Source: Mytilus californianus
Taxonomy: Eukaryota
Assembly (NCBI RefSeq): GCF_021869535.1
Contig: NW_026262712.1
Location: forward strand, 78,988,001 to 79,052,000
Direction of reading: 5' to 3'
Length of the DNA stretch: 64,000 nt
Numbering within the stretch: the first letter of the stretch is position 1; each line of letters begins with the position of its first letter. The notes under the pieces were generated by a model, which ran no database searches, was not told the DNA's origin, and saw nothing but the letters and a program-made list of their open reading frames with translations. The translations under genes were made by a program, and so were the position numbers. Below, one piece after another: positions 1-64,000 of this stretch.

Positions 1-689
1 CAAGCCCAGAAATAGGACAAAGTAAGGAGATATTGAGGATTGGAATACAATAGATATAACAAGGACTAGAACGCCTATAGTTACTGCCTACTACTATCTG
101 TACATGTCTTTTATCATGTGTTCTACTTTTATGACACATGGTCTAGAACGGCAAGGTGGGAGTTTGTGTGCGTTTAAAACTGGATTAACCCAAACACATT
201 TTGTGCATTTACCAAATCCGGTTTTTAATTACCTTGCGTTGTTCGTTGTTTCTATTTGTTTGTATGTCCTTTTTTTTGGAGGAGACGGGTGTGGATGGTT
301 ATGTTATGATTTGTTTTTGTGCTGTACAATATTTTTATTAATTCCTGTCGTCCTGTTTATATTTTATTATCTGCACAGGAAACATTAAGAGTGTTTTTAA
401 ACGAAAACAATCAAAGATGCATGCCTACAAAGGAGTTTTAATTAGCTTATTGTGTTTATTGGCAACGATCTTTAAGATTGCTGTCACAAACAAATTTTAT
501 TAAAGTAACAATGCCATTTTTCGGTTGCGACAGGAACAGAATTAATATTGATTAATCGCAAATTAGTTGCGCAATCATGAGACGGTTTACTTCTAACTGC
601 AAGTGCAAATCTAATATATTTCCCATTTACATGGTACTCTGACAATTCATTTCTCTATTGTTTAACATTAATAGATCAACTGCTTATAA

Positions 690-788
690 ATCAAATATAT
701 GTTTGAAATATTTTCCCTTTTGTGACGTGAAAAAATTCTATTATATATAACGTCAGAAAATGAAAAATATTTCAAACGGGTATTTGAT
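690..788. repeat. About 100-bp imperfect palindrome (hairpin-type repeat)
   Basis: Arms tcaaata/tatttga, gtttgaaatatttt/aaaatatttcaaac and tgacgt/acgtca. Confidence 0.65.
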
Positions 789-2116
789 TTGAAAATAGTT
801 AAAAGTATGATTTTTTGTAATTGTTTAGACCGCAAATGATATAAACTTTTAATTAGACCAATTGCAGTATATCAGTATCTTTTATCATTCAGATGCCGTA
901 ACAACTTAATAAATATCATGGATCATATCCAGAAATCAACGCCACTTTGCTTATTTGAATATTATACTAAAGAAATCGGATACGGGTCACGAAATTATAT
1001 TGAATTGATAGGGAATTTTGAAAAAAATGTCTGTTTAAACTTTAATTTAAGTGATAGACAGGTTGCCGGGACAGAAAATAAATATACACAACAATATACA
1101 CCATTTAAACGAAACATAATGACTCAAGGTTCCTGAGCTATTTTAAAAATCGAAGCGAGAGGCTTTTCACATTCAGTATAAAATACAGGCTAAAATGGCT
1201 GAAACGTCAAAATTGCAAACTTCGTGTTGAAAATTGGCTAACAAGGTCATTACAAAAACAGGTTGCCGGGATGAAACTTGAAACTTGAATGTCCAAAGAA
1301 TAAGCAAGTCCAAACCTTGTATGTGTAATCGTTGAACTCTAGGTTCCCACGTAAATTTAAAATGCCCCTATTTCAAGAAGAATAAACTCACGAAAACACG
1401 AAAAATTCACTAAATTCGCGTTCATTGTTTTGATTTTGACCGCCTGACAACTTTACGGAAGTATCAGAGTGATTATAAACAAGGACTCTGTGACGGGCAA
1501 CTTATAATATCCGTGTTTTAAAGATTGTAATGACATCAAGCCAGTCCAGTTCAAACTATTATCACGTGGTACAATTCTCATATACATGTTATGAATATTG
1601 ATTAGCAAAAGTACTAATAATTTCCTTTATATGAAAAAAAACAAAAAAAACAAAACAGGTGTTAACATTAACTAATGTTGTCTGATGGGCGAATGTGAAC
1701 ACTTTTTCAAATTGAAATACATGTAGTATTCCACATACTTGTCTCGAAATCACAAAACACTGGCATTGACTTGAAGACTAACTCTATGAAAAAAACACTA
1801 GAAAATTGTGATAAGGTTAGACGAATATCTCTTGTTTGGTATTTGATTAAATAAAATTCTGAAAAATTTGTTGTGGAGCTAGTGTTTTAAATGTTATATT
1901 TGAATAATTACATGTATATTTCATTATAATACGTTATTTTGATTGGCTAACAGCAATCTCGCGTCATTCTGAAATTAACCTTCATTTCAAAATTTCAAAA
2001 TTAAATGGAACATTCATGATGACACGAGCTTCCACAATAAAGTGCACAGGTAAATTAAAGAAAAACTTGATAGAAATCGTGTTTTCATGATCCTAGATAA
2101 AAAAAAAATGTAATTA

Positions 2117-2250
2117 TAAGTATTGAATGCTTCTTTTAGTAATCTTATAGGGTTGTAAAAGCCTTGACCGTGTGCACATTTTTACAAAATGTACTTCGGT
2201 CAACGCTTTTACAACACAATAAATTTACAAAAAGAAGCATTCAATTCTTA
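2117..2250. repeat. About 130-bp imperfect palindrome ending a dispersed repeat (about 1900-2250)
   Basis: Arms attgaatgcttctttt/aaaagaagcattcaat and gttgtaaaagc.ttgaccg/cggtcaa.gcttttacaac. Confidence 0.7.
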
Positions 2251-2924
2251 AATCAATTAGATTTAGAAATTAGGGCTTAGCTATTTTAAACCAATATTGG
2301 AATATAATATTTTGTACTCTAATTGAAAAGTCGCCACTTAGAAAAATAAATGTCACACACACTGCATGTAAAAGTTTAAAAATTCAATATAATAATTACA
2401 AAAGGGATCAAGCCAAAATATCTTCAAAGATGCAAGTTTGCTAGAATTCTGTCAATACTTTTTTGAGGAGATGCGGATTAACAAATTATCAAAGCAGAAA
2501 TGGTGAATTCCATCATTTGGCATAGAAGACCTGTGAATCACTCAGATTCAAAAATGTAATACAATTAAGGAGTACATACTCCGTGTTCAAAGAGTTGTAG
2601 AAAAGCAAAGTGGCACACTGCTGACGAAGAGGCACCCTACCTGTGTTTGTCTCTCTAGCTTTGCTGATAAGATAGTCCAAGATTCAGGTACCCTTTTTAT
2701 CACAATCTTGTGACCAATATTCAAAATTTGGTCCTTGAAAAAATAACTTAATGTTGTGGTTTTCGAGGAGTTGGGGATTTACCAGGTGTAAATTGTATGG
2801 CTTTAGCAATGGTCCCGACATGTGAAATTGATTAGGATCAGTGTGAGTGCTTATTTATGGATTTCGGGCTAGTGAGGTTAAAGTCAGTGAATGAGTGTAA
2901 GGTGTACGATGAACACACAAGAAG

Positions 2925-3650
2925 TGATCCTTAAGATTCGCCTATTTCAGTTGCAACCTATAGACCGATTTCTTTGGTAAGTGTTCTCGGTAAAATTATG
3001 GAAAGATGTGTAAATAAGCCTACTAATAACTACCTACTTGAAAATAAGATATTGACAGACAACCAGTGCGGATTTAAAACTGGCGACTCGGCTATCAACC
3101 AATTATTAGATATTTCCGGCGAATTAGGGAGACCTTTAAACAAGACGAAGGAACTTTGGGTTATATTTTGTGATATAAGTGAAGCTTTCGATAGAGTTTA
3201 GAATAAAGGGTTACTACATAAGTTAGAAGCAATTGGTGTAACGGACCAGTTGCCGCGCTGAATAAACTATTTTTCAGAAGTAGGAAGCAACGAGTGGTTA
3301 TTAATAATAAAAAGTCAGATTGGCGTTGCGAGACTTAAATCCAAATGCTCCTCAAGGATCAAGCCTTGGTTCATCTATTTTGTATCTCCATAAATGATAT
3401 TGTAACTGAAGTTCAGTAAAACATAAATTTTTTTGCAGATGACACGAGTGGGCAGCAAGTTAATGAAGCATCAAAGCTTAATGAGGATTTGAAGAAAACT
3501 TACTATTGGTATTGGTCTGAGAAGTGGTTGGTAAATTTTAATGCTAGCAAAAATGAGAGTATGGCCATATCCCAGAAAATTAACAATAATTTTACCTTCA
3601 GCTTTACATGAATAACTTCTCTTTACATTCTGTAATAAACACAAGCATCC
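2925..3650 (+). mobile_element. Decayed CR1/L2-type non-LTR retrotransposon RT fragment
   Basis: YRPISLVSVLGKIMER...NQCGFKTGDSAINQLL...FCDISEAFDRV, PQGS and FADDT (about 3436) motifs, with stops and frameshifts. Confidence 0.9.
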
Positions 3651-3677
3651 TGACGTTATACTGTTAAAACAATTTAT

Positions 3678-3817
3678 ACTTATTGACTGGGTATGAGTGG
3701 AATAATAAACTTATTGTCCTCCGAGGTGCAACTATTGCCCTGAGGCGTAGCCGAGGGCAATAGTAGTATCAGAGGGGACAATAAACTTACTAATCCACGA
3801 ATATCCAGTCAGTAAGT
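3678..3817. repeat. 140-bp imperfect palindrome with gaggcgtagccg centre
   Basis: Arms acttattgactgg/ccagtcagtaagt, ttattgtcc/ggacaataa and actattgccct/agggcaatagt. A related centre (tgagagccgaggg) occurs at about 51119-51186. Confidence 0.7.
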
Positions 3818-3891
3818 GTTTTATTATACCGAAAGAGACAACAGACACAAAGTTATGCCAAGGACTGAACAACACAGCTGACCAAAATCCA

Positions 3892-4864
3892 TTTTTGTCT
3901 CGCCTTGACGGAGTCAAAAAGCGAGACATAGGTATGCTGTTTCCGGCGTCGCCGTCAACAATGTATTAGTTTGTGATTATGTCTAGTTCATAGTGAACCA
4001 CTAGTGGTAGGTCAATGATATTTAGTATGCAGTTGTATTAGCATTGGCACATCTCATTACCATGGAGATTATTTGGCCTTGCCCCCTCAGTCAAGGTCTA
4101 CTGACTTTGAAAATTTTCATAGTTTACATGTATTAGTTTGTGATTAGGTCAATTTATGGGGAACCACTAGTGGTAGGTCAATGATATTTGGTATGCAGTT
4201 GTATAAGCATTGGCATATCTCATTTCCATGGAGATTATTTTGCTCCGTCCCCTTAGTCATGGTCAAAATGTTGCTAAGTTAACATGTATTAGTTTGTGAT
4301 TAGGTCAGTTCAAGGGGAACCATAAGTGGTAGGCCAATGCTAATTGGTGTTCAGTTGTATAAGCATTAGCACATCTCATTTCCATGTAGAATATTTGGCC
4401 CCGGCCCCTCAGTCATGGTCTTTTTTATTTGAAACTTTTGCTTAGTTTACATGTATTAGTTTGTGATTAGATCAGTTTAAGATGAACTGCTAATGTTATG
4501 TCAATGATATTTGGTATGCAAATTTATTGGCATTTGCAAGTATCGTTTCCATGGAGATTATATAGCCCCACCCTTGATCATGGTTCATTGACTTTGAAAA
4601 TTTTTACATAGTTTACAAGTTAAGGTTTGTGTTTAGGTTTGTTTAAAGGGAACGACTTATAATAAGTCAATGGTGTTTGGTATGCAGTTGTATTAGCATT
4701 GGCACATCTCATTCCATGAAGATTGTTCAGCCATGTACCTTCAGTCATGGTTCATCGACTTTGAATATTTGCATAACTTACATGTTAAAGTATTGCTATT
4801 TTAATTTCAACATTTGCATTATCAAAATAACAAAAAGGCGAGACATATCTCTGTGATAACAGTT
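3892..4864 (+). mobile_element. Helentron-type non-autonomous element (HINE/DINE-1/pearl-like) with internal tandem array
   Basis: 5' subTIR tttttgtctcgcc plus nearby inverted copy gcgagaca (3921-3928); 3' subTIR aaaaaggcgagaca (4832-4845) followed by hairpin ctgt-gata-acag; five units of about 156-167 bp starting at 3961, 4128, 4284, 4451 and about 4617. Confidence 0.8.
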
Positions 4865-5539
4865 TATTACATTTGTAAGAGACAACGGACACATAGTGTT
4901 GACAATTATCCGATTGCAAATGTTTTTAGATCGCCGTCTTTTTCTTTAAGGTAGTCGGAAATAATCTTTTCAGCAGTTCGGACGACTGTTTTTTGTGTTT
5001 TTGGCATTCTTGTCCTTAAATAATCTTTCTAGATCTCCATCGGAAAGCGACGCAAATAGCCCTAAATGAGCCATGATCATGTCGTCTGATGCGACTTGGT
5101 GTGTGTTCGAACGACTCGGGAATCGACGTTAATAATTGAGATGAATTCCCATAGTCCCGAATGAATGGTTAAAATCCCGTTAGCCAATCCCGTAGCTGCA
5201 GTTGAAATTCCGCGAATTATAAAGACGCTTGCGGTCAAATAATTTCATCGAGGGCAAATAGTTGGAAACTATTGACCGGTCAAATAGTTCAACGCTTGCA
5301 ATTTGAAAAATAGTGAAAACATTATGTACTTATTCAATATAGAAAATGATAACTGAGGTATAATAATGGCAATTGGCATACGATTGGCAATCATACCACA
5401 TCTTCTTTTTTATATGTAGTCATCAGCATGTATTTATAGTTTGGTCTGTTTATTTTTTTATTTAGGGAAAGGTTTTTATATAAGAGCACTGCTGTTCTTT
5501 CCTAATACAATTTGCTTAATTACTTTAAGAATAAGAAAA

Positions 5540-5813
5540 TGTGTTTTTGATTGACAATGAGACAATTCTCCACCAGAGACCAAATGACGTTGAAGGTTAA
5601 CAATTATAGGTTACCGTACGGCCTTCAACAATGAGCAAAACCCATACCGCATAGTAATCTATTAAAGACCCCGAAATTGCAAGTGTAAAACAATTTAAAT
5701 GAGAATACTGATTATAACTGCTTGATTTATGTACAAAACAATAAAAACAAAAAAAAAGTACAGAAACAAAGGACAATCACTGAATTACAGGCTCCTGACA
5801 TGGGACAGGCATA
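5540..5813 (-). mobile_element. Family 4 element truncated inside the twister module
   Basis: Terminus motif plus P4/L4 cctgacatgggacagg (5794-5809), after which homology ends. Confidence 0.7.
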
Positions 5814-6964
5814 TATTGTTTCCTTCGTATTAATTTATTCTTGTAGTTATACTTGACGAGTTCATTAATAAAACATGTTTACACTAACATGTAAAAGCTT
5901 TTAAAAATAAAATGTAATTTAATAGCTCAGAAGTAGTGGCTTGTGTTTGATGTTGAGATAATATAAACCGTAATGCAATAATAAACCAGAATCCGTAGAT
6001 AAATGTAACCTTAATTCTGTATGAACCTTTGTTCAGTTACTATTCAAAATGTATCCACTGAAAAAAATATCAATCCTCCTCTACGACTTCTAGTTGTCTA
6101 AATAATGATCAAAACTTAAACGGAACTGAAAAACGAACAGACAAAACGGTATGTCACCTTCCTTACTCTCTTGAGCGGAGCATAACACTTTTGTCCCCTG
6201 TTAAATTATAAATGCAAAACTGCATTCCAAATAATATTACAAATAGTCACATAACTCAGTTCAATATTCATATTTTAATTCTTTCGCTATAATCAACTTA
6301 TTACAAACTTTGTCGTAGCCCATGTGATATATGTCTGGACCTTGGCGCTTGAGCAAATTATCTAATGATAAAAGGGAAGCCAAATAATATTAATATGTAC
6401 GCTGTGAATCACGCTATTCCCTATGCTAACAAAGTTTGATAACTGATTTACTTGTTTTTCTTTAATTGGTCTGATCTCTAGACACAAAGAAGCCGTATAG
6501 AGCAAATCAAGTTGTAAAGATGGCGACTTAAAATTGGACCGCCCCAATCAGTTATTCAATCAATTGATGAAAGAATTTATATCAAGATATAAAGTAAACC
6601 ATTTTGTGTATGCGTTTTAAATAGATATTTAAATGCTATAAGATTCTATGAACAGCAAAACATTTCAGAAAATAATTTATATTGTCATATTAAAGCTTTA
6701 GAATAATATCGAACATTGCAATTATGAAATAACTGAAATTGAAAGTAGTTGATACTGTACATGTATATTCCGTGATGAAACTATAATCCAGGATTAAAGG
6801 TAAAAAGATTACAGTGCGGTCGTGATAATCCCCGCGATAATCGGTCAACAAAATTGTAAATTATACATTATTATGAGTATTAAATGGTACGTATAATAAC
6901 ATACATGACCATCAGGTGAATGACCAGATGATATCACCATCCCGTCACAGGATAAATATAAGTA

Positions 6965-7520
6965 GATATAAAATATTGAGATGTGAAATGATTGCCAAGG
7001 AGACAACTATCCAAAATTAAAAAAACGACGAAGTTGTTAGCAACTAACATTCACCGTGCGGCCTTCAGAAATTAGCAAACTCCGCACCACATAACAAGTT
7101 ATAAAAGGCCCCGACATGACAAATTTTAAACTATTCAACAAAACAACAAACAAATAAATTAAACAAATATGTACAGCACCAAACGACAAGCATTGACTTA
7201 CATGCTCCTTACTTTGGACAGGCACATACCAAATGATGCGGGGTTTGACATGTTTATAGAAGCCCAGTCCTCCCCTATGCTGGGATAGTCGTATAACAGC
7301 ACAACGTAAGAACGAATTATAAAAATCAAATGAAAAGGGCTTCACGCATCAGATAGATACAACGAACAAAAACAACTAACAAAAGTTAACACTAACGAAA
7401 TAAAGTACCGATTTGAAAGTACTCGCAGTTATTGAATGTTAGTTCAAAACCAATAACACTTAAAGAAAAACTCACACTTCCAAGACAAAATATCAATCAG
7501 TACACATCCAATAGATTTAG
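6965..7520 (-). mobile_element. Family 4 element with decayed twister module (7201-7282)
   Basis: Same terminus and internal motifs as 45625-46045. Confidence 0.7.
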
Positions 7521-8369
7521 TGTCGTTTAGAGGCGTCATAAACAGTTTAGAGAAAACATAACCTTGTGCAATGACAAAATAAAAGTATCGACTGGATATA
7601 GAACCGTTAGCGTAAATAGCTCTATAGCAATGCATACTAGTATTTGATTATGTTTTAATTTACTGTATGAGTACATGTACAAATCAAAACAATATTCAAA
7701 AAATTTATTACAGTTACAATTCTTTGCCTTTTATAATAAGTTTAGTCAAAGGATCGATGAGCTTACATGGATCGTATATAAGTTTACGGCCTCTAATACA
7801 ACAGCATCTTAAAAATAAGGTTTGTAAAACGTATTCTACAGGTACGAGGTTTATTACAGTTACATTATTACGTACATTTACAAACAAAATGTATCATTTA
7901 AATCATGCTAGTTCTTAAGCATTGGCAACATTGTGGATTGTACATGCGGGGACTGATAGTCCACCAGAAGCGGTATCGAAACACAGGTAGAAAAAAGTAT
8001 GCTGATGATTGCATCTGGAATGGCCTTCACCAGATACGACTAAGACCTCAAGTTCCCTATTCTTTGAAAAGAAGTGCACTTATTTGTATTACAAATGAAC
8101 CAAAAGAAGACATTGTCAAAACAATTGACGTTAAGATATGTCACAGATTTGTCTGAATTCAACCAGTGAATTCCGACGGATACTATTCGTGTGGCAACAT
8201 ATAATTTATGCCAGGCCAAACATGAAAATATCTAAACTTGTTAATTTTATTCTTATATATATATTGATGATTAAACAAAAAAAAACTTTCGTCAGTAAGT
8301 CCTACCATTTTGTATATCCTAGCGAACTGGAATATAAAGATACCATATAGACTTCATATATTATGTATA

Positions 8370-8680
8370 CAAAAAGGAGATGTGGTATGATTACCAATGA
8401 CAAAACTATCCTCAAAAGACCAAAGGAAATGGATGTAAACAACTACAGGTAACCGTACAGCCTTCAGCAATGAACAAAACCATTACCATAAAAACCCCTG
8501 TCATAACCAAATGAGAAACAATCATTGGAGAAAACCAACGACCTGCTTTATGATCAAAACATTTAATGATGAACAAAACCAGCACCCCTCAACCACCGAC
8601 AACCACTGAAAGGTTCATTAAGAATGCAGCGAGGTGAAACATGTTTGTGAGCGCTCAATTCTCCCCTAAACTTGAACATG
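8370..8680 (-). mobile_element. Family 4 element with P4/L4 of the twister deleted
   Basis: Terminus motif; retains aaacatgttt (8637-8646) and tgagcgctca (8648-8657) palindromes and ctcccct. Confidence 0.65.
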
Positions 8681-9526
8681 TTCGGTTGAGAGTTCATTAA
8701 ATGTGAGTGTTATACCCACTCATGTGTTCGCTTGTCTGTATGTGGAATTTTTAGTTTGAAAATACTTTTGCTAAACTACCATCATACTTATCAGTTGCTA
8801 TATTCACTGTATCTATTCATCAGTAATAAGTGTAATGAAAAAAAGTTGGTTTATAATATTTGGGGGATTTCTTGTTATATTATTTTATATTGTCTATAGC
8901 AAAATAATATTATGATGACTTCATGCGTACATGGTCCGACAATGAGACATATATCTAGTTTATATACGTTATCTATTAGAGCGCACGCGATGAAGCTAAA
9001 TAAAGAAATGGTTATCGTGTGCGTTTATTAAATTTGAATGTATTTGTTTACAGATATATAATAAAAAGATATACTAAATTGATTTGTTGTATTATTTTCA
9101 GAAACTTTAGATGACGTCAAGATCAAAATGGTCTATTTAGACTTAATCATTATTAATTATGAAAATAACATTGACATGATATAGTAGATTGCTCTTTCGA
9201 CACAATTATTCTCACTATTTTAGAATTAATGCTATCGTTATTATATTATTTTATCACTTATGTATCTCTTTATAGCTAGTTCGTATATTGTACCTTAAAA
9301 TATGACTTTGAAGTTACTTTAAAACAAACGTGCATGCACTATTTCTTCAGCTGTTTACTTTAATTGTTGACTATCAAGAAATAAATAAATATACGTAATT
9401 TTTTGTACAAGTTAAAAGTTAAAGACGTTTTGTACAAGTTATCGTTTAATTTTGTTATCTGCTTTTGCTAGGTGATTCACTTTCATCTTAACCAGCTTGA
9501 TGTTTGACTCACAATTGTATGCACGT

Positions 9527-9790
9527 CAAAAGAGAGACGTGAGATACCATAGTGATATTCAAACCCATAAGTCGAAAACAAACTGAGAATGTCATGCATA
9601 AAAACAAAACAAAACACGATTTAAAGATAAGCAGCAGGATACAAAACACAACATACAAAACTAAATACTGAGCAACACGAACCCAACTGGAGACAGGAGT
9701 TGATCTCAGGTGCTTATGACGCGTAAGCAAATCCTGCTCCACATGTAGCACTTGTCGTGTTGTTCATGTAAGTACAAATTCAGCGATAAG
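9527..9790 (-). mobile_element. PLE family 3 3'-end element with complete structured module (9673-9762)
   Basis: Shares gataccaa.g.gatattcaaac.cataagtcgaaaa and actgagcaacacgaaccc motifs with about 19165-19270, 36015-36085, 46135-46330 and 53575-53760. Confidence 0.65.
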
Positions 9791-10273
9791 TTTAATTCGA
9801 TGAGAAATTTGACCTAACAGATTTTCTATATCATGCTGTTGTGATTGTTTTCACTTTTAGTTTTGTATCTTGTCACTTGATATAACACCTAGTAATCGGT
9901 ACAAATGTAGGTTGTTTCTAAAAACTTCACATGTTTACACATGCAGTAAAAAGGTTAAATCATTATTAGGATTATAATCATCCTCATTAATTTACCCGAG
10001 TTATTAATCTTTTTTTATTAGAAACTGATACACCTTGTGAACAACATGAATTTCGTGAGAATTAAAGAATTTGTCGTTCAAGAACGTTTTGCCTTATATG
10101 TCTGCCTTTTAGAAGCTTTTTCCAGTGAAGTTCATGTAGAACGTTTATTGTTTTATTAATATTTCCGGTTATCAAATTTGGAATTAATTTTAAATAAAGG
10201 AACGTATCTCCCTCTTGCATAGCGCTGTTGTCCTTGTCCGGGTTAAGTTTTACTTTTGGTCCTTTTTGACATC

Positions 10274-10655
10274 AATTTCCCCCCATCTTAGCAGCAATAT
10301 ACCAACTTCACCTGCATATGGGATATACATTTCCCAACTCATTCGGTATTCAAGAGCTTGCAGCTGTTACTCAGACTTTGTAAAACTTCACCAGTGTCTG
10401 AGCAGATGGTTGATGAACCAGGTTTAATATGTCAAAGAACGTCTCGTTCTTTTTCTAAAAAAGTTCATCGGAAGATACCAAGACATTGTTGATAAATATT
10501 CCGTATCAACTTCACAAATAGTTCATGGTGGTCTTTGAGTATAGATTCTAGGTACTGACGTTGTCTATCATCTTAATTACGTATTATAGTGTTCTTTTTA
10601 TTTGTCTTTGTATATTTTTAACCTTTACTGTTTAGTCCATTTTAGGTACATACTT
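10274..10655 (+). mobile_element. PLE family 2 RT C-terminal fragment plus start of 3' UTR
   Basis: NFPHLSSNIPTSPAYGIYISQLIRYSRAC...[frameshift]...YVKERLVLFLKKFIGRYQDIVDKYSVSTSQIVHGGL* (stop about 10536-10538). Confidence 0.85.
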
Positions 10656-11149
10656 TTAGCGTGGCTTATATTAAAGGTAAAATAATTTCTCTTTTTAAAA
10701 ATGAGTAAGTGTTTTCTACCCAGATTCTCTGTATACAATTATAATAGTTATGGACATATATTGAATGAGAATTATACATGGAGATATCATGAGATACTAA
10801 CCCTATAACAACGCACCTTTTCCTGAAGTGTCATAAAGTATAAAGAGTATCCTTCATGAAATTCTATACGGTCTTTAAAAATTGAGACACCAGATGTGGT
10901 TGTGTATTTATTCATCCCGCACAGCAGAACAGACGCACCTATTTACCCAAGAGTTACTTTCGGGTTGCGATAAGACCAGAGGACCATATTTTACTACACC
11001 AGTCAACCCTTGCGGTTTGGGTAGCAAAGCTAACGAACAATTAATTGTTTTGTTATAAATTAGGCCGTCAGTTTGTTCCAATCCAATTAGTTATGATAAT
11101 GCTATAAAATATTACTAAATTTTGCAGTTGATGAAATCGAATATCATTT

Positions 11150-11610
11150 AAGTGCAGTTGATGAAATGGAATATCATTTAATTCATTTTCCAGTCTTGAT
11201 TTTGAAACTCGTGACTATCAAAGTTGCATCAACTGACAAAATATTTGTATTCCTCATCTCAGATATGGACTTTCACCTCATTTTCTCATCAATGAATATT
11301 ATGTCAAGATGACTTATTTTTTAGACCCTCCTGACTATAAAAGATGCATCTGCTTACAAAATATTATATCTCCACGAGTTGTATCTCAGATATTGACTTT
11401 AACGCAAACTTTAATCAGTCACTCATATATGAAATGTAGGTCAAGATGACCTTATTTTTATCAGGACCCTTGGTTATTCAAGACGCATCTATGAACAAAA
11501 TATCATGAACTATGACTTATACTTCCACAGATAGATGGACTTTAACTTTGTGACGGACAGATGAAACACTATATCCCTTCCCCAACTTCGTTTGACAAAA
11601 GATATAAAAA
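11150..11610 (+). repeat. Degenerate dispersed repeat with about 115-bp subunits (HINE-like)
   Basis: Recurrent gactat.aaag.tgcatc...acaaaata...ctcagata tggacttt blocks, ending gacggacagatgaaacactatatccc. Confidence 0.45.
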
Positions 11611-14416
11611 TCTTAAACCAAACAAATGTCAAATTATTCCTCTCAGTAAAGGTTGAAAAATCCTCAACAAAATGTTGTCATTTCTATTCGGTTTTGGTGA
11701 AATTTTAAAGTATCAACAAACAGACATAAAAATATGGATGTAGCTTTGCATGATATTTAACAATGAATTCTGCTCAAACCGATGCGAGGGGTCAACTTGA
11801 ACTTATTACCAATTATGAGGAATACTGCTCATTGTTGAATGCCTCATGGTGACTTGAAGATGAATGACAACAATAAAAACGTTCAATTTTTGGGATTTAC
11901 CATATATTGATATTAATATTGTCTCATGTAAATTTACTCCATATACCTTCACATTTTCATTGGGTATACGCAAAACTAAAAAACTGCTTACATATTACAA
12001 CTAAAAATCAGAAAGATTCAGACAGTATAACAAATTATTCTCTTCGTAACAGCTGAGAAATCCTTGACAAAATGTTTTCATTTCTGTTGGGTTGCAGTAA
12101 AATTGCAAAGTATTAACAAACACCAAGTGGATATTTTAGAGACTTGAAAATCACTTTCAGTTACTGAAGTTAAAAATCCTTTTTGCGTGAACCCCCTGAG
12201 GGGTCTTTGATAAGTCCCTCTGTGGATAGGCTACCACGTGACATTTTATATTTCAACAATCAAAGTTCATTTGTAGATTGGAAAGTAAAACAATAAAGAC
12301 TAGGTTGCAGTAAAAAAATTATTGATATGTTAAGAACTTATTTGCCTTTCGACAAAACATGTGTTTTAATAATGTGAATGTTTATTAAATATCAAGTATA
12401 ATGAAAACGCAATTATATACTTCATGCTTTGAGACGGTCCTTGTACGCGTTGTGTGTGTAGTATTTTATATACATTGTAGCGTCACGTTGTGCATTGTGA
12501 CTATAAACCTGGGAATAGTTTATTGACATATAATGTCCCAGAATAAACTGATTATTTCTGAACGTTTATCATTTGATATTTTGTATTTCAATCATAGCAT
12601 GGGAAAATGTCGGAAGGCATGATGAAAATTAAGAAAACGATATTTCTGTTAAAAATATTCATATTAGGCCGGAAAGCAGAAAGATAATCAAACAAAAGGA
12701 TTTTTCTGCTAAAATATCTATATTTCATTAATAGATACTACCAGACTAAGAGAATATTCTTATTAAGTTTAAACTGAGACTGAATTTATTCTTAATAGAA
12801 TATGATTAAATTAGTCATATATACGTGCATTATGTCTCATAGGTTTGAACATTCATTACATTTATGAAAATTATATGCAAAATATGAGCACCAATGAGCA
12901 GGGATGCGTACCTAAAGGTATCTAAATATTTAAATTTTAAACAGTCGTGAATGAAAAAATATGGAGATATGATAGATAAAATAAATGCATCCAGTTTATA
13001 AAGCAAACTGAGTGCTTAAATTTATATTGCGATTGGTTTATGCAATTTGCATTAGACATCCGGTTTGTAGAAACTGGGATTTGCAAAAGGGTTATGAGAA
13101 AATGATGTACACTCCCAAGTAATAAATAAAATAGTCCAGCCTTAAAATGTATATTCAAATAGTAGCTGTACATTGTACATGCAACTATCCAACATTGATT
13201 TCAAATGACGTGTGCAAAAATCTACACACAATTACATATTTTCAATAAAGGTGTTTTAACATCATTATTATATTATTCTATTCACAGTCAATTATTTCAA
13301 TTCAAAAGCAAACAATTTTCAGCAACATTGTTTTGGTGACCAGTCAGCGGTCTTAGGTTCACGTATTGCTTTTCTTCTTTTTTTTTTTTTGAAAGAAAGC
13401 AACTTGTATCTGTGCGATGCTTCTGGATTGGACTGATGATAATCTCCGAGAAAAACGAATGGCTTGAACTTTGACATTTCTGTGTCTTTGTGAAAAACCA
13501 GCGTAACATGGACCTATAAAAACTCCCGAGATCGTTTACGTTGAAAGTGAAGATATCTTTATTATGATTATTTTCTTAGTGATGAAAACTGTATACATAA
13601 TAATCAAAATAGAATATCAAATAACTATTTTGAGAAAAAAAAAACGCAAACTATAAATCATTTCCCATGTTCCGACAACGAGTTGTTTTAAGATTATGGT
13701 ACCTTGTTTACATTTCTAAAAATAACCCGGTTTGGGAATTTACGCAAATACGAGTCACGCATTCTGTGCATAAAAACAAAAACAATGAACATTCACTGTT
13801 ATAAATATATTTAATTTATTTTTTTGGCATCTTCTTCTTTTAAAAAAAGATTAATAATAATGTATTTATTTCAATTACCTAAAATCTTTAATTTTGCATA
13901 TACAGAAAATAATATAGATCCGCAGATAATCATGTAACAATCTCAAACCCATATCTTAAGATGGACCGGCTTAGTGCCGGCCCATAATAAAGCTTAAATC
14001 AAAACAACATTTCGCTTGTTTGCAACTTCTCTATAATCGTGCCTTTGTTTTGTGTTTTTTTTATTTGGGAAAGTATACTAAATAGTTATTGATATTATTC
14101 AAAATGGATATCGACAGCAGCAAAAGCGACAGAAAGAATTTTAGATACTTCATACAAAAGGACGATGGTCAGAACCAATAACGTTCATTAATGTCTTCGA
14201 TTTTTTGATCGTTTACATGAAACTGAGAGTAATTACTTTGAATTTTAACAGTTGTTTATCTTTTTAACAGGTCAAACCTATTCGATCTTTGTTCAATTTT
14301 TAAGTTCTTTTAACTAGTTATGTCGTTTCAAATATCTACTTCTCCGCTTAATACTCGTCATTAAAACATGTACAAGATGCTATTACAACTCATCAAAGAT
14401 ACCAGGCTTATAAGTT

Positions 14417-14458
14417 AGTCAGACGAGCGTTTCTTCTACATAAGACTCATAAGTGGTG
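14417..14458 (-). ncRNA. Inactivated hammerhead relic within a retrozyme-like repeat (about 14391-14552)
   Basis: CUUAUGA instead of CUGAUGA, stem II and III mismatches; flanks match the 29.7 and 52.9 kb elements. Confidence 0.6.
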
Positions 14459-15478
14459 CACGAACTAACAGTTGTAATGTCAAATCTCATACCAAGTACC
14501 GAAAATTTCAAAAGATTGTGCTTACTACGGCTAAGGCAATCTATGCCTGGAGGTGAAAAAAAAACTCTGAGAAAAACAGAAATATCGTCTAATCAATAAT
14601 GAAGCTTTTGTATCTCAGATAGATTTTACTGGCATATTGACAAACTGTTTCCTGTTTTATAAATGAGTGCCCTGTAAAGGAGTGCTACCATTATCTATCG
14701 TCGGACACGAGCTTTTTTCTTTTAGAAAATGGGCCTTACTTAAAAACATTTAAAATACATTTTAGGGAGTTATGAAATATCTAAATCTATTTATTTCTTT
14801 TTCTTATCATTTTGATCATATGAACAATAAAAAGAAAGAAGTAAAATATGTTGAATGTCATTTGTATTGTCTACAACCGTGTCATTGCTATTTAAATACT
14901 GAATTCCTCTAGGGAATACAAACAGGACTTTGGTATGTTCAAACGGAAAGCAATTGGAATTAAAAGTCAATAAGGAATTGGTACGTCTATTTAACGACAA
15001 GACACTGTAATCGAAAATGTCAACTGTTAAACAAAAACATATGACTGACTTTTTACAGATAGGGTCATAGGTCGTTTCTTTTAATTACAAATCATCTTGA
15101 AAATGTCAATTAAGTTCACAGGAACATATTAGGTCAATTATTTCCTAACAAAATAGGTTATCAAACAGAAGAAAAATAATAAAATGTCAATTAGCAATAA
15201 AATTCCTTTTTGTTCTAAGAAAACAATTTAGAGAATATGTTTATAAAAATAAGGGTACACGTGTCTGATACGTTATCACGTTTTGTAAACTTTATGTTCT
15301 TTCATCTGAGCAAGAAGACACTGGTGAAACAAATATTATTATTTCTTAATTGCATTACATTTAATCAGGCAATGCTCTTCGATCTAATATAATTAACCGT
15401 TCTCCATATTAGTTATAACAAACACATATCATTTGTATGATAAACGTTCGATGAATAACTAAATAAATTTCCGCCTGG

Positions 15479-15647
15479 CCAATGCAATTGGGAATCAGCC
15501 ATGTGAAGGTGGCTGTAAGTGGAATATCTAAAGAATTGATTTGTGAAACACCCACCAGATAAGAATGGATATAGTCTATAAAAGCAGTGTAGTTTATTAA
15601 TTAAACTTGTTATTGCTACCTGGAATAATAGTGGACACCTGGTAAGA
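15479..15647 (+). promoter_or_regulatory. Pol II promoter plus short non-coding first exon, probably of buccalin
   Basis: CCAAT 15479-15483, inverted CCAAT (ATTGG) 15487-15491, E-box CATGTG about 15500, TATAAAAG 15577-15584, then a strong donor CTG|GTAAGA with the exon ending at 15641. Assignment to buccalin is inference. Confidence 0.55.
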
Positions 15648-17366
15648 ATTTTATATGCTTGTTTTCTCTTTTTAAATTAGAATATTTCCTAATTATTGAA
15701 CAAACAACGATTTAGTGGTGAAGGCATATACGCATAATTAAGCAATACATATAGTAAGGATTTTTAAAATTAATTTTCAATGTATGCAACAAAATAATAT
15801 AAGATGAAAGTATTATTACTGTTTTCATCTATCTGTAAATCATTGTTTGATTGCAACAGTTCTTCAACAATAATCATTTAGTTTACTGAAAGACATACAA
15901 TGAACAAAAGTAGCGATGTCAATTTGAAATAATTTTTCATTGATATATTTTTGATACATGTTAGATATAACAATAAATATTGATCAATGTTCATTATTGA
16001 TGAAAGCATTGAAAATTGTTAATAAATAGAAATTGCCGCAAACGAACAGTAATAATGAATTTAAATAAAAAGATAACAAACTTTTTAAAAATCGACACAA
16101 ATTCCAGCATACAACTTGTATTAGTTAACGTATGTATTTGGAAAAAAATACATAAAGTATTCTTTTAAATAGATCTAGTTCTTATGATTTTTATGAAATG
16201 TATGATACAAAAACCTTTATATCTATCGTTTAGAAGATATTTTTTAACTTCAATTTAAAAAAGTTCAAGTTCGATTGACAGATTATTGTTTTTCCACAAA
16301 TTATACCTTCTACAGTTAGCATATCAGACCAAAACTATTTTCAATAGTAAGGAAATCAGACCAAAACAACAAGTTTTACGAGTATGTGGGACTACTTGAA
16401 TTTTAGAGTATAATAATTATGTAAATACTTAACTGTATCGTTTCTTTTGTTGATAAGTATAATATTGTTGTCTTCAGTATTGAGCGCGTTTGGTTTTTAG
16501 ACAATAATGGCATAGAAATAAAGTTATCGTGTACTCGAAATAAACTTGATAAATTTTCTATCAACGTCAAAGAAATAGATGCATGTTTCATATACTTATG
16601 AAAGATTGAAGTGGATTATATCAAGACAGGCAGTTTAAATATGGAAATTTTGAAAATTTGAACAAATGTCAAAAACCATTGTTCAACAAGGCATACCAAA
16701 TTATTACTGAAATAATTCAGCATTTCTGGGAAAAAGTAAAAGCAAATGCCATAAAATGAATAACAAAACTACTTTCCATAAAATAATTTAACAACTCTTG
16801 TTTTTATTGCTGATGAGTACTAACACACAGCTTCACGTTGGAACCAGGTTGATCGTAAATCTGATTCTCTTCATATCTGCCCTTTGTGTCTATTTATCCA
16901 TTATTTATCACAAATACAGACCGTTGTGGTAGAATTGATGGTACAATAAGATTGTATTTGACAAGTAGATTCAGCAATGGGCGTCCCTGGTGCAGGTGGG
17001 TCCTGATGAGCGAATCGGACGTAAGAGGGTTTTTTTAGTATTGTTTCCATTTGTTTACGCTTGTATTTATATTTTACTCATTTTGTACTTTATTGAGAAG
17101 GTGTGTGAAATATATGGTATGTTCTATCAGCTACATTTGTTTTATCGGCGTCTTTGTCAATATGCTATCAACTACAAAGAACTTTTGTTGGCCTCTTTGT
17201 TAAGATTTATTTGTATGTTTGTTTGAATTTTTTAGCCAGTTTTCATGTATATTTACACAATTTGGCTGCTGGATCCCAATTGTTGTCACATTTACATATT
17301 AAGTCTGTTCGGGTTGCTCAATCAATTTTGTCAATATAACGTACGTTAATCAACGGAACTATGAAC

Positions 17367-17465
17367 AACTGTTATATAAGTGGAAGGTTTATCTAGTTAT
17401 AAAACTAGGTTTAACCCACCATTTTCTTCGTAAAATGTCTCTGCCAAGTAAGAAATATGGCAGTT
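17367..17465 (+). ncRNA. Decayed twister-like module, likely inactive
   Basis: P5 AACUGUUAUA/UAUGGCAGUU is kept, but the catalytic GA reads AA and P4 is disrupted. Confidence 0.6.
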
Positions 17466-20400
17466 GTTTTTCACTCGTTCCTTTGATTGATGACATTTGA
17501 TTTTGTTCGTTTTTATAGACTTCCCGTTTTTGAATTCACCTTGGTTATTTTTGTTATACTTTGTTATTGTTATATTAGGTACATTTTGGAAATTTTTGTC
17601 TAATGCGATTTATAAGTTTTGCTGAAAATAAGGTTGAAAACTGTAATGGTACATTTAAAGTTAACCCGCAAGTTTTACAAATACAATTAAATGTTGATGC
17701 TTAACGTTTAGCTGCAAATAGTTCAGGCATACATTTAGGACCCGAACGAATTGATTAATAAATCATCCGAGAAGGTTTTACAAAGTAGTTAGACCGCGAT
17801 GAAGTCATTTTATTTGGACTTCCACTGAAAGTAGAGAATTTAGTGATATGTCAGACATGTTTACCTTGAAACTGACCATCTATGGACATCCCAACGAGTT
17901 GTTGCAAATGATGTTTAATGTGCAGAGACCGTTGCACTCTCTCAATTGGATTCCTCAAATAAACGTTTTTCTTTGGTCTGGATTTGACTGTGTATTTTAC
18001 GAAAAAAAGTCCATGTTATCACATTTGTTTACCCCAGATACTGGTTATTCAATAAACATTTTACAATTATTTTTATTATATGGTTCTTATACAAATACAC
18101 ATCTGCGTTTTCAAACTTTTAACAAATCAAAGTTATAAATATCAGTATGTTTCGAACATTCATAACATTCAAGTATTTCACTGTGACATTGTCAACATTA
18201 ACGGAAAGAAATTCGTCATAGTGTTAATAATTTATTGATATAGGTCATGTGTCATCCGAGAACTAAATATATTGAAGCAGTGTTATGGATGACACCCTGC
18301 AAATTCGAAAATGTGTTAGTAGCGTAATTGTGACATTTGCTATGATTTATTTGACTATCTAGTTTCTGGTTACCTAATGTTTCTATCGCTGATTCCAAAT
18401 GAACATGAAACAAGAAGTCTATGGGGTTTCTTCTAGATATTTTTCAAGGCATTTACACTTTGTAGGCAACCTCACAACTGGGATATACCACACACCGTAC
18501 ATATTTTTTTACAGTGTTTTAAAAACGTTTTTGTAATGGTATTAGCTTGATCCTTCGTCGACTCATGATTTTGATTGTGCCATTAGTATTTTCTTACCTT
18601 TCCCAATTATAAAGTAATAACAAACAATCTGTCCATTTGTGAATCAAAATAAGACCATCTAGAATTTTAGAAAAACAAACCATATTTTATCGATATCTCT
18701 AATGGTCTTTGAAGGATTTATTTCAATCCTATGATATTTGAAGACAGACTCATTATATATAGATTGAAGAACTTATATTTTCCTCCTATGCGATTTAGTC
18801 CTGAACACTTTTTATCATGTGAATAAATTCACCTGACGCCATCAAAGCTCCATAATGTTTTCTTTTTGAAAGGGAAAACAAAAACTTTTATCGATATCCT
18901 ATTGCCCCTGTATATTTTACCACTGGTTACATATACAATTACTATTTTGTCCATGCTTATCACGTTTTCTCTGGAACAAAAGGTCAGAGCTTCCTATAAA
19001 TTTCATAACAAGCTTTTTGTGAGCATGCGATACTGTGTGGTCGGTTTTAACACTCATTGCTAATCTGAGTATGCTAATACGAGCCTTTGGTGTATCGTAT
19101 TATAAGTCTGATATCCTTTCCCAATTTCCTGTTGATATATATCCATTCACTAACGGCTATGTTTAAAAGAGATACGAAAGAACTCTTAAGTCGAAAATAA
19201 ACTGACAACGCCATGGCTAAAAACACAAAACACAACATAGAAAACTAATGACTGAGCAACACGAACCCCATCATTGAAAATGTTCGTCGCATTTGTTCTA
19301 AGTAACTACAAATCTTGGCGTTTTAAACTTTATAATCAAGCGTTATGTGAGCATGGTTTACCTTGTGATGCATTTTTGCATCAATTGCTCATCAACTTCG
19401 TGTGAACCGAATACTTTTATATTCTTACATTTAATGACCATGTAGGAGATTTTCGTCGTATTGTTATTAGAAACTTAAAATCAGGGCTTTCTGAAATTTG
19501 GAGTCAAGCTTCATGTGATCATGCTTTACCGTATGATGCGTTTTTTTTTATATATCTATTGGTTTACCGAAAATCTAAAGCGGGGTGTCATTTGTGGCAA
19601 ATAGCACAGTTCCACTTGTTTATCCTGAAATCGGTATATGACATTAACCTTACTATTTATCTTTTTGATAATTTTTAATTATGGTTATAATTACGGTTTT
19701 ATTTATGGTTAACACATAATCCTTCTAACGATATTTTTAGTTCATTATATTATATGAAAATGCTTAGCGGCGATGGTCACACAGTACCTCTGTATTGTTC
19801 TGTTTCTATCTCATTTCCTCATTAAGCTACTCATTAAAAATTCTACCCCTTCAAAGTATTGGTATACTATGAAACAAACATATCAGTTTACGTTGTAAAC
19901 AAATAACTAATGATTGTATCTTAGTGATATGATACAGCCAAAATATTAACAATCTTCATATATTTTTAGTATAATATAGTGTAAATATACGAGTTTCAGG
20001 GTTTATTTGTTCGCTTGAGTTGTTGTAATTGTAATTGTAATTGAAAACAAAAATCGAATGCTACAAATACGTTTTATCGCGGTATGATATTGCGTTAACA
20101 GTAAAAAGGAAAAAAAAAAATCTGAATCAATGATTCGATTGATTTGAAAGACAGTTATTCCGAAGTAAATGAGTACTATGGTTTAGACTCCTTAAGTGAA
20201 ATTATGAAAAACCAAAGTGAAAGTCCTTTATCAATAATAAGAGCTGTTTGATAGATAAATATGATACCAAGTTTTAAATCAACATTTACCAGTATATTCA
20301 TTGTACAGGATACTTTGAAGCTAGAAAACAATAATTTGCGACTCATGTGTTAGATATGAATACAGTATTTCAATTGTATTGTAAATAGTCATATATAATA

Positions 20401-23400
20401 TGATATACCGATAGAACAATTCCGATGGTTTCAACGTACCTTATGATGTGAAATAGGCTACATTATCTCATAGCCTTCAATTACAAGCAATTACGATTCA
20501 GGACATATTTTTCATAGCATTGTTTATACAAAAAATAATACACTCAAGGATTAAAGCACAAAAATAAGTACCAGCGAACACATATTTCCGATATGGGTAA
20601 TTTTTCATCACGATACACCTTGTAAATTACAGCTGTAACACACTTCATTCGATGGCAATGGTTTCAATAATTCTTTCTCCTTACTTAAGCACTTCAATTA
20701 TCTTTTGCATAAAATTCTTGGAAGAATTTAATTGCTTTAGTATTAAACCTGCTTATTAAATTTGTTTTATTCATGTGAAAAGGTTTATACATTCTGTTAT
20801 ATCAATTACCATTAGTCAATTCGTGAAGTTTTATGAATAGGATTATATAAATGAATATGACAGGTTCACTACGGTTCCCCAATAATCTAATTGAACTATA
20901 AAATTATTCGATATTTTTCATTGTTATTCCGCATAACAGAACAAGAAGAAAACATATAAAAGTTCAGGATAAAACTATAATTTGCTAGCTTTAATATGCT
21001 CTAAAGTAAATCAAGGCACTTGGAATAAAAGGCTCTTGTTAAAACCTAATATTAGAAGTCAATAAACTATATAAAGGGGAATGAGCTTTTACTTAATTAC
21101 AAACGAGGTTAAATTATTTTTAAGAGTATAATCTATTTCGAGGATCCGTTATTAACGCATTTGGAAGGACCATTCTTTAGACAAATAGAATATTTTATAA
21201 TTTTAGTTTTACTATTAGTTGTATTCCTTTACTAATTATTATAATGTCATTGCTAATTTCGAAAAAAAATATTCAATTCGCAAAATGTGTATTTCCAGAC
21301 CAGAATTTCACCCCGATTTTCTTTTGTTGCTGACATTGTAGTCTTCTGTGTAAACATAGTGGATTGTTGCTTGTCATTTTGCTCTTTGTGTGTTATCTAA
21401 TACCAGGGCTATTTGCAGTGTGTGTGACTGCGTATGAATTTATGTTAAGAATAAAATAAATCATTTGAATCATGCAAATATTTTATCAATCATTCTCTGC
21501 AAATGTGTGTTCCAGGGCTTTCTTTAAACAATAAACGGTACCGAAGTATTTATATACACATATGGTACCAACTCTTTATGTAAATCACTTAATTACTCTA
21601 TCGTATGAGATGTATTATCGCGATGTTATACGAACGAAAGATGTCTATTTTTTTTAAATTTAGATTTAATGCCCAAGCATGAAGCATCTGCTTATTGTAC
21701 TGTAGATATATACTTTGCATTTAGAGTGGGGATATGCTTAGCATGAATACGCGTGTATTCTTGTTATATTTGCTTTGAGATGTCTCAAAATTGCAATGTG
21801 ATAGATTTTAGGAAATACTGAGTTTTATCATAACATAATTTCAATGTAAGAAGAACATACCTACGTGTGTTTATTAATTTTCCATTCTTTTTTAGCAATG
21901 AATACGTATTACATCAGACAAGTCGGTGTTCATCTTTGTGCTCATTTTATGATATGTTTATATGTAAAATAGGGACGTAGGGGAAATGTACATTAATTAG
22001 TTTTTGCCAATTTTGATTTACATACAATCAAAACATCACTAGAACCAAATAACCACTTTTTATACTTTTACGAGTTTGTATTCTTAAGGTCTAGTATGTC
22101 TTCAGGAAATGTCTAGTTCTTAACTTCTGGAAGGTTTAGCGACGTTAATATATTTTCCTGCTTTGTTACATAACATACAAATCATATAAAATCCTAAAAC
22201 TTACAAACAAAAAAATAATATGCCATTAAATTAAACAGCAGCAGTAAGCATCTATTTAATAAGTTGAAATATTGAACAGTGTTTTACCAAATTTCTTTGA
22301 TCAGTTTTACAAAGACAACTTAATCTCTACTTTAATTTAAGAAGAGAAAAGTTTTTATTAAAATTGTCTTTTTATCAAACTGATCAACATGTTCATGATC
22401 AGTTACTCAGGTGATAACAAATTACTGTGGACGAAAAGATCTGCTAAAATGAGCCGAGCGATAACGAGAAAGCCAAACTGAATGAAATAGTCTTGGGATT
22501 TTAGATTCTAGAATATTTAAGAAATGGTGTTTTATTATCAGAACGGTATTATTTTGAATGTTCTGACTTACCCGGAATCTAATATTGATCGACAAAAATT
22601 TCTAAGATGGAAGCCGTGTTTTTGAGTGTGGATACGCATGACGGACTATGCATATTTATCACGAGACTCTTTCAGGCGATAGCGTCCGTTTGTTACCTTG
22701 ATTTGTATTGTCTTAATAACTTTAAGAGATTTGGACATCGATAAACTACTGTTCACATTAGTCTTTAAAGTGCAATGAATAGCAAAATGCCCGTTTAGGT
22801 TTTTAAGGGGTTTTAGAATTTTGAGAATAAAAAGCAAACAACTTAAACTATAAATGCGTATGAAGATTATATTACGATAGTGTACGATAACAATATCAGA
22901 TAAGCTTCCTGTCAAAATTGAACATAATTAATTTACAATATGAACAAAATGAAATTCTATTTTACAAATAAATGACGTTTCATAGCTTTTATAATGCTTT
23001 TGATATGCCAAGTCCGAACCGATCAGTCTTAATAAATATCAGCTCAGGCTTTTAGATTACAGGATAATTGCAAAATGTAAAAATACAAAATGTTTAAACA
23101 ACTTCTTTGATAATATTATGGTACTAAGCAACATAAAGATCAAACCAGTAATCAAAGCTTTTTTGCGAGGACTAAATTTAATCTAAAAAAATATTGAAAC
23201 AACAGAAACAGCTACGTGAAAATGAGGCGGAAAATACAACTTAACGATTCTTACTCATAACACTTTATGAACAATTGGTTTCAAAAATAAACTATAACTA
23301 TCTATGAAACGTACTACATTTTTTCTTTCGGAAGTAAAAACTTTAATGAATGTATCTTTTGTTATTTTCGTGTAAACAATTTGTCTTAGAATTGTCTAAG

Positions 23401-23770
23401 GATGTAGTATTTTTTAGATTGAGGCAGGTCTAAAATAATTTACATTAGGTGAAATTGTTTCACATTATTTTCCCCTTGTGATCGATTTACCAGCTTTAAT
23501 ACCGTTTATTAAGTTAACAGCTTCCTTCCTGTCATCTTTGAATCGGATATTGTGGTAGCGGGTCTATGAGTCTACACGCCAACCAATCTAAGATGTTGCT
23601 TTCATTGCGTCTCAAATATCAACGAAGAATGAAAAGGATTTAAGCTTACATTACTTGAAAATTTGCCTCCATTAAGATAACTTAACAACATCAAATGTGA
23701 CATAAATATGGTAAATAAATTAACATGTACGTAACTTACAAACGAATCCAACCTTGGGAAAGTAGGGGGG

Positions 23771-24480
23771 AAAAGTAAAACAACAAAATTACCGAACTCC
23801 AAGGAAAATTCAAAACCGAAAGTCCCTAATCAAATTGCAAAATCAAAAACTTAAACACATCAAACGAATGGAAAAACACTTGTCATATTCCTGACTTGGT
23901 ACAGACATTTCCTTATGTAGAAAATGGTGGATAAAACCTGGTTTGATAGCTAGTTAAACACTCTCGCATTGAATTCCATTATATTGACAACAATGTGTGA
24001 GCAAATTAAACTTTAAGACATAATAGATAAAAATGTGAAAATTTGGGGTACAGCAGTCACAGTTGTGTTATAATCTTAATCACTATAAAAAACCCAACTA
24101 TGTCAACAAATAAAAACAAAATTGCATATAGAAACTCTATAAACAAAGCACATAAGCAAAAATGAAAGACAAAAATACATACAAAAAATGACCATAGCAC
24201 AATAACCAATAACACTATGGCGGGATGTATGAATACATAGCCACGCTAAAAGGATATTACCAAAAATAGACTAAACAGTAAAGTATAAAAATGTACAAAG
24301 ACAAATAAAAAGAACACTATAACACGTAATTAAGATGATAAACAACGATAGTACTTAGAATCTATACTTCCAAGACCATTATCTATTATTTGTGAAGTTG
24401 ATACAGAATATTTATCAACAAGGTCTTGGCATCATCCGATGTAGTTTGTTAGAGGGGTTTAAAGACAGACATCTTTTTAC
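23771..24480 (-). mobile_element. PLE family 2 3' end: RT C-terminus, 3' UTR and twister module
   Basis: The reverse complement of 24290-24470 aligns with 10450-10620; it continues into the ACC/GGU twister module (23881-23968) and the ttttgttgttttactttt terminus. Confidence 0.85.
23881..23968 (-). ncRNA. Decayed twister-like module in the PLE family 2 3' UTR
   Basis: L4 UACCAAGU, P4 UCUG/CAGG and P3 are present; the cleavage-site UAA reads UUA, T1 is disrupted and the 5' P5 arm is missing. Confidence 0.6.
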
Positions 24481-26295
24481 CTGTCTTCTTAACTTCGTTT
24501 TTGCATAAATGTTATTAACAAGCCAAAATTGTATCTAAGGAAATACAGTGAACATGTATTGTTCCAAAAGCAAAGTTTATGCTGAATCTCGACAATTAGG
24601 GAGACGGGCGATTCTCAGACAGTTGAATGGTACGCTGTACCTGATAGCTATTTGCATTTAGAAACTTTCGTCTATTACCGTCATATCTGAACTGTTAAGA
24701 AAAAGCCCGAGGTAGTTTTTGTCACTATATATGCAGATATATAATTTGATGATATATGACATGATAAATTTAATGTCTGTACTATTCAGAGTTTGGAAAC
24801 TCAAAGAGAAGTAATGTTATCTAAATTGTTTATGTTCTTATGATTTTTGTATTGTCATTCTTATAAGTCGGAGGGGTTAATTATCTTTTAGAGATACGAT
24901 GTAGTGTTGCCAAACTTTCTACATTTTCTTTTATTTACACGAAGGAACAAAAATCAATTGAGGAGGAAATCCAATTATTCATGGCAAGCAGGTAACAAGT
25001 GCTTTTGGATGTCTTGAGGGTATTCAATTACACAGACATATCTGGACATATTCAAAACAATCATTAACAAAAAAACTTAATTATGAAAAATATATGGATA
25101 TTTCTGGTGCGGATTTCCATAGTTACAAGGAATGGCCAAAGAACATATCCCAGATGTAATACATTATTAAGTCAGCAGATCCATGGAACACAAGGCTAAT
25201 TATATTGGTTAAATTGACAATTAATTTATCTGACGGAGATTATATTAACCTTTGCATTTTCCGTGGTTATGTTATCGTTTTGAGTATAAATCTTCAACAT
25301 GTTTTCTTTTCAAAAACGATGTATCCAAGACAGTATTCTATAAATTTAAATAACATTATCTATCTACATATAACTAATATATCATGTAACGGAAGAGCTG
25401 TAAGACCTAAGTTAATACGAATATATATATATTAGATTGTAGATTGGTTGTTTTTAGTAACTATAATCGTTCTCTGATGTAAAATTGCTGATTAGTGTTT
25501 TAGTTATCTATTATACCAGTATTGTAGATTTAGTGTTTTCATTCACTTATAATTATTTTAATGTACTGAATATACCTTGTTGTTATTTTAGTGGTCGAGA
25601 TTCAAAGGGGGAAAGTTGAGATCTCTCAAAAAATGAATGTTCATGTAACTTTCAAAAGTCATAAACCTCGTCGGAGATTGTCTTTTGTTAAATCTTAATG
25701 TTTTTTTTTCATTTCGGAGAATTTCGCCAAAATGGTATATTTATGAAAGTCCCACGTGTTTTTAATAAAAAGAAGCCAATTGCTAAATTTATGAAACTGC
25801 TTCAATTAGCTTGTGATTGCGTCAGTAAACCTCGAAAACTGCAAATTATATTTAGAACAATCTGTTAAAATGTCTTCACACATGTATGTCATATTATTTG
25901 GATGTCCGGCATTAAATCAAAGCCGTTAAGTTATTGTCATGATAACGTAATAATTATTGATGTTTTGCAGATACATTGTTTTAAATTACTTCGTTTTATA
26001 AGACGTGTTTCAACAGTGTATTCAAATTTGGCATTATAGTTGAAATCAATATGTGTTCCTCTCATTCTACGCAGTATTCATTTATTTAAAACAAAATTAC
26101 ACGAAGATGATTATATGTCTTTAAATAATCTAGATCCACTACTATTTAAAACTAACGATATCCTGAAAATGATCCTCACCAGCTTTACGAATTACTTTCT
26201 TCCTGGGCATTTAAAAGAATTAATAAAAGGAATTGTGGGGAGTGGCTGACTAAGACAACATTTGTTTGATACTAATGAAGTTACAGCAGCGCACA

Positions 26296-27310
26296 AATAA
26301 AATTGAGTATGGAAATGGGGAATGTGTCAAAGAGACAACAACCCGACCATAGAGCAGACAACAGCCGAAGGCCACCAATGGGTCTTCAATGCAGCTAGAA
26401 ACTCCCGCACCCGGAGGCGTCCTTTAGCTGGCCCCTAAACAAATATGTATACTAGTTGAGTGATAATGGACGTCATACTAAACTCCAAATTATACACAGG
26501 AAACTAAAATTAAAAATGAAACAAGACTAACAAAGGCCAGAGGCTACTGACCTGGGACTGGCGCAAAAATGCGGCGGGGTTAAACATGTTTTTTGAGATC
26601 TCAACCCTCCCCCTATACCTCTAGCCAAAAAATGTAGAAAAAAAAACCGCACAACAGTACGCACAGTAAAACTCAGTATAAGAGAAGTCCAAGTCCGATG
26701 TCAGAATGGGAAACAAAAGAAAATAAACAAAATGACAATAATACATAAATAACAACAGACTACTAGCAGTTACTGACATGCCAGCTCCAGACCTCAATTA
26801 AACTGTTTGAAAGATTATGTCTTCATCATATGAATATCAGGCATAATCCCTCCTGTTAGGGGTTTAGTATTATACCGTCATAAAATATATGAGAAGAACA
26901 TAACCCGTGTCATGCTAACAACTAGTTTTAAAATAAATGTGTTTAGTTCAGATGCAAAGACCCTATAAGTGAATCAATATTAAAGCCAAAATATGCAATC
27001 TTTAATGACCTGACAACAATATCCCTTCTTAATAAGTCTGTTTAAAGGTTTATTAGCTTTTGAGGTGAATACTGACATTTTTGTGCTTTGTAAAGTATAT
27101 TACCATAAAAGATTGGATGTGAAATACCCGAACGTATAAGATGTCTGCATGTTGAGTTATATTTACGAATGATGTCCTTATACCGATGATAAAATTTAGT
27201 AAATGTTTTGACTAGTTTATGGTATTGAAAATTCTGGTGTAATAATTTTTCAGTAATACATAAATTTCTCTTGCTGAAATTCAATACGTTGTTACATACA
27301 CGAGCGAATA
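26296..27310 (-). mobile_element. Second, shorter 5'-truncated copy of PLE family 1
   Basis: Closely similar to 48837-49860: RT C-terminus (NLCITEKLLHQNFQYHKLVKTFTKFYHRYK) plus the full 3' UTR, same 3' end (aataaaattgag on +). Confidence 0.9.
26535..26626 (-). ncRNA. Type P5 twister-like ribozyme in the second family 1 copy (P4/L4 mutated)
   Basis: Same fold as 49071-49162; T1 CCC/GGG intact, L4 UCCCAGGU, P4 CCAG/CAGU weakened. Confidence 0.7.
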
Positions 27311-29674
27311 TACTTTTAATAAACTACTGAAACGTTTGAATTTTGTCAATGTTTAACCATAATAAAATACTATCATCAAGTTTTTTTTTAAAATATAAAT
27401 GTATTTACAAATGTAATTTGAAATTCAGTGTCCCTGTTCCTTGGAGACTATTATATATGCTGGTTTTCTTTTTTTTTTTTTATAAAATTTTCAGATATCG
27501 AAATCTATTTTGGTGACTCACTATTCAGACAGAACACGTTTTATGCGATATAGAAAGTGTGACCTGTATTTGTCTCCCTCTTAGGCTAAAATAGAATTCG
27601 TTAACAATACATTGGTCTTCTGTATATTTTAGGATAAACATGCAATTTGGCCCTTACCGAACTAACTCCTTTAAGACATCATATCTTCTGAATTTTTTTT
27701 ATGCACAAAATGACAGCAGCAAATACGTATAACAAAATTAATGAATATTTCTGACTTCCATTCTTGAAAACTTGTCATATTTCATTTTATCGTTGTGAAT
27801 CTTGAAGACATGTTCAATATTTGTACATTTATTGCCAGAACTGATGCATTTTGTAAAGTGAAATCTCATGTCACCACTGAGTGATGTATATTGTGTCACC
27901 ACGTAAATAATAATTAATGCAATTAACCTTTATCTTAAATAATTACATAATTAATGGCTAAATTTCTCTATCTTAGGATATGGAGAAAATGGCATTATTT
28001 TCAAGCTATTCTGAGGTGATAATTATTTTGATAAAACGATGGCATTTAAGAGGAAGCGTTAATGGAAGAACGATTGTTGTGATCCACGGAGATACTGATG
28101 ATCCCGTGGTTCTTTATCTAACATGCTTCTACAAATATGAACCAAAACAGTTGGAAACTGATTTGAAAGATCGCCATGAAATGCGTATTTGCCTTTTGTT
28201 TTTCAAGATAGATTAAAGAAGGGTTAAAATCGTTAACTGATAATTTAAACATGTAACTTAAAAGTAAATGTCAACATCGGCAAAATGTACGTGTCTCATT
28301 AAAATAACCTTAGATATATTTTGTTTATAAGAAGAAAGATTATAACATTGTATGTTACAGTAATCAAATGTATTAAGTTTAAAGCAAACCTGAATCTGAC
28401 AATATCAGGTTTGAATTATTGCTAGAAATCCATTATGTAATCACAAATAATATTTTACCGATGTAATATTCATCATTCTACATTCAAATTGCAATTCTGT
28501 TATAAGAGAAGTCAACTGGTCTTTAATTTGAAAAGCTTCCAGATGTCTTTATGGTATAGCCTGTTTTCTTTTAAATATTGAATTAATTTTATATTAAATA
28601 AACTGTGTTGACGTGCAACAAAAACTACATATATCCTAAGATAGGGAAAATCGCTTTTCTTTGGGTGATTTCACATCACGTACTAATAAAATACTTGTTA
28701 ATGAAATTAAATCTCAAACAAATGAGGTTCAATATAATAACATAAAAAATTGTTCAAAGGATATTTAAAGCTTCTCAATTTTTTCTTTATAATCGGATAT
28801 ATGTTGTTTTACGATTTTTCAATTGACATAAGTATGCATTTCCATATAGTCATATACATTCACTGAAAATTGCCGGCGAAATTGATGTTTAATGTTGCAC
28901 GTATTTTGTTGGCTCAATCTGTAAAAGCTATGTCAGTGGGAATTATCACGAGTCCAACAATGACATAAGACAAGAGTCACCTTTATCATTAGTCTGGTTA
29001 TAAAACAACACACATACAACGATCTAAGCAATACTAATTATCTGTACACGACATGGGACCAAGATAAGGCAATTGAAATACTAAAGACCACCAGATTAAA
29101 AACAATTCATTTTATTTGACGGTATTCCATTATATTGTCTGCAGCCATGAACGAAAACTGATCCAAACATTTATGTATTTAATATTAATATATTCAATAT
29201 CTTTGAAATAAAGTTGATATTTAGAATATAATTGAACATACAGCATTTGTAGTATGCAATATTTGTTCCTTTTGCAAGTTTGCATGTGGTCCAATCGTCA
29301 CACGAATTTCCATGTTGACAAGTATGTAGAATTGTATTCCTACCAAAGAGATTTGTTTCATATTGTAGAAGCAAGCATGTCAACTTTAAGATTAGCATTA
29401 ATTGAATCATAAATATATTCCATTATTGAATGCTGGTACAATTAACTTTCTTCTAGTATTAGAAGCGTCAGGGGGCTTGACATAAACTGTTCAGTTCTTC
29501 TACCTTAAGGCATTTGCATGAGTTAATTTGTGTTGACGTTATGTAAACATATCAATAAATTATTAATAAAATAATTTTCGGGAGATCTTAAACGATTTCC
29601 CAGACGTAGTTCGTGTATGTAAAAGTGTGTTATTTCATCACCTGTATATATAAGGTATCCTTTATTAATAATTG

Positions 29675-29852
29675 GTTATCAACGGTACCAGGATTATAAT
29701 TTATTACGCCAGACGCGCGTTTCGTCTTCACAAGACTCATCAGTGACGCTCAGATCTAAATAGTTATAAAGCCAAACAAATACAAAGTTGAAAAGCATTG
29801 AAGACCCAAAATTCTAAAAAGTTGTGCCAAATACGACTAAGGTAATCTATAT
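29675..29852 (-). mobile_element. Hammerhead-bearing retrozyme-like repeat
   Basis: Shared flanks gttatcaa.ggtaccagg and gcattga.gacccaaaatt with copies at 14.4, 35.6 and 52.9 kb. Confidence 0.7.
29707..29748 (-). ncRNA. Minimal type I hammerhead ribozyme, intact
   Basis: CGUCA-CUGAUGA-GUCUU(GUG)AAGAC-GAAA-CGCGCG-UC^-UGGCG; stem II differs from the 52965 copy but still pairs. Confidence 0.9.
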
Positions 29853-30509
29853 TCGATAGTAGTTTGTTTGTGTGTTTAAAAGTGTGTTATTTCATCACCT
29901 GTATATATATGGTATCCTTTATTAATGATATTTGACAGTAGTTTGCCAATGTTTAACTGTCGTTATATTGAAACCAGATTTTAAAAAAGTAGGTGAATCG
30001 CTTCTACCCAAAACGTAGTAAGACCAAGAGCTTTGGCAGGTTAAGCAAGTTCTTCCTAAAATCGTGTAAGTGTAATATGCAATGTACAATTAATCGTTTA
30101 CTTAAAATAACTCTATGTATATTTGATTTAAAATATCAGAGCGTTTATGTATGTGTTATTACATATTTCTAAGTTTCCTGCAATGATCAACATTCCAATT
30201 AAATGAACAATATACGCTCATTGTCAGAAAATCTTAAATTAAATGAACAAACTTTAAAAACAGAAAGACATCATTTTATATCCATTACAACAATATATAT
30301 ATATAAATATTAAATATTACCATTCGATCATAAAAGAAGGGGGCTACCAGAGAACTATAAGCGAATATCGCGTAACATTATTTGTATAGTGATATGGCTA
30401 ATAACAGTTTTCTTAACGTTTGTTTGGTTTTTCTATCGTCAATGTTTAGTATTCATACCTTAGAGATCAAATATAAACACTCCTTAACTTTATGCGGAAC
30501 TATTATGAT

Positions 30510-30760
30510 CCACTTTAGAACAGTTTACGACAAAATATGGTCTTCCCTAGAAAACTTTTAGCTGAGATAACTATTAGACACCAAGATTCGGTCAATTCTA
30601 CTCGAGAACATTTTGAATAGTGTTTCATTAGAAAAGATTGTGACATCTTTCCGCCTAGAACAGATAGTTCTACTCTAGAGCAGATCTTGACAGTTCCATC
30701 ATAGAACAGTTTTGGAAAATTCTACCCTAGAACAGTATCTGACATTTCTATGTTCTCGAG
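30510..30760. repeat. Degenerate short tandem repeat (ct..tagaacag motif)
   Basis: About eight recurrences of cct/cat-agaacag-like motifs at roughly 30-bp spacing. Confidence 0.45.
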
Positions 30761-33700
30761 ATAAAAGTACATTAAACATGTAAAAGCGACAGTATAATTC
30801 ACTGATGTTTAATCGATTAGGAGACAAATCAAGGCAACACATAAAAACTGAGATAATCGCCGGAACTTCAAAAGGGGGAGACCAGGTGAGTTAAGCAGTT
30901 ATATAACGCATTATTCTGACGGCAGTTCTGTTAAAGCTTAATTTAACTGTACACACGACCAACGACATTCGGTTTACTAAAGCATGTTTTGATGGAGTAT
31001 CAGATCAATGGTTGATTAAATTTTACAGAAAGTCTTGAATTAACCCAGTAGAAAAGTATCTGGATGTGCAGAATTATCACAGTTATATCTTTAAAAAAAT
31101 TATGACTTTATGAACAACAATGATTCACTTCCTTGAGCCATCAGAGTGTCCATTTTAAGCATATTCTAGTGTAGAAGAATATAATACAGAATATCAAATG
31201 AGACAGATTCTTTTTCATCCAAAGGGATACCTGTGTTGGGACAAATCTTGTTAGCTTGGATGCAACACACATACCATAACCTGTACGGATTAGTCACTTC
31301 CGTGTTGAGGATGCATCTACACACAATATTAAAAATGAAGTGCAAGACTGATCTAATGACATCTTAATTTTTTATCATAAAAAGACTACTACAGAACATA
31401 ACAACCAATATTTTGTCTGTACCAAGTCAGCACTGTAACAGTTGTTTTCCATTCGTTCGGTTCATTGATAACACCCAACGTTCGATCTTGTCAGTTTTTA
31501 TGGATTTCCCCTTTATGAATTTACATTGGAGTTCGGTATTTTTGTTATAATTTTTGACTGAATGTATCATGAGCAACTGTTGTTTTAGTGACTGCGAGGC
31601 TGTGTATACATAAAAGCCAGATTTATGCTGGTTTGTTCTTTTCTTGGCTAGGCAAAACAGGCTGTAAAATAGAAGAATACCGAGGGGCGCTTAAAATCAC
31701 AAATCAAAGGAAAAACAGACATCATGATTAAAAGAAAGAAAGGAGTAAAAGACAAAAAAGCTTATCACAAAAAGCTCATTGAAGAGAAGTAGACATGAAA
31801 TATTCAATACTTAATGCCCTTTTTGGTTGTATCAAAGAAGTATTATTTTGACATCAATATAATACTTATATTGTTGTATCTACTATCATTTTATCTGTTA
31901 CTTTTTTGTCCATATTTTTTCTGAAAACAAAATCAACAAAAGCATATCGAGCTTTACTGTATTTTATATTTGATATCTACATAAACCAAGAATATATAAA
32001 GAGCACATTAGTTATAGGGATTTAATCGACGTTTTACAAAAGCCTTTTCGTATAGTATATAAATAATACCTTCACAATAACTGTGAAAATATAATTAACC
32101 ATTTGATATTTTGTTGTTTACTTACTATACTGTGTGTCTATTGTGTCGCATGGTTTATTTTCTTATTAACATTTATATCATAAGAGTATGTTTACTGACA
32201 AAAAAAAGCTTCAAATAAAATGAAGGATTTCAGTACATCCATTGTAAAAAATGTTGTCCATTTGAATACGGAAATACCAATAATCTAAATTAAATGGTAG
32301 TAGATGATATCTAAATCAACACCATTTAATAAAGGCGTTTTAATTTTCGTATGTCCGCAGATGGCTTCAGCGACGGAATAAAGAGTTGTTCTTTGAATCT
32401 GAAAGTGTCCTTAAGGAATCTGGTTCTTTAAAAGTTAATTAAAAACAAGACTCGGAATCTTCACGAAAGTTTAACACTATAAGGCGTCACTAATAAACCT
32501 TGTTTATAACGCAACATTTACCAAAATAATTATACAGAAGTTACCATTGAGAGTTTTCCACGTCAGAAGGCTAATCTTTAACTAATCTGTTGTTTTGCTA
32601 ACTGTATATTGATCTAATGACATCGCATACAAACATCAGACATTTAATTGTTTTACGACCATGTAATTACCAACCAAGAAGCGAAATTAATATCATAAAG
32701 AAAACTTGAAAATTTATAAATTGTTTTTAAACATTTTACCGCAGGTGATAAGGACATGTATAATCTAATACTCAAAATATAAAAATTCCCCCAATACAAT
32801 TATAAAGTAATTTGCAAAGGTTTTATAAATTGTTACGTAGTGCTCAGTTATTTGTCAAGACTGGTTTGTTGCACATTACATTTCTCGTTGCAATGATATA
32901 ATAATAAGGTTGGTACGTTGATAAGAATGAATGGTGATCTAGCCTTTGTAATGACCCTTATCGATAGAAGAAATAGTGATCCTGTCTTTGTAATGACCCT
33001 GCTCATTAGAAGAAATAGTGCAAGATTTAATCTGCTGTTATGTTTTTTTCCCTGAAACTGCATAACATGGCATGTAAAACTGGTTTGCACTTTTAGAGAC
33101 TCGCTAACGAAATTTTGATGAGGTTATGATGTTCATTTTTGGTATGAACAAGCATCCTTGAAAATAATAAGTAAATAAAAATTCAAAATTTGTCGTTATT
33201 TACACTGTATCATTTTCTTATTTGCATTAAACTTATTAAAATTTCAGAGGTAAGTGCGTCAGACGTGTTTTTGACGTCATCTTAATGTTTGACCTTTTCG
33301 TAAACTTAGAAAAAGCAACTGGAATCGATGGGTTTGCTCTTTGTTGAAGGTCATGTGGCGGCCTGTAGTTGTCACATCCTTGTATTTTGGTCTTTGATAG
33401 ATAATTGTCTCATTGGCAATCATACCACATCTCATTGTTTTCATAGTAATGCCTCGAAATGACAAAATATTAATATAAACATTTTTTCATTAAAAAGGTT
33501 TGATGTAAACTAAAAGCAACTATTACAGACAACAGCAACCACTAGATTACAGACTTCTTGTTAAGGGTTCATTAGTTTTTGAAACGGCTTATTACAGTTA
33601 TATCAGTAAAGGACCTTCACTTCAGGTTTAGTTCCTAACTACCCGGGAAGTTTGCTGTTGTCCTGTTTTATATGCTAATCGTGGAGTTTCACACTTGACC

Positions 33701-35158
33701 GACCTGTTAACTGTTGACACATCTTATAGTCAGTCCACGAGATTTAATAGTAAATTTGTATTTTACGTGTCTGTAATGTATGCAGTTTGATATTTAGCCT
33801 GGTAGCTGAGCATTTATCTCCTAGAGTGGTGAAATCATACATGTATAGTTTTCTATTTGTCCATATCTTGATTGGCTTATTTTTTCCTTGTAATGTGTAT
33901 TCCCCTACCTGCAATGTATTGTCCTTTACAAAGGACGCTTTAACTAAAACGGCATGTATTGCCTCCATTAACGTTAATTAATGATTAGCTGACAAACGTT
34001 TTGAGAAGTTGCATGACAATCTATCCAAACGGGAATTAAATGGATCTCATATTTCAATGAAAAGATGACAATCAACAATTTGAATCTTAAACAAAATCCA
34101 TTAAGCTTGAAGTTTCCGATTAGTGAACAATTAATAGATAATTGTCCGAGGTCTCATACTGCAATTTACGCAATGATCACAAAAGCTTGACTAATCCGAT
34201 TTTAATATTTGGTTTTTTTCCTTGAACAATTGAAAAGTACCTTACATCAATCTGACTGAATCCTTAAAAAATAAAATGAATAACTCGTCAACGTAGCAAA
34301 CAACCAAACATGATAGAAATCACTATGAAATAGGAGTGTCTAATCATAAGACTGATTTCAAGTTGAATTAGTAACATAAGACAATGTTGTAGATATACAT
34401 GTACAAAGTGAATAATAATTTCACAAGGATTGTCAGTATATCATGTTAAATATTAAGGATGATAGGCTCTTAGCAGTTCGGTATTAAAATATCAAATAAA
34501 AAGCATCAGGCATTTACACCATTTACCTTAGGTGCTTACATCATTGCCTAATGGAATATTATGTCAAATTAAAAGAAAGGATAACGCGCCTACACGGCAT
34601 TACGGTTTGATTTTACAAGATGCAGTTGGACGCTTAAAAACCAATCATATAATCTGTCGTTATTTAATGGCAAATAACAAATAAATGGAGAATGTGTTCA
34701 TGGGACAGATGATGCCCCGCTTGGATATAGCGTTATAAAGGGACATAACTAGAGAACTGTATAAAACTGGAAACCTCTATCGTCGGTGATGCATATATAG
34801 TAGGAGACGCTTACCCTGTCGACCTAGGCACTCGGTCATTAAACTTTACTCAGTACTCAAGAGTACAAAACATGTACACGAAAAACAAAATCCGGTAATT
34901 TGACTGGTTGATTTCTGAGTCTAAGTACAATAATCGTGCTCAAAATTTGTATTACCGCAGGACCCGGTCTCGCTCCTTTGCGAGTTAATGCGAGTTCTTA
35001 ATTTCTATTTGTTTTCTCGATTTGCTAGATTTGTACGTCTGTAATCTACTGTCGCCTTAATAAAGACTCTTTAGCTCTCTCAAAACACCTTAGTCGGTGT
35101 CGAAACAATCATATCACCTGCTACTTTAGCAAAACGATGTTTTGTTTGAAGATACTAT

Positions 35159-35550
35159 TTAAATAAAGACAACAGTAGTATACCGCTGTTAAAAATTCAT
35201 AAATCGATTGAGAAAAAAACAAATCCGGGCTACAAACTAAAACTGAGGGAAACACAAAAAATATAAGAGGAGAACACAGACACAACAGACACACTAAAAT
35301 GCAACACACACAGAAACGAACTATAAGATAACGATAGCAATTTTCCTGACTTGGTACAGGACATTTAAGAAAAAATGGTGGGTTGAACCTGGTTTTGTGG
35401 CTAGCCAAACCTCCCGCTTTAATGGCAATGTTAAATATAACACTAAAATGACAACATCACATGACAGGACTACAATACAAATATATAGAAGAACATACAG
35501 GACAGAGAAACTCACAAATAAACAATACAATAGAACATTACGACAAGCTA
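35159..35550 (-). mobile_element. Twister-bearing non-autonomous element (aaataaagacaacagtagtata terminus)
   Basis: Homologous to 43473-44030. Confidence 0.75.
35335..35430 (-). ncRNA. Type P5 twister-like ribozyme (ACC/GGU subfamily), core intact, P5 decayed
   Basis: GCGG-GA-GGU-UUGGCUAGCCACAAAACCAGGUU-CAA-CCC-ACC-P3-G-UCCUG-UACCAAGU-CAGGA. Confidence 0.7.
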
Positions 35551-35554
35551 ATAG

Positions 35555-35765
35555 TTATCAAAGGTGCCAGGCCTAAAGAGGAAGAGCATTGATGACCCAA
35601 AATTCCAAAAAATTGTGCCAAATACGGCTAGGTTATCTGCCTGGGATAAGAAAATATTTAGTATTTAGAATAATTCATTATTTTTGCAAACAGCAAATTT
35701 ATAAAATATAAAAATGACCATATAATTGATATACATGCTAACACCGAAGTGGTGACTAACTACAT
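35555..35765 (-). mobile_element. Retrozyme-like repeat with the hammerhead segment deleted
   Basis: gttatcaaaggtgccagg is joined almost directly to gaagagcattgatgacccaaaatt; about 90 nt including the HHR are missing relative to 29.7 kb. Confidence 0.65.
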
Positions 35766-36937
35766 AATAAAAACGAATACGTAAAACATACTAGATCAGC
35801 ACTTAAAAACAGCACAGCCGAACAACGCATTGTATGTAAGCCGAATAGATCGACGCACAAAAGTGACGTCACAGGTAAATTTCTAAAAAAATCCAAAAAA
35901 TAGGATAGAGTTCAAGATTAGATTTGTAATACTGATATTACATGTATTTAATGACAATGAAAATTACAATACTTATTAATATAAAATTGTGTTAGTATAG
36001 GCAACAAATAATAAAGGGAAATTCAAACTCATAAGTCGAAAATAAACTGACAACGCCATTGCTAAAAAAAAACCAACAGACAAACAATGTAAGGTTATGT
36101 AAAATAACTATTACACCGCAGAATATAGATAGAATCTTATCTGTAATTTAAAAATATATGATCAAAATAGTCAGATATCCAAGGATGTGATACATATAAT
36201 ACCATGGAATAATATCGAACATTTTGAAAGTTCTCTCTAAATATTCCTTACTTAGTGTCCTTATCCTCCTTCCTCCCGAATGAAACATAAGGATAACCAC
36301 GCGTTTGTTTCATTCTTTTCCATTCATTGCCACAAGCTGAGCTTGCCCCTAGATGCAGCTGATTTCTTGTAGCTTGGTCGTAACAGTTCTTCTTCTGGTG
36401 GTACGGTGGTACGAGGTCAACCTGGTTTTCTCTTTCCAGTAGAGAAATATTCTGAACATGTTAAAATTTCTCTCTATATATATGGAAATTACAGTTTGTA
36501 GAATATTGGGTAATATTTTAAACTCTGAATTTAAGGAAATATTGATATAAGCGGTGGTTGTATTTAACATTAACATTGCTTTTGAGTTCACTTACCAGAC
36601 CAGAAAAATGGACATATAAACCCATCTCAACGGTGTATATTCGAAATCATCAGTACAGTCTCGATGTCATGTTTACAACAATCTTTTTCTCACCGTTGTA
36701 TGAGAACAATATGTACAATGTTTTAATGTTGATAGACATATTTGATGAACATCCGTTACATGTCAGATCGACCTTTCCTTTCTGTATCATATGCTTAATG
36801 AAATATATGTAAATGGACATGAATTTGTTAGTTGAAATAACGGAAATCATTTCCCTTGTCAGTCATTCTCTGTAAAAGAGAAGAAAGAAATCATGTAATA
36901 AATATGACTTTTTCAGTGAAAAAGATCGATGAAACAT

Positions 36938-37232
36938 TATGTACCCCTATTTGTGACATTTTTACCTATTATGTCTGTTTGTTTTGTTCACACAATGTTG
37001 CCAATATAAGGGAGTTTTATGCGACTGTCATACAAGTGAGAGGTTTAGCTAGCTATAAAACAAGGTTTAATCCACCATTTTCTACATAAAGAAATGCCTG
37101 TACCAAGCCAGGAATGTGACAGTTGTTTTCCATTCGTGTGATGTGTTTAAGTTTTTGATTTTGCAATTTGATAAGGGACTTTCCGATTTGAATTTTCCTT
37201 GGAGTTTGGTATTTTTGTTATTTTACTTTTAA
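36938..37232 (+). mobile_element. PLE family 2 3'-UTR fragment with twister
   Basis: Reverse complement of 23771-24060; related fragments at about 17330-17570, 31415-31555, 48160-48240 and 51505-51641. Confidence 0.8.
37024..37123 (+). ncRNA. Type P5 twister-like ribozyme (ACC/GGU subfamily), near intact
   Basis: P5 ACUGUCAUA/UGUGACAGU, GUGA-GA-GGU, U^AA (37068/37069), UCC-ACC, P3 AUUU..AAAU, G, P4 CCUG/CAGG, L4 UACCAAGC. T1 is ACC/GGU; one T2 pair is A.C. Confidence 0.75.
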
Positions 37233-39300
37233 CTAAGTTATCGAAATAAGCAAAATCCGCTGCAATATACATCTAAATACTGTAAACATGATATTCAATT
37301 TACCAATCCATGTTATATTAATTGTAAAAACTGCATTGCTATATTCGTATGGGAGCCAGTCTTAATCGCCAACTTTTTTATCAGGGGCATTTCAATGTTA
37401 CACTTTGTAAGATTAACTCCCCTGTTGTTTTAATTACATTTGATCGTCGTTTTTTAATAAATGGCATTTTGGTTGGCATCTTTCTCCTTAATAGTTTGCC
37501 TTCAAACAACAGAGCAAGGTGTGTACTGACATAACTACTCATGGACTAAGGGGATATGTAATCATATGGTGGTATTCTGTTTGTTTTTTTCTGTGATTCT
37601 CATCTTAGATATACATTTACAACACTGGGCAAGTCAGACATAATTATGTGTCTGTCAGCGAGATTTGACTCCATAGGTTTTTTAAAGTCTTTTGCAAAAC
37701 CCAAATGACCATCGAACCAAAAAAAAAACAAGCTACAACGAAACCATTGAGGTATTTCTAAAATAAAGACGACATAAAAATATAAAAGTAATTCTAATTT
37801 GTACATAGATAAATATTATCTCTACATGTAGATATTTATTCTATTGACTTCCTGTTTGTTCTTTGGTATTTCATATTTCTTTAAAATTCAACCAGAAGAG
37901 TAAACTAATTGTTTCTTGTATTGTGAAGACCCTATTACCCCTTGTCTTTTTCCCCTGGGATATTTCAACAGAATATAATTGAAAAAAAAACGCATAGGAA
38001 TCCTTTAATACGGGAATAAATTATAGTTGACATTTAAATCCGTCCATAAAGTATCAGTATCACATATTTTAATATTTACAGTCTATTACACTTCATTAAC
38101 ACCATAAATAACAATAAAAATAAAAAAGCTTCAAGATTTTAACTATTTATCAAAAATCGTTTTGAACTGGAATCCCTTTGCCTATCTTAAAATTTAGCTT
38201 AATGTTTCATTGAAAAGTAAATTGATTATAAAATAGGATTTAATGTTGTGTTCTAGAGTTATTGTTTCCCACAACGCAAACTGATCAATGTAAATCAGAC
38301 ACCATTCAAACAAAAAAGACATAAAACATTCAACACTCAACCATTGTCTTTAATCAATTGTACAACTCATTCAGATGAATGATAATAGTTGTATCGGTAT
38401 AAACATAATTGATATAAAGTTGGTATATTCATAAAATATGGAAATTTGTTATTAAAACTTGTGAATAGGGTATCAAAAATCTGTACATAAAATATGATAT
38501 ATAAAACGATAAGCAACTACTTGGTGATTTATAATTTATGACAAACTTTGTATAATTTCCAAATGCATTCTCATATTCAATTGCTAATGATGCTTAATTG
38601 TTTTTATCATATTTTGAAATTAAAATTCACCAATAATTTTTATTAAAATGAGTAATTCTATAGATATATTCAAGCAGTTACGGTGCATTGCGTGATGCAA
38701 GTGTAGAATGTATCAAATGACATTAACAAATATGCGTTTGTGTATGAATAGGTTAAACGCTTATATTGTATTGAGAGCACTCGATGAAATAGTGAAATAT
38801 CGCAAGCCATGATCAATCAAAACAACAGTTAATATCATATCATATATGAAGAAACAAACAACATGTTTTTTTCTGATAATCAAATATCCGAGTTTTAGAT
38901 GAGTATCTTTCAATGTTATTTAATGTATACTTTTTAAAGGGTAGCATCACTCATACATCACGTTTTGTTTACATCAATCATCCATTGGAACTAACCTGTA
39001 TCGTGAATTGCCATTTAGGATTTATTTAGATATATTTTCTGTACTTCTATAATCAATACATATTTATAGCAACATTGTTACTAAGATTAATAACAGAAAC
39101 ACACAATGTCCCGCTATGCCTACGATGAATTATCGCCAAAAGTCAAAGAAAGCTAGAAAGTAACATTTTCTGTTACATCAAGCAATATTAATTACCCAAA
39201 AGACAATTGATAGATATGTATTTTTCATCTCTATGTTATATCAGATAGGCAGATCAAAACTCAGTTGACAATACTAATCAATATTTAAATTACAAAACAT

Positions 39301-40183
39301 GGTGTTTCACAAAGCTGTCTTAGGACTAAAACATGTCTTAGGATGGTCTTACGGCATATCTTAGTCCTAAGTGGGTTCCACAAATTGGTCCTAACTTAGG
39401 ACATCTTTCAAACTTGGTCATAAGGTTAGTACTACACGAGAGGTGTCTTATGATGGTCTTGGAATAGCCATCAGTTAAAAAACAAATATAAATTACACTT
39501 ATTTTTATATTAATTTTGCAAATTCTAATCTCCTTTTTCTGCTCATAACTAAATCTTTATAGGTTGACGGATTATGAAACTGATTTATCAACAATTAACG
39601 TTCGATTTATTTATAGCAATAATGCACGATTTTATCCTTTAACTTTATTATAACCGAAACAGTGACAAATTGAATTCAACTCACTTGTACAAAAAAAAAA
39701 TGTCATTATTTGATTTTATTTTTTTCAATTTTGTATTGAATTTATATATTGGTGTATTATTAATAGATTATTTATATAAATTACAGTTACTTTTTATATT
39801 AATTTTGCAAAATATTTAATTATGGAATATTACTCAATACGTTTTAGTAATTTATGGGAAACACATACTATATTTACATGAATTTTTCCATACATATTAT
39901 ATTAATTTTGCAAATTATCTAAATATTGAATATTAATCAATACGGTCCAGTAATTTATGGTAAACACATACTATCTTTACATGAATTTTTCCATAAATCC
40001 ATGTTAATATTTAAAAATTTAAAGAACTTGCGACAGGTTTAGGATATTTTTGCTATGATCATCCTAAGACACCTTCAAGGCGAGGTCTGAGATATGTCTT
40101 AAGATAGTCTTAAGAGGATCATAAGACATGTCCTAAGATACATCTTATGACAGGTCTTAGAATAGGTTCGTTAAAATGGCCCC
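39301..40183. mobile_element. Fold-back/MITE-like element with about 160-bp diverged inverted arms rich in cttag/ctaag motifs
   Basis: catgtcttaggatggtctta (left) vs taagaggatcataagacatg (right), and aggtgtcttatgatggtc vs gatcatcctaagacacct. The interior has a 103-bp tandem duplication (about 39825-40000). Confidence 0.55.
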
Positions 40184-41017
40184 TGGTGTCCACAATTAAA
40201 ATTTTGATTTTCAATACAATTCCCTTGAACCAGTTCAATATATATCCTGTTTTTTTCTAACGTAGGTTCTTCTTTCAAATATTAGTATATATCATTACTC
40301 TACATTTTTTTTATATATTTTGAGAACATAATAGGCTTGTTCATAAGGTAGTTGATTGTAGATTATTCTTCTATTTTAAGAATTATCATGGTCTTCAATC
40401 AACTTTAAACAGATTATTTTATACTCCTTCTTATATATTAAAAGTAAACTTTGAAGTCGTATCGTCTTGCTAATTGATTTTCTTTTTTGTATATGCATCT
40501 TTATGACCATGACCTATGGTGTTTGACCCAAAACTGTTATGTTTATATTTCAAAGTATAATTATATTTCCTTGTTTTATCCTTAAAAATCATCTTACCAA
40601 AGATAAAAGTGAACGTATTGTTCTTTTCCTTTTTTGACGTTGACAGAACCGAGCCATATTCAAAACTATCGTATAGTGTAACACTACTTTTGGACGATAT
40701 ACTAACATAACTATAGTGCATTATCTGAATAACGATTTCGGAGTAGCGTGACAGGAAGAACATACGAGTTGTATTCTTTTAAACATTGGCATCTATTCCA
40801 TGACAACTGAATTATTAACAGTATGTATGTGGGTAAACAATGAATTTTTCAAGTCACACATATAGGAAAAATATTAAGGTAGATATTTTACACTACAAAC
40901 TAATATTAAATTTAGAAAAAAAAACGACCGGATTACATAAATAATATATCACACACAAGCCGAAAAAAGATAGATAAACACTATGAAAAACAAAAACGAA
41001 ACACGTATTAACAACAT

Positions 41018-41120
41018 AGATATAAGAAGATGTGGTATGAGTGCCAATGAGACAACTCTCCATCCATGTCACAATTTGTAAAAGTAAACCATTATAGGTC
41101 AAAGTACGGCCTTCAACAGT
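41018..41120 (-). mobile_element. Short family 4 3'-end fragment, 165 nt upstream of the buccalin acceptor
   Basis: Near identical to 45625-45720. Confidence 0.8.
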
Positions 41121-41264
41121 CCACATACACTGCACATAAATCCAGATTAAGCAATATATCCTGCACAAAAACAGAGGTGCCCTAAACATATTAATTTGCT
41201 CATGTTCAACAAGTTGACGTTTTAGTTAAAACACTTATTATCATGATTATCTACTGTTATTTTG

Positions 41265-41325
41265 CAAATTCTTTTTCTTTGTAGATTGAAGAAGTAAAAT
41301 AACAGACGGGAAAAAGAACAATATA
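41265..41325 (+). other. Splice acceptor and 5' UTR portion of the buccalin coding exon
   Basis: Polypyrimidine tract ttctttttctttgtag with AG at 41283-41284; the exon starts at 41285, 41 nt before the ATG. Confidence 0.75.
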
Positions 41326-42120
41326 ATGGTGTCAAATGTACAATTGCGTTATGTTGCTTCAGCAGTAATATACTTAATACTTTTATGCAACGAACTTGTT
41401 TGTCAAGAAAGCACTGAACTGTCAAAAGATGATGAATTATTACAATACAAAAGAAAAATGGATATGTATCGATTCCATGGAGCATTAGGTAAACGACAGA
41501 ATGAACAACCGATTCCTGAAGATCAGTTTGAAAAAAGAAAAATAGACTACGCCAGGTTTTTAGGTTCTCTAGGAAAGCGCGCAACTTTTGACGATAGCTA
41601 TCCAGAAGTAGAACGAAGATCTAAATATGATAGATTTATGTTCTCACCAAGCTTAGGTAAACGATATGTAGATCCACAAGAATCCATTGAAGCAGATAAA
41701 CGACGTCTTGACCGCTTCTCGTACTTTGGCAATCTTGGGAAAAGAGGAATGGATAAGCTGTCATATTTTGGAAGTCTAGGGAAACGTGGCCTTGACAGAC
41801 TATCTTTCTTTGGAGGGCTTGGGAAAAGAAGGCTTGATAGACTGTCATACTTTGGAGGGCTTGGTAAAAGAAGTGGAGATACGGATGAAAGGTATAATAA
41901 TATTGACAGTGCTGACAATTACAATTTGTATGATGTAAATGATATTTTGCCTGCGCGCGAAACTAGATCATGGTACTGGACAAATAGAGGTACAAAGCGG
42001 TTACCAGTTTCAATCAGGGGCATTGATAAATATTCACTGTTCGGTTCACTTGGTAAAAGAAGCATAGATCAAGAACGACTTCAAGAAATTTTAGGAAAAA
42101 GATTATTATCTAGTGTGTAA
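41326..42120 (+). CDS. buccalin: Buccalin / allatostatin-A type neuropeptide precursor (264 aa)
   Basis: Hydrophobic N-terminal signal peptide (about aa 1-26), then nine L-G-KR amidation/cleavage sites releasing KMDMYRFHGALa, KIDYARFLGSLa, SKYDRFMFSPSLa, RLDRFSYFGNLa, GMDKLSYFGSLa, GLDRLSFFGGLa, RLDRLSYFGGLa, (LPVSIR)GIDKYSLFGSLa and SIDQERLQEILa. The pattern matches Aplysia buccalin A (GMDSLAFSGGLa). Four peptides lie in 42-bp tandem units at 41704-41871. Confidence 0.95.
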   Translation: MVSNVQLRYVASAVIYLILLCNELVCQESTELSKDDELLQYKRKMDMYRFHGALGKRQNEQPIPEDQFEKRKIDYARFLGSLGKRATFDDSYPEVERRSKYDRFMFSPSLGKRYVDPQESIEADKRRLDRFSYFGNLGKRGMDKLSYFGSLGKRGLDRLSFFGGLGKRRLDRLSYFGGLGKRSGDTDERYNNIDSADNYNLYDVNDILPARETRSWYWTNRGTKRLPVSIRGIDKYSLFGSLGKRSIDQERLQEILGKRLLSSV

Positions 42121-42393
42121 GTCAAGGACACCGCATGTAACCCTTACTTTACCCTTTCCTCTCATTTAACCTTGCATGTTTCTTTACTGAGCTGTACGTT
42201 TCCATTTTATTGTTAATTTAGCGCTTGATATAAACGCTAATATATGGCCACAAGCATGTTTTATTAAACTATAATTGAATGATTACCTTGAAATCTAATT
42301 GCATATACCTTTATATATCTAATTAAACACATAATTTCAATCTTTGATTATATATGCATTAATACCTGCTATCCTGTGGTTATCCAGAGTAAA

Positions 42394-42449
42394 AATAAAT
42401 CTTTGAATGCATTGTTTTTACAACTACGCTTAAATATCGGCCAAATAAA
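42394..42449 (+). terminator. Candidate polyadenylation signals of the buccalin mRNA
   Basis: AATAAA at 42394-42399 and 42444-42449, about 275-325 nt after the stop codon. AT-rich context makes chance hits common. Confidence 0.45.
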
Positions 42450-43472
42450 AAGAATAACTTGCTTTTGCATGCTTTTGCATATAAATACAAAGAGATGTAA
42501 TCTGATTAAAATACATATACTGAGTCAATGCTTTGCTTAAAAGCGAACTGAGTACACGGGATCATTCATAACGCTGAAATCTTTCTGTTGAAGATATTTT
42601 TGAGAAAAATAAAATACGTTCTGTTTTAAGTGTAAGGGGTGGGGCTAACTTTCACTGTAGTACACTACAATTACAGTTTTGATAGACTTTTATAGTCGCT
42701 ATTCTGTGCACTTGACTTGTGTTTTACCATCTGTGTAAATATTTAGACTTAATATTGACAATGATTGATGTAGGAAACTTTCAGTTCAAATATTTAATAA
42801 AATCTAACTCCCAATATGAAATCATGCAATTTCCAATGTACGACAACTTTTACATCAAACTAGTTAAATAGCAAATGGTGGTCATGTAAGAAAGATTTTA
42901 ATATATATTTGTGACAAACATTATGTGGAGCGTACATATAAGTAAATCATTTGGTATTATATCTCCATTAGTGAAAAAAATATTTCCAAAGATAAAACAT
43001 CAAAATTGGGAATAAGACAATTTTCCCAATTAAATCAGACGAGTACAAACATACCATATACTAAGCTAAATATGAATAGTTTCGGAAATATGTAAATCAT
43101 ACAAATTTTATGTGTATAAAATGAGGAGGTGTGGTAAACAATTAACCAACAAAGGACGAGGGTTTAAACAACTACATGCATAGGTCACCGTACGCATACG
43201 GCCTTCAACTATGAGCAAATCCCTATAGTAAGCTATAAAAGGCCGCAGCATGACAAACAGGGAAAAAATGAAAGAAACAACTAACGACCTGATTTATACT
43301 ATAAGCAATAAGCGAACAACAATTATAGAAGACAGCAACTAGACATTGGATTACAGGCTCCTAAATTAGTCTAAAGCATAGATTAGTGTACACAGGAACA
43401 ACAAAAGTTGAGGTTATAAAAACATATGGAGATTAAAATAATAGAATCTAAGCATTTCTATTGTAAACTGTA

Positions 43473-44030
43473 AATAAAGGCAACAGTAGTATATCGGTGT
43501 TCAAAAGACATAAATCGATTGAGAGAAAACAACTGCTATATTCCTGACTTGGTACAGGACATGTTAAGAAAAAATGGTGGGTTGAACCTTGTTTTATGGC
43601 TAGCAAAACCTCCCGCTCACATGGCAATGTTTAAAAATATATCGCTAAAATGACAACACTACGTGGACAGAAATACAGCACAAACACTCATCACAGAGAA
43701 ACGCACAAACAAATAATATAGTCGACATACCATGCAAACCGCAGAACAACAGCGAACATCTTCTATCAACGACAGACACTACAGGACATCACAAACAGTG
43801 ACGCACTTACGTACAAACATGCAATCTCGAACATTATACAATTATTTTCGCAAAACCAGTTCAAACAATTTTCATGACAATGATGGAATTGAAAGGCTAT
43901 TTTATAATCATTTGGACTACAAACGATAAGACATAACACATTATCTAACCGAAACCATAACAGAAACATAAAAAATAAATACATGAATGTTGGATGTACA
44001 AAATACCGAGACACGTCGAATAGCAATGCA
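43473..44030 (-). mobile_element. Twister-bearing non-autonomous element, same family as 35159-35550
   Basis: Shared terminus, twister module and upstream segment. Confidence 0.75.
43532..43628 (-). ncRNA. Type P5 twister-like ribozyme (ACC/GGU subfamily), near intact, C^A site
   Basis: P5 AUUGCCAUG/UAUAGCAGU, GCGG-GA-GGU, CAA-CCC-ACC, P4 UCCUG/CAGGA, L4 UACCAAGU (T2 A-U, C-G). Confidence 0.75.
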
Positions 44031-45340
44031 AATTCACACTAACAGTAACTTGTTATTTTGCAGTTGCAGAAATGTTCTTATTACTTCGTAAGCTTCAAGC
44101 ACTATCGTAAAAACTCCATGCGTCCAATACCTTATTACAATCTATTTCCTCATTCTGGATACATCTCCTCAGCAGCACATACCAGTATAAAATATATATG
44201 TCACTATCCTTCTTCTAATCTGTTTTCTTCTTTTTTAATATTATATGTTTATTCCTTTTTTACTAGATATGCTGCAATAGTAATTTATTCCTCTTCAAAT
44301 ATGAAATTTAAGTTTTAATCATGTTAATTATATCCGATATCATTTCATATTTTTTTTTATGTTATTCGGCTCATCATTTAACAGTGTTCAAAATGCATAT
44401 ATATATAAGTTTAAGAGTATTGGTCTATGTTTGGATATCGACATTAAACAAAATGATTCTTCTGTTTTTCAGGGAGTCGTAATTCTTATCAAGATGGACA
44501 TGTCCACTAGACAGATAGCAGAAGTATGGTACACTCATGGTTATAAATTGTACATGTTATCATTATTCATAATTATGTATAGTGGTCTTCATTTTAAATT
44601 TGCAAAATAACATCAGGAGACACAAACATTAGATATATTTTTCATAAACTTTGTTCTTCAATAAAATAAATACATTTCTTTATATACATGTGTGTCAATA
44701 TTAATCCTAAACAGGTCTGTATTTTTGGAATATGATGAAATGAAACTGTACTAACTTTTAATATGCATTTTAGAATAATAATAAAAATAAGATATTTCGG
44801 AATCAGACATTTATGCGAGCTTGACATTATCACATGACGAATTGAATAATAAACATATCATCTTCAAAAATAGAGCATGTATATTCCTGTTGGTTTGTGA
44901 CTGAATAAAGGTTGAACTAAAACAGAAAAATATGTTTGTATTTAAATATTTCAACAAACAGACAGGAAAGATAAAAAAGTTGTCCTCAATTGTTCATGAA
45001 TCAATATTATTTTTTTGATAGTCAAAATTTCGACTTTGGGATTAGAAATATTTAGAATCGACATTAAGTTTTTGATTTTTTTAATAGAAAAATAAAACTA
45101 AATTTGGACGACCAGTATATGTTTAAAGAATTTATTTCAATTAATGTCAATATAAACGAATATAAATAAAATGAGATACATGTACAAAAACAAAATTATT
45201 TTAATTCAAATCCTTGATAAAAAAATCGACAGAGCACATTTAAGTCGTTTTCGTCATAGAACTCCGTCGACCTTTTATGTATTGCTTATGGTTAAATTTA
45301 AAATGTTGAATGCATCGACAGCAGATTGTGCGTTATCTCA

Positions 45341-45560
45341 AATAAAATTGAGAATGGAAATGGGAAATGTGTCAAAGAGACAACAACCCGACCAAAGAGC
45401 AAAAACATCCCAAGGCCATCACTGGGTTTTCAATGCAGAGAGACAATCCCGCACTTAACTCCGAAACATAAAAATGAGCAAAAATTAAAAAAAAAAAAAA
45501 CAACATACAAGACTAACAAAGGCTAGAGGTTCCTGACTTTGGACAGGCGCAAAAATGCGG
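45341..45560 (-). mobile_element. Internally deleted 3'-end fragment of PLE family 1
   Basis: Same 3' terminus and 3' UTR; homology stops at 45560, inside the twister module. Confidence 0.8.
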
Positions 45561-45624
45561 TACCCTATAATGTATTTACAATTGTTAACATAATGTATCA
45601 TATTTCTATCAAGATTATAATAGT

Positions 45625-46045
45625 ATAGATATAAGAAGATGTGGTATGAGTGCCAATGAGACAACTCTCCATCCAAGTCAAAATTAAACCATTATAGGTC
45701 ACAGTACGGTCTTCAACACGGAGCTTTGTCTCACACCGAACAGTAAGCTATAAAGGGCCCCAAAAAAATACTAGTGTAAAACCAATCAAACGGGAAAACC
45801 AACGGTCTAATCTATATAAAAAACGAGAAACGAGAAACGAGAAACACTTATGAACCACATCAACAAACGACAACTACTGAACATCAGATTCCTGACTTAG
45901 GACAGGTGCAAACAAATGCAGCGGGTTTAAACGTTTTAATGGTACCAAACCTTCACCCTTTTTCTGAAACAATAGTGTAACATCACAACATAGAAAGACA
46001 CACTATAAAATATCAACTGAAATAGCTTAACTCAATCAAAAGACA
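45625..46045 (-). mobile_element. Non-autonomous PLE-like element, family 4 (aagatgtggtatga terminus), carrying the intact twister
   Basis: Terminus aagaagatgtggtatgagtgccaatgagacaact is shared with copies near 5380, 5540, 6975, 8375, 33410, 41025, 43130, 46440 and 52530. Confidence 0.75.
45884..45967 (-). ncRNA. Type P5 twister-like self-cleaving ribozyme, apparently intact (best copy)
   Basis: UCAGA-AAAA-GGGU-GA-AGG-[UUUGGUACCAUUAAAACGUU]-U^AA-ACCC-GCU-GCA(UUUGUU)UGC-A-CCUG-UCCUAAGU-CAGG-AA-UCUGA. P5 UCAGA/UCUGA, P2 ACCC/GGGU, P3, P4 CCUG/CAGG, T1 CCU/AGG, T2 GC/GU. Predicted cut between 45929 and 45928. Confidence 0.85.
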
Positions 46046-46134
46046 TATTAACACCATTGAACATACACTGAACAAATAAATTTGACCTATGACACAATGT
46101 AAATACAAAAATAAAAAAAAAATAGGTTCACTTA

Positions 46135-46330
46135 TAAGAGAGGCGAAAGATACCAAAGGGATATTCAAACTGACAGCATCGTGGCTACAAAAGAAAAAAA
46201 GACCAACTGACAAATAACAGTACACAAAACAAAACATAGAAAACTAAAGACTGAGCAACACGAGCCCCACCAAAAACCTTGGGGTGATCTCAGGTGCTCC
46301 GGGAGGGTAGACAGATCCTGCTCCACATGT
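46135..46330 (-). mobile_element. PLE family 3 3'-end fragment truncated in the CCACATGTGG palindrome
   Basis: Best-preserved module sequence (46256-46330); homology stops at ccacatgt. Confidence 0.7.
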
Positions 46331-47028
46331 TAGATCAGTTCGATATTTTGCTATGATGCTCCATCATAAGAATTTAGGTTAAGGTAATTGTAAAATGTTC
46401 AAGTGTTTTAAGATCAGTAATTCAAATATGAACAAAAGGAGATGATGGTATATATGTGTCAATGAGACAGTAACATGAAGACCTTAAAACATTTTAAAAA
46501 CTAAAAGACAAATCAAAATAATATTAGCAGGCAGTTAATACGATATGCCAAGCTCTAAAGTGCGTTGAAATGTTATAAACAGATTTATTACATTTAACAT
46601 AGACTATCAAAGATCTGCCATACATACCGGATCATACCGAATCCCTCTCAGAAAATAAAGCATTGATATAACACAAAACACAACAAAGCAAGTTCCTGAC
46701 TAAGAATAGGCATACAATCATGTGATGGGACTAATCTATTCGACCATTGGACTAATTCAAGATATATAAAAGAACATATAATTACAATTATATCACTAAA
46801 CTCACTTTACCCTTACATAGCGGTATGAAAAATAACAAAAATAAAATAGTAAACGAAACAATAATAAACATTACAGTACCGAGAATGCCCGCAGTTACTT
46901 ACTAGTAATGAAGGAAATAAAGTGGACCTTAGATGAGTTTGTCTATTCTTTTTAGGTTCCTTCTGGTCATACAACTTCTTACGTTTCTACGTATTTATAC
47001 ATCCAATGCTTTCAAACGTTTAGGTTGA

Positions 47029-47070
47029 GCGTTTCTAATGGGGATAAGTCCAGAAAACTGCTTCGGACGC
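47029..47070 (+). ncRNA. Decayed hammerhead-like relic, third family (related relic at about 61861-61925)
   Basis: GCGUUU-CUAAUGG-GGA(UAAG)UCC-A-GAAA-ACUGCUUC-GGACGC; stem I GCGUUU/GGACGC, core mutated. Confidence 0.4.
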
Positions 47071-47271
47071 ACGAAATTTACCAGTAAATATTGTTTCCTT
47101 CATTCATGTATAGTAAGAGTATTCAATATGTCGCTATGGCCAGAACAAACCTGTACATATTTCCAATGACGAAAAGCCCGAAATAATTTATCATTTCTGT
47201 TATATTTTTATTATTGATGTTAAATCTTTGCTAGTATGATAGATTGTTCGGTGTTCTATTTTTGTTAATAT

Positions 47272-48130
47272 GATTAACGCCCACAAGGTTAGTTCGAGAC
47301 CTTTCTAGATTGAGGTCCACAAGGTGTGCTCGAGACTTTTCTAGATTAACATCCATGACCTTTCTAGATTAACGTCCACAAGGTATGCTCGAGACCTTTC
47401 TAGATAAACGTCCACAAGGTATGCTCAAGACCTTTCTAGATTAACGCCCAAAAAAGTATGCTCGAGACCTTCCTAGATTAATGTCCACAAAGTATGTTCG
47501 AGATCTTTCTAGCACAAGGTATGCTTGAGACATTGCTAGATTAACCTTCACAAGCTTAATGTATAATCGAGACCTTTCTAAATTAACGCCCACAAGGTAT
47601 GCCCGAGACCTTTCTAGATTAACGTCCACAAGGTATGCTCGAGACCTTGCTAGATTAACTTTCACAAGCTTGATGTATGATCGAGACTTTCTAGATTAAA
47701 ACCCACATAATATGCTTTAGACCTTTCTCGATAAACGCCCACAAGGTATGCTCGAGTCCTTTCTAGAATAACGTCCACAAGGTATGCTCGAGACCTTAAT
47801 AGATAAACGTTCAAAATGTATGCTCGAGATCTTTCTAGATAAACGTACACAAAGTATGCTCAAGACCTTTCTAGATTAACATCCACAAGGTATGCTTGAG
47901 ACCTTGCTAGATTAACTTTCACAAGCTTAATGTATGATGGAGACCTTTCTAGATTAACGCCCACAAGGTATGCTCGAGACCTTTCTATATTAACGTCCAC
48001 CAGGTATGCTCGAGACCTTTCTAGACTAACTTCCACTAGCTTAAGGTATGCTCGATACTTTTCTAGATTAACGTCCACAGGGTATTCTCGAGACTTTTCT
48101 AGATAAGTGCCATTAGGTATGCCCGGGACC
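47272..48130. repeat. 36-bp minisatellite, about 23 units
   Basis: Consensus acaaggtatgctcgagacctttctagattaacgtcc with recurrent 42-bp variant units. Confidence 0.95.
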
Positions 48131-48836
48131 AAAAGAGTCGGCTCTAAACGGTAAAAAGTTAATTTTGATTTTGCTATTTGATAAGAGACCTACCGTTTTG
48201 AATTTTCCTTGGAGTTCGGTATTTTTGTTATTTTACTTTTTACGTCGTTTATTTTTGTTTGTAATCAGTGTAAAACTATTTTTATATTTTGGTTTGATCT
48301 GTTTTATTTACTGTAAATCTTGTTTTCCCTTTTAATGTTTTATTTAAAAGTGATACGTAATATGGTAATTATAAGGTTGCTACACTATATCAATTTATAC
48401 TCTATCCCTAGCATGCTTTACTACAAGTAATCAGTATGAAAACAGATTTAGTTGTATCGTTAGGGTCAGATCATTTAACAGCAAAGGGGATCATACTTTT
48501 TATTGTATTATTAAATATTTATCTTTGACCTGTAGTTAACACCTTTTACAAAGCCATATTAGATATATGTATAATTAAACTCAAATCTCAAGAATAAATA
48601 ATTACAAGATAAGTTTTTATGTATCAGAATCGTATAAATTAGCCATCCTTGATACACGCACTATGTCATTGTAATTATAACTCACGCTACAAAGAAGCGG
48701 GAGAGGGTATATAGTTTTTGATCCGTGTTTCAGTCAGTCCGTCATTCATTTTTGTTTGCGGGTGCTCACTCAAATAATGTATATCCGATTGCTACCATGC
48801 TTGGCAATTTGATCACATATAATAAGAGGAAGGTCA

Positions 48837-50465
48837 ATAAAATTGAGAATGGAAATGGGGAATATGTCAAAGAGACAACAACCCGACCAAAGAGCAGACA
48901 ACAGCCGAAGGCCATCAATGGGTCTTCAACGCAGCGAGAAAATCCCGCACCCGGAGGTGGTCCTCAGCTGGCCCCTAAATTAAATTGTGTACTAGTTCAG
49001 TGAAAATGGACGTCACACTAAACTCCAAAATATATATAACTAAAATTAAAAGACATACAAGACTAACAAAGGCCAGAGGCTACTGACTTAAGACAGGCGC
49101 AAAAATGCGGCGGGGTTAAACATGTTTTATGAGATCTCAACCCTCCCCCTATACCTCTAGCCAATGTAGAATAAAGAAACACATAGCAATACGCACAGTA
49201 AAACTCAGTTCAAAAGAAGTCCGAGTCCGATGTCAGAATAGGTAACAAAAGAAACTAAGCAAAATGAAAATGATACATAAATGAACAAAGGACTACTAGC
49301 AGTTACTGACATGCCAGCTCCAGACCTCAATTAAACTGATTGAAAGATTATGTCTTCATCATATGAAAATCAAGTACAATCCCTCCCGTTAGGGGTTTAG
49401 TATCATACCATCATAAAATATATGAGAAGAACATAACCCGTATCATGCCAACAACTGGTTTTAGAATAAATGTGTTTATTTCCGATGCAAAGACCCTATG
49501 AGTGAATCAATATTAATACCAAAATATTCAATCCTTAATGTCTTGACAACAGTATCGTAACTATATCCTTTCCGAATAAGTCTGTTTAAAGGTTTGGTTA
49601 GCTTTTGAAGTGAATGCCGACATTTTTTTGCTTTGTAAAGAATATTACCATAAAATATTGGATGTAAAATACCTGAACGCATAAGATGTTTGCATGTTGA
49701 TTTATATTTACGAATGATGTCATTGTACCGATGATAAAATTTAGTAAATGTTTTGACTAGTTTGTGATATCGAAAACCCTGGTGTAATAGTTTTTCAGTA
49801 ATACAGAGATTTATTTCGTTGAAATCAAATACGCTGTTACATACACGTGCTAATCGAACGAGTTGAGATATATAAACACCCTAAGATGGCGACAAGGGAA
49901 CGTCACCATCTAAAAATGGATAATTAAAAATAGGAAATGAACAATCATCTCTTTTATCATAAATTTTGGTATTAAGCTTCCCGTTAAAGATAAAGATATC
50001 AAGATCCAGGAAAGGGCAGTGTTCATTGTTAGTATTAGCTTTATTTAAAGTCAGTTCGGCAGGATAAATCTCTTTAGTGTACATACTGAAGTCGTCATTA
50101 TTGAGAGCCAATATATCATCTAAATATCTAAAAGTGTTATTAAATTATTGATTCAAATGTTGTTTCGATGGGTCTTTGCTGATTTTAGTCATAAATTGTA
50201 ACTCATAACAATACAGAAACAGGTCCGCAATCAGTGGTGCACAATTATTCCCCATGGGAATTCCGATAACCTGACGATATACGGAATCTCCATTGCGAAC
50301 AAAAATGTTATCTAGTAAAAATTCAAGGGCAGTTATAGTATCAAAGCAGGTCCAATTGGCATAGTTCTTTTGTTTGTTGTTACTAAAAAATGACCTAAAA
50401 GAGTTTGAACATATATATTTGCATTCCGACTTTTTAAATGCCCATTTAATCAAATGTGTACAGGA
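48837..50465 (-). mobile_element. 5'-truncated Penelope-like retroelement, family 1 (C-terminal RT, Naiad-like), with twister module in the 3' UTR
   Basis: One frame reads ...YRQVIGIPMGNNCAPLIADLFLYCYE...FRYLDDILALN...CPFLDLDI...KIYDKRDD...GVYISQL...KLLHQGFRYHKLVKTFTKFYHRY...SLHRK* (ends 49476), with in-frame TAA (50145) and TAG (49881). No GIY-YIG follows the RT. The 3' UTR is about 640 nt. Confidence 0.9.
49071..49162 (-). ncRNA. Type P5 twister-like ribozyme in the PLE family 1 3' UTR (slightly decayed)
   Basis: P5 GGCUAGAGGU/GCCUCUGGCC (10 bp), P2 CCCC/GGGG, GA-GGG, UAA, GCC-GCAUUUUUGC-G, P4 CCUG/CAGU, L4 UCUUAAGU. Predicted cut 49118/49117. Confidence 0.75.
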
Positions 50466-52892
50466 AAGTTGTTTCATGATGCTAAATAAACAACTACATA
50501 TGACATTGCAACCTTATTCTATTATGTATTCACATATAATACGAAGATCCCTATTGATTGTCAGGTCAATAACGTGAAGGACAAGGTCAAAGTTACTAAG
50601 AAAAGACCGAAACTCGTGTTGAAAAATGGTTTCTAGGCGCTAAATCAAATATGATATATAGAATTGCAAACTAACTTGAACATATGGCCACATTATGACA
50701 GTACAACCCCTATTGGTTTGCAGGTAACTTTGTCCAAGATCAAGGTCATCGTAACTAACAATAGACCGCAATTTATGCAAAAGACTGCTGAATCAAATTA
50801 TTGCAAATGTGATTATATCTTTACGTTGATATATGATCACATATAGTGAAAAGGAGATCCCTATTAAATTATGAGGTCACTGTGTTCAAGGTTAGTGTCC
50901 CTTATAATGAAAAGAGACCGAAACCTGTTCAAAAAATTGTTTTCAGGGTGCATTATCAAATACAACATACTGCAATTCCAATCTTAGATAACTGTAGATA
51001 CATGTTCACATATAACGAGAGGAAACCTAGTTGATTTTGATGTTACTCGGTCTAGAAAAAAATTTGTGTAAGACATTATTACTGGCTAAAATCATAACAG
51101 AAACAGTAAACAGTAAAAAGTGTCATCAATTCACTATGAGCTGTTTCTTTTCATGTGAGAGCCGAGGGAAAAGTTGAATGATGACATTTGATCATAGTGT
51201 AAAAATATGTTTTATATTGAAGATTCCTCAATCTGCTTTACATTTTCAATTTGTATATCCAAGAGCATTTTTATTTTCTTTAACCGAAAATTAAGTTTAA
51301 CTCTATTTTCGTGCGCATGATAAGTATTTCCCGAAAACAATTACTATGTACCATGACATATGTAGGCATAGAACAGAACAGCCAATGAAACGCATGTAAG
51401 GTCTAGCTTCCCTAATGGACTTTTGCTCATCTACGCGATTTATAACTTTGAAAGCGTCATGCAAAATGTATAAGGATATTTGTAAATCAAACTTTGATAT
51501 CTAACTGAAAAGTAAAATAACAAAAATAACGAACTCCAAGGAAAATTCAAAACGGAAAGTCCCTTATCAAATGGCAAAATCAAAATCTTAAACACATCAA
51601 ACAAATGTAAAACAACTGTCATGTTCCCGACTTGATACGGGTACTTTATAGAATGTCATCCGTAATTATTTAATATTGCATAATAAAGGCAACATTGTCT
51701 TTTAGAAATGTAAAATCTAATATTATCGCTGTTAACAATATCATTGATTATCAGCATAATATTTCCTAAAGAACGTAACGAAAAGTTAGAGTGTAATATT
51801 CTATAATATTCCTCTCGTGCAAAAATAGCTTCAGTTTGTCAGTTTCAGATATATGTTTTGATAATCAGTCACAAAAGTATTAATTTTTTTTATTTTAAAC
51901 AGTTTTTCACGCTTTGCTTGCTAGCTCGTGCAATATACAAATCATATGTTACCATTTTCTATGCGATGTTTATGTCACGTTTGTGTGGGGGAAACTTTTT
52001 GTTATTAAACTTTATATCAAACAAGGAAATGTTGGCATACGCTAATGATACATGCATACAAATCGCAAAGACGATAAAAATTAAAAGGAGAACGTGATAA
52101 ACAGCCAGCAAACCATTTGGCATGATCCAAATAGCTCTGTTCGAGGCAATTAGTAATTCAATGAAACAAAAAAGGGTCTAGCATATACCCCAAATATTCA
52201 AACGACAACACAACAAATCGAAAAAAAAAGCTATGACAACTACTGACAGTTTACCTTACCCGGACTAAGGATGTATGTACTTAGTTTTGAGTTCTCTCTC
52301 CTTCTCATTTAATCTTAATCAATGGAATAACTATAAGAAGACAGAATACGATGGATGCTCACTAGATGTCTTACATTGATTTCTTTTGATGTTGTCATTC
52401 TTTTATAAATTTGATATACCAGTTGTGGTTGTAGAACTGTTATGTAGTTTCCCAGTATAATAAGACATTACATACGATGGCCTATAATTGCTAACTACCA
52501 CTTCATTTTAAATCTTGTGGATAGTTGTCTCATTGGCAATCATACCACATGTCCTCATTTTAATATTAAAATACAACAAGAACTTGTTTAATCGACAAAA
52601 TTGATATTGGAATTTTTTTGCGTACTCCCACATAAAGGTTTAAAGAAATATATATCAAATTTCAAATTATATTGCTATAACTCATACTTCAAATATACTC
52701 AAAAACAAATAGTATACGTTATCATATCCTAAATATAAGCTTGTATTTACATATGTAGGCGACGGTTTATCAGTTCGTCAACATATGTACTACTGACATT
52801 TCTGTTTTAGATAGTCCATATTATATTACACATATTCATTTAATTTATCAATAGATTTTTATTTGTATAATTGTTTTGAAAGGATTGAACAT

Positions 52893-53040
52893 TTTTTGGA
52901 ATTTTGGGTCCTCAATGCTCTTCATCTTTGTACTTTTTTGGCTTTATTACTATTTTGATCTGAGCGTCACTGATGAGTCTTATGTAGACGAAACGCGCGT
53001 CTGGCGTAATAAATTATAAGGCTGGTACCTTTGATAACTA
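52893..53040 (+). mobile_element. Hammerhead-bearing retrozyme-like repeat
   Basis: Reverse complement of the 29.7 kb element; contains the intact HHR. Confidence 0.75.
52965..53006 (+). ncRNA. Minimal type I hammerhead ribozyme, intact
   Basis: CGUCA-CUGAUGA-GUCU(UAUGU)AGAC-GAAA-CGCGCG-UC^-UGGCG. Stem I CGUCA/UGGCG, palindromic stem III ACGCGCGU, GUC cleavage after 53001. Confidence 0.9.
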
Positions 53041-53574
53041 TTTACTATTTCTTGGATATGAGGAACCAGATAATGCCTCTTATAATCCCTCCTCTTTAAG
53101 TTTGCCAAAATAATTTAGATTAAAAATAACTGAACTGCTAACATTACATATTAGGAAAAAAACAGTTAGTATACCATATCTGTGGCATCTGTGCTTGAAA
53201 TTTGATATCCATTAATTGTGAAGATCTCAACTGAGAATCGAAAAAGATATATTTAGCATTTGTTCTTCAAGAAATATAATTTGTAGCAAAGAACTTTAAT
53301 GTATGTAGTACACGAAAAATGTGCCATATAATGCATGTTTCTCTTCGTTTTGCGGAAATGTAAAGCAATTGTAATAAAATACAAGGTCATCCATTTGCGG
53401 AATGGGTAGTGTAACTTTTGCGGAACAGTAATGCTGACTGTGGACACTGTTCTAAGTATTTAGTTTTAAATGACATGTTATTGGTATTAAAATTTCAGTT
53501 TTATGTATATAAAGTGTATATGGGGTAAATTGATTCATTGGTTCAGTAAAAATTTGTGAAAAAAAGATACCTAC

Positions 53575-54030
53575 GGTGAAATTAAAAGTCACAAGTCGAA
53601 GAAAAACCAAGGCAAAAAATTAAAAACAGCGAGAAGGCAAACAGAATACTACAAAACACTTCACAAAACATTTAAATACTAGACAACACGAACCCCCAAG
53701 GAGTGATTTAAAGGAGTAAGTAAAGCCTGCTTCACTGGTTGCACCCGTCGTTTACTTACGGAAATAAAATTCAGTGATTGGTTTAATCGAATTCGTTGAT
53801 GTCCAAATTCAGGAAAAGAGGAAGGGATTGTGTCTACAACAAACGGAACAGATATTCAGTAATGGCCAACCAAATGATAATGGCCTCCGTAAAACTTTCG
53901 AAGGGATGACCTCTACTTTTCCATTAGAAACTCTTGTAACAATAGCTTCCTTTTCAGCAGAAAAATCCTAAAAGGAAACGAAAATCCTAGCTATGTAAAT
54001 CATGGCATCAACTGAGAAACATATTCTATA
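53575..54030 (-). mobile_element. PLE family 3 3' end: decayed RT C-terminus plus 3' UTR with structured module
   Basis: Minus-strand translation YVSQL...LLKRKLLLQEFLMEK*RSSLRKFYGGHYHLVGHY*ISV (about 54025-53850) is homologous to the other RT C-termini; structured module at 53684-53753. Confidence 0.7.
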
Positions 54031-55779
54031 TTCAAGTGAACATCGAGTGACAAAAGTGTCAAAAAAACAACATAGCCATAACAAATTCAAATATTTTCAC
54101 TTTATGTCATCAATAGACCAAAATATATGCAGAGATATAACGCCAGATAAATCTTAAGATAAATAACGGTTCCTTATTTAAAATTTCAAAAAATGTACAA
54201 AAATTATGAAAAACAGAAGCAGTAGAGTATTTTTGAGTGGACTGAAACAATAAGTGTTTGAAGACGGTGATAATTTCACACACGTGGAAGAAGAATGGAA
54301 AACAGATACCAGGATCCTAAACATTGGTCGTTTGAATGATTTTTAAAGTAATCTAACATGCTTCCCGTATTTTAATTAAAATTCCAACACGCTGACAGAT
54401 GAAAGAATTCTATGAATCCCAGGCGTACACAGAATGTTATTTGGCACACATTGTAAAAGGAAAAGTTCCAGTGTGTTATTCCTTTAAAAATAAACCGGAT
54501 AATTCAAATAAGATATGATCCGTCTGAAGAGAGATGTTATCTTACAAAACGACAAAACCAATTAAACATACATGGTGATTAGTAACTTAAATACTTTTTT
54601 TAATCTCCTTTGATATTTGTATGTAACAGGAGCAGTGTTAAATTAATTTAATTGTTTGATATGCATTTACGTCGTGGGCATTATATGTTTATTTTTTAAA
54701 GGATGTATCTTTAAAATCTTTAAAATAGGGAAATCACTTCAAATATTATCACTGCAATGTTTTTTTTCCCAACTGTATATGTACAGAAGTGAATGTATCA
54801 ATGGCTACTCGATCGAATGCATATACCATTAGATATCACTATATCGATGATCTACATGTATAATTGTTTAGAGTTCATGCAAAGTGTTTTTTTCATGTTT
54901 AACTGGATATAAAAATTGAAGTGACATAAGTAAAATACAAATTGCGCCTATTTGTGTTCATATTAATAAATCCTCAACAACACATCTTTGGTATCAGCAA
55001 TGAAACCGTTCGTTGGAATTCATGCGGGAATATATCCCAGCTAGCGAAGTTGAAGTGTCAAAAAAGCTAATGAACTCATGAGTATATACAAACAAAATTC
55101 CTCTTCTCATGATATAGTATCAAAGCATTTTGAATCTAACCTGTTACTTATGTATGTCTTCTTCTCAACATAAGACATTTTAAAAGAATTATTTCAACTT
55201 TGATCCATCAAAATGGCCAATGTAGAGGCAAATATGTTGTTTTAGGAGGAGATAATATTTTGTGTTTGTTTACATGTAACAACTCTAATTTCTAACAAAA
55301 CATTCCTTGAAAAACAAAATAAAATCGAGCTTCTAAATGGCTTTTTTTCATTTATATTCACCAGAAACGCTTTAATCTTAACATGTCATGGATGTATAAA
55401 TACGTGGAAACTTTAGGAGCTTCATGTATATGATCAGAAAGGGCATAAAAAGAATAACCAAATTCATTAAAGGTTAACATTGCCTGATGGTGTTTAGTTA
55501 GAACATTAGTTTTTTACTATTTTTTTAGTTAATCACATGAATCATGTCAGTTGAGCAATATCGGGAACTTATCGTCCATCAGCAGTCGTATGGTCTCAGT
55601 TCTAGTAAATGAATAGATTTTATGTATTAACTGTCCAAATTTGAGCGCCCAACGCGATTTTTAAAAGAAACATATACGAAATGACCAATTTCATAAAAGT
55701 TCAAGGGTGTTGGAACCTTATTTTCTTACTAATATCTAAATCTAACAACATGAAACCGACATATTCAATATACCTGATT

Positions 55780-56110
55780 TTTTTTCACAACATTTATTTT
55801 GTTTGGAAAATGTGTTTTAGGCAGGTAGTCGGCATTCCATCGATAATCAATGGGTCATTTTCTCGCCGAAATGTTCTTTCAGTTTGCGATGCAGACTTCT
55901 CACATGAACCTTTGAAGATAAATGAGAATAACCAAGGCTTTGACTTGTTTTACACTTTGTCATGTCGGGGTCTTTCATTGCTTTCTATGTTGTATTTTTT
56001 GCTCATTGTTGAAGGGCGTACGATGACCAATAGTTGCTAACATCTATGTCATTTGGTCTTTTGAGGTTATTTGTCTTGTTTGCAATCATACAACATCTCC
56101 TTCTTTTTCA
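55780..56110 (+). mobile_element. PLE RT motif fragment fused to the family 4 3' end
   Basis: NIYFVWKMCFRQVVGIP resembles DNIFVRNGDSVYRQVIGIP at 50.3 kb, directly followed by the gttgaaggg...caatcatacaacatctc terminus. Confidence 0.6.
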
Positions 56111-56802
56111 ACCATCTCCTTTAATTTCATGTTCCCCCTTGTGGAGATGATATCCTTCCAATGTAGCTAACTGTGTAGTGTAAACTTATTATGGATTCTC
56201 ATAAAAAAAATAGCGCAACCATTATTGAAAAATTATTTTGTTTCTATAAATTTTTGCATCATTGCATAAACCATGTCTTCAGTAATGACTCTCTTTAAAG
56301 CCGTACTAGACGTAAAAGTGTGTTTTCCTCATGTAAGAAAGGTAGATTGATTTATGAAAGTGTGTTTTTGCCACTATTGTTATAATTTTACCAGTTCGTG
56401 ACATCAAACATGTCTGTGAATTATTTTACATAACTGATATGTCTACCGAATTATTATATACCTAATGTGACCTCAGTTGCAGATAATATTAAAAATTGAA
56501 AGTCTTGGAGTCAGCTGATAATATTTATCAGCTCAACGGAAAAAAAAAGAAAAGGGAACGATACGTCTGGGATCTTGGCCCTACTTCTTTTCGTCAGTTA
56601 GTCTACTGTCGAGTAGTAAGTTAGGATCCCAGGCTAGGGGAACAATCTCCTTAATATACCATTATAACATATAAAAATGATGAGATGCGGTGTGATTTTC
56701 TCAGCTATCCACCAAAGGACTAGAATCGAAACGAAATAAATATGTTTATACAATTAATAATGAATGTAACTGACTTAATAACATACCGGTATCAACTTTA
56801 CT

Positions 56803-56846
56803 GCATCAGATGCGCATTTCGACAATTAATGTTTCGTCAGTGATGC
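56803..56846 (-). ncRNA. Type I hammerhead, second sequence family, one stem II closing mismatch
   Basis: GCAUCA-CUGACGA-AACA(UUAAU)UGUC-GAAA-UGCGCA-UC^-UGAUGC; palindromic stem III AUGCGCAU. Confidence 0.7.
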
Positions 56847-57743
56847 TCGAGTTTTTCTTCATTGATGCTCACGACAAAAAAAATTGTAAATGTTGACACC
56901 TGGAAGGAGGATATCACGTCATGGAAATTATAAAAATGCTGTTTTCAATTTGAACTACCTTACATTATCATAAATATAAAACATAACAGTAAAATTAATA
57001 ATTCATACTGAACTTGTAAACTTTTTTGGCTTATCAATTGTCTTTTATAGTGTCTGACATATGACATAACAACTCGATAGAAAAAAGTTACAAAACATTG
57101 TCGAGTACGTTATTATCAAGAGGTTCTTAAAGAGTGTAGTTATACGTCGGTATATGAATAGATTTAGATCAAGAAATTGGTTGACTAACATTAATCGTTC
57201 TATCAATAAACGTTATAAATGAAAAAGTATGGTTCCATTTCCGACCGTGCAAGACCCTCAAGGTCGTTAACCCCTCCCCCTCGTCGTATGGTTTCATTGC
57301 AGAAGTATATTTTTACTAAACGAGCTAATTTTTTGAAACATATAGGTTTCATATTGATTATATACTTTTTGGCACGTTACATTTAATTTTAGCTGTTTTG
57401 TAGCACATGGACCACTTTAAAAGCGCATTGCAATGCATAGTACTAGTAGTTTGCATGTATAAACAGCCAGTCGTTGTGCTGAAATAGATAAACGCAAATC
57501 AAATGCGACGACAGTGTAGACATCTCCTCCTATACATGCAACAATTGTCATACGATTTGTTATATTCAGCAACAATTTTTAAAGATAGGACTATGACAGA
57601 AGCGGTTATAATTTCATAAAAGAAAGAAGGACGCTTGATGTCTTTAATAAATGAGTTACAATGAGTGTAGTATTATTGTGAAAGTGTTACACTCTAACCA
57701 TATACTAAGTATTGATAGTAACAGGGAAATATTAATATGTGTC

Positions 57744-58647
57744 TGTTCCGGACCATATGAGTATTTGGATCATATGCGTATGTTCCGGGTAATTAATACG
57801 ACGAGCTTTGAACAGTAATTGCATAAGTCATATCCCTTGAAGGTGTTAAAGATTAAGAGTTTCAAAAAATGAAATTTTGACTTAGATAATATATAATTAG
57901 GTGATCATTGTAACGTGATTAATGGAATAAAATGAATTTTACTCAGAAGTTAAAGTTACAGTACATTGTAGTAGAAGCATTTTTGCATGGTCATTATTAA
58001 TGCATCTTTACGAAACACGTTAAGCAAGAAGCCAACTGTTTTACACATTAGCAATTGGAGCATTGAACCCCCCATTTTCCCTATTTTGGTGCTTCAATTT
58101 GTAAATTAAGATTTCTTAAACATTTCAAATTATTTTCAGTTATTTAACTTGTCCATGCTCCTCTTTATACGATTTACAATTGCAGCCGTTTATACGTGCT
58201 GCCCCTCTATTCTTATGTAGAAACCACTGTTATTGTAAGATCATATGAATAAGAGTATGAACACATCAGTTAAGTGAAAATAAGTGGAAATTAGAAGAAA
58301 TATTAAGGAAAATCTACTCTAAACGCTGGGAAAGAAAAAAAAATGTCTATAACCCCAAATACCTGTGGTTTCACGTACAGACGAAACTGTCGACAGCATA
58401 AAGGTGCTTAAAATTGACTCTAGATACCGAGGGCAAGATGACAAATATACCAAGATTCAGACAATATGTAATAAAGATAAAGGATTTCAGTTAATAACTT
58501 GTGCCGTTTTTGGTTCAGAGAACGAGCTGTGTCTGTTAAGGAAGTTTGAATGTATTCGAAAAATACCTAAATGGTCTAAATACTCATATGGTCTGACCCG
58601 TTAAAACCAAACGAGTATATACTCATATGGTCATATGGTCAGAAACA
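57744..58647. mobile_element. MITE with TGT...ACA termini and 4-bp TSD (Ginger-like)
   Basis: Left tgttccggaccatatgagta, right tactcatatggtcatatggtcagaaaca; flanked on both sides by TGTC. Confidence 0.65.
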
Positions 58648-61600
58648 TGTCTTTCATCCTTAAAAACTAAGTATTTTTTATGGTTAATTTTGATAAAGGA
58701 AATGTGGGGTATAGGTCAATGTGACAGCAATCATATGACAAAAATAACCAAAACATATATGGAGGACAACACACAGTACTTCACCGATGAACAGCTCACA
58801 CAATATTTCAAGCTCTAAATCGTCATGATTATATATCTCCAAATTTCAAACAACATTAAGATATGACATGCGACAAACTACTGAAGCGGTTCCTGACTTG
58901 GGATGGTGACATTTGCATTTCAGGGACGATTCAAGATCGATAGCACCAAAAAAGGCAAGTAGAAATGTCGTACTAAGCATACACAGCTAGTTTTAAATAT
59001 TAACTACAAAGTGTTGAAAATGGAAATTTTACTGAAAATCCAACAATGTAGAGATAGTGAACTTGTATACAATCGTTGGGGGATACATCATTTTCCACCC
59101 TGTCTCTTGAAAGCAATCTCTAGTTTAATTGATCGATTCGAGATCGTGATAGAGAAGTTCTCTTTTTAGTCTACAAACATAATTGCAATCAATAACATGT
59201 ATATTCTGTTGCTAGAAATTGTACGACGGCAAGTTATTTTAATGTTAGATGTTTAGGAAGCCTAGTACTCAGTGTATATACGTTTTTGAAACCCTTTGAA
59301 TCAATGCTCTTATTGCACGCATCAATAAGAAATATTGAGTGAAAAGAAGCTGTGATAAAGGATCAAAATAAAACTATACCAATACAGATACAATGAGGTA
59401 AAGTGTGATATTCGAAATTTATAACTATGAACATCTTTACAATTCCTGGACATCTACCGTGCGCAGTTGCTGATTGAACTTTTCACAGTGCAGTTATTAT
59501 TTACTATTTTCTTATTTATGTTCGACCTCCAATTGTTTATATGTTTTAATTTTGTTTAATACTATCTGTGTTTTATAAATGAAAACAATCGAAAATATAT
59601 TTGTTATTTTGAACCAAAAGACACAGTTTTGCAATTTGTCTGTTCATGAGATGCAAAAGAAATGTATACATCAAAGTATTTATCATTATTACCAATAGAT
59701 GTGTATACTATTTTTAACCAATGGTTTACTCAACCCCAAAAATTGATTTTAATTCTGGTGCATTCTACGACTAAGTAAAATTTAGTATGATAAAGAATAA
59801 AATTTCATCTTCTTCCGTATAAATTATGTGACAAACTGGCTATTTCAAATGCCATTACGAACAATGCTTGATTGTTCTGATATTAGGAGCAAAATGCTAC
59901 TATGTGATTGAAACATAACACGAATAGATCGTGTATTTGAAACTTATTTAAAAACCATCCTTTATCTGTTTTTGACAAGTAGATGTAAACCGGATTATTG
60001 TGTACTCGTGTAAGAACCCCCATTTGTAACCTAATAATAAAAATAGTCCGCGTCCTTAGCATTAGCAACTAAAACTTTTGCCACATAATGAATTGCTGTT
60101 TATTCGTATTTCATTCATTTAGCACAATGACTATTTAAAATTAATAAGATACCATGAGGACAAACAACACCATAGCATTATACATGTAATAAGATAATCA
60201 ATCAATTTCATGGTCTAATGAAAATAAATGAACAGACAAACATCAGGTTACAAAACGCTACACAGGAAAATTGATGGAGTAACTCGAACCCAACAAAAAA
60301 AAAATCTGTTCCGGAAGGGTAATCAGTTACTGCTCAACTCGTTGCATCGTCCTAATCGTCACTGATGTCATAATCGTGGTTACAATATATGGTGCACATC
60401 CGAATTATTTGTGACACACCATGCCATGATGGTCAATAAAATTCGAAGAGATAACTTCAATTTAACGTTTTCAAACCATTGGTTCAATAGCTTCCTTGCA
60501 AACTGCAACACTCTATCGAGGACATTATTTTTCGGTAACGCCAACCTTGAAATATATCTATCAACTTGGTGGTATATACTCTATTTTCAGGTATAATGTT
60601 GAAATTTTGATACATAAAAGTGTAAGGGAGTTCAAGGTTACACAATGTAAAACATTTAAGGTATCTATAGTGTTACAAACCTGGATTTGGCCGAGTGCAT
60701 GAGTGGTTGAAAGGCAAACTTTCTGACAGTTCAAACATACCTACTACGGACCCTTCAACGGGTTCTATAGCATTCAGCATTTATTTCCAGTAAAGGACAT
60801 CAAATTTAGATTTCGTAACCCGACTGAGCATGACTGAGTGTTTATACATCCTTGACAACCGAAACTTACGATGTTTCAGTAAATTGGTCTAGAAATCCAG
60901 GCAATCATAATTATCTCAGTATCATACTCTGTACCTCAATAAGAAAGCTATATATTACATTTTTGTAAATAATGAAACAATATTAAGAAGTCAACATATT
61001 TACCGTCAACAAAAGTAAATAACTTTAAGAGTCTTTAACACATGTATAAATATAGATTTGGGGTATATAAAATGAGACACTAACCTAACAAGAAAAACAC
61101 CCAAAATATATGTGTCTGCCATTTGAAACGTTATGAGTTCGTAAAATAAATTGTCTATTATTATCATGTAAAATCTAAATAATACTAAATATTATAAGTC
61201 AGTGGGTTGTTTATCTAATATATGCAATAGGGAATATTTTATTGTGATGTAATGGTCAATAAATCATGTACACCATATCAAATTCCTTTCGTGAAAAATG
61301 ATTTTGTCTAACTAAACAGTAAATGAATTTTAAATAAGTAATAACTCAACAGTCAATATTTTGTAACATACCGGAATATAGTGAATTTATGATAGTAATA
61401 GATATTTGGAAAGTCCATGCATATGAATTTGTAATGGAACGAATGCTCTCATTAGTTGTTCATACAAATAAAATCCAAATTAGTTTTATTCCTGTGTGTA
61501 TTCACTCAGTGATTTATTCATTCAAGGGTGTATCTATACTATCACTTGGAATTATTTTAGATATTAAATTGGTCAGTTTAATATACATTGTGCATAATTA

Positions 61601-64000
61601 AAATATGACTCTCTGTATAAACTTGACATTTGAGAATCAATTATCAATTATTCAAGGAACATTAAGTCTGTAAACTTTATTAAACGGATCATGTTTCTTC
61701 GTGTTATATGATAAATGTCATGTTTGTAGAATGCAATACTAAGGTAATATTTATGTTGCAACTCCCTCTGAGGCAAAGCTGATCTTAAGTAAGACGAATT
61801 AGGGTATTCTCTGTATACCTGTTTTGGTTATACAGCTGCTCGTGTATTAACACGTTATTTGCTTTCAAATCTTTAGATTTGAGGTAGGTAAATCCAGAAA
61901 GCGCTTTAGACGCTCGAAATTTATAAAGTATTATGGAATACCCCCCACCCCCTCCCAACAACAACAACAACAACAAAACAATCAGTTAAATCTGACCACG
62001 TTTATGCATGTAACAGTATGAGCAACATACTGTACAATTGTTATCTAGAATGTGCTGGCTCGCTTGATTTTAAATGAACTATACAAATATGCCACCATGT
62101 TTCCCATCCACAGGCATGTTCCATAGAAAAAAATCGTATAAATGAAATCATTGTAAAGTGTGAAGTGAAAAGAGCAGTTGACGTCTCTTGTGATATTAGA
62201 AAACCGTGAGGTATTTAATGTTTTGCTAAATGACTTTGATAAATTGTTATTTGTTTACACGTTATGGTAACAACTCTCCCAATGTTTCGGTCGCGCAATT
62301 ATGTTTACTTTGTAGAAGCAGCGTTACATAAATTTATATAACTTTAGTTTTGAGAATGTTTTACTGTTGGTGTTTCTATGGAAGTTAGTACATAAAGGTA
62401 AAACAAAAACAAAAAACAAACAACTCAAAAAAATGGTGTATTGTGACTAGATTTATGTATACATCTTTATTTGTGAGTACCAGTCTGAGTAGATGTTAGA
62501 TGAATTTATAAGAACTATTGCACATTATTTTATTCTGTAGACCTTTTCTTTATTATGGTAAATTGTCGATTGCAGAATAATTAACAGAGTTGTTTATATA
62601 TTTTAACAAATGAATGTAAGTCACTACAGCAAGGCTGACTATCTAAAAATATCATGACTTCAAAAGAAAACATTTCATAATAAATCATTAATTAATTTTA
62701 ATGCTGCTTTTCTGTTTTCTATTTTTCCTTTTCTATTTTTAATTTCCTTTAATCCTTTACTTTTTAAAACTTATTGTTTTACTTTCTATCTGCAATATTT
62801 ATATTTTTTTTCATTCACGGATTGCCTTAAACCTATAAAGTAATGTTAATATATCAAATCAATTGGCGGACAGTCCAAATTTTCAATCACATGAACAATC
62901 CTTTTAACTCCATAATGTCGAAGAAAATATTCAATCTTTTTCCAAACTTGAAATATAGCAGCACGTCTGTGTGTGTTCTTGGAAGCTTATTCTGTGGATT
63001 ATATCAAATATATTTACTTATTCTATAACCAGAATCATTACCGGCTAGTGACCAGTATCCGTCAATTTTTCATAGTGCATTATACGGCATCTTTTAGGAA
63101 ATTATTTGTCCCATGACAAAATCAATGAAATATTTAACGTAATTGATAAGGAAGGGTCAGGGCAGTGTTTCAACAATTATTCTTTTTCAATTTGTCAAAG
63201 ACAAAGTAACGCAGTATCAAACGGTTTTCCTTTTCTGATCAGAAAATGAAGATAAATGGTGGATAAAAAAGGTCGAGTATTTCATACTTAACCGCTCCAT
63301 CAATGGTAAATCTTGTTAATTGGAAAACACTAGCAGTCGTTTAACACTGGATAATCCTATATTACTCATCAATCATTGTCCCCAGACACAAATTACGTAG
63401 ACTATTTAACTAAGACTTCGGCTAATTATGGAAATACATGTGGTATTAAAGAACATGTAAAATATTTGTATGTTATGGCATTGCTTCGATATGATTACCT
63501 TGAAGTTCTTAATTTCCTTAAAGCATGCGCACTGACCTTAACAGCTACACGACTAATATACAAATATATTTTTAAATAGTTAACTTAATAAAACGTTTAT
63601 ATCTAAAATGTACTATAAAATTGATACAAAAGAAATGAAAATTGAATGACTGAATAACTAAATTCAATCAGAGCAGTCTACTATTTTTACATTTCTTATC
63701 TTTGCAGTGGAGTAGGAGTAAACTGAAAAGTGTGTGTGTGAAAAGGGGGGGAGGGGAAGGGACTTCTGGTAGTAAGAAGAAAAAAAAATTTTCTTTGGTC
63801 TAAAAGTTAGTCAGTGTCCTTTATTCATTTTCCTTTTTTTATTTTTAATATTTTGTTTTTGCCGAAAAGGCACTTTTGAAAGGTGTGTGTGTGTGGGGGG
63901 GTGGGGCACCCCGACCCCGGCCCCTATGCTTTGAGATAAAACAATTATTTGAATACTTTGTTTACGCATTACTTCAAATTATCGAATGTTATAAAACAAT

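What the first reader, a model, noticed from the sequence alone, without database searches (positions are those of the whole stretch)
37024..37123. Near-intact sense-strand twister inside the predicted buccalin intron
Seen: this copy is on the + strand about 4.2 kb upstream of the 41284 acceptor and keeps the catalytic GA, UAA, T1, P4 and P5, with one A.C mismatch in T2. The other sense copies in the intron are crippled (17367: catalytic G lost; 31415: 5' half missing). Inference: if exon 1 is at 15.6 kb, co-transcriptional cleavage at 37068/37069 could modulate neuropeptide pre-mRNA splicing or abundance, comparable to the intronic CPEB3 ribozyme.
Basis: inference. Interest (0 to 1): 0.7.

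Follow-up and report, generated by a model that had tools for sequence, protein, structure and literature searches.

The report
Retroelement twister relic in buccalin intron
A well-preserved copy of a twister-like self-cutting RNA motif does sit, in the sense direction, inside the first intron of the California mussel's buccalin-like neuropeptide gene, but it is the leftover tail of a jumping gene that sister species lack, so a regulatory role is unlikely.

Summary
Window 37024-37123 (+) carries a circularly permuted (P5-open) twister-like motif. It is the best-preserved copy in the window: 97.5 bits against a covariance model built only from non-window relatives.

The gene model also holds. 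The window is Mytilus californianus. A spliced RNA contig from a related mussel joins 15599-15641 directly to 41285 onward. Intron 1 is therefore 15642-41284, and the motif lies in it, in sense, 4.2 kb before the acceptor.

The motif is part of a 5'-truncated tail (about 36940-37240) of a Naiad-type Penelope-like retroelement. This subfamily departs from canonical twisters in four ways:
- no P1 hairpin;
- a 3-nt P2 strand instead of 4;
- AC instead of GC for pseudoknot T2;
- no Rfam gathering-score hit.

This copy also breaks T2 (A.C), the only one of 12 relatives to do so.

It is not conserved. An M. edulis-complex ortholog lacks the insertion. M. coruscus keeps the repeat's first 90 bp but has lost the ribozyme core.

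Self-cleavage is untested, and a CPEB3-like regulatory role is unsupported. Earlier notes of this scan had already reported twister motifs in Naiad tails on other DNA of this genome.

The parts
36940..37240 (+). 5'-truncated 3' tail of a Naiad-type Penelope-like retroelement (subfamily A repeat)
   Evidence: BLAST within the window finds copies at 17283-17557, 24052-23771, 31414-31548, 35427-35343, 43612-43525 and 51641-51493 (alignment). Collinearity with the M. edulis-complex contig L075 breaks at about 36935, next to the repeat's start.
37024..37032 (+). P5, 5' strand (pairs with 37115-37123)
   Evidence: 9 bp. Pairing probability is 0.7-1.0, also with 200-nt flanks on each side. 5 of 9 pairs show compensatory changes among 12 relatives.
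37033..37039 (+). L2 3' strand (CAA) and P2 3' strand (GUGA)
   Evidence: A39-U71 and G38-C72 pair. Pair 39-71 covaries (G-C in 8, A-U in 2). G36-C73 pairs in 11 of 12 relatives, against 7 of 12 for U37-A74.
37040..37044 (+). L1 3' strand: catalytic-position G37040, A37041, and the T1 3' strand GGU
   Evidence: Direct reading. These columns are invariant in A4. GGU pairs with ACC at 37102-37104.
37045..37067 (+). Linker in place of the P1 hairpin: 10-nt palindrome at 37046-37055 and a degraded second palindrome at 37059-37067
   Evidence: Direct reading. Position 37062 is A where 9 of 11 relatives have C. No hairpin abuts both T1 and the UAA.
37068..37070 (+). L1 5' strand UAA; predicted scissile bond between 37068 and 37069
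   Evidence: Assigned by position relative to P2 and T1, as in published twisters (table in PMC8501958). Cleavage itself was not tested.
37071..37075 (+). P2 5' strand (UCC, 3 nt) and T2 5' strand (AC)
   Evidence: Canonical twisters have 4 nt plus GC here. The 5-nt form is shared by all 12 subfamily-A relatives.
37076..37096 (+). P3 hairpin (6 bp)
   Evidence: Aligned as a stem by the Rfam twister-P1 model and by model R1.
37097..37112 (+). P4 (CCUG/CAGG) with loop L4 (UACCAAGC): T1 5' strand at 37102-37104, T2 3' strand at 37107-37108
   Evidence: Pairing probability is above 0.9. C37108 replaces a U present in 11 of 11 relatives, giving an A.C mismatch in T2.
37115..37123 (+). P5, 3' strand
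   Evidence: See the P5 5' strand. G37116 replaces an A present in 11 of 11 relatives, giving a U.G wobble.
15599..15641 (+). Exon 1 (5' UTR) of the buccalin-like gene, as far as the RNA contig reaches; TATAAAAG lies at 15577-15584
   Evidence: L077 nt 1-43 match at 100% identity. The sequence reads CTG|GTAAGA at 15641/15642.
15642..41284 (+). Intron 1 (25.6 kb) of the buccalin-like gene
   Evidence: The junction in spliced contig L077. A polypyrimidine tract and AG end at 41284.
41285..42120 (+). Exon 2 with the buccalin-like ORF (ATG at 41326; read-through ORF of 264 aa)
   Evidence: The first 262 residues are 100% identical to XP_052065586.1 of M. californianus.

Best explanation
The stretch is a relic of a retrotransposon, not a host regulatory element.

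Origin. A Naiad-type Penelope-like element of subfamily A inserted a 5'-truncated copy of its 3' tail (about 36940-37240) into intron 1 of the buccalin-like gene, in the sense orientation. This happened before M. californianus and M. coruscus split, and after or apart from the M. edulis-complex lineage.

What the tail carries. It holds the family's built-in P5-open twister-like module. That module most likely serves the retroelement's own RNA, for example by processing tandem or read-through transcripts, as proposed for the hammerheads of other Penelope-like elements. That role is inferred, not shown.

State of this copy. All nested helices, the catalytic G-A, the UAA and T1 survive. T2 has lost its A-U pair (A.C), and the second linker palindrome is damaged.

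Likely behaviour. If it cleaves at all, it would cut the nascent intron between 37068 and 37069 slowly and as a by-product. The host gene does not depend on it.
For: Shown:
- The stretch belongs to a repeat family with at least 7 copies in the window.
- Relatives sit beside Naiad ORFs. In L062 the motif lies 409 nt upstream of a 1004-aa ORF with an N-terminal GIY-YIG domain and an RT. In L079 it lies 156 nt downstream of the stop codon of a homologous ORF.
- The fold is supported by pair counts on 12 relatives: 86.7% of cells paired against 29-42% when partners are slid, and 8 pairs with double changes.
- T1 shows two different compensatory variants, read directly from the sequences: ACC/GGU in this subfamily, CCU/AGG in the copy at 45879-45971, and CCC/GGG in canonical twisters.
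- The gene model comes from spliced contig L077.
- The insertion is absent from the M. edulis-complex ortholog L075.
- The core (37029-37434) is missing from M. coruscus L080, which keeps 36940-37028.
- The T2 mismatch is unique to this copy among the 12.

Inferred:
- the module's role in the retroelement's life cycle;
- weak or no cleavage by this copy.
Against: - This copy is the best scoring in the window and departs from strongly conserved columns at only 3 of 52 positions. One of the three is compensated and one is a wobble. Residual activity is therefore plausible.
- P1 is dispensable for twister cleavage in vitro (PMC5408937).
- An A.C opposition can be tolerated as a protonated wobble.
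- Lack of conservation rules out an ancient function, but not a lineage-specific effect on expression in M. californianus.
Confidence: 0.75

Rival explanations
1. This copy is an active twister that cuts the buccalin-like pre-mRNA co-transcriptionally within intron 1. It would thereby tune splicing or abundance of the neuropeptide mRNA, in the manner of the intronic CPEB3 ribozyme.
For: - The copy is in sense, is intronic, and lies 4.2 kb before the acceptor.
- All nested helices, the G-A, the UAA and T1 are intact, and it scores best in the window.
- For CPEB3, the ribozyme's half-life matches the polymerase's transit time to the next exon, and blocking the ribozyme raises the mRNA (PMC10919898, abstract).
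Against: - T2 is broken in this copy alone.
- The family's P2 is one nucleotide short, and the review warns that changes in P2 length may disturb the active site.
- There is no P1 hairpin.
- Rfam does not recognise the motif.
- The insertion is absent from the M. edulis-complex ortholog, and the core is deleted in M. coruscus. CPEB3's ribozyme, by contrast, is known to be conserved across mammals.
- Intron 1 holds further copies on both strands with no sign of orientation bias.
Confidence: 0.1
2. The subfamily-A module is not catalytic at all. It would be a structured 3'-tail element, for example a recognition site for the element's reverse transcriptase, descended from or converging on a twister. 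In that case no copy cleaves.
For: - The P2 5' strand has 3 nt and T2 uses AC/GU in all 12 relatives.
- The P1 hairpin is replaced by palindromes.
- Rfam gives 18.4 bits against a gathering score of 67.2.
- Nearest-neighbour folding does not predict P2.
- No cleavage data exist in the papers searched.
Against: - The nucleotides that matter for twister catalysis are invariant across elements whose ORFs are only about 58% identical. These are the G-A, the A after the scissile bond, and the L4 core.
- T1 covaries.
- Sister subfamilies in the same window keep the canonical 4-bp P2 and GC (copies at 49066-49166 and 45879-45971).
Confidence: 0.15

Closest known systems
Twister ribozyme, type P5 permutation (Roth et al. 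2014; Rfam clan CL00120; review PMC5408937)
   Same: - The order of elements is the same when opened at P5.
- The UAA cleavage loop, the G-A in the L1 3' strand, and a 3-bp T1 are present.
- P4 includes its extra G-C pair, L4 has the U...AAG pattern, and the optional P3 is present.
   Different: - There is no P1 hairpin; a 23-nt linker with palindromes takes its place.
- The P2 5' strand has 3 nt, not 4.
- T2 uses AC/GU instead of GC/GC, and is mismatched in this copy.
- The motif scores far below Rfam's gathering threshold.
- Cleavage has not been shown.
Twister variants at the 5' end of the Perere-3 (RTE) non-LTR retrotransposon of Schistosoma mansoni (PMC8501958)
   Same: A twister-class motif is built into a retrotransposon and copied in large numbers. 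Its proposed role is processing of the element's own RNA.
   Different: [quoted passage not shown]
- This motif is P5-open, lies in the 3' tail of a Penelope-like element, and is untested.
Hammerhead ribozymes in the pseudo-LTRs of canonical Penelope-like elements (Cervera and de la Pena 2014; PMC8557442)
   Same: A small self-cleaving motif sits in the terminal repeat or tail of a Penelope-like element. Minimal forms are thought to act as dimers.
   Different: - The ribozyme class differs.
- Naiads were reported to lack canonical hammerheads.
- No paper in the searched library links twisters with Penelope-like elements.
CPEB3 ribozyme, an HDV-like ribozyme in an intron of a neuronal gene (PMC10919898)
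   Same: A self-cleaving motif lies in sense within an intron of a gene expressed in the nervous system, upstream of the next exon.
   Different: - CPEB3's ribozyme is a single-copy, conserved host element with measured kinetics and a measured effect on expression.
- This one is a lineage-specific retrotransposon fragment that sister species lack or have deleted, with no activity data.

Membership tests
Twister ribozyme (Rfam twister-P1/P3/P5) | Reaches the Rfam gathering score | tested here: not met
   There is no hit at gathering. The best is twister-P1 at 18.4 bits against 67.2, E 0.56, covering only P3 and P4.
Twister ribozyme (Rfam twister-P1/P3/P5) | N-A scissile dinucleotide in an L1 loop reading UAA, next to P2 | tested here: met
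   UAA at 37068-37070, directly 5' of the P2 strand. Relatives have UAA or CAA.
Twister ribozyme (Rfam twister-P1/P3/P5) | Conserved G and A in the L1 3' strand (general base position) | tested here: met
   G37040 and A37041. The A column and the T1 G-G-U columns are invariant in A4. The G column is G in 10 of 12 relatives, with A in 17364-17469 and L019.
Twister ribozyme (Rfam twister-P1/P3/P5) | Pseudoknot T1 of three Watson-Crick pairs between L4 and L1 | tested here: met
   GGU (37042-44) pairs with ACC (37102-04), and 94% of cells pair across the relatives. Subfamilies differ by compensatory changes: ACC/GGU, CCU/AGG and CCC/GGG.
Twister ribozyme (Rfam twister-P1/P3/P5) | Pseudoknot T2 formed by the conserved GC of L2 with GC of L4 | tested here: not met
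   The family uses AC with GU. This copy has AC with GC, so A74.C108 is mismatched and only C75-G107 remains.
Twister ribozyme (Rfam twister-P1/P3/P5) | P2 of four Watson-Crick pairs | tested here: not met
   Only 3 nt (UCC) lie between the UAA and the T2 dinucleotide. There are two Watson-Crick pairs plus either C.U or a slipped C73-G36.
Twister ribozyme (Rfam twister-P1/P3/P5) | P4 with the extra G-C pair, and L4 with the U...A pair | tested here: met
   CCUG/CAGG, G37100-C37109, with U37101 and A37106 in place.
Twister ribozyme (Rfam twister-P1/P3/P5) | P1 stem next to the cleavage site | tested here: not met
   No hairpin abuts both T1 and the UAA. The linker holds palindromes instead. P1 is dispensable in vitro.
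Twister ribozyme (Rfam twister-P1/P3/P5) | Site-specific self-cleavage | not testable with these tools
   This needs an in vitro or in vivo assay.
Naiad Penelope-like element (PMC8557442) | ORF with an N-terminal GIY-YIG endonuclease and a C-terminal RT, adjacent to the tail | tested here: inconclusive
   Met for relatives. The L062 ORF of 1004 aa has GIY-YIG at residues 135-223 (22.6 bits, equal to the cut-off) and RT at 750-853. The L079 ORF has the motif 156 nt downstream of its stop. The focal copy itself has no ORF upstream, because it is a 5'-truncated tail.
Naiad Penelope-like element (PMC8557442) | Lacks a canonical hammerhead in the tail or pseudo-LTR | tested here: met
   Rfam finds no hammerhead in 36700-37500. 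The two near-threshold hammerheads in the window lie elsewhere.
Conserved intronic regulatory ribozyme (CPEB3 type) | Sense orientation within an intron of the host gene | tested here: met
   The spliced contig L077 defines intron 1 as 15642-41284.
Conserved intronic regulatory ribozyme (CPEB3 type) | Conserved at the orthologous site in related species | tested here: not met
   The insertion is absent from L075 of the M. edulis complex. The core is deleted in M. coruscus L080.

The most novel reading that the evidence does not exclude
The copy is still a working, though slowed, twister. Having arisen only in the M. californianus/M. coruscus lineage and survived only in M. californianus, it would cut intron 1 of the buccalin-like pre-mRNA and lower or time neuropeptide output in that species. 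That would be a naturally occurring, species-specific, retrotransposon-donated intronic ribozyme switch, with sister species as built-in knock-out controls.
Probability: 0.08. Interest if true: 0.65.

Novelty: new variant of a known kind. Interest (0 to 1): 0.38.

Why it matters
At the family level, a twister-class module built into the tails of Naiad Penelope-like elements would matter. This group was published as lacking ribozymes. It would suggest that all Penelope-like elements need some self-cleaving RNA, and it would add a P1-less, short-P2 twister variant to test.

For this copy, the value is practical. It is a well-preserved natural copy with a single T2 defect, placed in a verified intron of a named neuropeptide gene. 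Sister species lack the core (M. coruscus) or the whole insertion (M. edulis complex). That makes it a convenient natural test bed for whether such relics cleave host pre-mRNAs.

As a claim of neuropeptide regulation, it is weak.

Tried and rejected
- Rfam at gathering and at permissive E-values, for the whole window and for sub-regions. It gave only a partial twister-P1 match and nothing for the other twister-like copies.
- A metagenome scan with a 19-nt pattern. Of 64 loci, 55 were chance hits in bacterial contigs and 9 were true relatives.
- An exact look-up of the window's 264-aa ORF. It is not on record, so homologues had to be found first.
- Logan contigs L065-L075. I hoped they were transcripts, but they are genomic. 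Only L077 is spliced.
- Two home-made regular-expression descriptors. They were too noisy or too strict, and I replaced them with a covariance model.
- One consensus structure for all subfamilies on a MAFFT alignment (A3). I rejected it because subfamilies A and B differ by a 1-nt register shift in P2/T2 and in the position of the G-A.
- A P2 model with a bulged C on the 5' strand and no T2. It is less well supported (pair U37-A74 in 7 of 12) than the model with T2 and G36-C73 (11 of 12).
- tblastn with the L062 Naiad ORF. It found no RT remnant upstream of the focal copy or at 24100-24480. There I saw only a short motif resemblance by eye.
- Chance resemblance, rejected on the E-value and the covariation.
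Exon 2 was searched by reference alone, and the joined step was left out.
- No contig looked human.

Full report
**1. What is at 37024-37123**

The stretch reads as a twister opened at P5:
- P5: 37024-32 pairs with 37115-23.
- L2 3' strand: CAA.
- P2 3' strand: GUGA (37036-39).
- G37040-A37041, then GGU (37042-44).
- A 23-nt linker.
- UAA (37068-70), then UCC (37071-73) and AC (37074-75).
- P3 hairpin: 37076-96.
- P4: CCUG/CAGG, enclosing L4 (UACCAAGC).
- AA, then the P5 3' strand.

I took the layout of published twisters from the table in PMC8501958 and the review PMC5408937. Against that layout, the following are in place:
- the G-A;
- the A after the scissile bond;
- T1 (GGU with ACC);
- the extra G-C pair of P4;
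- the U...A pair of L4.

Rfam does not recognise the stretch. There is nothing at gathering. Twister-P1 reaches only 18.4 bits against 67.2, over P3 and P4 alone.

**2. It is one copy of a repeat**

BLAST of 36500-37700 against the window finds a repeat of about 300 bp (36940-37240). Other copies lie at 17283-17557 (+), 24052-23771 (-), 31414-31548 (+), 35427-35343 (-), 43612-43525 (-) and 51641-51493 (-).

A metagenome scan with a conserved 19-mer returned nine true relatives in marine contigs, among many chance bacterial hits.

I built a covariance model from eight relatives outside the window (A5, R1). Its scores in the window:

| Copy | Strand | Bits | Note |
|---|---|---|---|
| 37020-37128 (focal) | + | 97.5 | no non-canonical nested pair |
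| 35329-35433 | - | 95 | |
| 43527-43632 | - | 88 | |
| 17364-17469 | + | 84.8 | |
| 23874-23983 | - | 60.8 | |
| 45879-45971, 49066-49166, 26530-26630 | - | 33-41 | a second subfamily |

- 17364-17469 has A at the catalytic G position and a broken P4.
- 31381-31447 is a 3' half.

**3. Is the fold real?**

On 12 subfamily-A sequences (A4), 86.7% of cells pair. That compares with 29-42% when partners are slid. Eight pairs show changes on both sides, five of them in P5. The first P2 pair covaries (G-C in 8, A-U in 2).

T1 shows two independent compensatory variants, read directly from the sequences:
- ACC/GGU in this subfamily;
- CCU/AGG in the 45879-45971 copy;
- CCC/GGG in canonical twisters.

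The motif's core is nearly invariant between elements whose ORFs share only about 58% identity.

ViennaRNA predicts P5 and P4 with probability above 0.9, also with 200-nt flanks. It does not predict P2.

**4. Where the family and this copy depart from the twister**

All subfamily-A members have 5 nt between the UAA and P3, where twisters have 6 (a 4-nt P2 strand plus GC).
- The counts favour a 3-nt P2 strand followed by an AC that forms T2 with the GU of L4.
  - A74-U108 pairs in 11 of 12.
  - C75-G107 pairs in 11 of 12.
  - G36-C73 pairs in 11 of 12.
- The alternative, which uses AC inside P2, is weaker: U37-A74 pairs in only 7 of 12.
- The review notes that changing the length of P2 may disturb the active site.

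There is no P1 hairpin. The linker carries a perfect 10-nt palindrome (37046-55) and a second, degraded one. P1 is dispensable in vitro.

The second subfamily in the window keeps the canonical 4-bp P2 and GC.

The focal copy departs from columns conserved in at least 10 of 11 relatives at three places:
- 37071 is U, compensated by A37039.
- 37116 gives a U.G wobble in P5.
- 37108 is C where all 11 relatives have U. This turns the T2 A-U pair into A.C.

So "near-intact" is fair relative to the family. The family itself is a non-canonical variant whose activity is untested.

**5. Parent element**

- In L062 the motif (1277-1385) lies 409 nt upstream of a 1004-aa ORF on the same strand. That ORF has an N-terminal GIY-YIG domain and a C-terminal RT. 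This fits the tandem pseudo-LTR arrangement.
- In L079 the motif lies 156 nt downstream of the stop of a homologous ORF.
- An N-terminal endonuclease with a C-terminal RT is the Naiad/Chlamys architecture. Naiads dominate bivalve genomes and were reported to lack canonical hammerheads (PMC8557442).
- No paper in the searched library links twisters with Penelope-like elements.
- Earlier notes of this scan had already reported twister motifs in Naiad tails elsewhere in this genome. I used them as leads and re-derived the link for this subfamily.
- The focal copy has no ORF upstream. It is a 5'-truncated tail.

**6. Gene context**

- The ORF at 41326-42120 encodes a precursor with repeated F-G-x-L-G-K-R units.
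- Its first 262 residues are identical to XP_052065586.1, "buccalin-like", of Mytilus californianus.
- A Logan RNA contig, L077, encodes the 191-aa spliced isoform.
  - Its nt 1-43 equal window 15599-15641 at 100% identity.
  - It then continues at 41284/41285, and later jumps from 41892 to 44471.
- A TATAAAAG at 15577-84, a GTAAGA donor at 15642 and a pyrimidine-tract AG acceptor at 41284 fit this.
- Intron 1 is therefore 15642-41284. The motif is in it, in sense, 4215 nt before the acceptor.
- One caveat: the transcript comes from a related species. RefSeq also lists pairs of transcripts with the same protein, so alternative first exons may exist.

**7. Conservation**

- Genomic contigs of an M. 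edulis-complex mussel are collinear with the window up to about 36935 and again from about 37700. They have 213 bp of unrelated sequence in between.
- The M. coruscus ortholog (L080) keeps 36940-37028 of the repeat, then resumes at 37435. The ribozyme core and the rest of the tail are gone.
- The copies at 35329-35433 and 43527-43632 lie in blocks absent from M. coruscus, so the subfamily was active recently.
- Exon 1 and the splice junction are conserved without the motif.

This argues against a selected host function, unlike the CPEB3 ribozyme (PMC10919898).

**8. Verdict**

The observation and the gene model are right. The regulatory reading is not supported. The stretch is a well-preserved retroelement relic that may or may not cleave.

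That step was left out.

Noticed in passing
window 52964-53007 (+) and 29706-29749 (-): Two type I hammerhead matches fall just under Rfam's gathering score (33.0 and 32.6 bits against 34). They probably belong to canonical Penelope-like elements or retrozymes. The second lies in buccalin intron 1, antisense.
   Followed up: no
window 26827-26891 (-) and 49360-49424 (-): Two SECIS matches fall just under gathering (33.3 and 32.2 bits against 35). Each lies about 200 nt upstream, in the element's sense, of a subfamily-B twister-like copy (26530-26630 and 49066-49166). This fits the selenoprotein-coding Naiads described for clams.
   Followed up: partly
L077:1043-1133 (3' UTR of the spliced buccalin-like transcript of a related Mytilus): The transcript's 3' UTR holds another sense copy of the same repeat that has lost P3 and P4 (R1 score 34.9 bits). 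M. californianus has no copy at the matching place, so the family also inserted into this gene independently in the other lineage.
   Followed up: partly
window 35163-35996 and 43472-44041: Blocks holding the twister-like copies at 35329-35433 and 43527-43632 are absent from the M. coruscus ortholog L080. These are young, M. californianus-specific insertions.
   Followed up: partly
window 37046-37055 and matching columns of alignment A4: The first linker palindrome changes sequence between subfamilies but stays self-complementary (for example UAGCUAGCUA, UGGCAUGCCA, UGGCUAGCCA, GGCGCC, GUGCAC). This suggests selection for self-pairing or for a palindromic binding site.
   Followed up: partly
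window 41892/41893 and 44471: An internal donor within the buccalin-like ORF is spliced to 44471 in L077. This gives the 191-aa isoform, which drops several predicted peptide copies.
   Followed up: partly
window 144-227 (+): A further weak hit of model R1 (23.5 bits, E about 8e-4), not examined.
   Followed up: no
window 47272-48130: A long tandem array, seen as many staggered self-matches when the window is compared with M. coruscus L080.
   Followed up: no

Follow-up and report, generated by a model that had tools for sequence, protein, structure and literature searches.

Does the 84-nt segment at 45967-45884 on the minus strand of this Mytilus californianus contig specify a self-cleaving RNA of the twister class, and what kind of element carries it? 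We addressed these questions by computational analysis of the window, the whole 64,000-nt stretch of DNA that contains this segment (here called the flagged copy), and of homologous loci from other sequence collections. Our best reading is that the segment belongs to a twister-class self-cleaving ribozyme of type P5 that forms a standard part of the 3' UTR of selenoprotein-type Naiads, which are Penelope-like retroelements. We regard this reading as likely, with the catalysis itself inferred.

Anatomy of the flagged copy and its relatives in the window

An earlier note, made without database searches, had claimed that the minus strand of 45967-45884 contains every twister element. We found by sequence inspection that these 84 nt do contain all core twister features, in the type-P5 order: P5, P2, GA, T1, N^AA, T2, P3 and P4, the last with its closing G-C pair and U..AA loop. 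Written as RNA, the minus strand from 45967 to 45884 reads UCAGA-AAAA-GGGU-GA-AGG-UUUGGUACCAUUAAAACGUU-U^AA-ACCC-GC-UGCAUUUGUUUGCA-CCUG-UCCUAAGU-CAGG-AA-UCUGA, and its P1 region comprises 20 nt. The individual features are as follows.

45963-45967, minus strand: 5' arm of P5, UCAGA, partner of 45884-45888; the 5 bp are identical in the relatives L016 and L018
45959-45962, minus strand: AAAA, the A-rich junction between P5 and P2; most families have A or AA at the end of this junction
45955-45958, minus strand: 3' strand of P2, GGGU, partner of ACCC at 45923-45926, 4/4 paired
45953-45954, minus strand: GA dinucleotide; G45954 occupies the position of twister's conserved catalytic guanine
45950-45952, minus strand: 3' strand of pseudoknot T1, AGG, partner of CCU at 45899-45901, 3/3 paired
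45940-45947, minus strand: palindrome 1, UGGUACCA, in the P1 slot
45929-45936, minus strand: palindrome 2, AAACGUUU, whose 3' end is the nucleotide 5' of the predicted scissile bond
45927-45929, minus strand: U^AA, the predicted cleavage site, with the inferred cut between 45929 and 45928
45923-45926, minus strand: 5' strand of P2, ACCC, partner of GGGU at 45955-45958
45921-45922, minus strand: T2 pseudoknot strand GC, in L2, partner of GU at 45895-45896 through one G.U and one C-G pair
45907-45920, minus strand: P3 hairpin, UGCA-UUUGUU-UGCA, supported by the MFE fold, covariation and RNAalifold
45891-45906, minus strand: P4 and L4, CCUG-UCCUAAGU-CAGG, with the closing G-C, loop U, T1 CCU, AA and T2 GU
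45884-45888, minus strand: 3' arm of P5, UCUGA, partner of UCAGA at 45963-45967, 5 bp

The MFE fold of the flagged copy recovers P5, P2, P3 and P4, although its energy is unexceptional relative to shuffled sequences (z = -1.28); T1 and T2 are supported by pairing. The claim that every element is present thus held. Spelled out, the P4/L4 segment is CCUG-U-CCU-AA-GU-CAGG; for comparison, that of the rice twister has been given as CCGGTCCCAAGCCCGG (PMC11662667). By analogy with studied twisters, the RNA would cut itself between U45929 and A45928, and G45954 and A45928 would be the catalytic residues. A cut at this position would split the 84-nt unit into 39 and 45 nt, the product sizes named in the earlier note; the arithmetic of that claim is correct, and the cleavage itself is inferred.

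Studied twisters are characterized by a P2 of four pairs, a conserved GC in L2 that forms T2, a near-invariant closing G-C pair in P4 and a T1 of three pairs (PMC5408937). Their loop contains a U.A pair, and the two bulged nucleotides between it and the closing G-C participate in T2 (PMC5408937). In addition, an adenine lies 3' of the cut, a guanine is conserved, and P1 is conserved but dispensable (PMC5408937), while the base 5' of the cut is variable (PMC8501958). We compared the flagged copy with the feature list of PMC5408937 and found that it meets every item except a canonical P1. We conclude that the flagged copy is a sequence-intact twister-type module; cleavage by it is inferred and has not been tested.

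We then asked how often such modules occur. A strict descriptor (P2 4/4, GA, T1 3/3, NAA, T2 2/2, P4 4/4 with closing G-C, and a U-NNN-AA-NN loop) matched the window only at 45967-45884, where the expectation for one such match in the 128 kb of strand searched is approximately 0.025. Across 322 kb of real sequence, the descriptor matched 14 times (once in the window and 13 times in DNA fetched only by RT homology), compared with a mean of 0.125 per dinucleotide-shuffled set. At E<=0.02, a covariance model identified 12 modules in the window; including weak partial matches raises this number to about 16. The earlier tally of about 17 intact or relic modules in 64 kb is therefore close, with one of them intact by the strict descriptor. 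The loop-plus-stem sequence CCUGUCCUAAGUCAGG occurs 11 times in the window with at most 3 mismatches, compared with 0.18 expected. Two of the decayed modules belong to one family and lie behind recognizable coding remnants.

49081-49154, minus strand: decayed GGGG/CCCC-family module; upstream of it lie an RT C-terminus (50480-49479) and a SECIS-like segment (49424-49360)
26545-26618, minus strand: decayed module of the same GGGG/CCCC family, downstream of an RT remnant (27308-26952) and a SECIS-like segment (26891-26827)

Covariation and relationship to known twisters

The covariation of the module was assessed on an alignment of 45 distinct modules, made with a covariance model that was built from ten intact modules and encoded only P2, P3 and P4. 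We adopted this alignment because MAFFT, applied to all 42 modules, left the 5' part of two subgroups out of register by one column. The T1 and T2 pairs were left out of the model that made the alignment. Because the covariance model gaps T1 inconsistently in the GGU subgroup, the elements were also parsed by fixed rules.

With T1 and T2 included, the full structure was paired in 93.9% of cells, compared with 73.5% in shuffled alignments, and its covariation score was 0.491 compared with 0.164; none of 500 shuffles reached either observed value, and slid controls scored approximately 0.04. The two pseudoknots considered alone gave a similar result: 92.3% of cells were paired (78.1% shuffled) and the covariation score was 0.374 (0.153 shuffled), with 0/500 shuffles reaching the observed value in either case. 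The module sequences are related to one another, and the shuffle tests consequently overstate their independence. RNAalifold, run on the MAFFT-only alignment, predicted P3 and P4 with compensatory changes at 8/8 pairs. From these results, we conclude that the helices and both pseudoknots of the module covary.

The rule-based parse reveals the substitutions behind these scores. P2 occurs as CCCC/GGGG, UCCC/GGGA, ACCC/GGGU and GCCC/GGGC, and its outer pair, which appears among the modules as G-C, U-A, A-U and C-G, is described as covarying with five pair types. T1 occurs as CCC/GGG, CCU/AGG, UCC/GGA, UCU/AGA and ACC/GGU, and P4 as CCUG/CAGG, ACCG/CGGU, AUCG/CGAU and GCAG/CUGC. For T2, the parse yields GC/GC, GC/GU, AC/GU, CC/GG and UC/GG, such that the variable pair is C-G, G.U, A-U, G-C or U.G over the modules. 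The arms of P5 are unrelated in sequence between families and form 5-21 bp (5 bp in the flagged copy). A P5 helix of at least 8 bp within 8 nt of the core was present in 20 of 40 modules, compared with 6% of mismatched-flank controls; a search for the best helix across 40 + 40 nt proved too noisy to serve as a measure of P5. The changes between families that the earlier note had listed were all present: CCC/GGG, CCU/AGG and ACC/GGU in T1; CCCC/GGGG and ACCC/GGGU in P2; G.U and A-U in T2; and C-G and U-A at the P3 closing pair. Its remaining two claims of this kind, a P4 change to CCCG/CGGG (found in the window at 51625-51641) and unrelated P5 sequences that still pair, held as well.

The residues expected of a twister core are retained in most of the 44 parsed modules: GA in 40, UAA in 38, the closing G-C of P4 in 39, the loop U in 42 and the loop AA in 39. 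The fit is not perfect throughout. The largest subgroup, UCC/GGU (16 sequences), has U.U at the outer pair of T1, the G(A/U)GN subgroup carries an internal C.A or C.U mismatch in P2, and the window's ACC/GGU family fits P2 poorly. In twisters that have been tested, the two-pair pseudoknot accepts G.U wobbles, P1, P2 and P4 can be imperfect, and L1 can contain insertions (PMC11662667).

A twister covariance-model match had been named beforehand as a check, and here the flagged copy and all other window copies failed. The Rfam twister models found no match in the window, neither at gathering thresholds nor at E<=10, and searches at E<=10 of 151-nt slices around the flagged copy and the 49081 copy likewise gave no twister match. 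A homologous locus, L019, did match Rfam Twister-P5 over the full length of the model, with 23.1 bits and E 0.0041; this score is about 14 bits short of the gathering threshold of 37.6, and it was obtained on short slices, where the Rfam filters are laxer. In this alignment, GAGGG, UAA, GC and GUCCCAAGCC are matched, including all conserved loop residues, and the P1 hairpin is skipped. The GA of L019 aligns to the GA of GAGgG in the Twister-P5 consensus, and its UAA to the consensus UAA. Four other loci scored 20-24 bits with the Rfam twister-P1 model, for which the threshold is 67.2. These data demonstrate that the family is recognizably twister by Rfam's own consensus, yet falls below the curated threshold.

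The module shares with type-P5 twisters (Rfam RF02684, clan CL00120; O. sativa and env22 structures) a 4-bp P2, GA followed by a T1 strand, N^AA, an L2 GC for T2, the P4 closing G-C, a U-NNN-AA-NN loop, an optional P3 and an open P5. It differs from them in having two tandem palindromes in place of the P1 hairpin, in its score below the gathering threshold and in its setting, the 3' UTR of an animal retroelement. The flagged copy in particular has CCU/AGG in T1 and a G.U pair in T2. Since P1 is reported to be dispensable (PMC5408937), the missing P1 hairpin weakens canonical membership without excluding twister catalysis. A parallel in setting is provided by the twisters of Schistosoma mansoni Perere-3, an RTE element, which are also integral to a retrotransposon and show a relaxed P1 and any base 5' of the cut (PMC8501958). 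Those twisters, however, are of type P1 and lie at the 5' end, where they serve 5' processing and translation, whereas the module described here is of type P5 and lies in the 3' UTR of another class of retroelement.

The host element and linkage to its reverse transcriptase

The flagged copy had been assigned to a dispersed repeat, an assignment that we can now refine to the 5'-truncated 3' end of a Naiad Penelope-like element.

45624-46088, minus strand: host repeat of the flagged copy, 465 nt, a 5'-truncated Naiad Penelope-like 3' end with no ORF left

Read from 46088 to 45624, this repeat is 85-87% identical to the region 3' of the RT ORF in L016 and L018, the former of which carries a DKA motif followed 8 residues later by an in-frame stop. 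Within the window, the layout of another copy is visible upstream of 49081-49154: the C-terminal half of an RT (GIPMG..., FRYLDDI) is followed by the SECIS-like segment, the module and a tail of about 260 nt. The RT ORF in this copy, interrupted by TAA and TAG codons in frame, ends at 49479. A second instance of the same layout of RT, SECIS-like segment and module occupies 27308-26545. Truncated copies with varied 5' starts also occur in the window, at 45560 (within T2/P3) and at 5809 and 46710 (both at P4); these cases are few.

Naiads are described as having a C-terminal RT in which DKA replaces DKG (Craig et al. 2021, PMC8557442). In clam and spider Naiads, the ORF contains in-frame UGA codons, one of them 8 residues past DKA, and a SECIS lies right after the stop (Craig et al. 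2021, PMC8557442). 5'-truncated Naiad 3' ends are abundant in bivalves (Craig et al. 2021, PMC8557442). In our loci, the RT sits at the C-terminus of the ORF, carries a YLDD motif and is followed by the 3' UTR. We found DKA in five loci (L006, L016, L054, L041 and L031), each with a stop 8 residues later; the codon reads as TGA in L006 and was recorded as a stop in the other four, and the motif in homologous loci is VPADKA(A/S)NN...V-stop-R. Matches to SECIS_1 scored 25-33 bits, slightly below the threshold of 35. A C-N-C motif is present in L006, and the contigs stop short of the N-terminus, the region of the GIY-YIG endonuclease and CxC linker. No Pfam domain was recovered from the RT ORF pieces; the Naiad identity therefore rests on the motifs and on the description in the literature. 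The C-terminal RT, DKA, TGA and the SECIS-like matches mark the host as a Naiad Penelope-like element of the selenoprotein type. The flagged copy is then probably a sequence-intact fossil of an active family, a dead, 5'-truncated insertion that belongs to no host gene, although activity of the family is inferred. A tRNA-derived SINE was also considered for the repeat, on account of a B-box-like sequence (GGUUCAACCC), and was rejected: there is no properly spaced A box and no T-arm pairing, and the repeat runs into the Penelope-like 3' UTR.

If the module is part of the element, then it should accompany RTs that were chosen without regard to it. We used the last 134 RT residues as query, aligned 22 diverse matches, and assembled a test set of 80 metagenome loci chosen by RT homology alone together with five loci from large ENA contigs. 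With the strict descriptor, an intact module was found on the RT strand in 13 RT-selected loci and on the opposite strand in none. With sequence-only profile searches, the module was found in 37 of the 47 RT-selected loci that have at least 500 nt 3' of the RT match. In these 37 loci it always lies on the RT strand, 250-920 nt past the matched C-terminal segment of the RT; it sits about 260 nt before the 3' end of the element. Eight of the ten loci without a module belong to a distant RT group that matched only the first 59-76 residues of the query. These distant homologues (40-51% identity over only 59-76 residues) had no detectable module, and no Rfam hammerhead was detected in them either.

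Conservation of the module extends beyond that of its surroundings. In diverged families, the module is often the sole alignable part of the 3' UTR, a conserved island, and it is kept, with compensatory changes, in families whose RT tails are 44-60% identical to those of the window. Together, these results establish a link between the module and Naiad RTs at loci that were selected independently of it. They also support the twister reading, in that RT-selected loci carry a module that covaries in P2, P3, P4, P5, T1 and T2; the claim of an active ribozyme is still an inference.

The P1 slot, competing explanations and significance

The P1 slot, about which the earlier note was silent, contains no normal stem. 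A closed P1 hairpin with a proper loop is absent, and each family instead has two tandem palindromes at this position. Palindrome 1 follows T1 and one or two U residues and has about 20 variants across the modules, among them UGGUACCA (the flagged copy), UGAGAUCUCA, UGGGAUCCCA, UGAGCGCUCA, ACGCGCGU and GGGCGCCC. Palindrome 2 has the form AAAC-NN-GUUU; its center varies while self-complementarity is kept, as in AAACGUUU (the flagged copy), AAACAUGUUU, AAACUAGUUU, AACCGGUU, AAACCGGUUU, AAAUGCAUUU and AAAUCGAUUU. In 23 of the 43 distinct sequences, its last nucleotide is N(-1) itself. The summed palindrome length has a median of 16 nt, compared with 4 nt in shuffled regions. Palindrome 1 is thus separated from the cut site by the approximately 10 nt of palindrome 2, an arrangement that has not been described for twister.

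We reasoned that, since the palindromes are unable to form hairpins, pairing between copies is required. Cofolding of two copies predicted domain-swapped dimers, held together by inter-strand pairing of P5, P2 and palindrome 1, and these predicted dimers were 7-16 kcal/mol more stable than two monomers. There is a precedent in the hammerheads of Penelope elements, in which helix III is a short palindrome: single units are inactive in vitro, dimers cut weakly, and a dimer was proposed as the active form (Cervera and de la Pena 2014, PMC4209133). The window itself contains two type-I hammerheads near the Rfam threshold, at 52964-53007 (plus strand) and 29706-29749 (minus strand), and both have the palindrome ACGCGCGU adjoining the cut site. 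Like the minimal hammerheads of Penelope elements (PMC4209133), the module is a small motif, here putatively self-cleaving, in the repeated 3'/pLTR part of the element, with high compensatory variation; in both, the cut-site helix is reduced to a palindrome and two copies are thought to be needed. Unlike those hammerheads (PMC4209133), it represents another ribozyme class and fold, has two palindromes rather than one, and belongs to the Naiad clade.

By analogy with the Penelope hammerheads, and without cleavage data, we infer that the active form of the module would be a dimer, with the palindromes pairing between copies, either two RNAs or two tandem copies within one transcript. How two palindromes would build an active site can only be inferred. 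In the proposed mechanism, the module would take over the role ascribed to hammerheads in other Penelope-like elements, namely, reducing the transcripts made from tandem or partial-tandem copies to unit length. A bolder reading is that a twister occupies the hammerhead slot in Naiads and is the first obligate-dimer twister, cutting only in multimeric transcripts: two palindromes of equal length, 8-10 nt each, would replace P1 by pairing between RNAs or tandem units. We find this version no easier to accept than to doubt.

Of the competing explanations, the one that survives best grants cleavage and disputes only the dimer. According to this explanation, the module works as an ordinary monomer. 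P1 would be a weak U-A stem (UUU/AAA) whose loop holds palindrome 1, a few extra nucleotides would precede the cut, and the palindromes would be needed elsewhere, for example to pair RNAs during template switching and thereby produce tandem or inverted copies. In its favor, GUUU pairs with AAAC around palindrome 1 in the MFE monomer fold, and tested twisters tolerate loss of P1 and insertions upstream of the cut site (PMC5408937, PMC11662667). Against it, palindrome 2 runs right up to the cut site and varies self-complementarily at its center, which a hairpin cannot account for, and cofolding favors dimers. We lean away from the monomer while keeping it in consideration.

A second alternative holds that the module is conserved as a structured RNA without cutting, and that it serves the Naiad 3' UTR as an RT recognition or priming signal or as a dimerization signal, whether derived from twister or merely resembling it. 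RT-binding structures are common in the 3' UTRs of retroelements. Consistent with this alternative, the P1 slot is non-canonical and the palindromes themselves resemble a dimerization signal, the Rfam scores lie below threshold, and mismatches in T1 and P2 are tolerated in many copies. This alternative, however, leaves unexplained why about 90% of modules retain the catalytic GA and N^AA, why the closing G-C, loop U and loop AA are conserved, why both pseudoknots covary, and why every conserved loop residue of Rfam Twister-P5 is matched. We consider it unlikely. Finally, a chance resemblance to twister within a common repeat, whose multiplicity would reflect only repeat copy number, can draw on the weak fold z-score and on an expectation for the single strict match in the window (approximately 0.025) that is small yet non-negligible genome-wide, but it is virtually ruled out by the diverged families with unalignable 3' UTRs that keep the module with compensatory changes, by the 14 strict matches against 0.125 expected and by the Twister-P5 E-value of 0.004 on a homologue.

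The preferred reading, a Naiad twister of type P5, appears to be new. Full-text searches of the literature available to us found no link of twister with Naiads, with Penelope-like elements or with this context in a mollusc or bivalve. A 2019 review states that pLTRs always contain hammerheads. In November 2026, the de la Pena group still cited no ribozyme but the hammerhead for Penelope-like elements, and Perere-3 as the case for twister; a 2026 preprint that deals with Penelope-derived retrozymes is silent on twister. The bivalve twister candidates predicted by CHiTA are of type P1 and come without Naiad context. Craig et al. 2021 (PMC8557442) reported, without any use of the word twister, that Naiads lack canonical hammerheads, and they read the missing hammerheads as a sign that ribozymes are perhaps unnecessary for these elements. 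The layout of the module is one that current Rfam models and type-P1 descriptors miss.

We think it likely that the twister module fills the ribozyme gap reported for Naiads, with catalysis inferred. If this is true, then a conserved Naiad twister would overturn the reading of Craig et al. 2021 that ribozymes are unnecessary for these elements. The paired palindromes make a dimer-dependent twister directly testable, and such a ribozyme would parallel the dimeric hammerheads of other Penelope-like elements. Naiads are the most abundant Penelope-like elements in bivalves and in many other invertebrates (Craig et al. 2021, PMC8557442); if the reading is correct, there may be tens of thousands more twisters per animal genome, and two unrelated ribozyme classes would have been recruited to one job within a single group of retroelements.

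Selenocysteine signature of the Naiad RT

Two RT ORF remnants in the window, at 50480-49479 and 27308-26952, are each followed closely on the 3' side by a SECIS-like element:

49360-49424, minus strand: SECIS-like element, 3' of remnant 50480-49479
26827-26891, minus strand: SECIS-like element, 3' of remnant 27308-26952

Both elements score 32-33 bits against a threshold of 35, and the RT at 50480-49479 is interrupted by the stops TAA and TAG. The elements agree with selenoprotein-encoding Naiads. Among loci retrieved from outside the window by homology to the Naiad RT tail, we found that an in-frame stop lies exactly eight residues beyond the DKA motif in five independent cases: in L006 at nt 960-962, where the codon was read as TGA, and in L016, L054, L041 and L031 near nt 950. 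This position is the published selenocysteine site of clam and spider Naiads (Craig et al. 2021, PMC8557442).

The Naiad 3' end

Adjoining the flagged copy of the twister type-P5-like module is another Naiad 3' end with 5' truncation, which belongs to the GGGG/CCCC family:

45339-45560, minus strand: 5'-truncated Naiad 3' end, GGGG/CCCC family

The truncated end of this copy falls in T2/P3 of the module, only a few bases past the predicted cut site; a single example is insufficient to judge whether truncations cluster there. The final ~115 nt of the tail, terminating in ...ctcaattttat, are 88-90% conserved among copies 45339-45454, 48836-48950 and 26294-26410 (all minus strand), and we therefore place the 3' end of the element ~260 nt past the module.

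The stretch 46187-46330 (minus strand) shows 74% similarity to 9604-9746 (minus strand), and part of this stretch also matches 19223-19273 at 92%. It is not part of the region that can be aligned with L016 and L018 at their Naiad 3' end, these being relatives of the host repeat, and we assign it no identity.

Divergent modules, distant RTs and hammerheads

The window also holds a divergent module family with T1 ACC/GGU and T2 AC/GU:

35344-35422, minus strand: ACC/GGU-family module
43542-43621, minus strand: ACC/GGU-family module
37031-37113, plus strand: ACC/GGU-family module
23889-23972, minus strand: ACC/GGU-family module
17375-17454, plus strand: ACC/GGU-family module

P3, P4, T1, T2 and palindrome 1 are retained; palindrome 2 is imperfect and P2 pairs at only 2/4 positions, which may reflect either decay or a different register. 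For none of the five copies did we find an RT on the upstream side.

A third RT fragment is distant, with 35% identity to the Naiad RT tail:

10320-10535, plus strand: RT fragment

We detected no module within 800 nt on its downstream side. The distant RT homologues L061, L065, L069-L071 and L083-L085 align to the first 59-76 query residues only, and are followed by neither a detectable twister module nor an Rfam hammerhead.

Two type-I hammerhead motifs scored slightly below the Rfam threshold of 34 bits:

52964-53007, plus strand: hammerhead motif, 33.0 bits
29706-29749, minus strand: hammerhead motif, 32.6 bits

Helix III of both is the palindrome ACGCGCGU, a feature typical of minimal Penelope-like hammerheads. 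Together with the twister modules, these sub-threshold motifs thus place both ribozyme classes within the one 64-kb window.

What the first reader, a model, noticed from the sequence alone, without database searches (positions are those of the whole stretch)
48837..50465. C-terminal-RT (Naiad-like) Penelope-like element uses a twister in its 3' UTR instead of a hammerhead
Seen: the PLE-type RT ORF ends at 49476 with no GIY-YIG after it, and a P5 twister lies about 315-405 nt downstream on the same strand; the copy at 26296-27310 repeats this layout. Established: canonical PLEs carry hammerheads in their pLTRs, while N-terminal-endonuclease Naiad/Chlamys PLEs were described as lacking canonical hammerheads. 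Inference: twister is the missing RNA-processing ribozyme of this clade. The N-terminal endonuclease is not visible here because the copies are 5'-truncated.
Basis: partly seen in the sequence, partly recalled or inferred. Interest (0 to 1): 0.92.

Follow-up and report, generated by a model that had tools for sequence, protein, structure and literature searches.

The report
Twister-like ribozyme motif in Naiad retroelements
A broken copy of a selenoprotein-coding Naiad (Penelope-like) retrotransposon carries, after its selenocysteine signal, an RNA motif with the full architecture of a twister self-cleaving ribozyme, and related elements conserve that fold, so this clade, described as lacking hammerheads, may use a twister, though cutting has not been shown.

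Summary
On the minus strand, a 5'-truncated RT (50459-49479, two in-frame stops) ends at 49476. A SECIS-like hairpin follows (49424-49360), then a 92-nt twister-like motif (49162-49071, predicted cut U49118/A49117). The copy at 26296-27309 repeats this layout.

Full-length relatives from metagenomes have an N-terminal GIY-YIG, a CxC linker, a DKA motif and in-frame UGA codons at conserved cysteine columns. These match the selenoprotein Naiads of Craig et al. 2021.

Rfam does not call a twister in the window, and relatives reach only 20-24 bits. However, 26 of the 27 related loci with at least 450 nt of sequence after the RT carry the motif on the RT strand. Helices P2, P3, P4 and both pseudoknots covary: 93% of cells paired against 31-49% in slid controls.

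No cis P1 helix exists; two covarying palindromes sit in its place. Both window copies next to RT fragments are mutated in the motif core. An intact copy of a sister family lies at 45880-45969.

RNA-seq shows no efficient cleavage. I found no paper linking twister to Penelope-like elements. First-stage notes elsewhere in this genome flag the same motif, unchecked.

Verdict: a real, conserved twister-class fold and a new variant; catalysis and role are inferred.

The parts
49479..50459 (-). 5'-truncated Naiad RT, C-terminal third of the ORF. In-frame stops at 50145-50147 (TAA) and 49881-49883 (TAG); terminal stop at 49476-49478.
   Evidence: tblastn against the L003 ORF, residues 686-1011, 87% identity; frame translation; alignment with relatives.
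49360..49424 (-). SECIS-like hairpin with AUGA...AAA...GA core, 52 nt after the stop codon.
   Evidence: Rfam SECIS_1 at 32.2 bits against a gathering score of 35. The same element sits at the same relative place in relatives, above gathering in L044 and L045 at 39.0 and 37.4 bits.
49071..49162 (-). Twister-like motif, type-P5 permutation. P5 49162-49154 with 49080-49071; P2' 49149-49146; GAGGG 49145-49141; palindrome 1 49138-49131; palindrome 2 49127-49118; predicted cut U49118/A49117; P2 49115-49112; GCC 49111-49109; P3 49108-49099; P4 49097-49095 with 49084-49082; L4 49094-49085.
   Evidence: Manual mapping; model R1 at 88.3 bits; fold recovers P5, P3 and P4. This copy departs from the family majority at 49082, 49090 and 49091, which lie in P4 and the T1 letters of L4.
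48837..49070 (-). 3' tail of the element, from the motif to the sharp 3' end of the insertion.
   Evidence: blastn to L003 ends at 48836. Loose ends of reads and contigs pile up at 48836-48838 with AT-rich flanks.
26296..27309 (-). Second, shorter copy of the same family. RT 27308-26946, SECIS-like 26891-26827, motif 26626-26535 (L4 and P4 mutated), tail to 26296.
   Evidence: (79.4 bits).
45624..46088 (-). 5'-truncated 3' end of a sister family (L010-like) with an apparently intact motif at 45969-45880: P2 GGGU/ACCC, T1 AGG with CCU, palindrome UGGUACCA.
   Evidence: Model R1 at 89.6 bits; parse; blastn to L010 4048-4502 at 84%.

Best explanation
The locus is a dead, 5'-truncated insertion of a selenoprotein-coding Naiad, a Penelope-like element with an N-terminal GIY-YIG endonuclease and a C-terminal RT. 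Its 3' UTR holds two RNA modules: a SECIS just after the stop, which recodes the in-frame UGA codons of the ORF, and about 300 nt further on a twister-class motif in the P5-open permutation.

Shown: the motif's fold (P2, P3, P4, P5 and pseudoknots T1 and T2) is maintained by selection across elements as divergent as 42% amino-acid identity. Intact members keep the conserved twister letters: UAA at the cleavage site, GCC, GAGGG, and the L4 loop GUCCCAAG.

Shown: full-length relatives lie head to tail in tandem, so each ORF has a motif on both sides.

Inferred: the motif self-cleaves between U and A, cutting read-through or multimeric transcripts to unit length. This is the role proposed for hammerheads in canonical PLEs.

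Inferred: because the cis P1 helix is replaced by two self-complementary stretches next to the cut site, cleavage is probably slow or conditional, perhaps needing RNA-RNA pairing as PLE hammerheads need dimers. That would explain why bulk RNA is uncut.

The two window copies next to RT fragments are mutated in P4 and L4 and are probably inactive.
For: Naiad identity. Reading UGA as Sec gives ORFs of about 970-1080 aa in ten relatives. UGA falls at Cys-aligned columns before the GIY-YIG motif, in CxC, and 8 aa after DKA. These are the positions described in PMC8557442. Pfam GIY-YIG gives a weak hit.

SECIS. Hits lie at the same relative position in 9 sequences; two are above gathering.

Motif distribution. 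It is present on the RT strand, starting 271-902 nt after the end of the RT match or gene, in 26 of the 27 loci with at least 450 nt of downstream sequence, and also in a second genome assembly.

Rfam. Twister models give only sub-threshold hits, but they fall exactly at the motif: L039 24.1 bits, L013 21.4, L025 Twister-P5 21.1, L008 20.3, L044 and L045 20-21. UAA, GAGGG and L4 align to the model consensus.

Covariation. 93.2% of cells are paired against 72.4% in shuffles and 31-49% in slid controls. The covariation score is 0.55 against at most 0.09. Twelve of 15 pairs change on both sides, including T1 and T2, which were not part of the model used for alignment.

Tandem units of 3988-4645 nt, with a motif on both sides of the ORF in L016.

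Palindromes. One perfect palindrome in 18 of 18 families and two in 13 of 18; 0.15% of random segments have two. PLE hammerheads likewise have a palindromic stem III loop and act as dimers (PMC6765202). Naiads lack canonical hammerheads (PMC8557442), and none was found here at E<=10.
Against: No cleavage was demonstrated. With three raw RNA-seq runs laid at 85% likeness or more, no position in 48800-49700 shows a pile-up of molecule ends, and depth is continuous across 49117/49118 in both mate directions. Yet 89-97% of reads carry the canonical L4 and P4 letters. The test is weak, because reads come from thousands of copies on both strands and the listing threshold is a fifth of local depth.

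The motif fails the Rfam gathering scores, and there is no cis P1.

In 6 of 18 families palindrome 2 also covers A+1, so pairing it would bury the cut site.

Genomic copies run through the motif to a fixed 3' end 283 nt downstream. The RNA templates that were inserted were therefore uncut at that motif.
Confidence: 0.6

Rival explanations
1. The twister-type fold is conserved as a structural 3' UTR module rather than as a working ribozyme. It could be a handle recognised by the Naiad RT for target-primed reverse transcription, or an RNA dimerisation or packaging site that uses the two palindromes. Cleavage would be absent or incidental.
For: Short RT-less copies and a roughly 290-nt element family keep exactly the motif plus the tail, as non-autonomous elements keep the 3' module their RT needs. 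Inserted copies contain an uncut motif followed by 283 nt. RNA-seq shows no cut. The palindromes resemble dimer-linkage sites (the resemblance is inference).
Against: The twister fold is known only as a ribozyme. The letters at and around the scissile bond (U, A, A), the GA of GAGGG and the AAG of L4 are nearly invariant, while helices drift with compensation. A mere protein handle would not need this.
Confidence: 0.25
2. The motif belongs to a separate short non-autonomous repeat that happens to sit in, or was captured by, the 3' UTR of some Naiads. On this view it is not an integral part of the autonomous element.
For: About 11 of 14 motif copies in the window have no RT next to them. Five belong to a roughly 290-nt element.
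Against: 26 of the 27 RT-bearing relatives with at least 450 nt of downstream sequence have it at a consistent place and on the same strand, and it diverges in step with the RT, with distinct P2, T1, T2 and palindrome versions per family. RT-less copies align to the 3' UTRs of full-length relatives, so they are truncations or derivatives.
Confidence: 0.07
3. The twister resemblance is a chance match or a decayed relic with no conserved structure.
For: No Rfam hit in the window at all. The window copies carry core mutations.
Against: Model hits reach E values down to 1e-23. Covariation is seen in five helices, including both pseudoknots. Slid and shuffled controls fall far below the observed values.
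Confidence: 0.03

Closest known systems
Twister ribozyme, type P5 (Rfam RF02684, clan CL00120)
   Same: Same order of elements: P2' - GAGGG - (P1 region) - U^AA - P2 - GCC - (P3) - P4 with loop GUCCCAAG.C - P5 closing stem. Both pseudoknots T1 and T2 are supported by compensatory changes. The Rfam models align UAA, GAGGG and L4 correctly in relatives.
   Different: No cis P1 hairpin; two perfect palindromes occupy its place. A P3 hairpin is always present, and it costs score in the Twister-P5 model alignment. The T2 pair varies (G.U, A-U, C-G, G-C), where the Rfam twister consensus shows G and C at these positions. Scores of 20-24 bits fall below gathering (37.6 and 67.2). Activity is untested.
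Hammerhead ribozymes in the pseudo-LTRs of canonical Penelope-like elements (Cervera and de la Pena 2014; Lunse et al. 2017, as reviewed in PMC6765202)
   Same: A small self-cleaving-ribozyme motif sits in the terminal region of a tandemly arranged PLE. A palindromic stretch lies at the closed helix next to the cut site. Cleavage is expected to be slow or dependent on dimers.
   Different: A different ribozyme class (twister, not hammerhead) and a different PLE clade (N-terminal EN Naiads, reported to lack canonical hammerheads, PMC8557442).
T-variant twisters at the 5' end of Perere-3 (RTE non-LTR) elements in Schistosoma mansoni (PMC8501958); truncated twisters in RTE 5' ends (PMC7761336)
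   Same: A twister-class motif with a weak or absent P1, used by a retrotransposon.
   Different: Those are type P1 and sit at the element's 5' end, where cleavage defines the 5' end of the RNA. Here the motif is type P5, lies in the 3' UTR 283 nt before the 3' end, and belongs to a PLE, not a LINE.
Selenoprotein-coding Naiads of clams and spiders (Craig et al. 2021, PMC8557442)
   Same: N-terminal GIY-YIG, CxC, DKA. UGA at the Cys before GIY-YIG and 8 aa after DKA. SECIS at or just after the stop.
   Different: That paper reports no ribozyme; it searched only for hammerheads. Here up to 6 UGA codons occur per ORF, including the first Cys of CxC. Many more families appear in a mollusc genome and in marine metagenomes.

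Membership tests
Twister ribozyme (Rfam clan CL00120) | Conserved core letters: U-A-A at the cut site, GCC, GAGGG, L4 GUCCCAAGCC | tested here: met
   Intact relatives (L003, L005, L008, L013, L022) keep all of them except one L4 letter, which pairs in T2 and covaries. Window copy 1 differs at 3 further core positions and copy 2 at 3.
Twister ribozyme (Rfam clan CL00120) | Helices P2 and P4 (plus optional P3 and P5) supported by covariation | tested here: met
   P2 91%, P3 98% and P4 96% of cells paired, with 9 of 10 pairs changing on both sides. P5 is recovered by folding in 10 of 10 sequences.
Twister ribozyme (Rfam clan CL00120) | Double pseudoknot T1 and T2 | tested here: met
   T1 86% and T2 96% of cells paired, with compensatory changes (GGG:CCC, AGG:CCU, GGA:UCC; G-C, A-U, C-G, G.U). 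These pairs were not in the model that made the alignment.
Twister ribozyme (Rfam clan CL00120) | P1 helix flanking the cleavage site | tested here: not met
   The stretch after GAGGG is not complementary to the stretch before U-1. Two separate palindromes occupy the region. P1 is reported to be dispensable, at a cost in cleavage rate (PMC8501958).
Twister ribozyme (Rfam clan CL00120) | Score at or above the Rfam gathering threshold | tested here: not met
   No hit in the window. Relatives score 20.2-24.1 bits against gathering scores of 37.6 (P5) and 67.2 (P1).
Twister ribozyme (Rfam clan CL00120) | Site-specific self-cleavage | tested here: inconclusive
   RNA-seq shows no pile-up of ends and no dip at 49117/49118. 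The test mixes strands and thousands of copies. No biochemical test is possible with these tools.
Naiad clade of Penelope-like elements | N-terminal GIY-YIG endonuclease with a C-terminal RT and nothing after it | tested here: met
   Alignment of ten full-length relatives shows the GIY-YIG motifs near the N-terminus. Pfam PF01541 scores 21.2 bits on an L024 piece, against a cut-off of 22.6. ORFs end 10-25 aa after the RT/thumb region. The window copies lack the N-terminus through truncation.
Naiad clade of Penelope-like elements | CxC linker motif and DKA (not DKG) motif | tested here: met
   SCNC or T-U-D-C in the linker; PADKA(A/S)NN in all ten relatives. The definition comes from PMC8557442.
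Naiad clade of Penelope-like elements | Placement of the RT inside the Naiad clade on a PLE tree | not tested
   No reference PLE sequences were available: the paper's supplements are not held. Pfam RVT_1 and PDB searches gave nothing.
Naiad clade of Penelope-like elements | No canonical hammerhead; tandem or pseudo-LTR arrangement | tested here: met
   No hammerhead hit at E<=10 in the window slices or in the 16 related loci scanned with Rfam. Contig start matches contig end over 55-282 nt at 95-100% identity, giving units of 3988-4645 nt.
Selenoprotein-coding Naiads | In-frame UGA at conserved Cys positions, plus a SECIS in the 3' UTR | tested here: met
   2-6 UGA codons per ORF at aligned columns, matching. 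SECIS_1 scores 29-39 bits at or just after the stop. The window's RT fragment lies downstream of the last UGA column, so only its SECIS can be seen.

The most novel reading that the evidence does not exclude
A P1-less twister gated by palindromes (dimer-dependent or otherwise conditional) is the unit-length RNA-processing ribozyme of SECIS-bearing Naiads and of their very abundant short derivatives. That would make it one of the commonest ribozyme motifs in mollusc genomes and the first twister tied to a Penelope-like element. Cleavage would leave an RNA whose 3' end is a perfect palindrome. Such ends could pair two RNAs end to end and seed the tandem and inverted copy arrangements typical of PLEs.
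Probability: 0.3. Interest if true: 0.9.

Novelty: new variant of a known kind. Interest (0 to 1): 0.78.

Why it matters
Canonical Penelope-like elements all carry hammerheads. The Naiad/Chlamys clade was reported to lack them, which left open whether a ribozyme is needed for the PLE life cycle at all. A conserved twister-class fold at the equivalent place suggests the requirement may be general and met by a different ribozyme class.

The finding would extend twister biology from LINE 5' ends to PLE 3' UTRs. It shows a natural twister architecture without a cis P1, which Rfam models miss. It also gives a testable case of conditional, possibly dimer-dependent, cleavage.

In addition, it shows that selenoprotein-type Naiads with a SECIS are far more widespread than the four families described. 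That matters for annotating mollusc repeats and ORFs that are interrupted by UGA.

Tried and rejected
- Rfam at gathering score, and at E<=10 on slices of 901, 2001 and 161 nt of the window, gave no twister. Absence of a hit was not taken as absence of the motif, because relatives gave sub-threshold hits at the right place.
- Pfam on the three RT pieces and on the RT parts of relatives gave no RVT_1. PDB phmmer gave nothing. RT identity therefore rests on motifs and on the Naiad diagnostics.
- I looked for a cis P1 and found none.
- One continuous dimer duplex that uses both palindromes at once is not possible for two antiparallel strands (inference). The dimer geometry is left open.
- Idea: short copies start at the cut site, which would be a footprint of cleaved templates. 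Three window copies begin 5-21 nt after it. One of them looks like an internal deletion, and DNA loose ends show no top-ranked peak there. Not conclusive.
- I tried to separate twister from SECIS using Naiads with Cys at DKA+8 (L044, L045). They still carry a SECIS above gathering, so the separation failed.
- L024 is the only relative with long downstream sequence and no motif or SECIS. This is unexplained; the contig may be rearranged.
- The supplements of Craig et al. are not held. Roth 2014 and Lunse 2017 are also not held. Four of 11 contig look-ups returned no DNA.

Full report
**Observation**

The coding part is on the minus strand. One frame reads from about 50459 down to 49479. It has in-frame stops at 50145-50147 (TAA) and 49881-49883 (TAG), and its terminal stop is at 49476-49478.

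tblastn with a full-length relative places this stretch at residues 686-1011 of a 1012-aa ORF, at 87% identity. A second fragment, 27308-26946, covers residues 888-1012. Both copies are therefore 5'-truncated. Nothing resembling an endonuclease follows the RT, and relatives end 10-25 aa after the same point.

The candidate motif lies at 49162-49071 on the same strand, 314-405 nt after the stop. The predicted scissile bond is U49118/A49117. The copy at 26296-27309 repeats the layout.

**What the element is**

A search with the C-terminal RT piece found thousands of relatives, but the best 150 listed are all fragments of at most 442 aa. A scan of metagenome contigs returned 38 loci at 42-83% identity.

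When UGA is read through, ten loci give ORFs of about 970-1080 aa with 2-6 in-frame UGA codons at aligned columns. The alignment shows:
- an N-terminal GIY-YIG domain;
- a CxC linker, whose first Cys is UGA in several families;
- the DKA motif, followed 8 residues later by UGA;
- a C-terminal RT.

Craig et al. 2021 define Naiads by the N-terminal GIY-YIG, CxC and DKA. They describe selenoprotein Naiads with UGA at the Cys before GIY-YIG and 8 aa after DKA, plus a SECIS at the stop. The match is exact. Pfam gives only a weak GIY-YIG hit on one piece and no RVT_1. I could not build a PLE tree because no reference sequences were available.

**SECIS**

Rfam SECIS_1 hits lie just after the stop:
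- in both window copies, at 32.2 and 33.3 bits against a gathering score of 35;
- in L001, L003, L005 and L032, at 29-32 bits;
- in L044 and L045, above gathering at 39.0 and 37.4 bits.

**The motif**

On the RNA strand the order is:
1. a 9-10 bp closing stem (P5);
2. a short A/U-rich joiner;
3. P2' (GGGG);
4. GAGGG;
5. UU;
6. an 8-10 nt palindrome;
7. 2-3 nt;
8. a second 8-12 nt palindrome that ends at U-1;
9. AA;
10. P2 (CCCC);
11. GCC;
12. a small P3 hairpin;
13. P4 (3 bp) closing the loop GUCCCAAGUC;
14. the other strand of P5.

This is the type-P5 circular permutation of twister with P3 present.

Rfam gives no twister hit in the window, even at E<=10 on 161 nt. In relatives, however, the twister models hit exactly this place at 20-24 bits. 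The alignments put UAA, GAGGG, P2 and the L4 loop on the model's conserved columns. In the Twister-P5 alignment, P3 appears as an insertion and the P1 hairpin region is skipped.

**Comparative support**

A pattern search and a covariance model built from seven relatives (P2, P3 and P4 only) find the motif in 27 of the 40 related loci (L001-L040), always on the RT strand. It is present in 26 of the 27 loci that have at least 450 nt of sequence after the RT; only L024 lacks it. It also lies about 270 nt after the ORF in a second genome assembly.

Helices change with compensation:
- P2 occurs as GGGG/CCCC, GUGG/CCAC, UAGC/GCUA, GGGC/GCCC, GGGA/UCCC, GGGU/ACCC and GAGU/ACUC.
- T1 occurs as GGG:CCC, AGG:CCU, GGA:UCC and GGU:ACC.
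- T2 occurs as G-C, A-U, C-G, G.U and U.G.

On the alignment of loci only, 93.2% of cells pair, against 72.4% in shuffles and 31-49% when partners are slid. The covariation score is 0.55 against at most 0.09. Twelve of 15 pairs change on both sides. With the window copies included, the figures are 89.7% and 0.47. T1 and T2 were not in the model that made the alignment, so their support is independent of fitting. Folding recovers P5, P3 and P4 in all ten sequences tested.

**P1 and the palindromes**

No cis P1 can be drawn. Every one of 18 distinct families has a perfect palindrome of 8-10 nt right after GAGGG-UU. Its sequence differs between families; examples are GAGAUCUC, GGCGCGCC, GGUGCACC, CUGUACAG and UGGUACCA. 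Thirteen of the 18 also have a second perfect palindrome that ends at U-1, or in six families at A+1. Random segments of the same composition show two such palindromes in 0.15% of trials.

Perfect self-complementarity, including the central pair, points to pairing between two RNAs rather than a hairpin (inference). Canonical PLE hammerheads have a palindromic stem III loop, are thought to work as dimers, and are very slow in vitro (PMC6765202). The parallel is striking, but the geometry here is unresolved.

**Genomic arrangement**

Ten related contigs begin and end with the same 55-282 nt at 95-100% identity, which implies head-to-tail units of 3988-4645 nt. In L016 a motif lies on both sides of the ORF.

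The DNA copies end at a fixed point 283 nt after the predicted cut.

The window holds about 14 motif copies from at least three families:
- An intact-looking one sits at 45969-45880, within a 5'-truncated 3' end of an L010-like family.
- Five belong to an element of roughly 290 nt.
- Only three RT fragments exist in the window.

Window copy 1 departs from the great majority of the genome's copies, and of RNA reads, at 49082, 49090 and 49091. These positions lie in P4 and in the T1 letters of L4. Copy 2 has other changes in the same parts.

**Test for cleavage**

Raw reads of three RNA runs and contigs of one DNA run were laid on 48800-49700 at 85% likeness or more.
- No place shows many molecules beginning or ending.
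- Depth is flat across 49117/49118 in both mate directions (for example 197 then 205, and 373 then 474, in X22).
- Reads carry the canonical L4 letters at 89-97%.

Most RNA containing the motif is therefore uncut at steady state. The test is weak. Reads come from both strands of thousands of copies embedded in other transcripts, 83-88% of reads match only in part, and only ends that reach a fifth of local depth are listed.

**Mechanism and rivals**

My best reading (0.6): this is a twister-class ribozyme motif that serves this Naiad clade as hammerheads are thought to serve other PLEs, cutting tandem or read-through transcripts to unit length. Activity would be conditional because P1 is replaced by the palindromes.
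- Shown: the element's identity, the SECIS, the conserved fold, and the tandem layout.
- Inferred: cleavage, its role, and gating.

Main rival (0.25): the fold is a non-catalytic 3' module for RT recognition or RNA dimerisation. This fits the uncut inserted copies, the RT-less derivatives and the RNA-seq result. It does not explain why the letters at the active site are invariant.

Capture of a separate short repeat (0.07) and chance resemblance (0.03) are poorly supported.

**What is known**

Twister variants sit at the 5' end of RTE-type LINEs in Schistosoma (PMC8501958; PMC7761336). Hammerheads sit in PLE pseudo-LTRs. Naiads are reported without canonical hammerheads (PMC8557442).

Four full-text searches found no paper that links twister to Penelope-like elements or to mollusc repeats. 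The library lacks most subscription journals, so this is not proof of absence.

First-stage notes on other pieces of this genome, and one on this window, flag the same motif; as shown, they are unchecked.

**Limits**

Every relative I could read also has a SECIS, so the claim cannot yet be extended to all Naiads or to Chlamys.

Noticed in passing
window 49360-49424 (-) and 26827-26891 (-): SECIS-like hairpins just under the Rfam gathering score, 52 nt after the RT stop. Together with the in-frame UGA codons in relatives, they mark the element as a selenoprotein-type Naiad.
   Followed up: yes
window 45880-45969 (-), 7196-7286 (-), 8594-8677 (-), 45521-45576 (-), 5783-5838 (-), 46684-46747 (-), 146-232 (+): Further copies of the twister-like motif without an adjacent RT. 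The copy at 45880-45969 looks intact; the others are decayed or truncated inside the motif.
   Followed up: partly
window 35334-35428 (-), 37025-37119 (+), 43536-43627 (-), 17368-17460 (+), 23883-23978 (-): A third motif family (T1 GGU with ACC; an A.G mismatch in the last P2 pair) carried by a short element of roughly 290 nt, running from about 84 nt before to 206 nt after the motif start. It is probably a non-autonomous derivative.
   Followed up: partly
all motif copies, e.g. window 49138-49131 and 49127-49118; L003 3380-3399: Two adjacent perfect palindromes replace twister P1. Their sequences differ between families but stay self-complementary. In six families the second one also covers the A after the cut site. 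Their function is unknown.
   Followed up: partly
L003, L004, L006, L010, L016, L017, L029, L032, L037, L039: These metagenome contigs start and end with the same sequence (55-282 nt, 95-100% identity), implying tandem head-to-tail units of about 4.0-4.6 kb. L039 also has an internal 271-nt direct repeat (3855-4125 and 4122-4392).
   Followed up: partly
protein hits: Most of the 120 best relatives of the RT part are called as ORFs of 430-490 aa, some standing for hundreds to thousands of member sequences. This is what gene callers produce when they stop at the UGA 8 aa after DKA, so selenoprotein-type Naiads appear very common in public assemblies.
   Followed up: no
window 47441-48132: A tandem repeat block whose units give long repetitive ORFs on both strands (for example VNLERSRAYLV...), lying just beside the element.
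   Followed up: no
window 10215-10535 (+): A weak third RT fragment, 33% identical to residues 838-940 of the L010 ORF.
   Followed up: no
L024 4345-5974: The only full-length relative with long downstream sequence but neither a SECIS hit nor the motif. The downstream DNA is AT-rich and unrelated.
   Followed up: no

Follow-up and report, generated by a model that had tools for sequence, protein, structure and literature searches.

Two palindromes occupy the P1 position of a predicted type P5 twister RNA in Naiad-type Penelope-like retroelements, which probably works in pairs

The segment 49116-49141 (minus strand) of the window, the 64,000-nucleotide stretch of Mytilus californianus DNA analyzed here, raises the question of what takes the place of the P1 helix in a twister-like RNA whose P1 slot is filled with palindromes. 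It sits between the T1/PK2 strand and the predicted cleavage site 49118/49117, and an earlier note on this DNA had suggested that two tandem palindromes there make the twister a dimer. To our knowledge, all twisters described so far have a P1 helix, and none has been reported to act as a dimer. The twister ribozyme, including its type P5 permutation, is said to go back to Roth et al. in 2014. The permutation is represented in Rfam as Twister-P5, has been reviewed (PMC5408937), and has been included in large-scale tests (PMC11662667). In the literature searched, no paper described palindromes replacing the P1 of a twister in such elements.

Membership in the twister class rests on a parse and on features known from the literature, because the Rfam twister models gave no match, at the gathering score or at E values up to 10, in the window, in segment 49040-49200, or in loci L073, L194, L197, and L092. 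The domain containing the flagged segment (copy A, Table 1) is one of 11 copies detected with nhmmer within the window, part of them decayed. Pairs were counted in 20 distinct core haplotypes, cut into fixed-length segments by an exhaustive parser that favors paired solutions, and the sample is modest (36 intact-core copies with 24 distinct linkers). A MAFFT alignment of 30 copies shifted GA by one column between families and was set aside for pair counting.

Table 1. Coordinates of the twister-fold copies, their parts, and the host tail, in window numbering
Feature	Position	Strand	Sequence or basis
Copy A, whole type P5 twister-fold domain	49071-49162	-	parse, pair counts; nhmmer E = 8.7e-22
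Copy A, P5b	49154-49162	-	
Copy A, UAUA	49150-49153	-	UAUA
Copy A, P2b	49146-49149	-	GGGG
Copy A, GA	49144-49145	-	GA
Copy A, PK2/T1 strand	49141-49143	-	GGG
Copy A, linker	49118-49140	-	
Copy A, pal1	49130-49139	-	UGAGAUCUCA; loop-free, starts 1 nt past PK2 strand
Copy A, pal2	49118-49127	-	AAACAUGUUU; loop-free, last U (49118) is N-1 of predicted site
Copy A, A1 (predicted general acid) and A2	49116-49117	-	directly 3′ of predicted scissile bond; parse
Copy A, P2a	49112-49115	-	CCCC
Copy A, PK1	49110-49111	-	GC
Copy A, P3 hairpin	49099-49108	-	
Copy A, P4a	49094-49097	-	CCUG
Copy A, L4	49086-49093	-	UCUUAAGU
Copy A, P4b	49082-49085	-	CAGU
Copy A, P5a	49071-49079	-	
Copy B, same family as copy A	26538-26623	-	
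Copy B, pal1	26593-26604	-	UUGAGAUCUCAA (12 nt)
Copy B, pal2	26582-26591	-	
Second-subfamily copy	45883-45969	-	
Second-subfamily copy, pal1	45940-45947	-	UGGUACCA
Second-subfamily copy, pal2	45929-45936	-	AAACGUUU
Third-subfamily copy	35339-35428	-	
Same copy, pal1	35398-35407	-	UGGCUAGCCA
Same copy, pal2	35386-35394	-	AACC-A-GGUU
Third-subfamily copy	37026-37120	+	pal2 imperfect
Same copy, pal1	37046-37055	+	UAGCUAGCUA
Third-subfamily copy	43537-43624	-	pal1 UUGCUAGCCA and pal2, one mismatch apiece
Decayed copy	8611-8668	-	
Decayed copy, pal1	8648-8657	-	UGAGCGCUCA
Decayed copy, pal2	8637-8646	-	AAACAUGUUU
Host retroelement tail, 5′-truncated	48838-49854	-	~88% identical to 26296-27309; self-BLAST

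P2, which closes the internal loop L1 containing the cleavage site, has a standard pair in 18 to 20 of the 20 haplotypes at each of its four positions, and P2.1 takes five pair types (CG, UA, AU, GU, and GC). Four standard pair types were found at PK2.3, four at PK1.1, and two at P4.3, and at these positions, as at P2.1, 2000 partner shuffles never or almost never reached the observed pairing. P4 occurs as CCUG:CAGG, AUCG:CGAU, and ACCG:CGGU. The first pseudoknot, PK1 (T2), joins the two nucleotides following P2a to the end of L4 and shows standard pairs in 19 to 20 of the 20 haplotypes, with GU, AU, CG, and UG at its first position. PK2 (T1), which pairs positions 2-4 of L4 with the nucleotide triplet following GA, takes the forms CCC:GGG, CCU:AGG, ACC:GGU, CCA:UGG, and UCU:AGA; in one large family only two of the three pairs form (UCC:GGU). 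Relative to copy A, the second-subfamily copy is compensated in both P2 (GGGU:ACCC) and PK2 (AGG:CCU), the third-subfamily copy at 35339-35428 has PK2 as GGU:ACC, and copy B carries mutations in P4 and L4. Twister PK2 includes an A.A contact besides the L4-T1 pairs, and the naming of PK1 and PK2 follows PMC11662667.

The GA, A1A2, and L4 elements are almost invariant across copies. GA, whose conserved G 3′ of P2b corresponds to the general base, is present in 18 of 20 haplotypes, and the role of A1 as general acid is assigned from PMC11662667. L4 conforms to U-NNN-AAG-N in 19 of 20 haplotypes, and its majority form, UCCCAAGU, agrees at 7 of 8 positions with the 8-nt L4 of the rice twister, UCCCAAGC (PMC11662667, methods). 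N-1 is U, or C in some copies, and the downstream AA is imposed by the parser and hence non-independent. Since P2, P4, and both pseudoknots covary, the twister fold, circularly permuted and P5-open, is supported at the level of sequence. The twister core that had been read from the letters of the window is thus borne out, both by its conserved catalytic positions and by the covariation.

The host elements are Naiad-type Penelope-like retroelements, and the twister-fold RNA is a constant component of their 3′ tail or pLTR. The tail carrying copy A has its 3′ end at 48838, with diverse loose RNA-seq ends at 48837/48838; the window copies are 5′-truncated tails, and a full-length element is absent from the window. 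Within this tail, positions 49360-49424 form a SECIS-like element (Rfam SECIS_1, 32.2 bits), and in the window and related loci SECIS_1 matches of 26-35 bits, against a gathering score of 35, lie directly upstream of the twisters. At locus L073, a 424-aa frame that opens with the GIY-YIG-like motif GIQYVGETGR precedes a 480-aa frame in register with it, and a TGA separates the two; Pfam gave no match for either piece, and there are 3229 unnamed homologs. In Naiads, one ORF encodes a GIY-YIG endonuclease at its N-terminus and an RT at its C-terminus; the elements form pLTRs via partial tandems and are frequently 5′-truncated, and some lineages have an in-frame UGA and SECIS (PMC8557442). Naiads proliferate without hammerheads, and their publication describes them as devoid of the ribozyme by which other Penelope-like elements are recognized (PMC8557442). 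Tandem or pLTR copies, as activation by a tandem partner requires, do exist. L193 has 915-bp direct repeats (147-1061 and 4721-5635, 100% identical) flanking the ORFs, each carrying two twisters with identical palindromes, and L191 has tandem tails 845 bp apart; one transcript can therefore carry two ribozymes.

The P1 helix of twisters, formed by the strands flanking T1 and N-1, is phylogenetically conserved. The earlier note held that no ordinary P1 can form here, and this stands, because the linker alone is predicted to be unfolded (0.0 to -1.5 kcal/mol); its ends are without complementarity. The linker is instead made up of two palindromes. The first, pal1, is strong, G+C-rich, and 8-12 nt long, and starts 1-2 nt past the T1/PK2 strand. 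The second, pal2, is weak and has the form AAA..UUU over 8-10 nt; its last base is either the nucleotide 5′ of the scissile bond or the one preceding it. All six pairs of palindromes listed in the earlier note were located in window copies (49.1, 26.6, 8.65, 45.9, 35.4, and 37.05 kb), that at 37.05 kb with an imperfect pal2. Some copies begin right after pal1 (L093, L026, and L107) and others a few nucleotides past the cleavage site (window 45503-45560 and L026:403). A possible clustering of 5′ truncations was set aside, the cases being too few and the scan pattern biased against starts after the cleavage site.

Two non-overlapping, loop-free Watson-Crick palindromes of at least 8 nt are present in 13 of the 24 distinct intact-core linkers, and at least one in 22 of 24, compared with 0 and 7, respectively, of 109 chance hits that the same scan pattern gave in unrelated genome and viral contigs. 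Shuffled linkers contained two palindromes in 0.135% of cases. This strict criterion (Watson-Crick, 8 nt) was adopted in place of a weak-palindrome statistic (3-bp arms, G.U allowed), dropped because 11.6% of the chance set had 16 or more paired nucleotides. Window copies, metagenome contigs, and six additional assemblies, whose element proteins are ~48-62% identical to the query, together yielded 13 distinct pal1 and 6 distinct pal2 sequences (at least 8 nt), every one a perfect Watson-Crick palindrome. The letters vary while self-complementarity persists, as had been proposed from the window.

Each palindrome might fold on itself, giving two small stem-loops in place of P1 in a monomer. Such cis hairpins would be the topologically monomeric equivalent of a dimer, and the odd pal2 AACC-A-GGUU could be a 3-bp stem with a 3-nt loop. 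The predicted monomer energy of each palindrome is, however, 0 to -0.8 kcal/mol, compared with -11 to -18 kcal/mol for pal1 self-duplexes and -2 to -12 kcal/mol for those of pal2; in copy A, both hairpins are predicted at 0.0 kcal/mol and the self-duplexes at -14.0 (pal1) and -8.2 kcal/mol (pal2). In a hairpin the four central nucleotides would be a free loop, yet they stay self-complementary through at least eight switches of the central dinucleotide, always to another self-complementary dinucleotide. Within single families the pal1 center varies among AU, UA, GC, and CG, as in AGGUACCU, AUGGCCAU, AGGCGCCU, and AGGAUCCU of one family, UGGUACCA, UGGAUCCA, and UGGGCCCA of another, and GGGAUCCC and GGGUACCC of a further one. 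The kept central pair could not form in a hairpin, which points to pairing between two copies and makes cis hairpins extremely improbable. Homodimers of the whole domain are predicted to lie 8-15 kcal/mol below two monomers.

Selection or mutation could also act on the palindromes as DNA. Perfect 8-12 bp palindromes look like sites of dimeric proteins, for example, the element endonuclease, or they could be products of quasi-palindrome correction or snap-back synthesis, complex structures, both tandem and inverted, being a known feature of Penelope-like insertions (PMC8557442). We judge this very unlikely. Pal1 changes freely (13 variants), unlike a sequence-specific site, and wobble variants that are palindromic in the sense RNA only are common to several copies (UGGGAUCCCG, AACUGGUU), with U..G flanks in five families, which suggests that the pairing takes place in the sense RNA. 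Among single decayed copies, G.U and A.C mismatches (~6 each) do not discriminate between RNA and DNA pairing. The palindromes are decayed in copies with a decayed ribozyme core, and the single inverted junction observed (L082) is away from the palindromes.

The best explanation, to which we give about an even chance, is that the P1 slot has been replaced by two palindromes that pair between copies of the twister-fold RNA. Pal1 and pal2, unable to self-fold, would pair with their counterparts in a second copy, either on another RNA molecule or in the other twister of the same tandem or pLTR transcript. The dimer would have two helices side by side, each end offering one core the helical platform usual for P1, and would be the form that folds and cuts, the monomer staying mostly uncut. 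On the palindrome pattern, the RNA probably works in pairs, and we infer that RNA-RNA dimers form in vivo. In near full-length elements, pal1 occurs once and no second intramolecular partner that would allow cyclization was found; the partner must therefore be another twister copy. An inhibitory helix, GGGUU:AACCC, seen in monomer MFE folds was dropped, being without conservation in the L191 family. Some features count against the dimer. Two duplexes between the same strands would be non-nested and joined by spacers no longer than 1-4 nt, an arrangement argued to be sterically feasible; pal2 is weak and in some families has an unpaired central A (AACC-A-GGUU, AAAC-A-GUUU); and the two tandem copies of L191 have different pal1 sequences, mutually unable to pair.

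Four RNA-seq runs, from libraries not selecting cleavage ends, showed no peak of ends and no depth dip at 49118/49117, at a reporting threshold of one-fifth of depth and with reads from many dispersed copies and both strands. Reads span the predicted site without piled-up ends, and genome copies retain an intact cleavage site and ~280 nt downstream, so the motif is probably not constitutively self-cutting. The missing ends fit a monomer-silent ribozyme and an inactive motif equally well. The first of these corresponds to an obligate-dimer twister, in which the Naiad ribozyme would be on only when two copies pair via the family-specific palindromes that replace P1, and self-cleavage would report the presence of tandem or multi-copy transcripts. 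We put this forward as a tentative and rather doubtful proposal.

The second corresponds to a twister fold kept without activity, as a structural element or relic, with the palindromes serving another RNA function. The absent RNA-seq signature, the absent Rfam match, and the large family with two of three PK2 pairs agree with this, as does the spread of Naiads without hammerheads (PMC8557442). Against it, A1, A2, the G of GA, and the AAG of L4 are almost invariant, and both pseudoknots covary across families with proteins as diverged as those above. If selection did not act on the active-site architecture as a whole, almost invariant catalytic positions together with covariation would be difficult to account for, which leaves an inactive fold quite unlikely.

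Finally, the palindromes could be an RNA dimerization signal, like the retroviral dimer-initiation palindrome, that occupies a dispensable P1 slot and serves RNP co-packaging, template switching, or tandem formation, while the twister, if it cleaves, does so as a monomer in the manner of a mini-twister. P1 is dispensable in vitro, and imperfections in it are tolerated without lower cleavage (PMC5408937, PMC11662667); catalysis may thus proceed without the palindromes, which could serve dimerization only. Pal1 is strong and subfamily-specific and pal2 weak, and partial tandems of Penelope-like elements require template jumps (PMC8557442), both of which would suit such a signal. However, a constitutively active monomer would be expected to give ends or a dip at the predicted site, and the genome copies derive from templates uncut there. 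The palindromes also lie exactly between T1 and N-1 in all families examined, pal2 including N-1. We consider this alternative unlikely.

In many invertebrates, Naiads rank among the most abundant retroelements (PMC8557442). If the best explanation, with a dimer that folds and cuts, is true, they do carry a ribozyme, of a class other than hammerhead, and Penelope-like elements would have arrived twice at a design that combines tandem copies with a palindrome in place of a closing helix. The repetition would point to a real function of dimer-gated cleavage in their replication cycle. On the obligate-dimer proposal, twister would be the second class, after hammerhead, to have been made dimer-dependent independently by these elements. 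The twister fold could then be made dependent on RNA-RNA association, which would be useful for engineered RNA switches, and subfamily-specific pal1 sequences would be a simple self-recognition code among element RNAs.

Compared with known type P5 twisters, the Naiad motif shares the order P5b, P2b, GA, T1 strand, P1 slot, N^AA, P2a, T2 strand, optional P3, P4/L4, and P5a, an L4 fitting UCCCAAG-N, two pseudoknots (2 and 3(+1) pairs), and the conserved A1, A2, and G. The type P5 twisters have a P1 helix, whereas the Naiad motif has a 20-25 nt linker consisting of two loop-free palindromes, is undetected by the Rfam models, is hosted by a Penelope-like element, and has a self-cleavage that is predicted only. 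Cleavage in dimeric form is described for minimal palindromic hammerheads from Penelope-like elements and from retrozymes (Cervera & de la Pena 2014; Lunse, Weinberg & Breaker 2017; in PMC6765202). The analogy drawn to them in the earlier note is strengthened by the window itself, in which an Rfam search found two canonical Penelope-like hammerheads with the palindromic stem III ACGCGCGU. They are likewise pLTR ribozymes with a core-adjoining helix reduced to a loop-free palindrome, able to pair only from one copy to another, and with tandem copies on one transcript. They belong to a different ribozyme class, and their one palindrome (stem III plus loop) gives one shared helix, whereas in the Naiad motif two separate palindromes flank the P1-strand positions and would give a non-nested, two-helix dimer. 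Dimer-dependent cleavage is demonstrated for the hammerheads and proposed by analogy for the Naiad motif. The mini-twister without P1 (Kosutic et al. 2015), an engineered construct of two strands from which one nucleotide is removed by cleavage (PMC5408937), is similar in that a twister core without P1 can be catalytically competent; in the Naiad motif, the P1 strands are replaced rather than deleted, and the replacement is under selection. Another retrotransposon-borne ribozyme of the twister class also has an unusual P1, derived partly from the target-site duplication. It differs in belonging to another class of retroelement, in lying at the 5′ end rather than in the tail or pLTR, and in having P1 present, and its cleavage has been demonstrated in vitro and in reporter constructs. 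The retroviral DIS, for example, that of HIV-1, is a short self-complementary RNA whose letters vary by lineage while self-complementarity is kept; the HIV-1 DIS sits in a hairpin loop, where it forms a kissing complex, outside any ribozyme.

The order of elements at 49071-49162 on the minus strand, established from the sequence and an exhaustive parse, corresponds to a P5-opened twister (Table). The segment 49116-49141 comprises A2, A1, pal2, the spacer and pal1, plus the first nucleotides after T1; pal1 and pal2 are loop-free self-complementary segments occupying the P1 slot, and the scissile bond is predicted between 49118 and 49117. A search of the window by nhmmer, using a profile from clean copies, found 11 copies, several of them decayed, and all six palindrome pairs listed in the earlier note were found in the window sequence.

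Elements of the 49.1-kb twister-fold copy in 5' to 3' order, followed by SECIS_1 and hammerhead matches
Feature	Location	Strand	Sequence	Remark
P5b		-	GGCUAGAGG	first element
Spacer P5b/P2b		-	UAUA	
P2b		-	GGGG	
GA	between P2b and T1/PK2 strand	-	GA	
T1/PK2 strand		-	GGG	
Spacer T1/pal1		-	U	
pal1		-	UGAGAUCUCA	
Spacer pal1/pal2		-	UA	
pal2		-	AAACAUGUUU	N-1 is its final U, directly before the predicted cut
A1A2		-	AA	
P2a		-	CCCC	
T2/PK1 strand		-	GC	
Spacer T2/P3		-	C	
P3 hairpin		-	GCAUUUUUGC	
Spacer P3/P4a		-	G	
P4a		-	CCUG	
L4		-	UCUUAAGU	
P4b		-	CAGU	
Spacer P4b/P5a		-	AG	
P5a		-	CCUCUGGCC	last element
SECIS_1 match	window 49360-49424	-		Rfam, below gathering score
SECIS_1 match	window 26827-26891	-		Rfam, below gathering score
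SECIS_1 match	L073:469-533	-		Rfam, below gathering score
SECIS_1 match	L194:5512-5574	+		Rfam, below gathering score
SECIS_1 match	L197:6367-6429	+		Rfam, below gathering score
Type-I hammerhead match	window 52964-53007	+		33.0 bits (gathering score 34)
Type-I hammerhead match	window 29706-29749	-		32.6 bits (gathering score 34)

Rfam searches of the window, a 161-nt sub-region and four related loci returned no twister, either with the gathering score as cutoff or with E up to 10, so the defining twister features were checked singly against the descriptions in PMC5408937 and PMC11662667. Copies were collected with a DNA pattern over P4/L4 and A1A2/P2a, which is blind to pal1 (four window hits vs none in shuffles; 120 metagenome contigs matched, ~45 of them with the element), and with the element protein as query (3229 homologs), a route that added 11 loci from six assemblies at ~48 to 62% protein identity. 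The exhaustive parser yielded 36 copies with near-perfect cores, representing 20 distinct core haplotypes. GA is present in 18 of the 20 and the L4 form U-NNN-AAG-N in 19, and the commonest L4, UCCCAAGU, equals the rice L4 at seven of eight letters. Both pseudoknots and the helices covary among the 20 haplotypes, with P2.1 pair types CG, UA, AU, GU, and GC; PK2 strand pairs CCC:GGG, CCU:AGG, ACC:GGU, CCA:UGG, and UCU:AGA; PK1.1 pair types GU, AU, CG, and UG; and P4 versions CCUG:CAGG, AUCG:CGAU, and ACCG:CGGU. Pairing percentages are biased upwards because the parser favors paired solutions; despite this bias, the compensatory pair types between families were taken directly from the sequences. 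On this sequence evidence the fold is a twister that is missing P1 alone, and its self-cutting is putative.

The linker has the same layout in every family: 1 to 2 nt (U/UU), pal1 of 8 to 12 nt, 1 to 4 nt, and pal2 of 8 to 10 nt. In every family pal2 has the form AAA..UUU and its 3' end is at N-1 or one nucleotide before. When palindromes were defined as loop-free, Watson-Crick and at least 8 nt, 13 of 24 distinct linkers from intact-core copies contained two and 22 contained at least one, vs 0 and 7 of 109 in a chance set of scan-pattern matches from unrelated contigs; shuffling the real linkers gave two palindromes in 0.135%. The 24 linkers hold 13 pal1 sequences (UGAGAUCUCA, UGGGAUCCCA, UGGAUCCA, UGGUACCA, UGGGCCCA, UAGCGCUA, AGGUACCU, AUGGCCAU, AGGCGCCU, AGGAUCCU, GGGAUCCC, GGGUACCC, and CGGGCCCG) and six pal2 sequences (AAACAUGUUU, AAACUAGUUU, AAACCGGUUU, AAAUGCAUUU, AAACGUUU, and AACUAGUU), which confirms the earlier claim that the letters change and self-complementarity stays. 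Two odd pal2 forms have an unpaired central A. Window copies outside this set provide three further pal1 sequences (UGGCUAGCCA, UAGCUAGCUA, and UGAGCGCUCA), and a comparison of copies shows that decayed cores go with decayed palindromes.

If the palindromes were mini-hairpins formed in cis, their centers should vary freely, since the central four nucleotides of a loop-free palindrome cannot pair in cis. They do not. Inside individual families, the two middle letters of pal1 alternate between AU, UA, GC, and CG against constant flanks: the family found in assembly ERZ25069870 has four states, the subfamily to which the 45.9-kb copy belongs has three, and the family of the related locus L194 has two. 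There are at least eight such switches; about one-fifth would be self-complementary by chance if the center were unconstrained. Predicted monomer energies of 0 to -0.8 kcal/mol per palindrome also speak against hairpins; predicted self-duplex energies range from -11 to -18 kcal/mol in pal1 and from -2 to -12 kcal/mol in pal2. Near full-length elements contain pal1 only once, so the partner would be another twister copy. The palindromes might alternatively constitute a DNA-level site, but some variants (UGGGAUCCCG, AACUGGUU, and, in five families, U..G flanks) are palindromic only when G.U pairs of the sense RNA are counted; these are common to several copies and, in small numbers, favor RNA-level pairing. 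It is likely that the palindromes are retained for pairing between copies.

The 49.1-kb and 26.6-kb copies are 5'-truncated tails of ~1 kb, 88% identical, each with a SECIS-like element ~200 nt upstream of its twister. Across several families, SECIS_1 matches of 26.5 to 34.6 bits, just below the Rfam gathering score of 35, lie ~200 to 300 nt upstream of the twisters. In the related loci L073, L010, and L114, a 424-aa frame that opens with a GIY-YIG-like motif is followed by an in-frame TGA, a 480-aa frame, the SECIS-like element, and the twister; neither frame piece was recognized by Pfam. This layout fits the selenoprotein Naiads of PMC8557442, and membership in the clade is partly verified; according to the authors of that paper, Naiads are without canonical hammerheads. 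The 49.1-kb tail ends at 48838, where RNA reads continue into many differing flanks. Just past this end, a tandem array of short units (47285-48130) appears as many staggered self-matches of ~100 nt at 79 to 86% identity. The window has a single open reading frame longer than 150 aa, which encodes 264 aa (41326-42120, plus strand).

Locus L193 is a young full-length element whose 915-bp direct repeats (pLTRs; 147-1061 and 4721-5635) are 100% identical, with ORFs between; each repeat holds two non-identical twister copies with a spacing of 343 nt, and both have the same pal1 (AUGGCCAU) and the same pal2. At L191, tandem tails at 5479 and 6324 share 96.7% identity and differ in pal1 (AGGUACCU vs AUGGCCAU), making mutual pairing impossible, and this locus speaks against a strict rule of in-cis pairing between neighboring copies. 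From the two loci, transcripts with at least two twisters are expected, as in hammerhead-bearing PLEs (PMC6765202).

The earlier note had proposed that two tandem palindromes replace P1 and suggest a dimeric twister; the lack of a cis P1, the two palindromes, and the tandem context hold, and the dimer pairing itself we infer from sequence. In such a dimer, pal1 would pair with pal1, and pal2 with pal2, of a second copy. Cofolding displays the pal1 duplex alone because a pal1 and a pal2 duplex joining one pair of strands are non-nested. In a side-by-side two-helix bundle, strand polarity would bring the pal1 5' end (T1 side) and the pal2 3' end (N-1 side) of one molecule to the same corner, where the short spacer of the partner would bridge them. 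This would give each core a helical platform at the usual P1 position, with one active site per dimer end. P1 is dispensable in vitro in twister (PMC5408937, PMC11662667). We give dimer-supported cleavage an even chance of being correct.

In four raw RNA-seq runs with two species labels, read at 90% likeness, twister depth was ~350 to 740 per orientation class in X22-X24 and ~105 to 390 in X21. The majority of reads follow the family consensus, which has L4 CCC, P4b CAGG, and a spacer shortened by one nucleotide. No molecule ends above the threshold of one-fifth of depth were found across the twister in the four runs, including at 49118|49117, nor any dip in depth at the predicted cut, in libraries not enriched for cleavage ends that mix thousands of dispersed copies and both strands. 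Genome copies keep an intact site together with ~280 nt of downstream sequence, so their templates had not been cut at this position. Together these observations indicate that the motif does not cleave itself constitutively in bulk transcripts, which is compatible with dimer gating and, equally, with inactivity. In three runs of one species label, the module 49040-49175 is 10 to 20 times deeper than the element flanks on both sides; loose ends fall consistently at 49038 and 49171, showing that the module is common, at 90% or above, to subfamilies with differing flanks. Some truncated copies begin shortly 3' of the predicted cut, by a few nucleotides (window 45503-45560, minus strand; L026:403), and three others exactly after pal1 (L093:1557, L026:767, and L107:336). 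These possible start clusters, from few copies and a biased scan pattern, could arise from stalling of the RT at a stable pal1 duplex or from cleavage in vivo.

Both near-threshold hammerheads of the window lie inside a 155-bp repeat, and in both of them stem III consists of the loop-free palindrome ACGCGCGU. They are of the dimer type of canonical Penelope-like elements, and the canonical PLEs of this genome therefore share the design principle. In the searched library, no paper joins twister with Naiad and none reports a palindromic or dimeric natural twister. Two systems are nearest in kind. Type-P5 twisters have the same core as here, but P1 is present there. Minimal hammerheads that act as dimers, in PLEs and retrozymes, follow the same logic, in another ribozyme and with one palindrome rather than two. 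Other close systems are the engineered mini-twister and, in Perere-3 elements, twister T-variants (PMC8501958).
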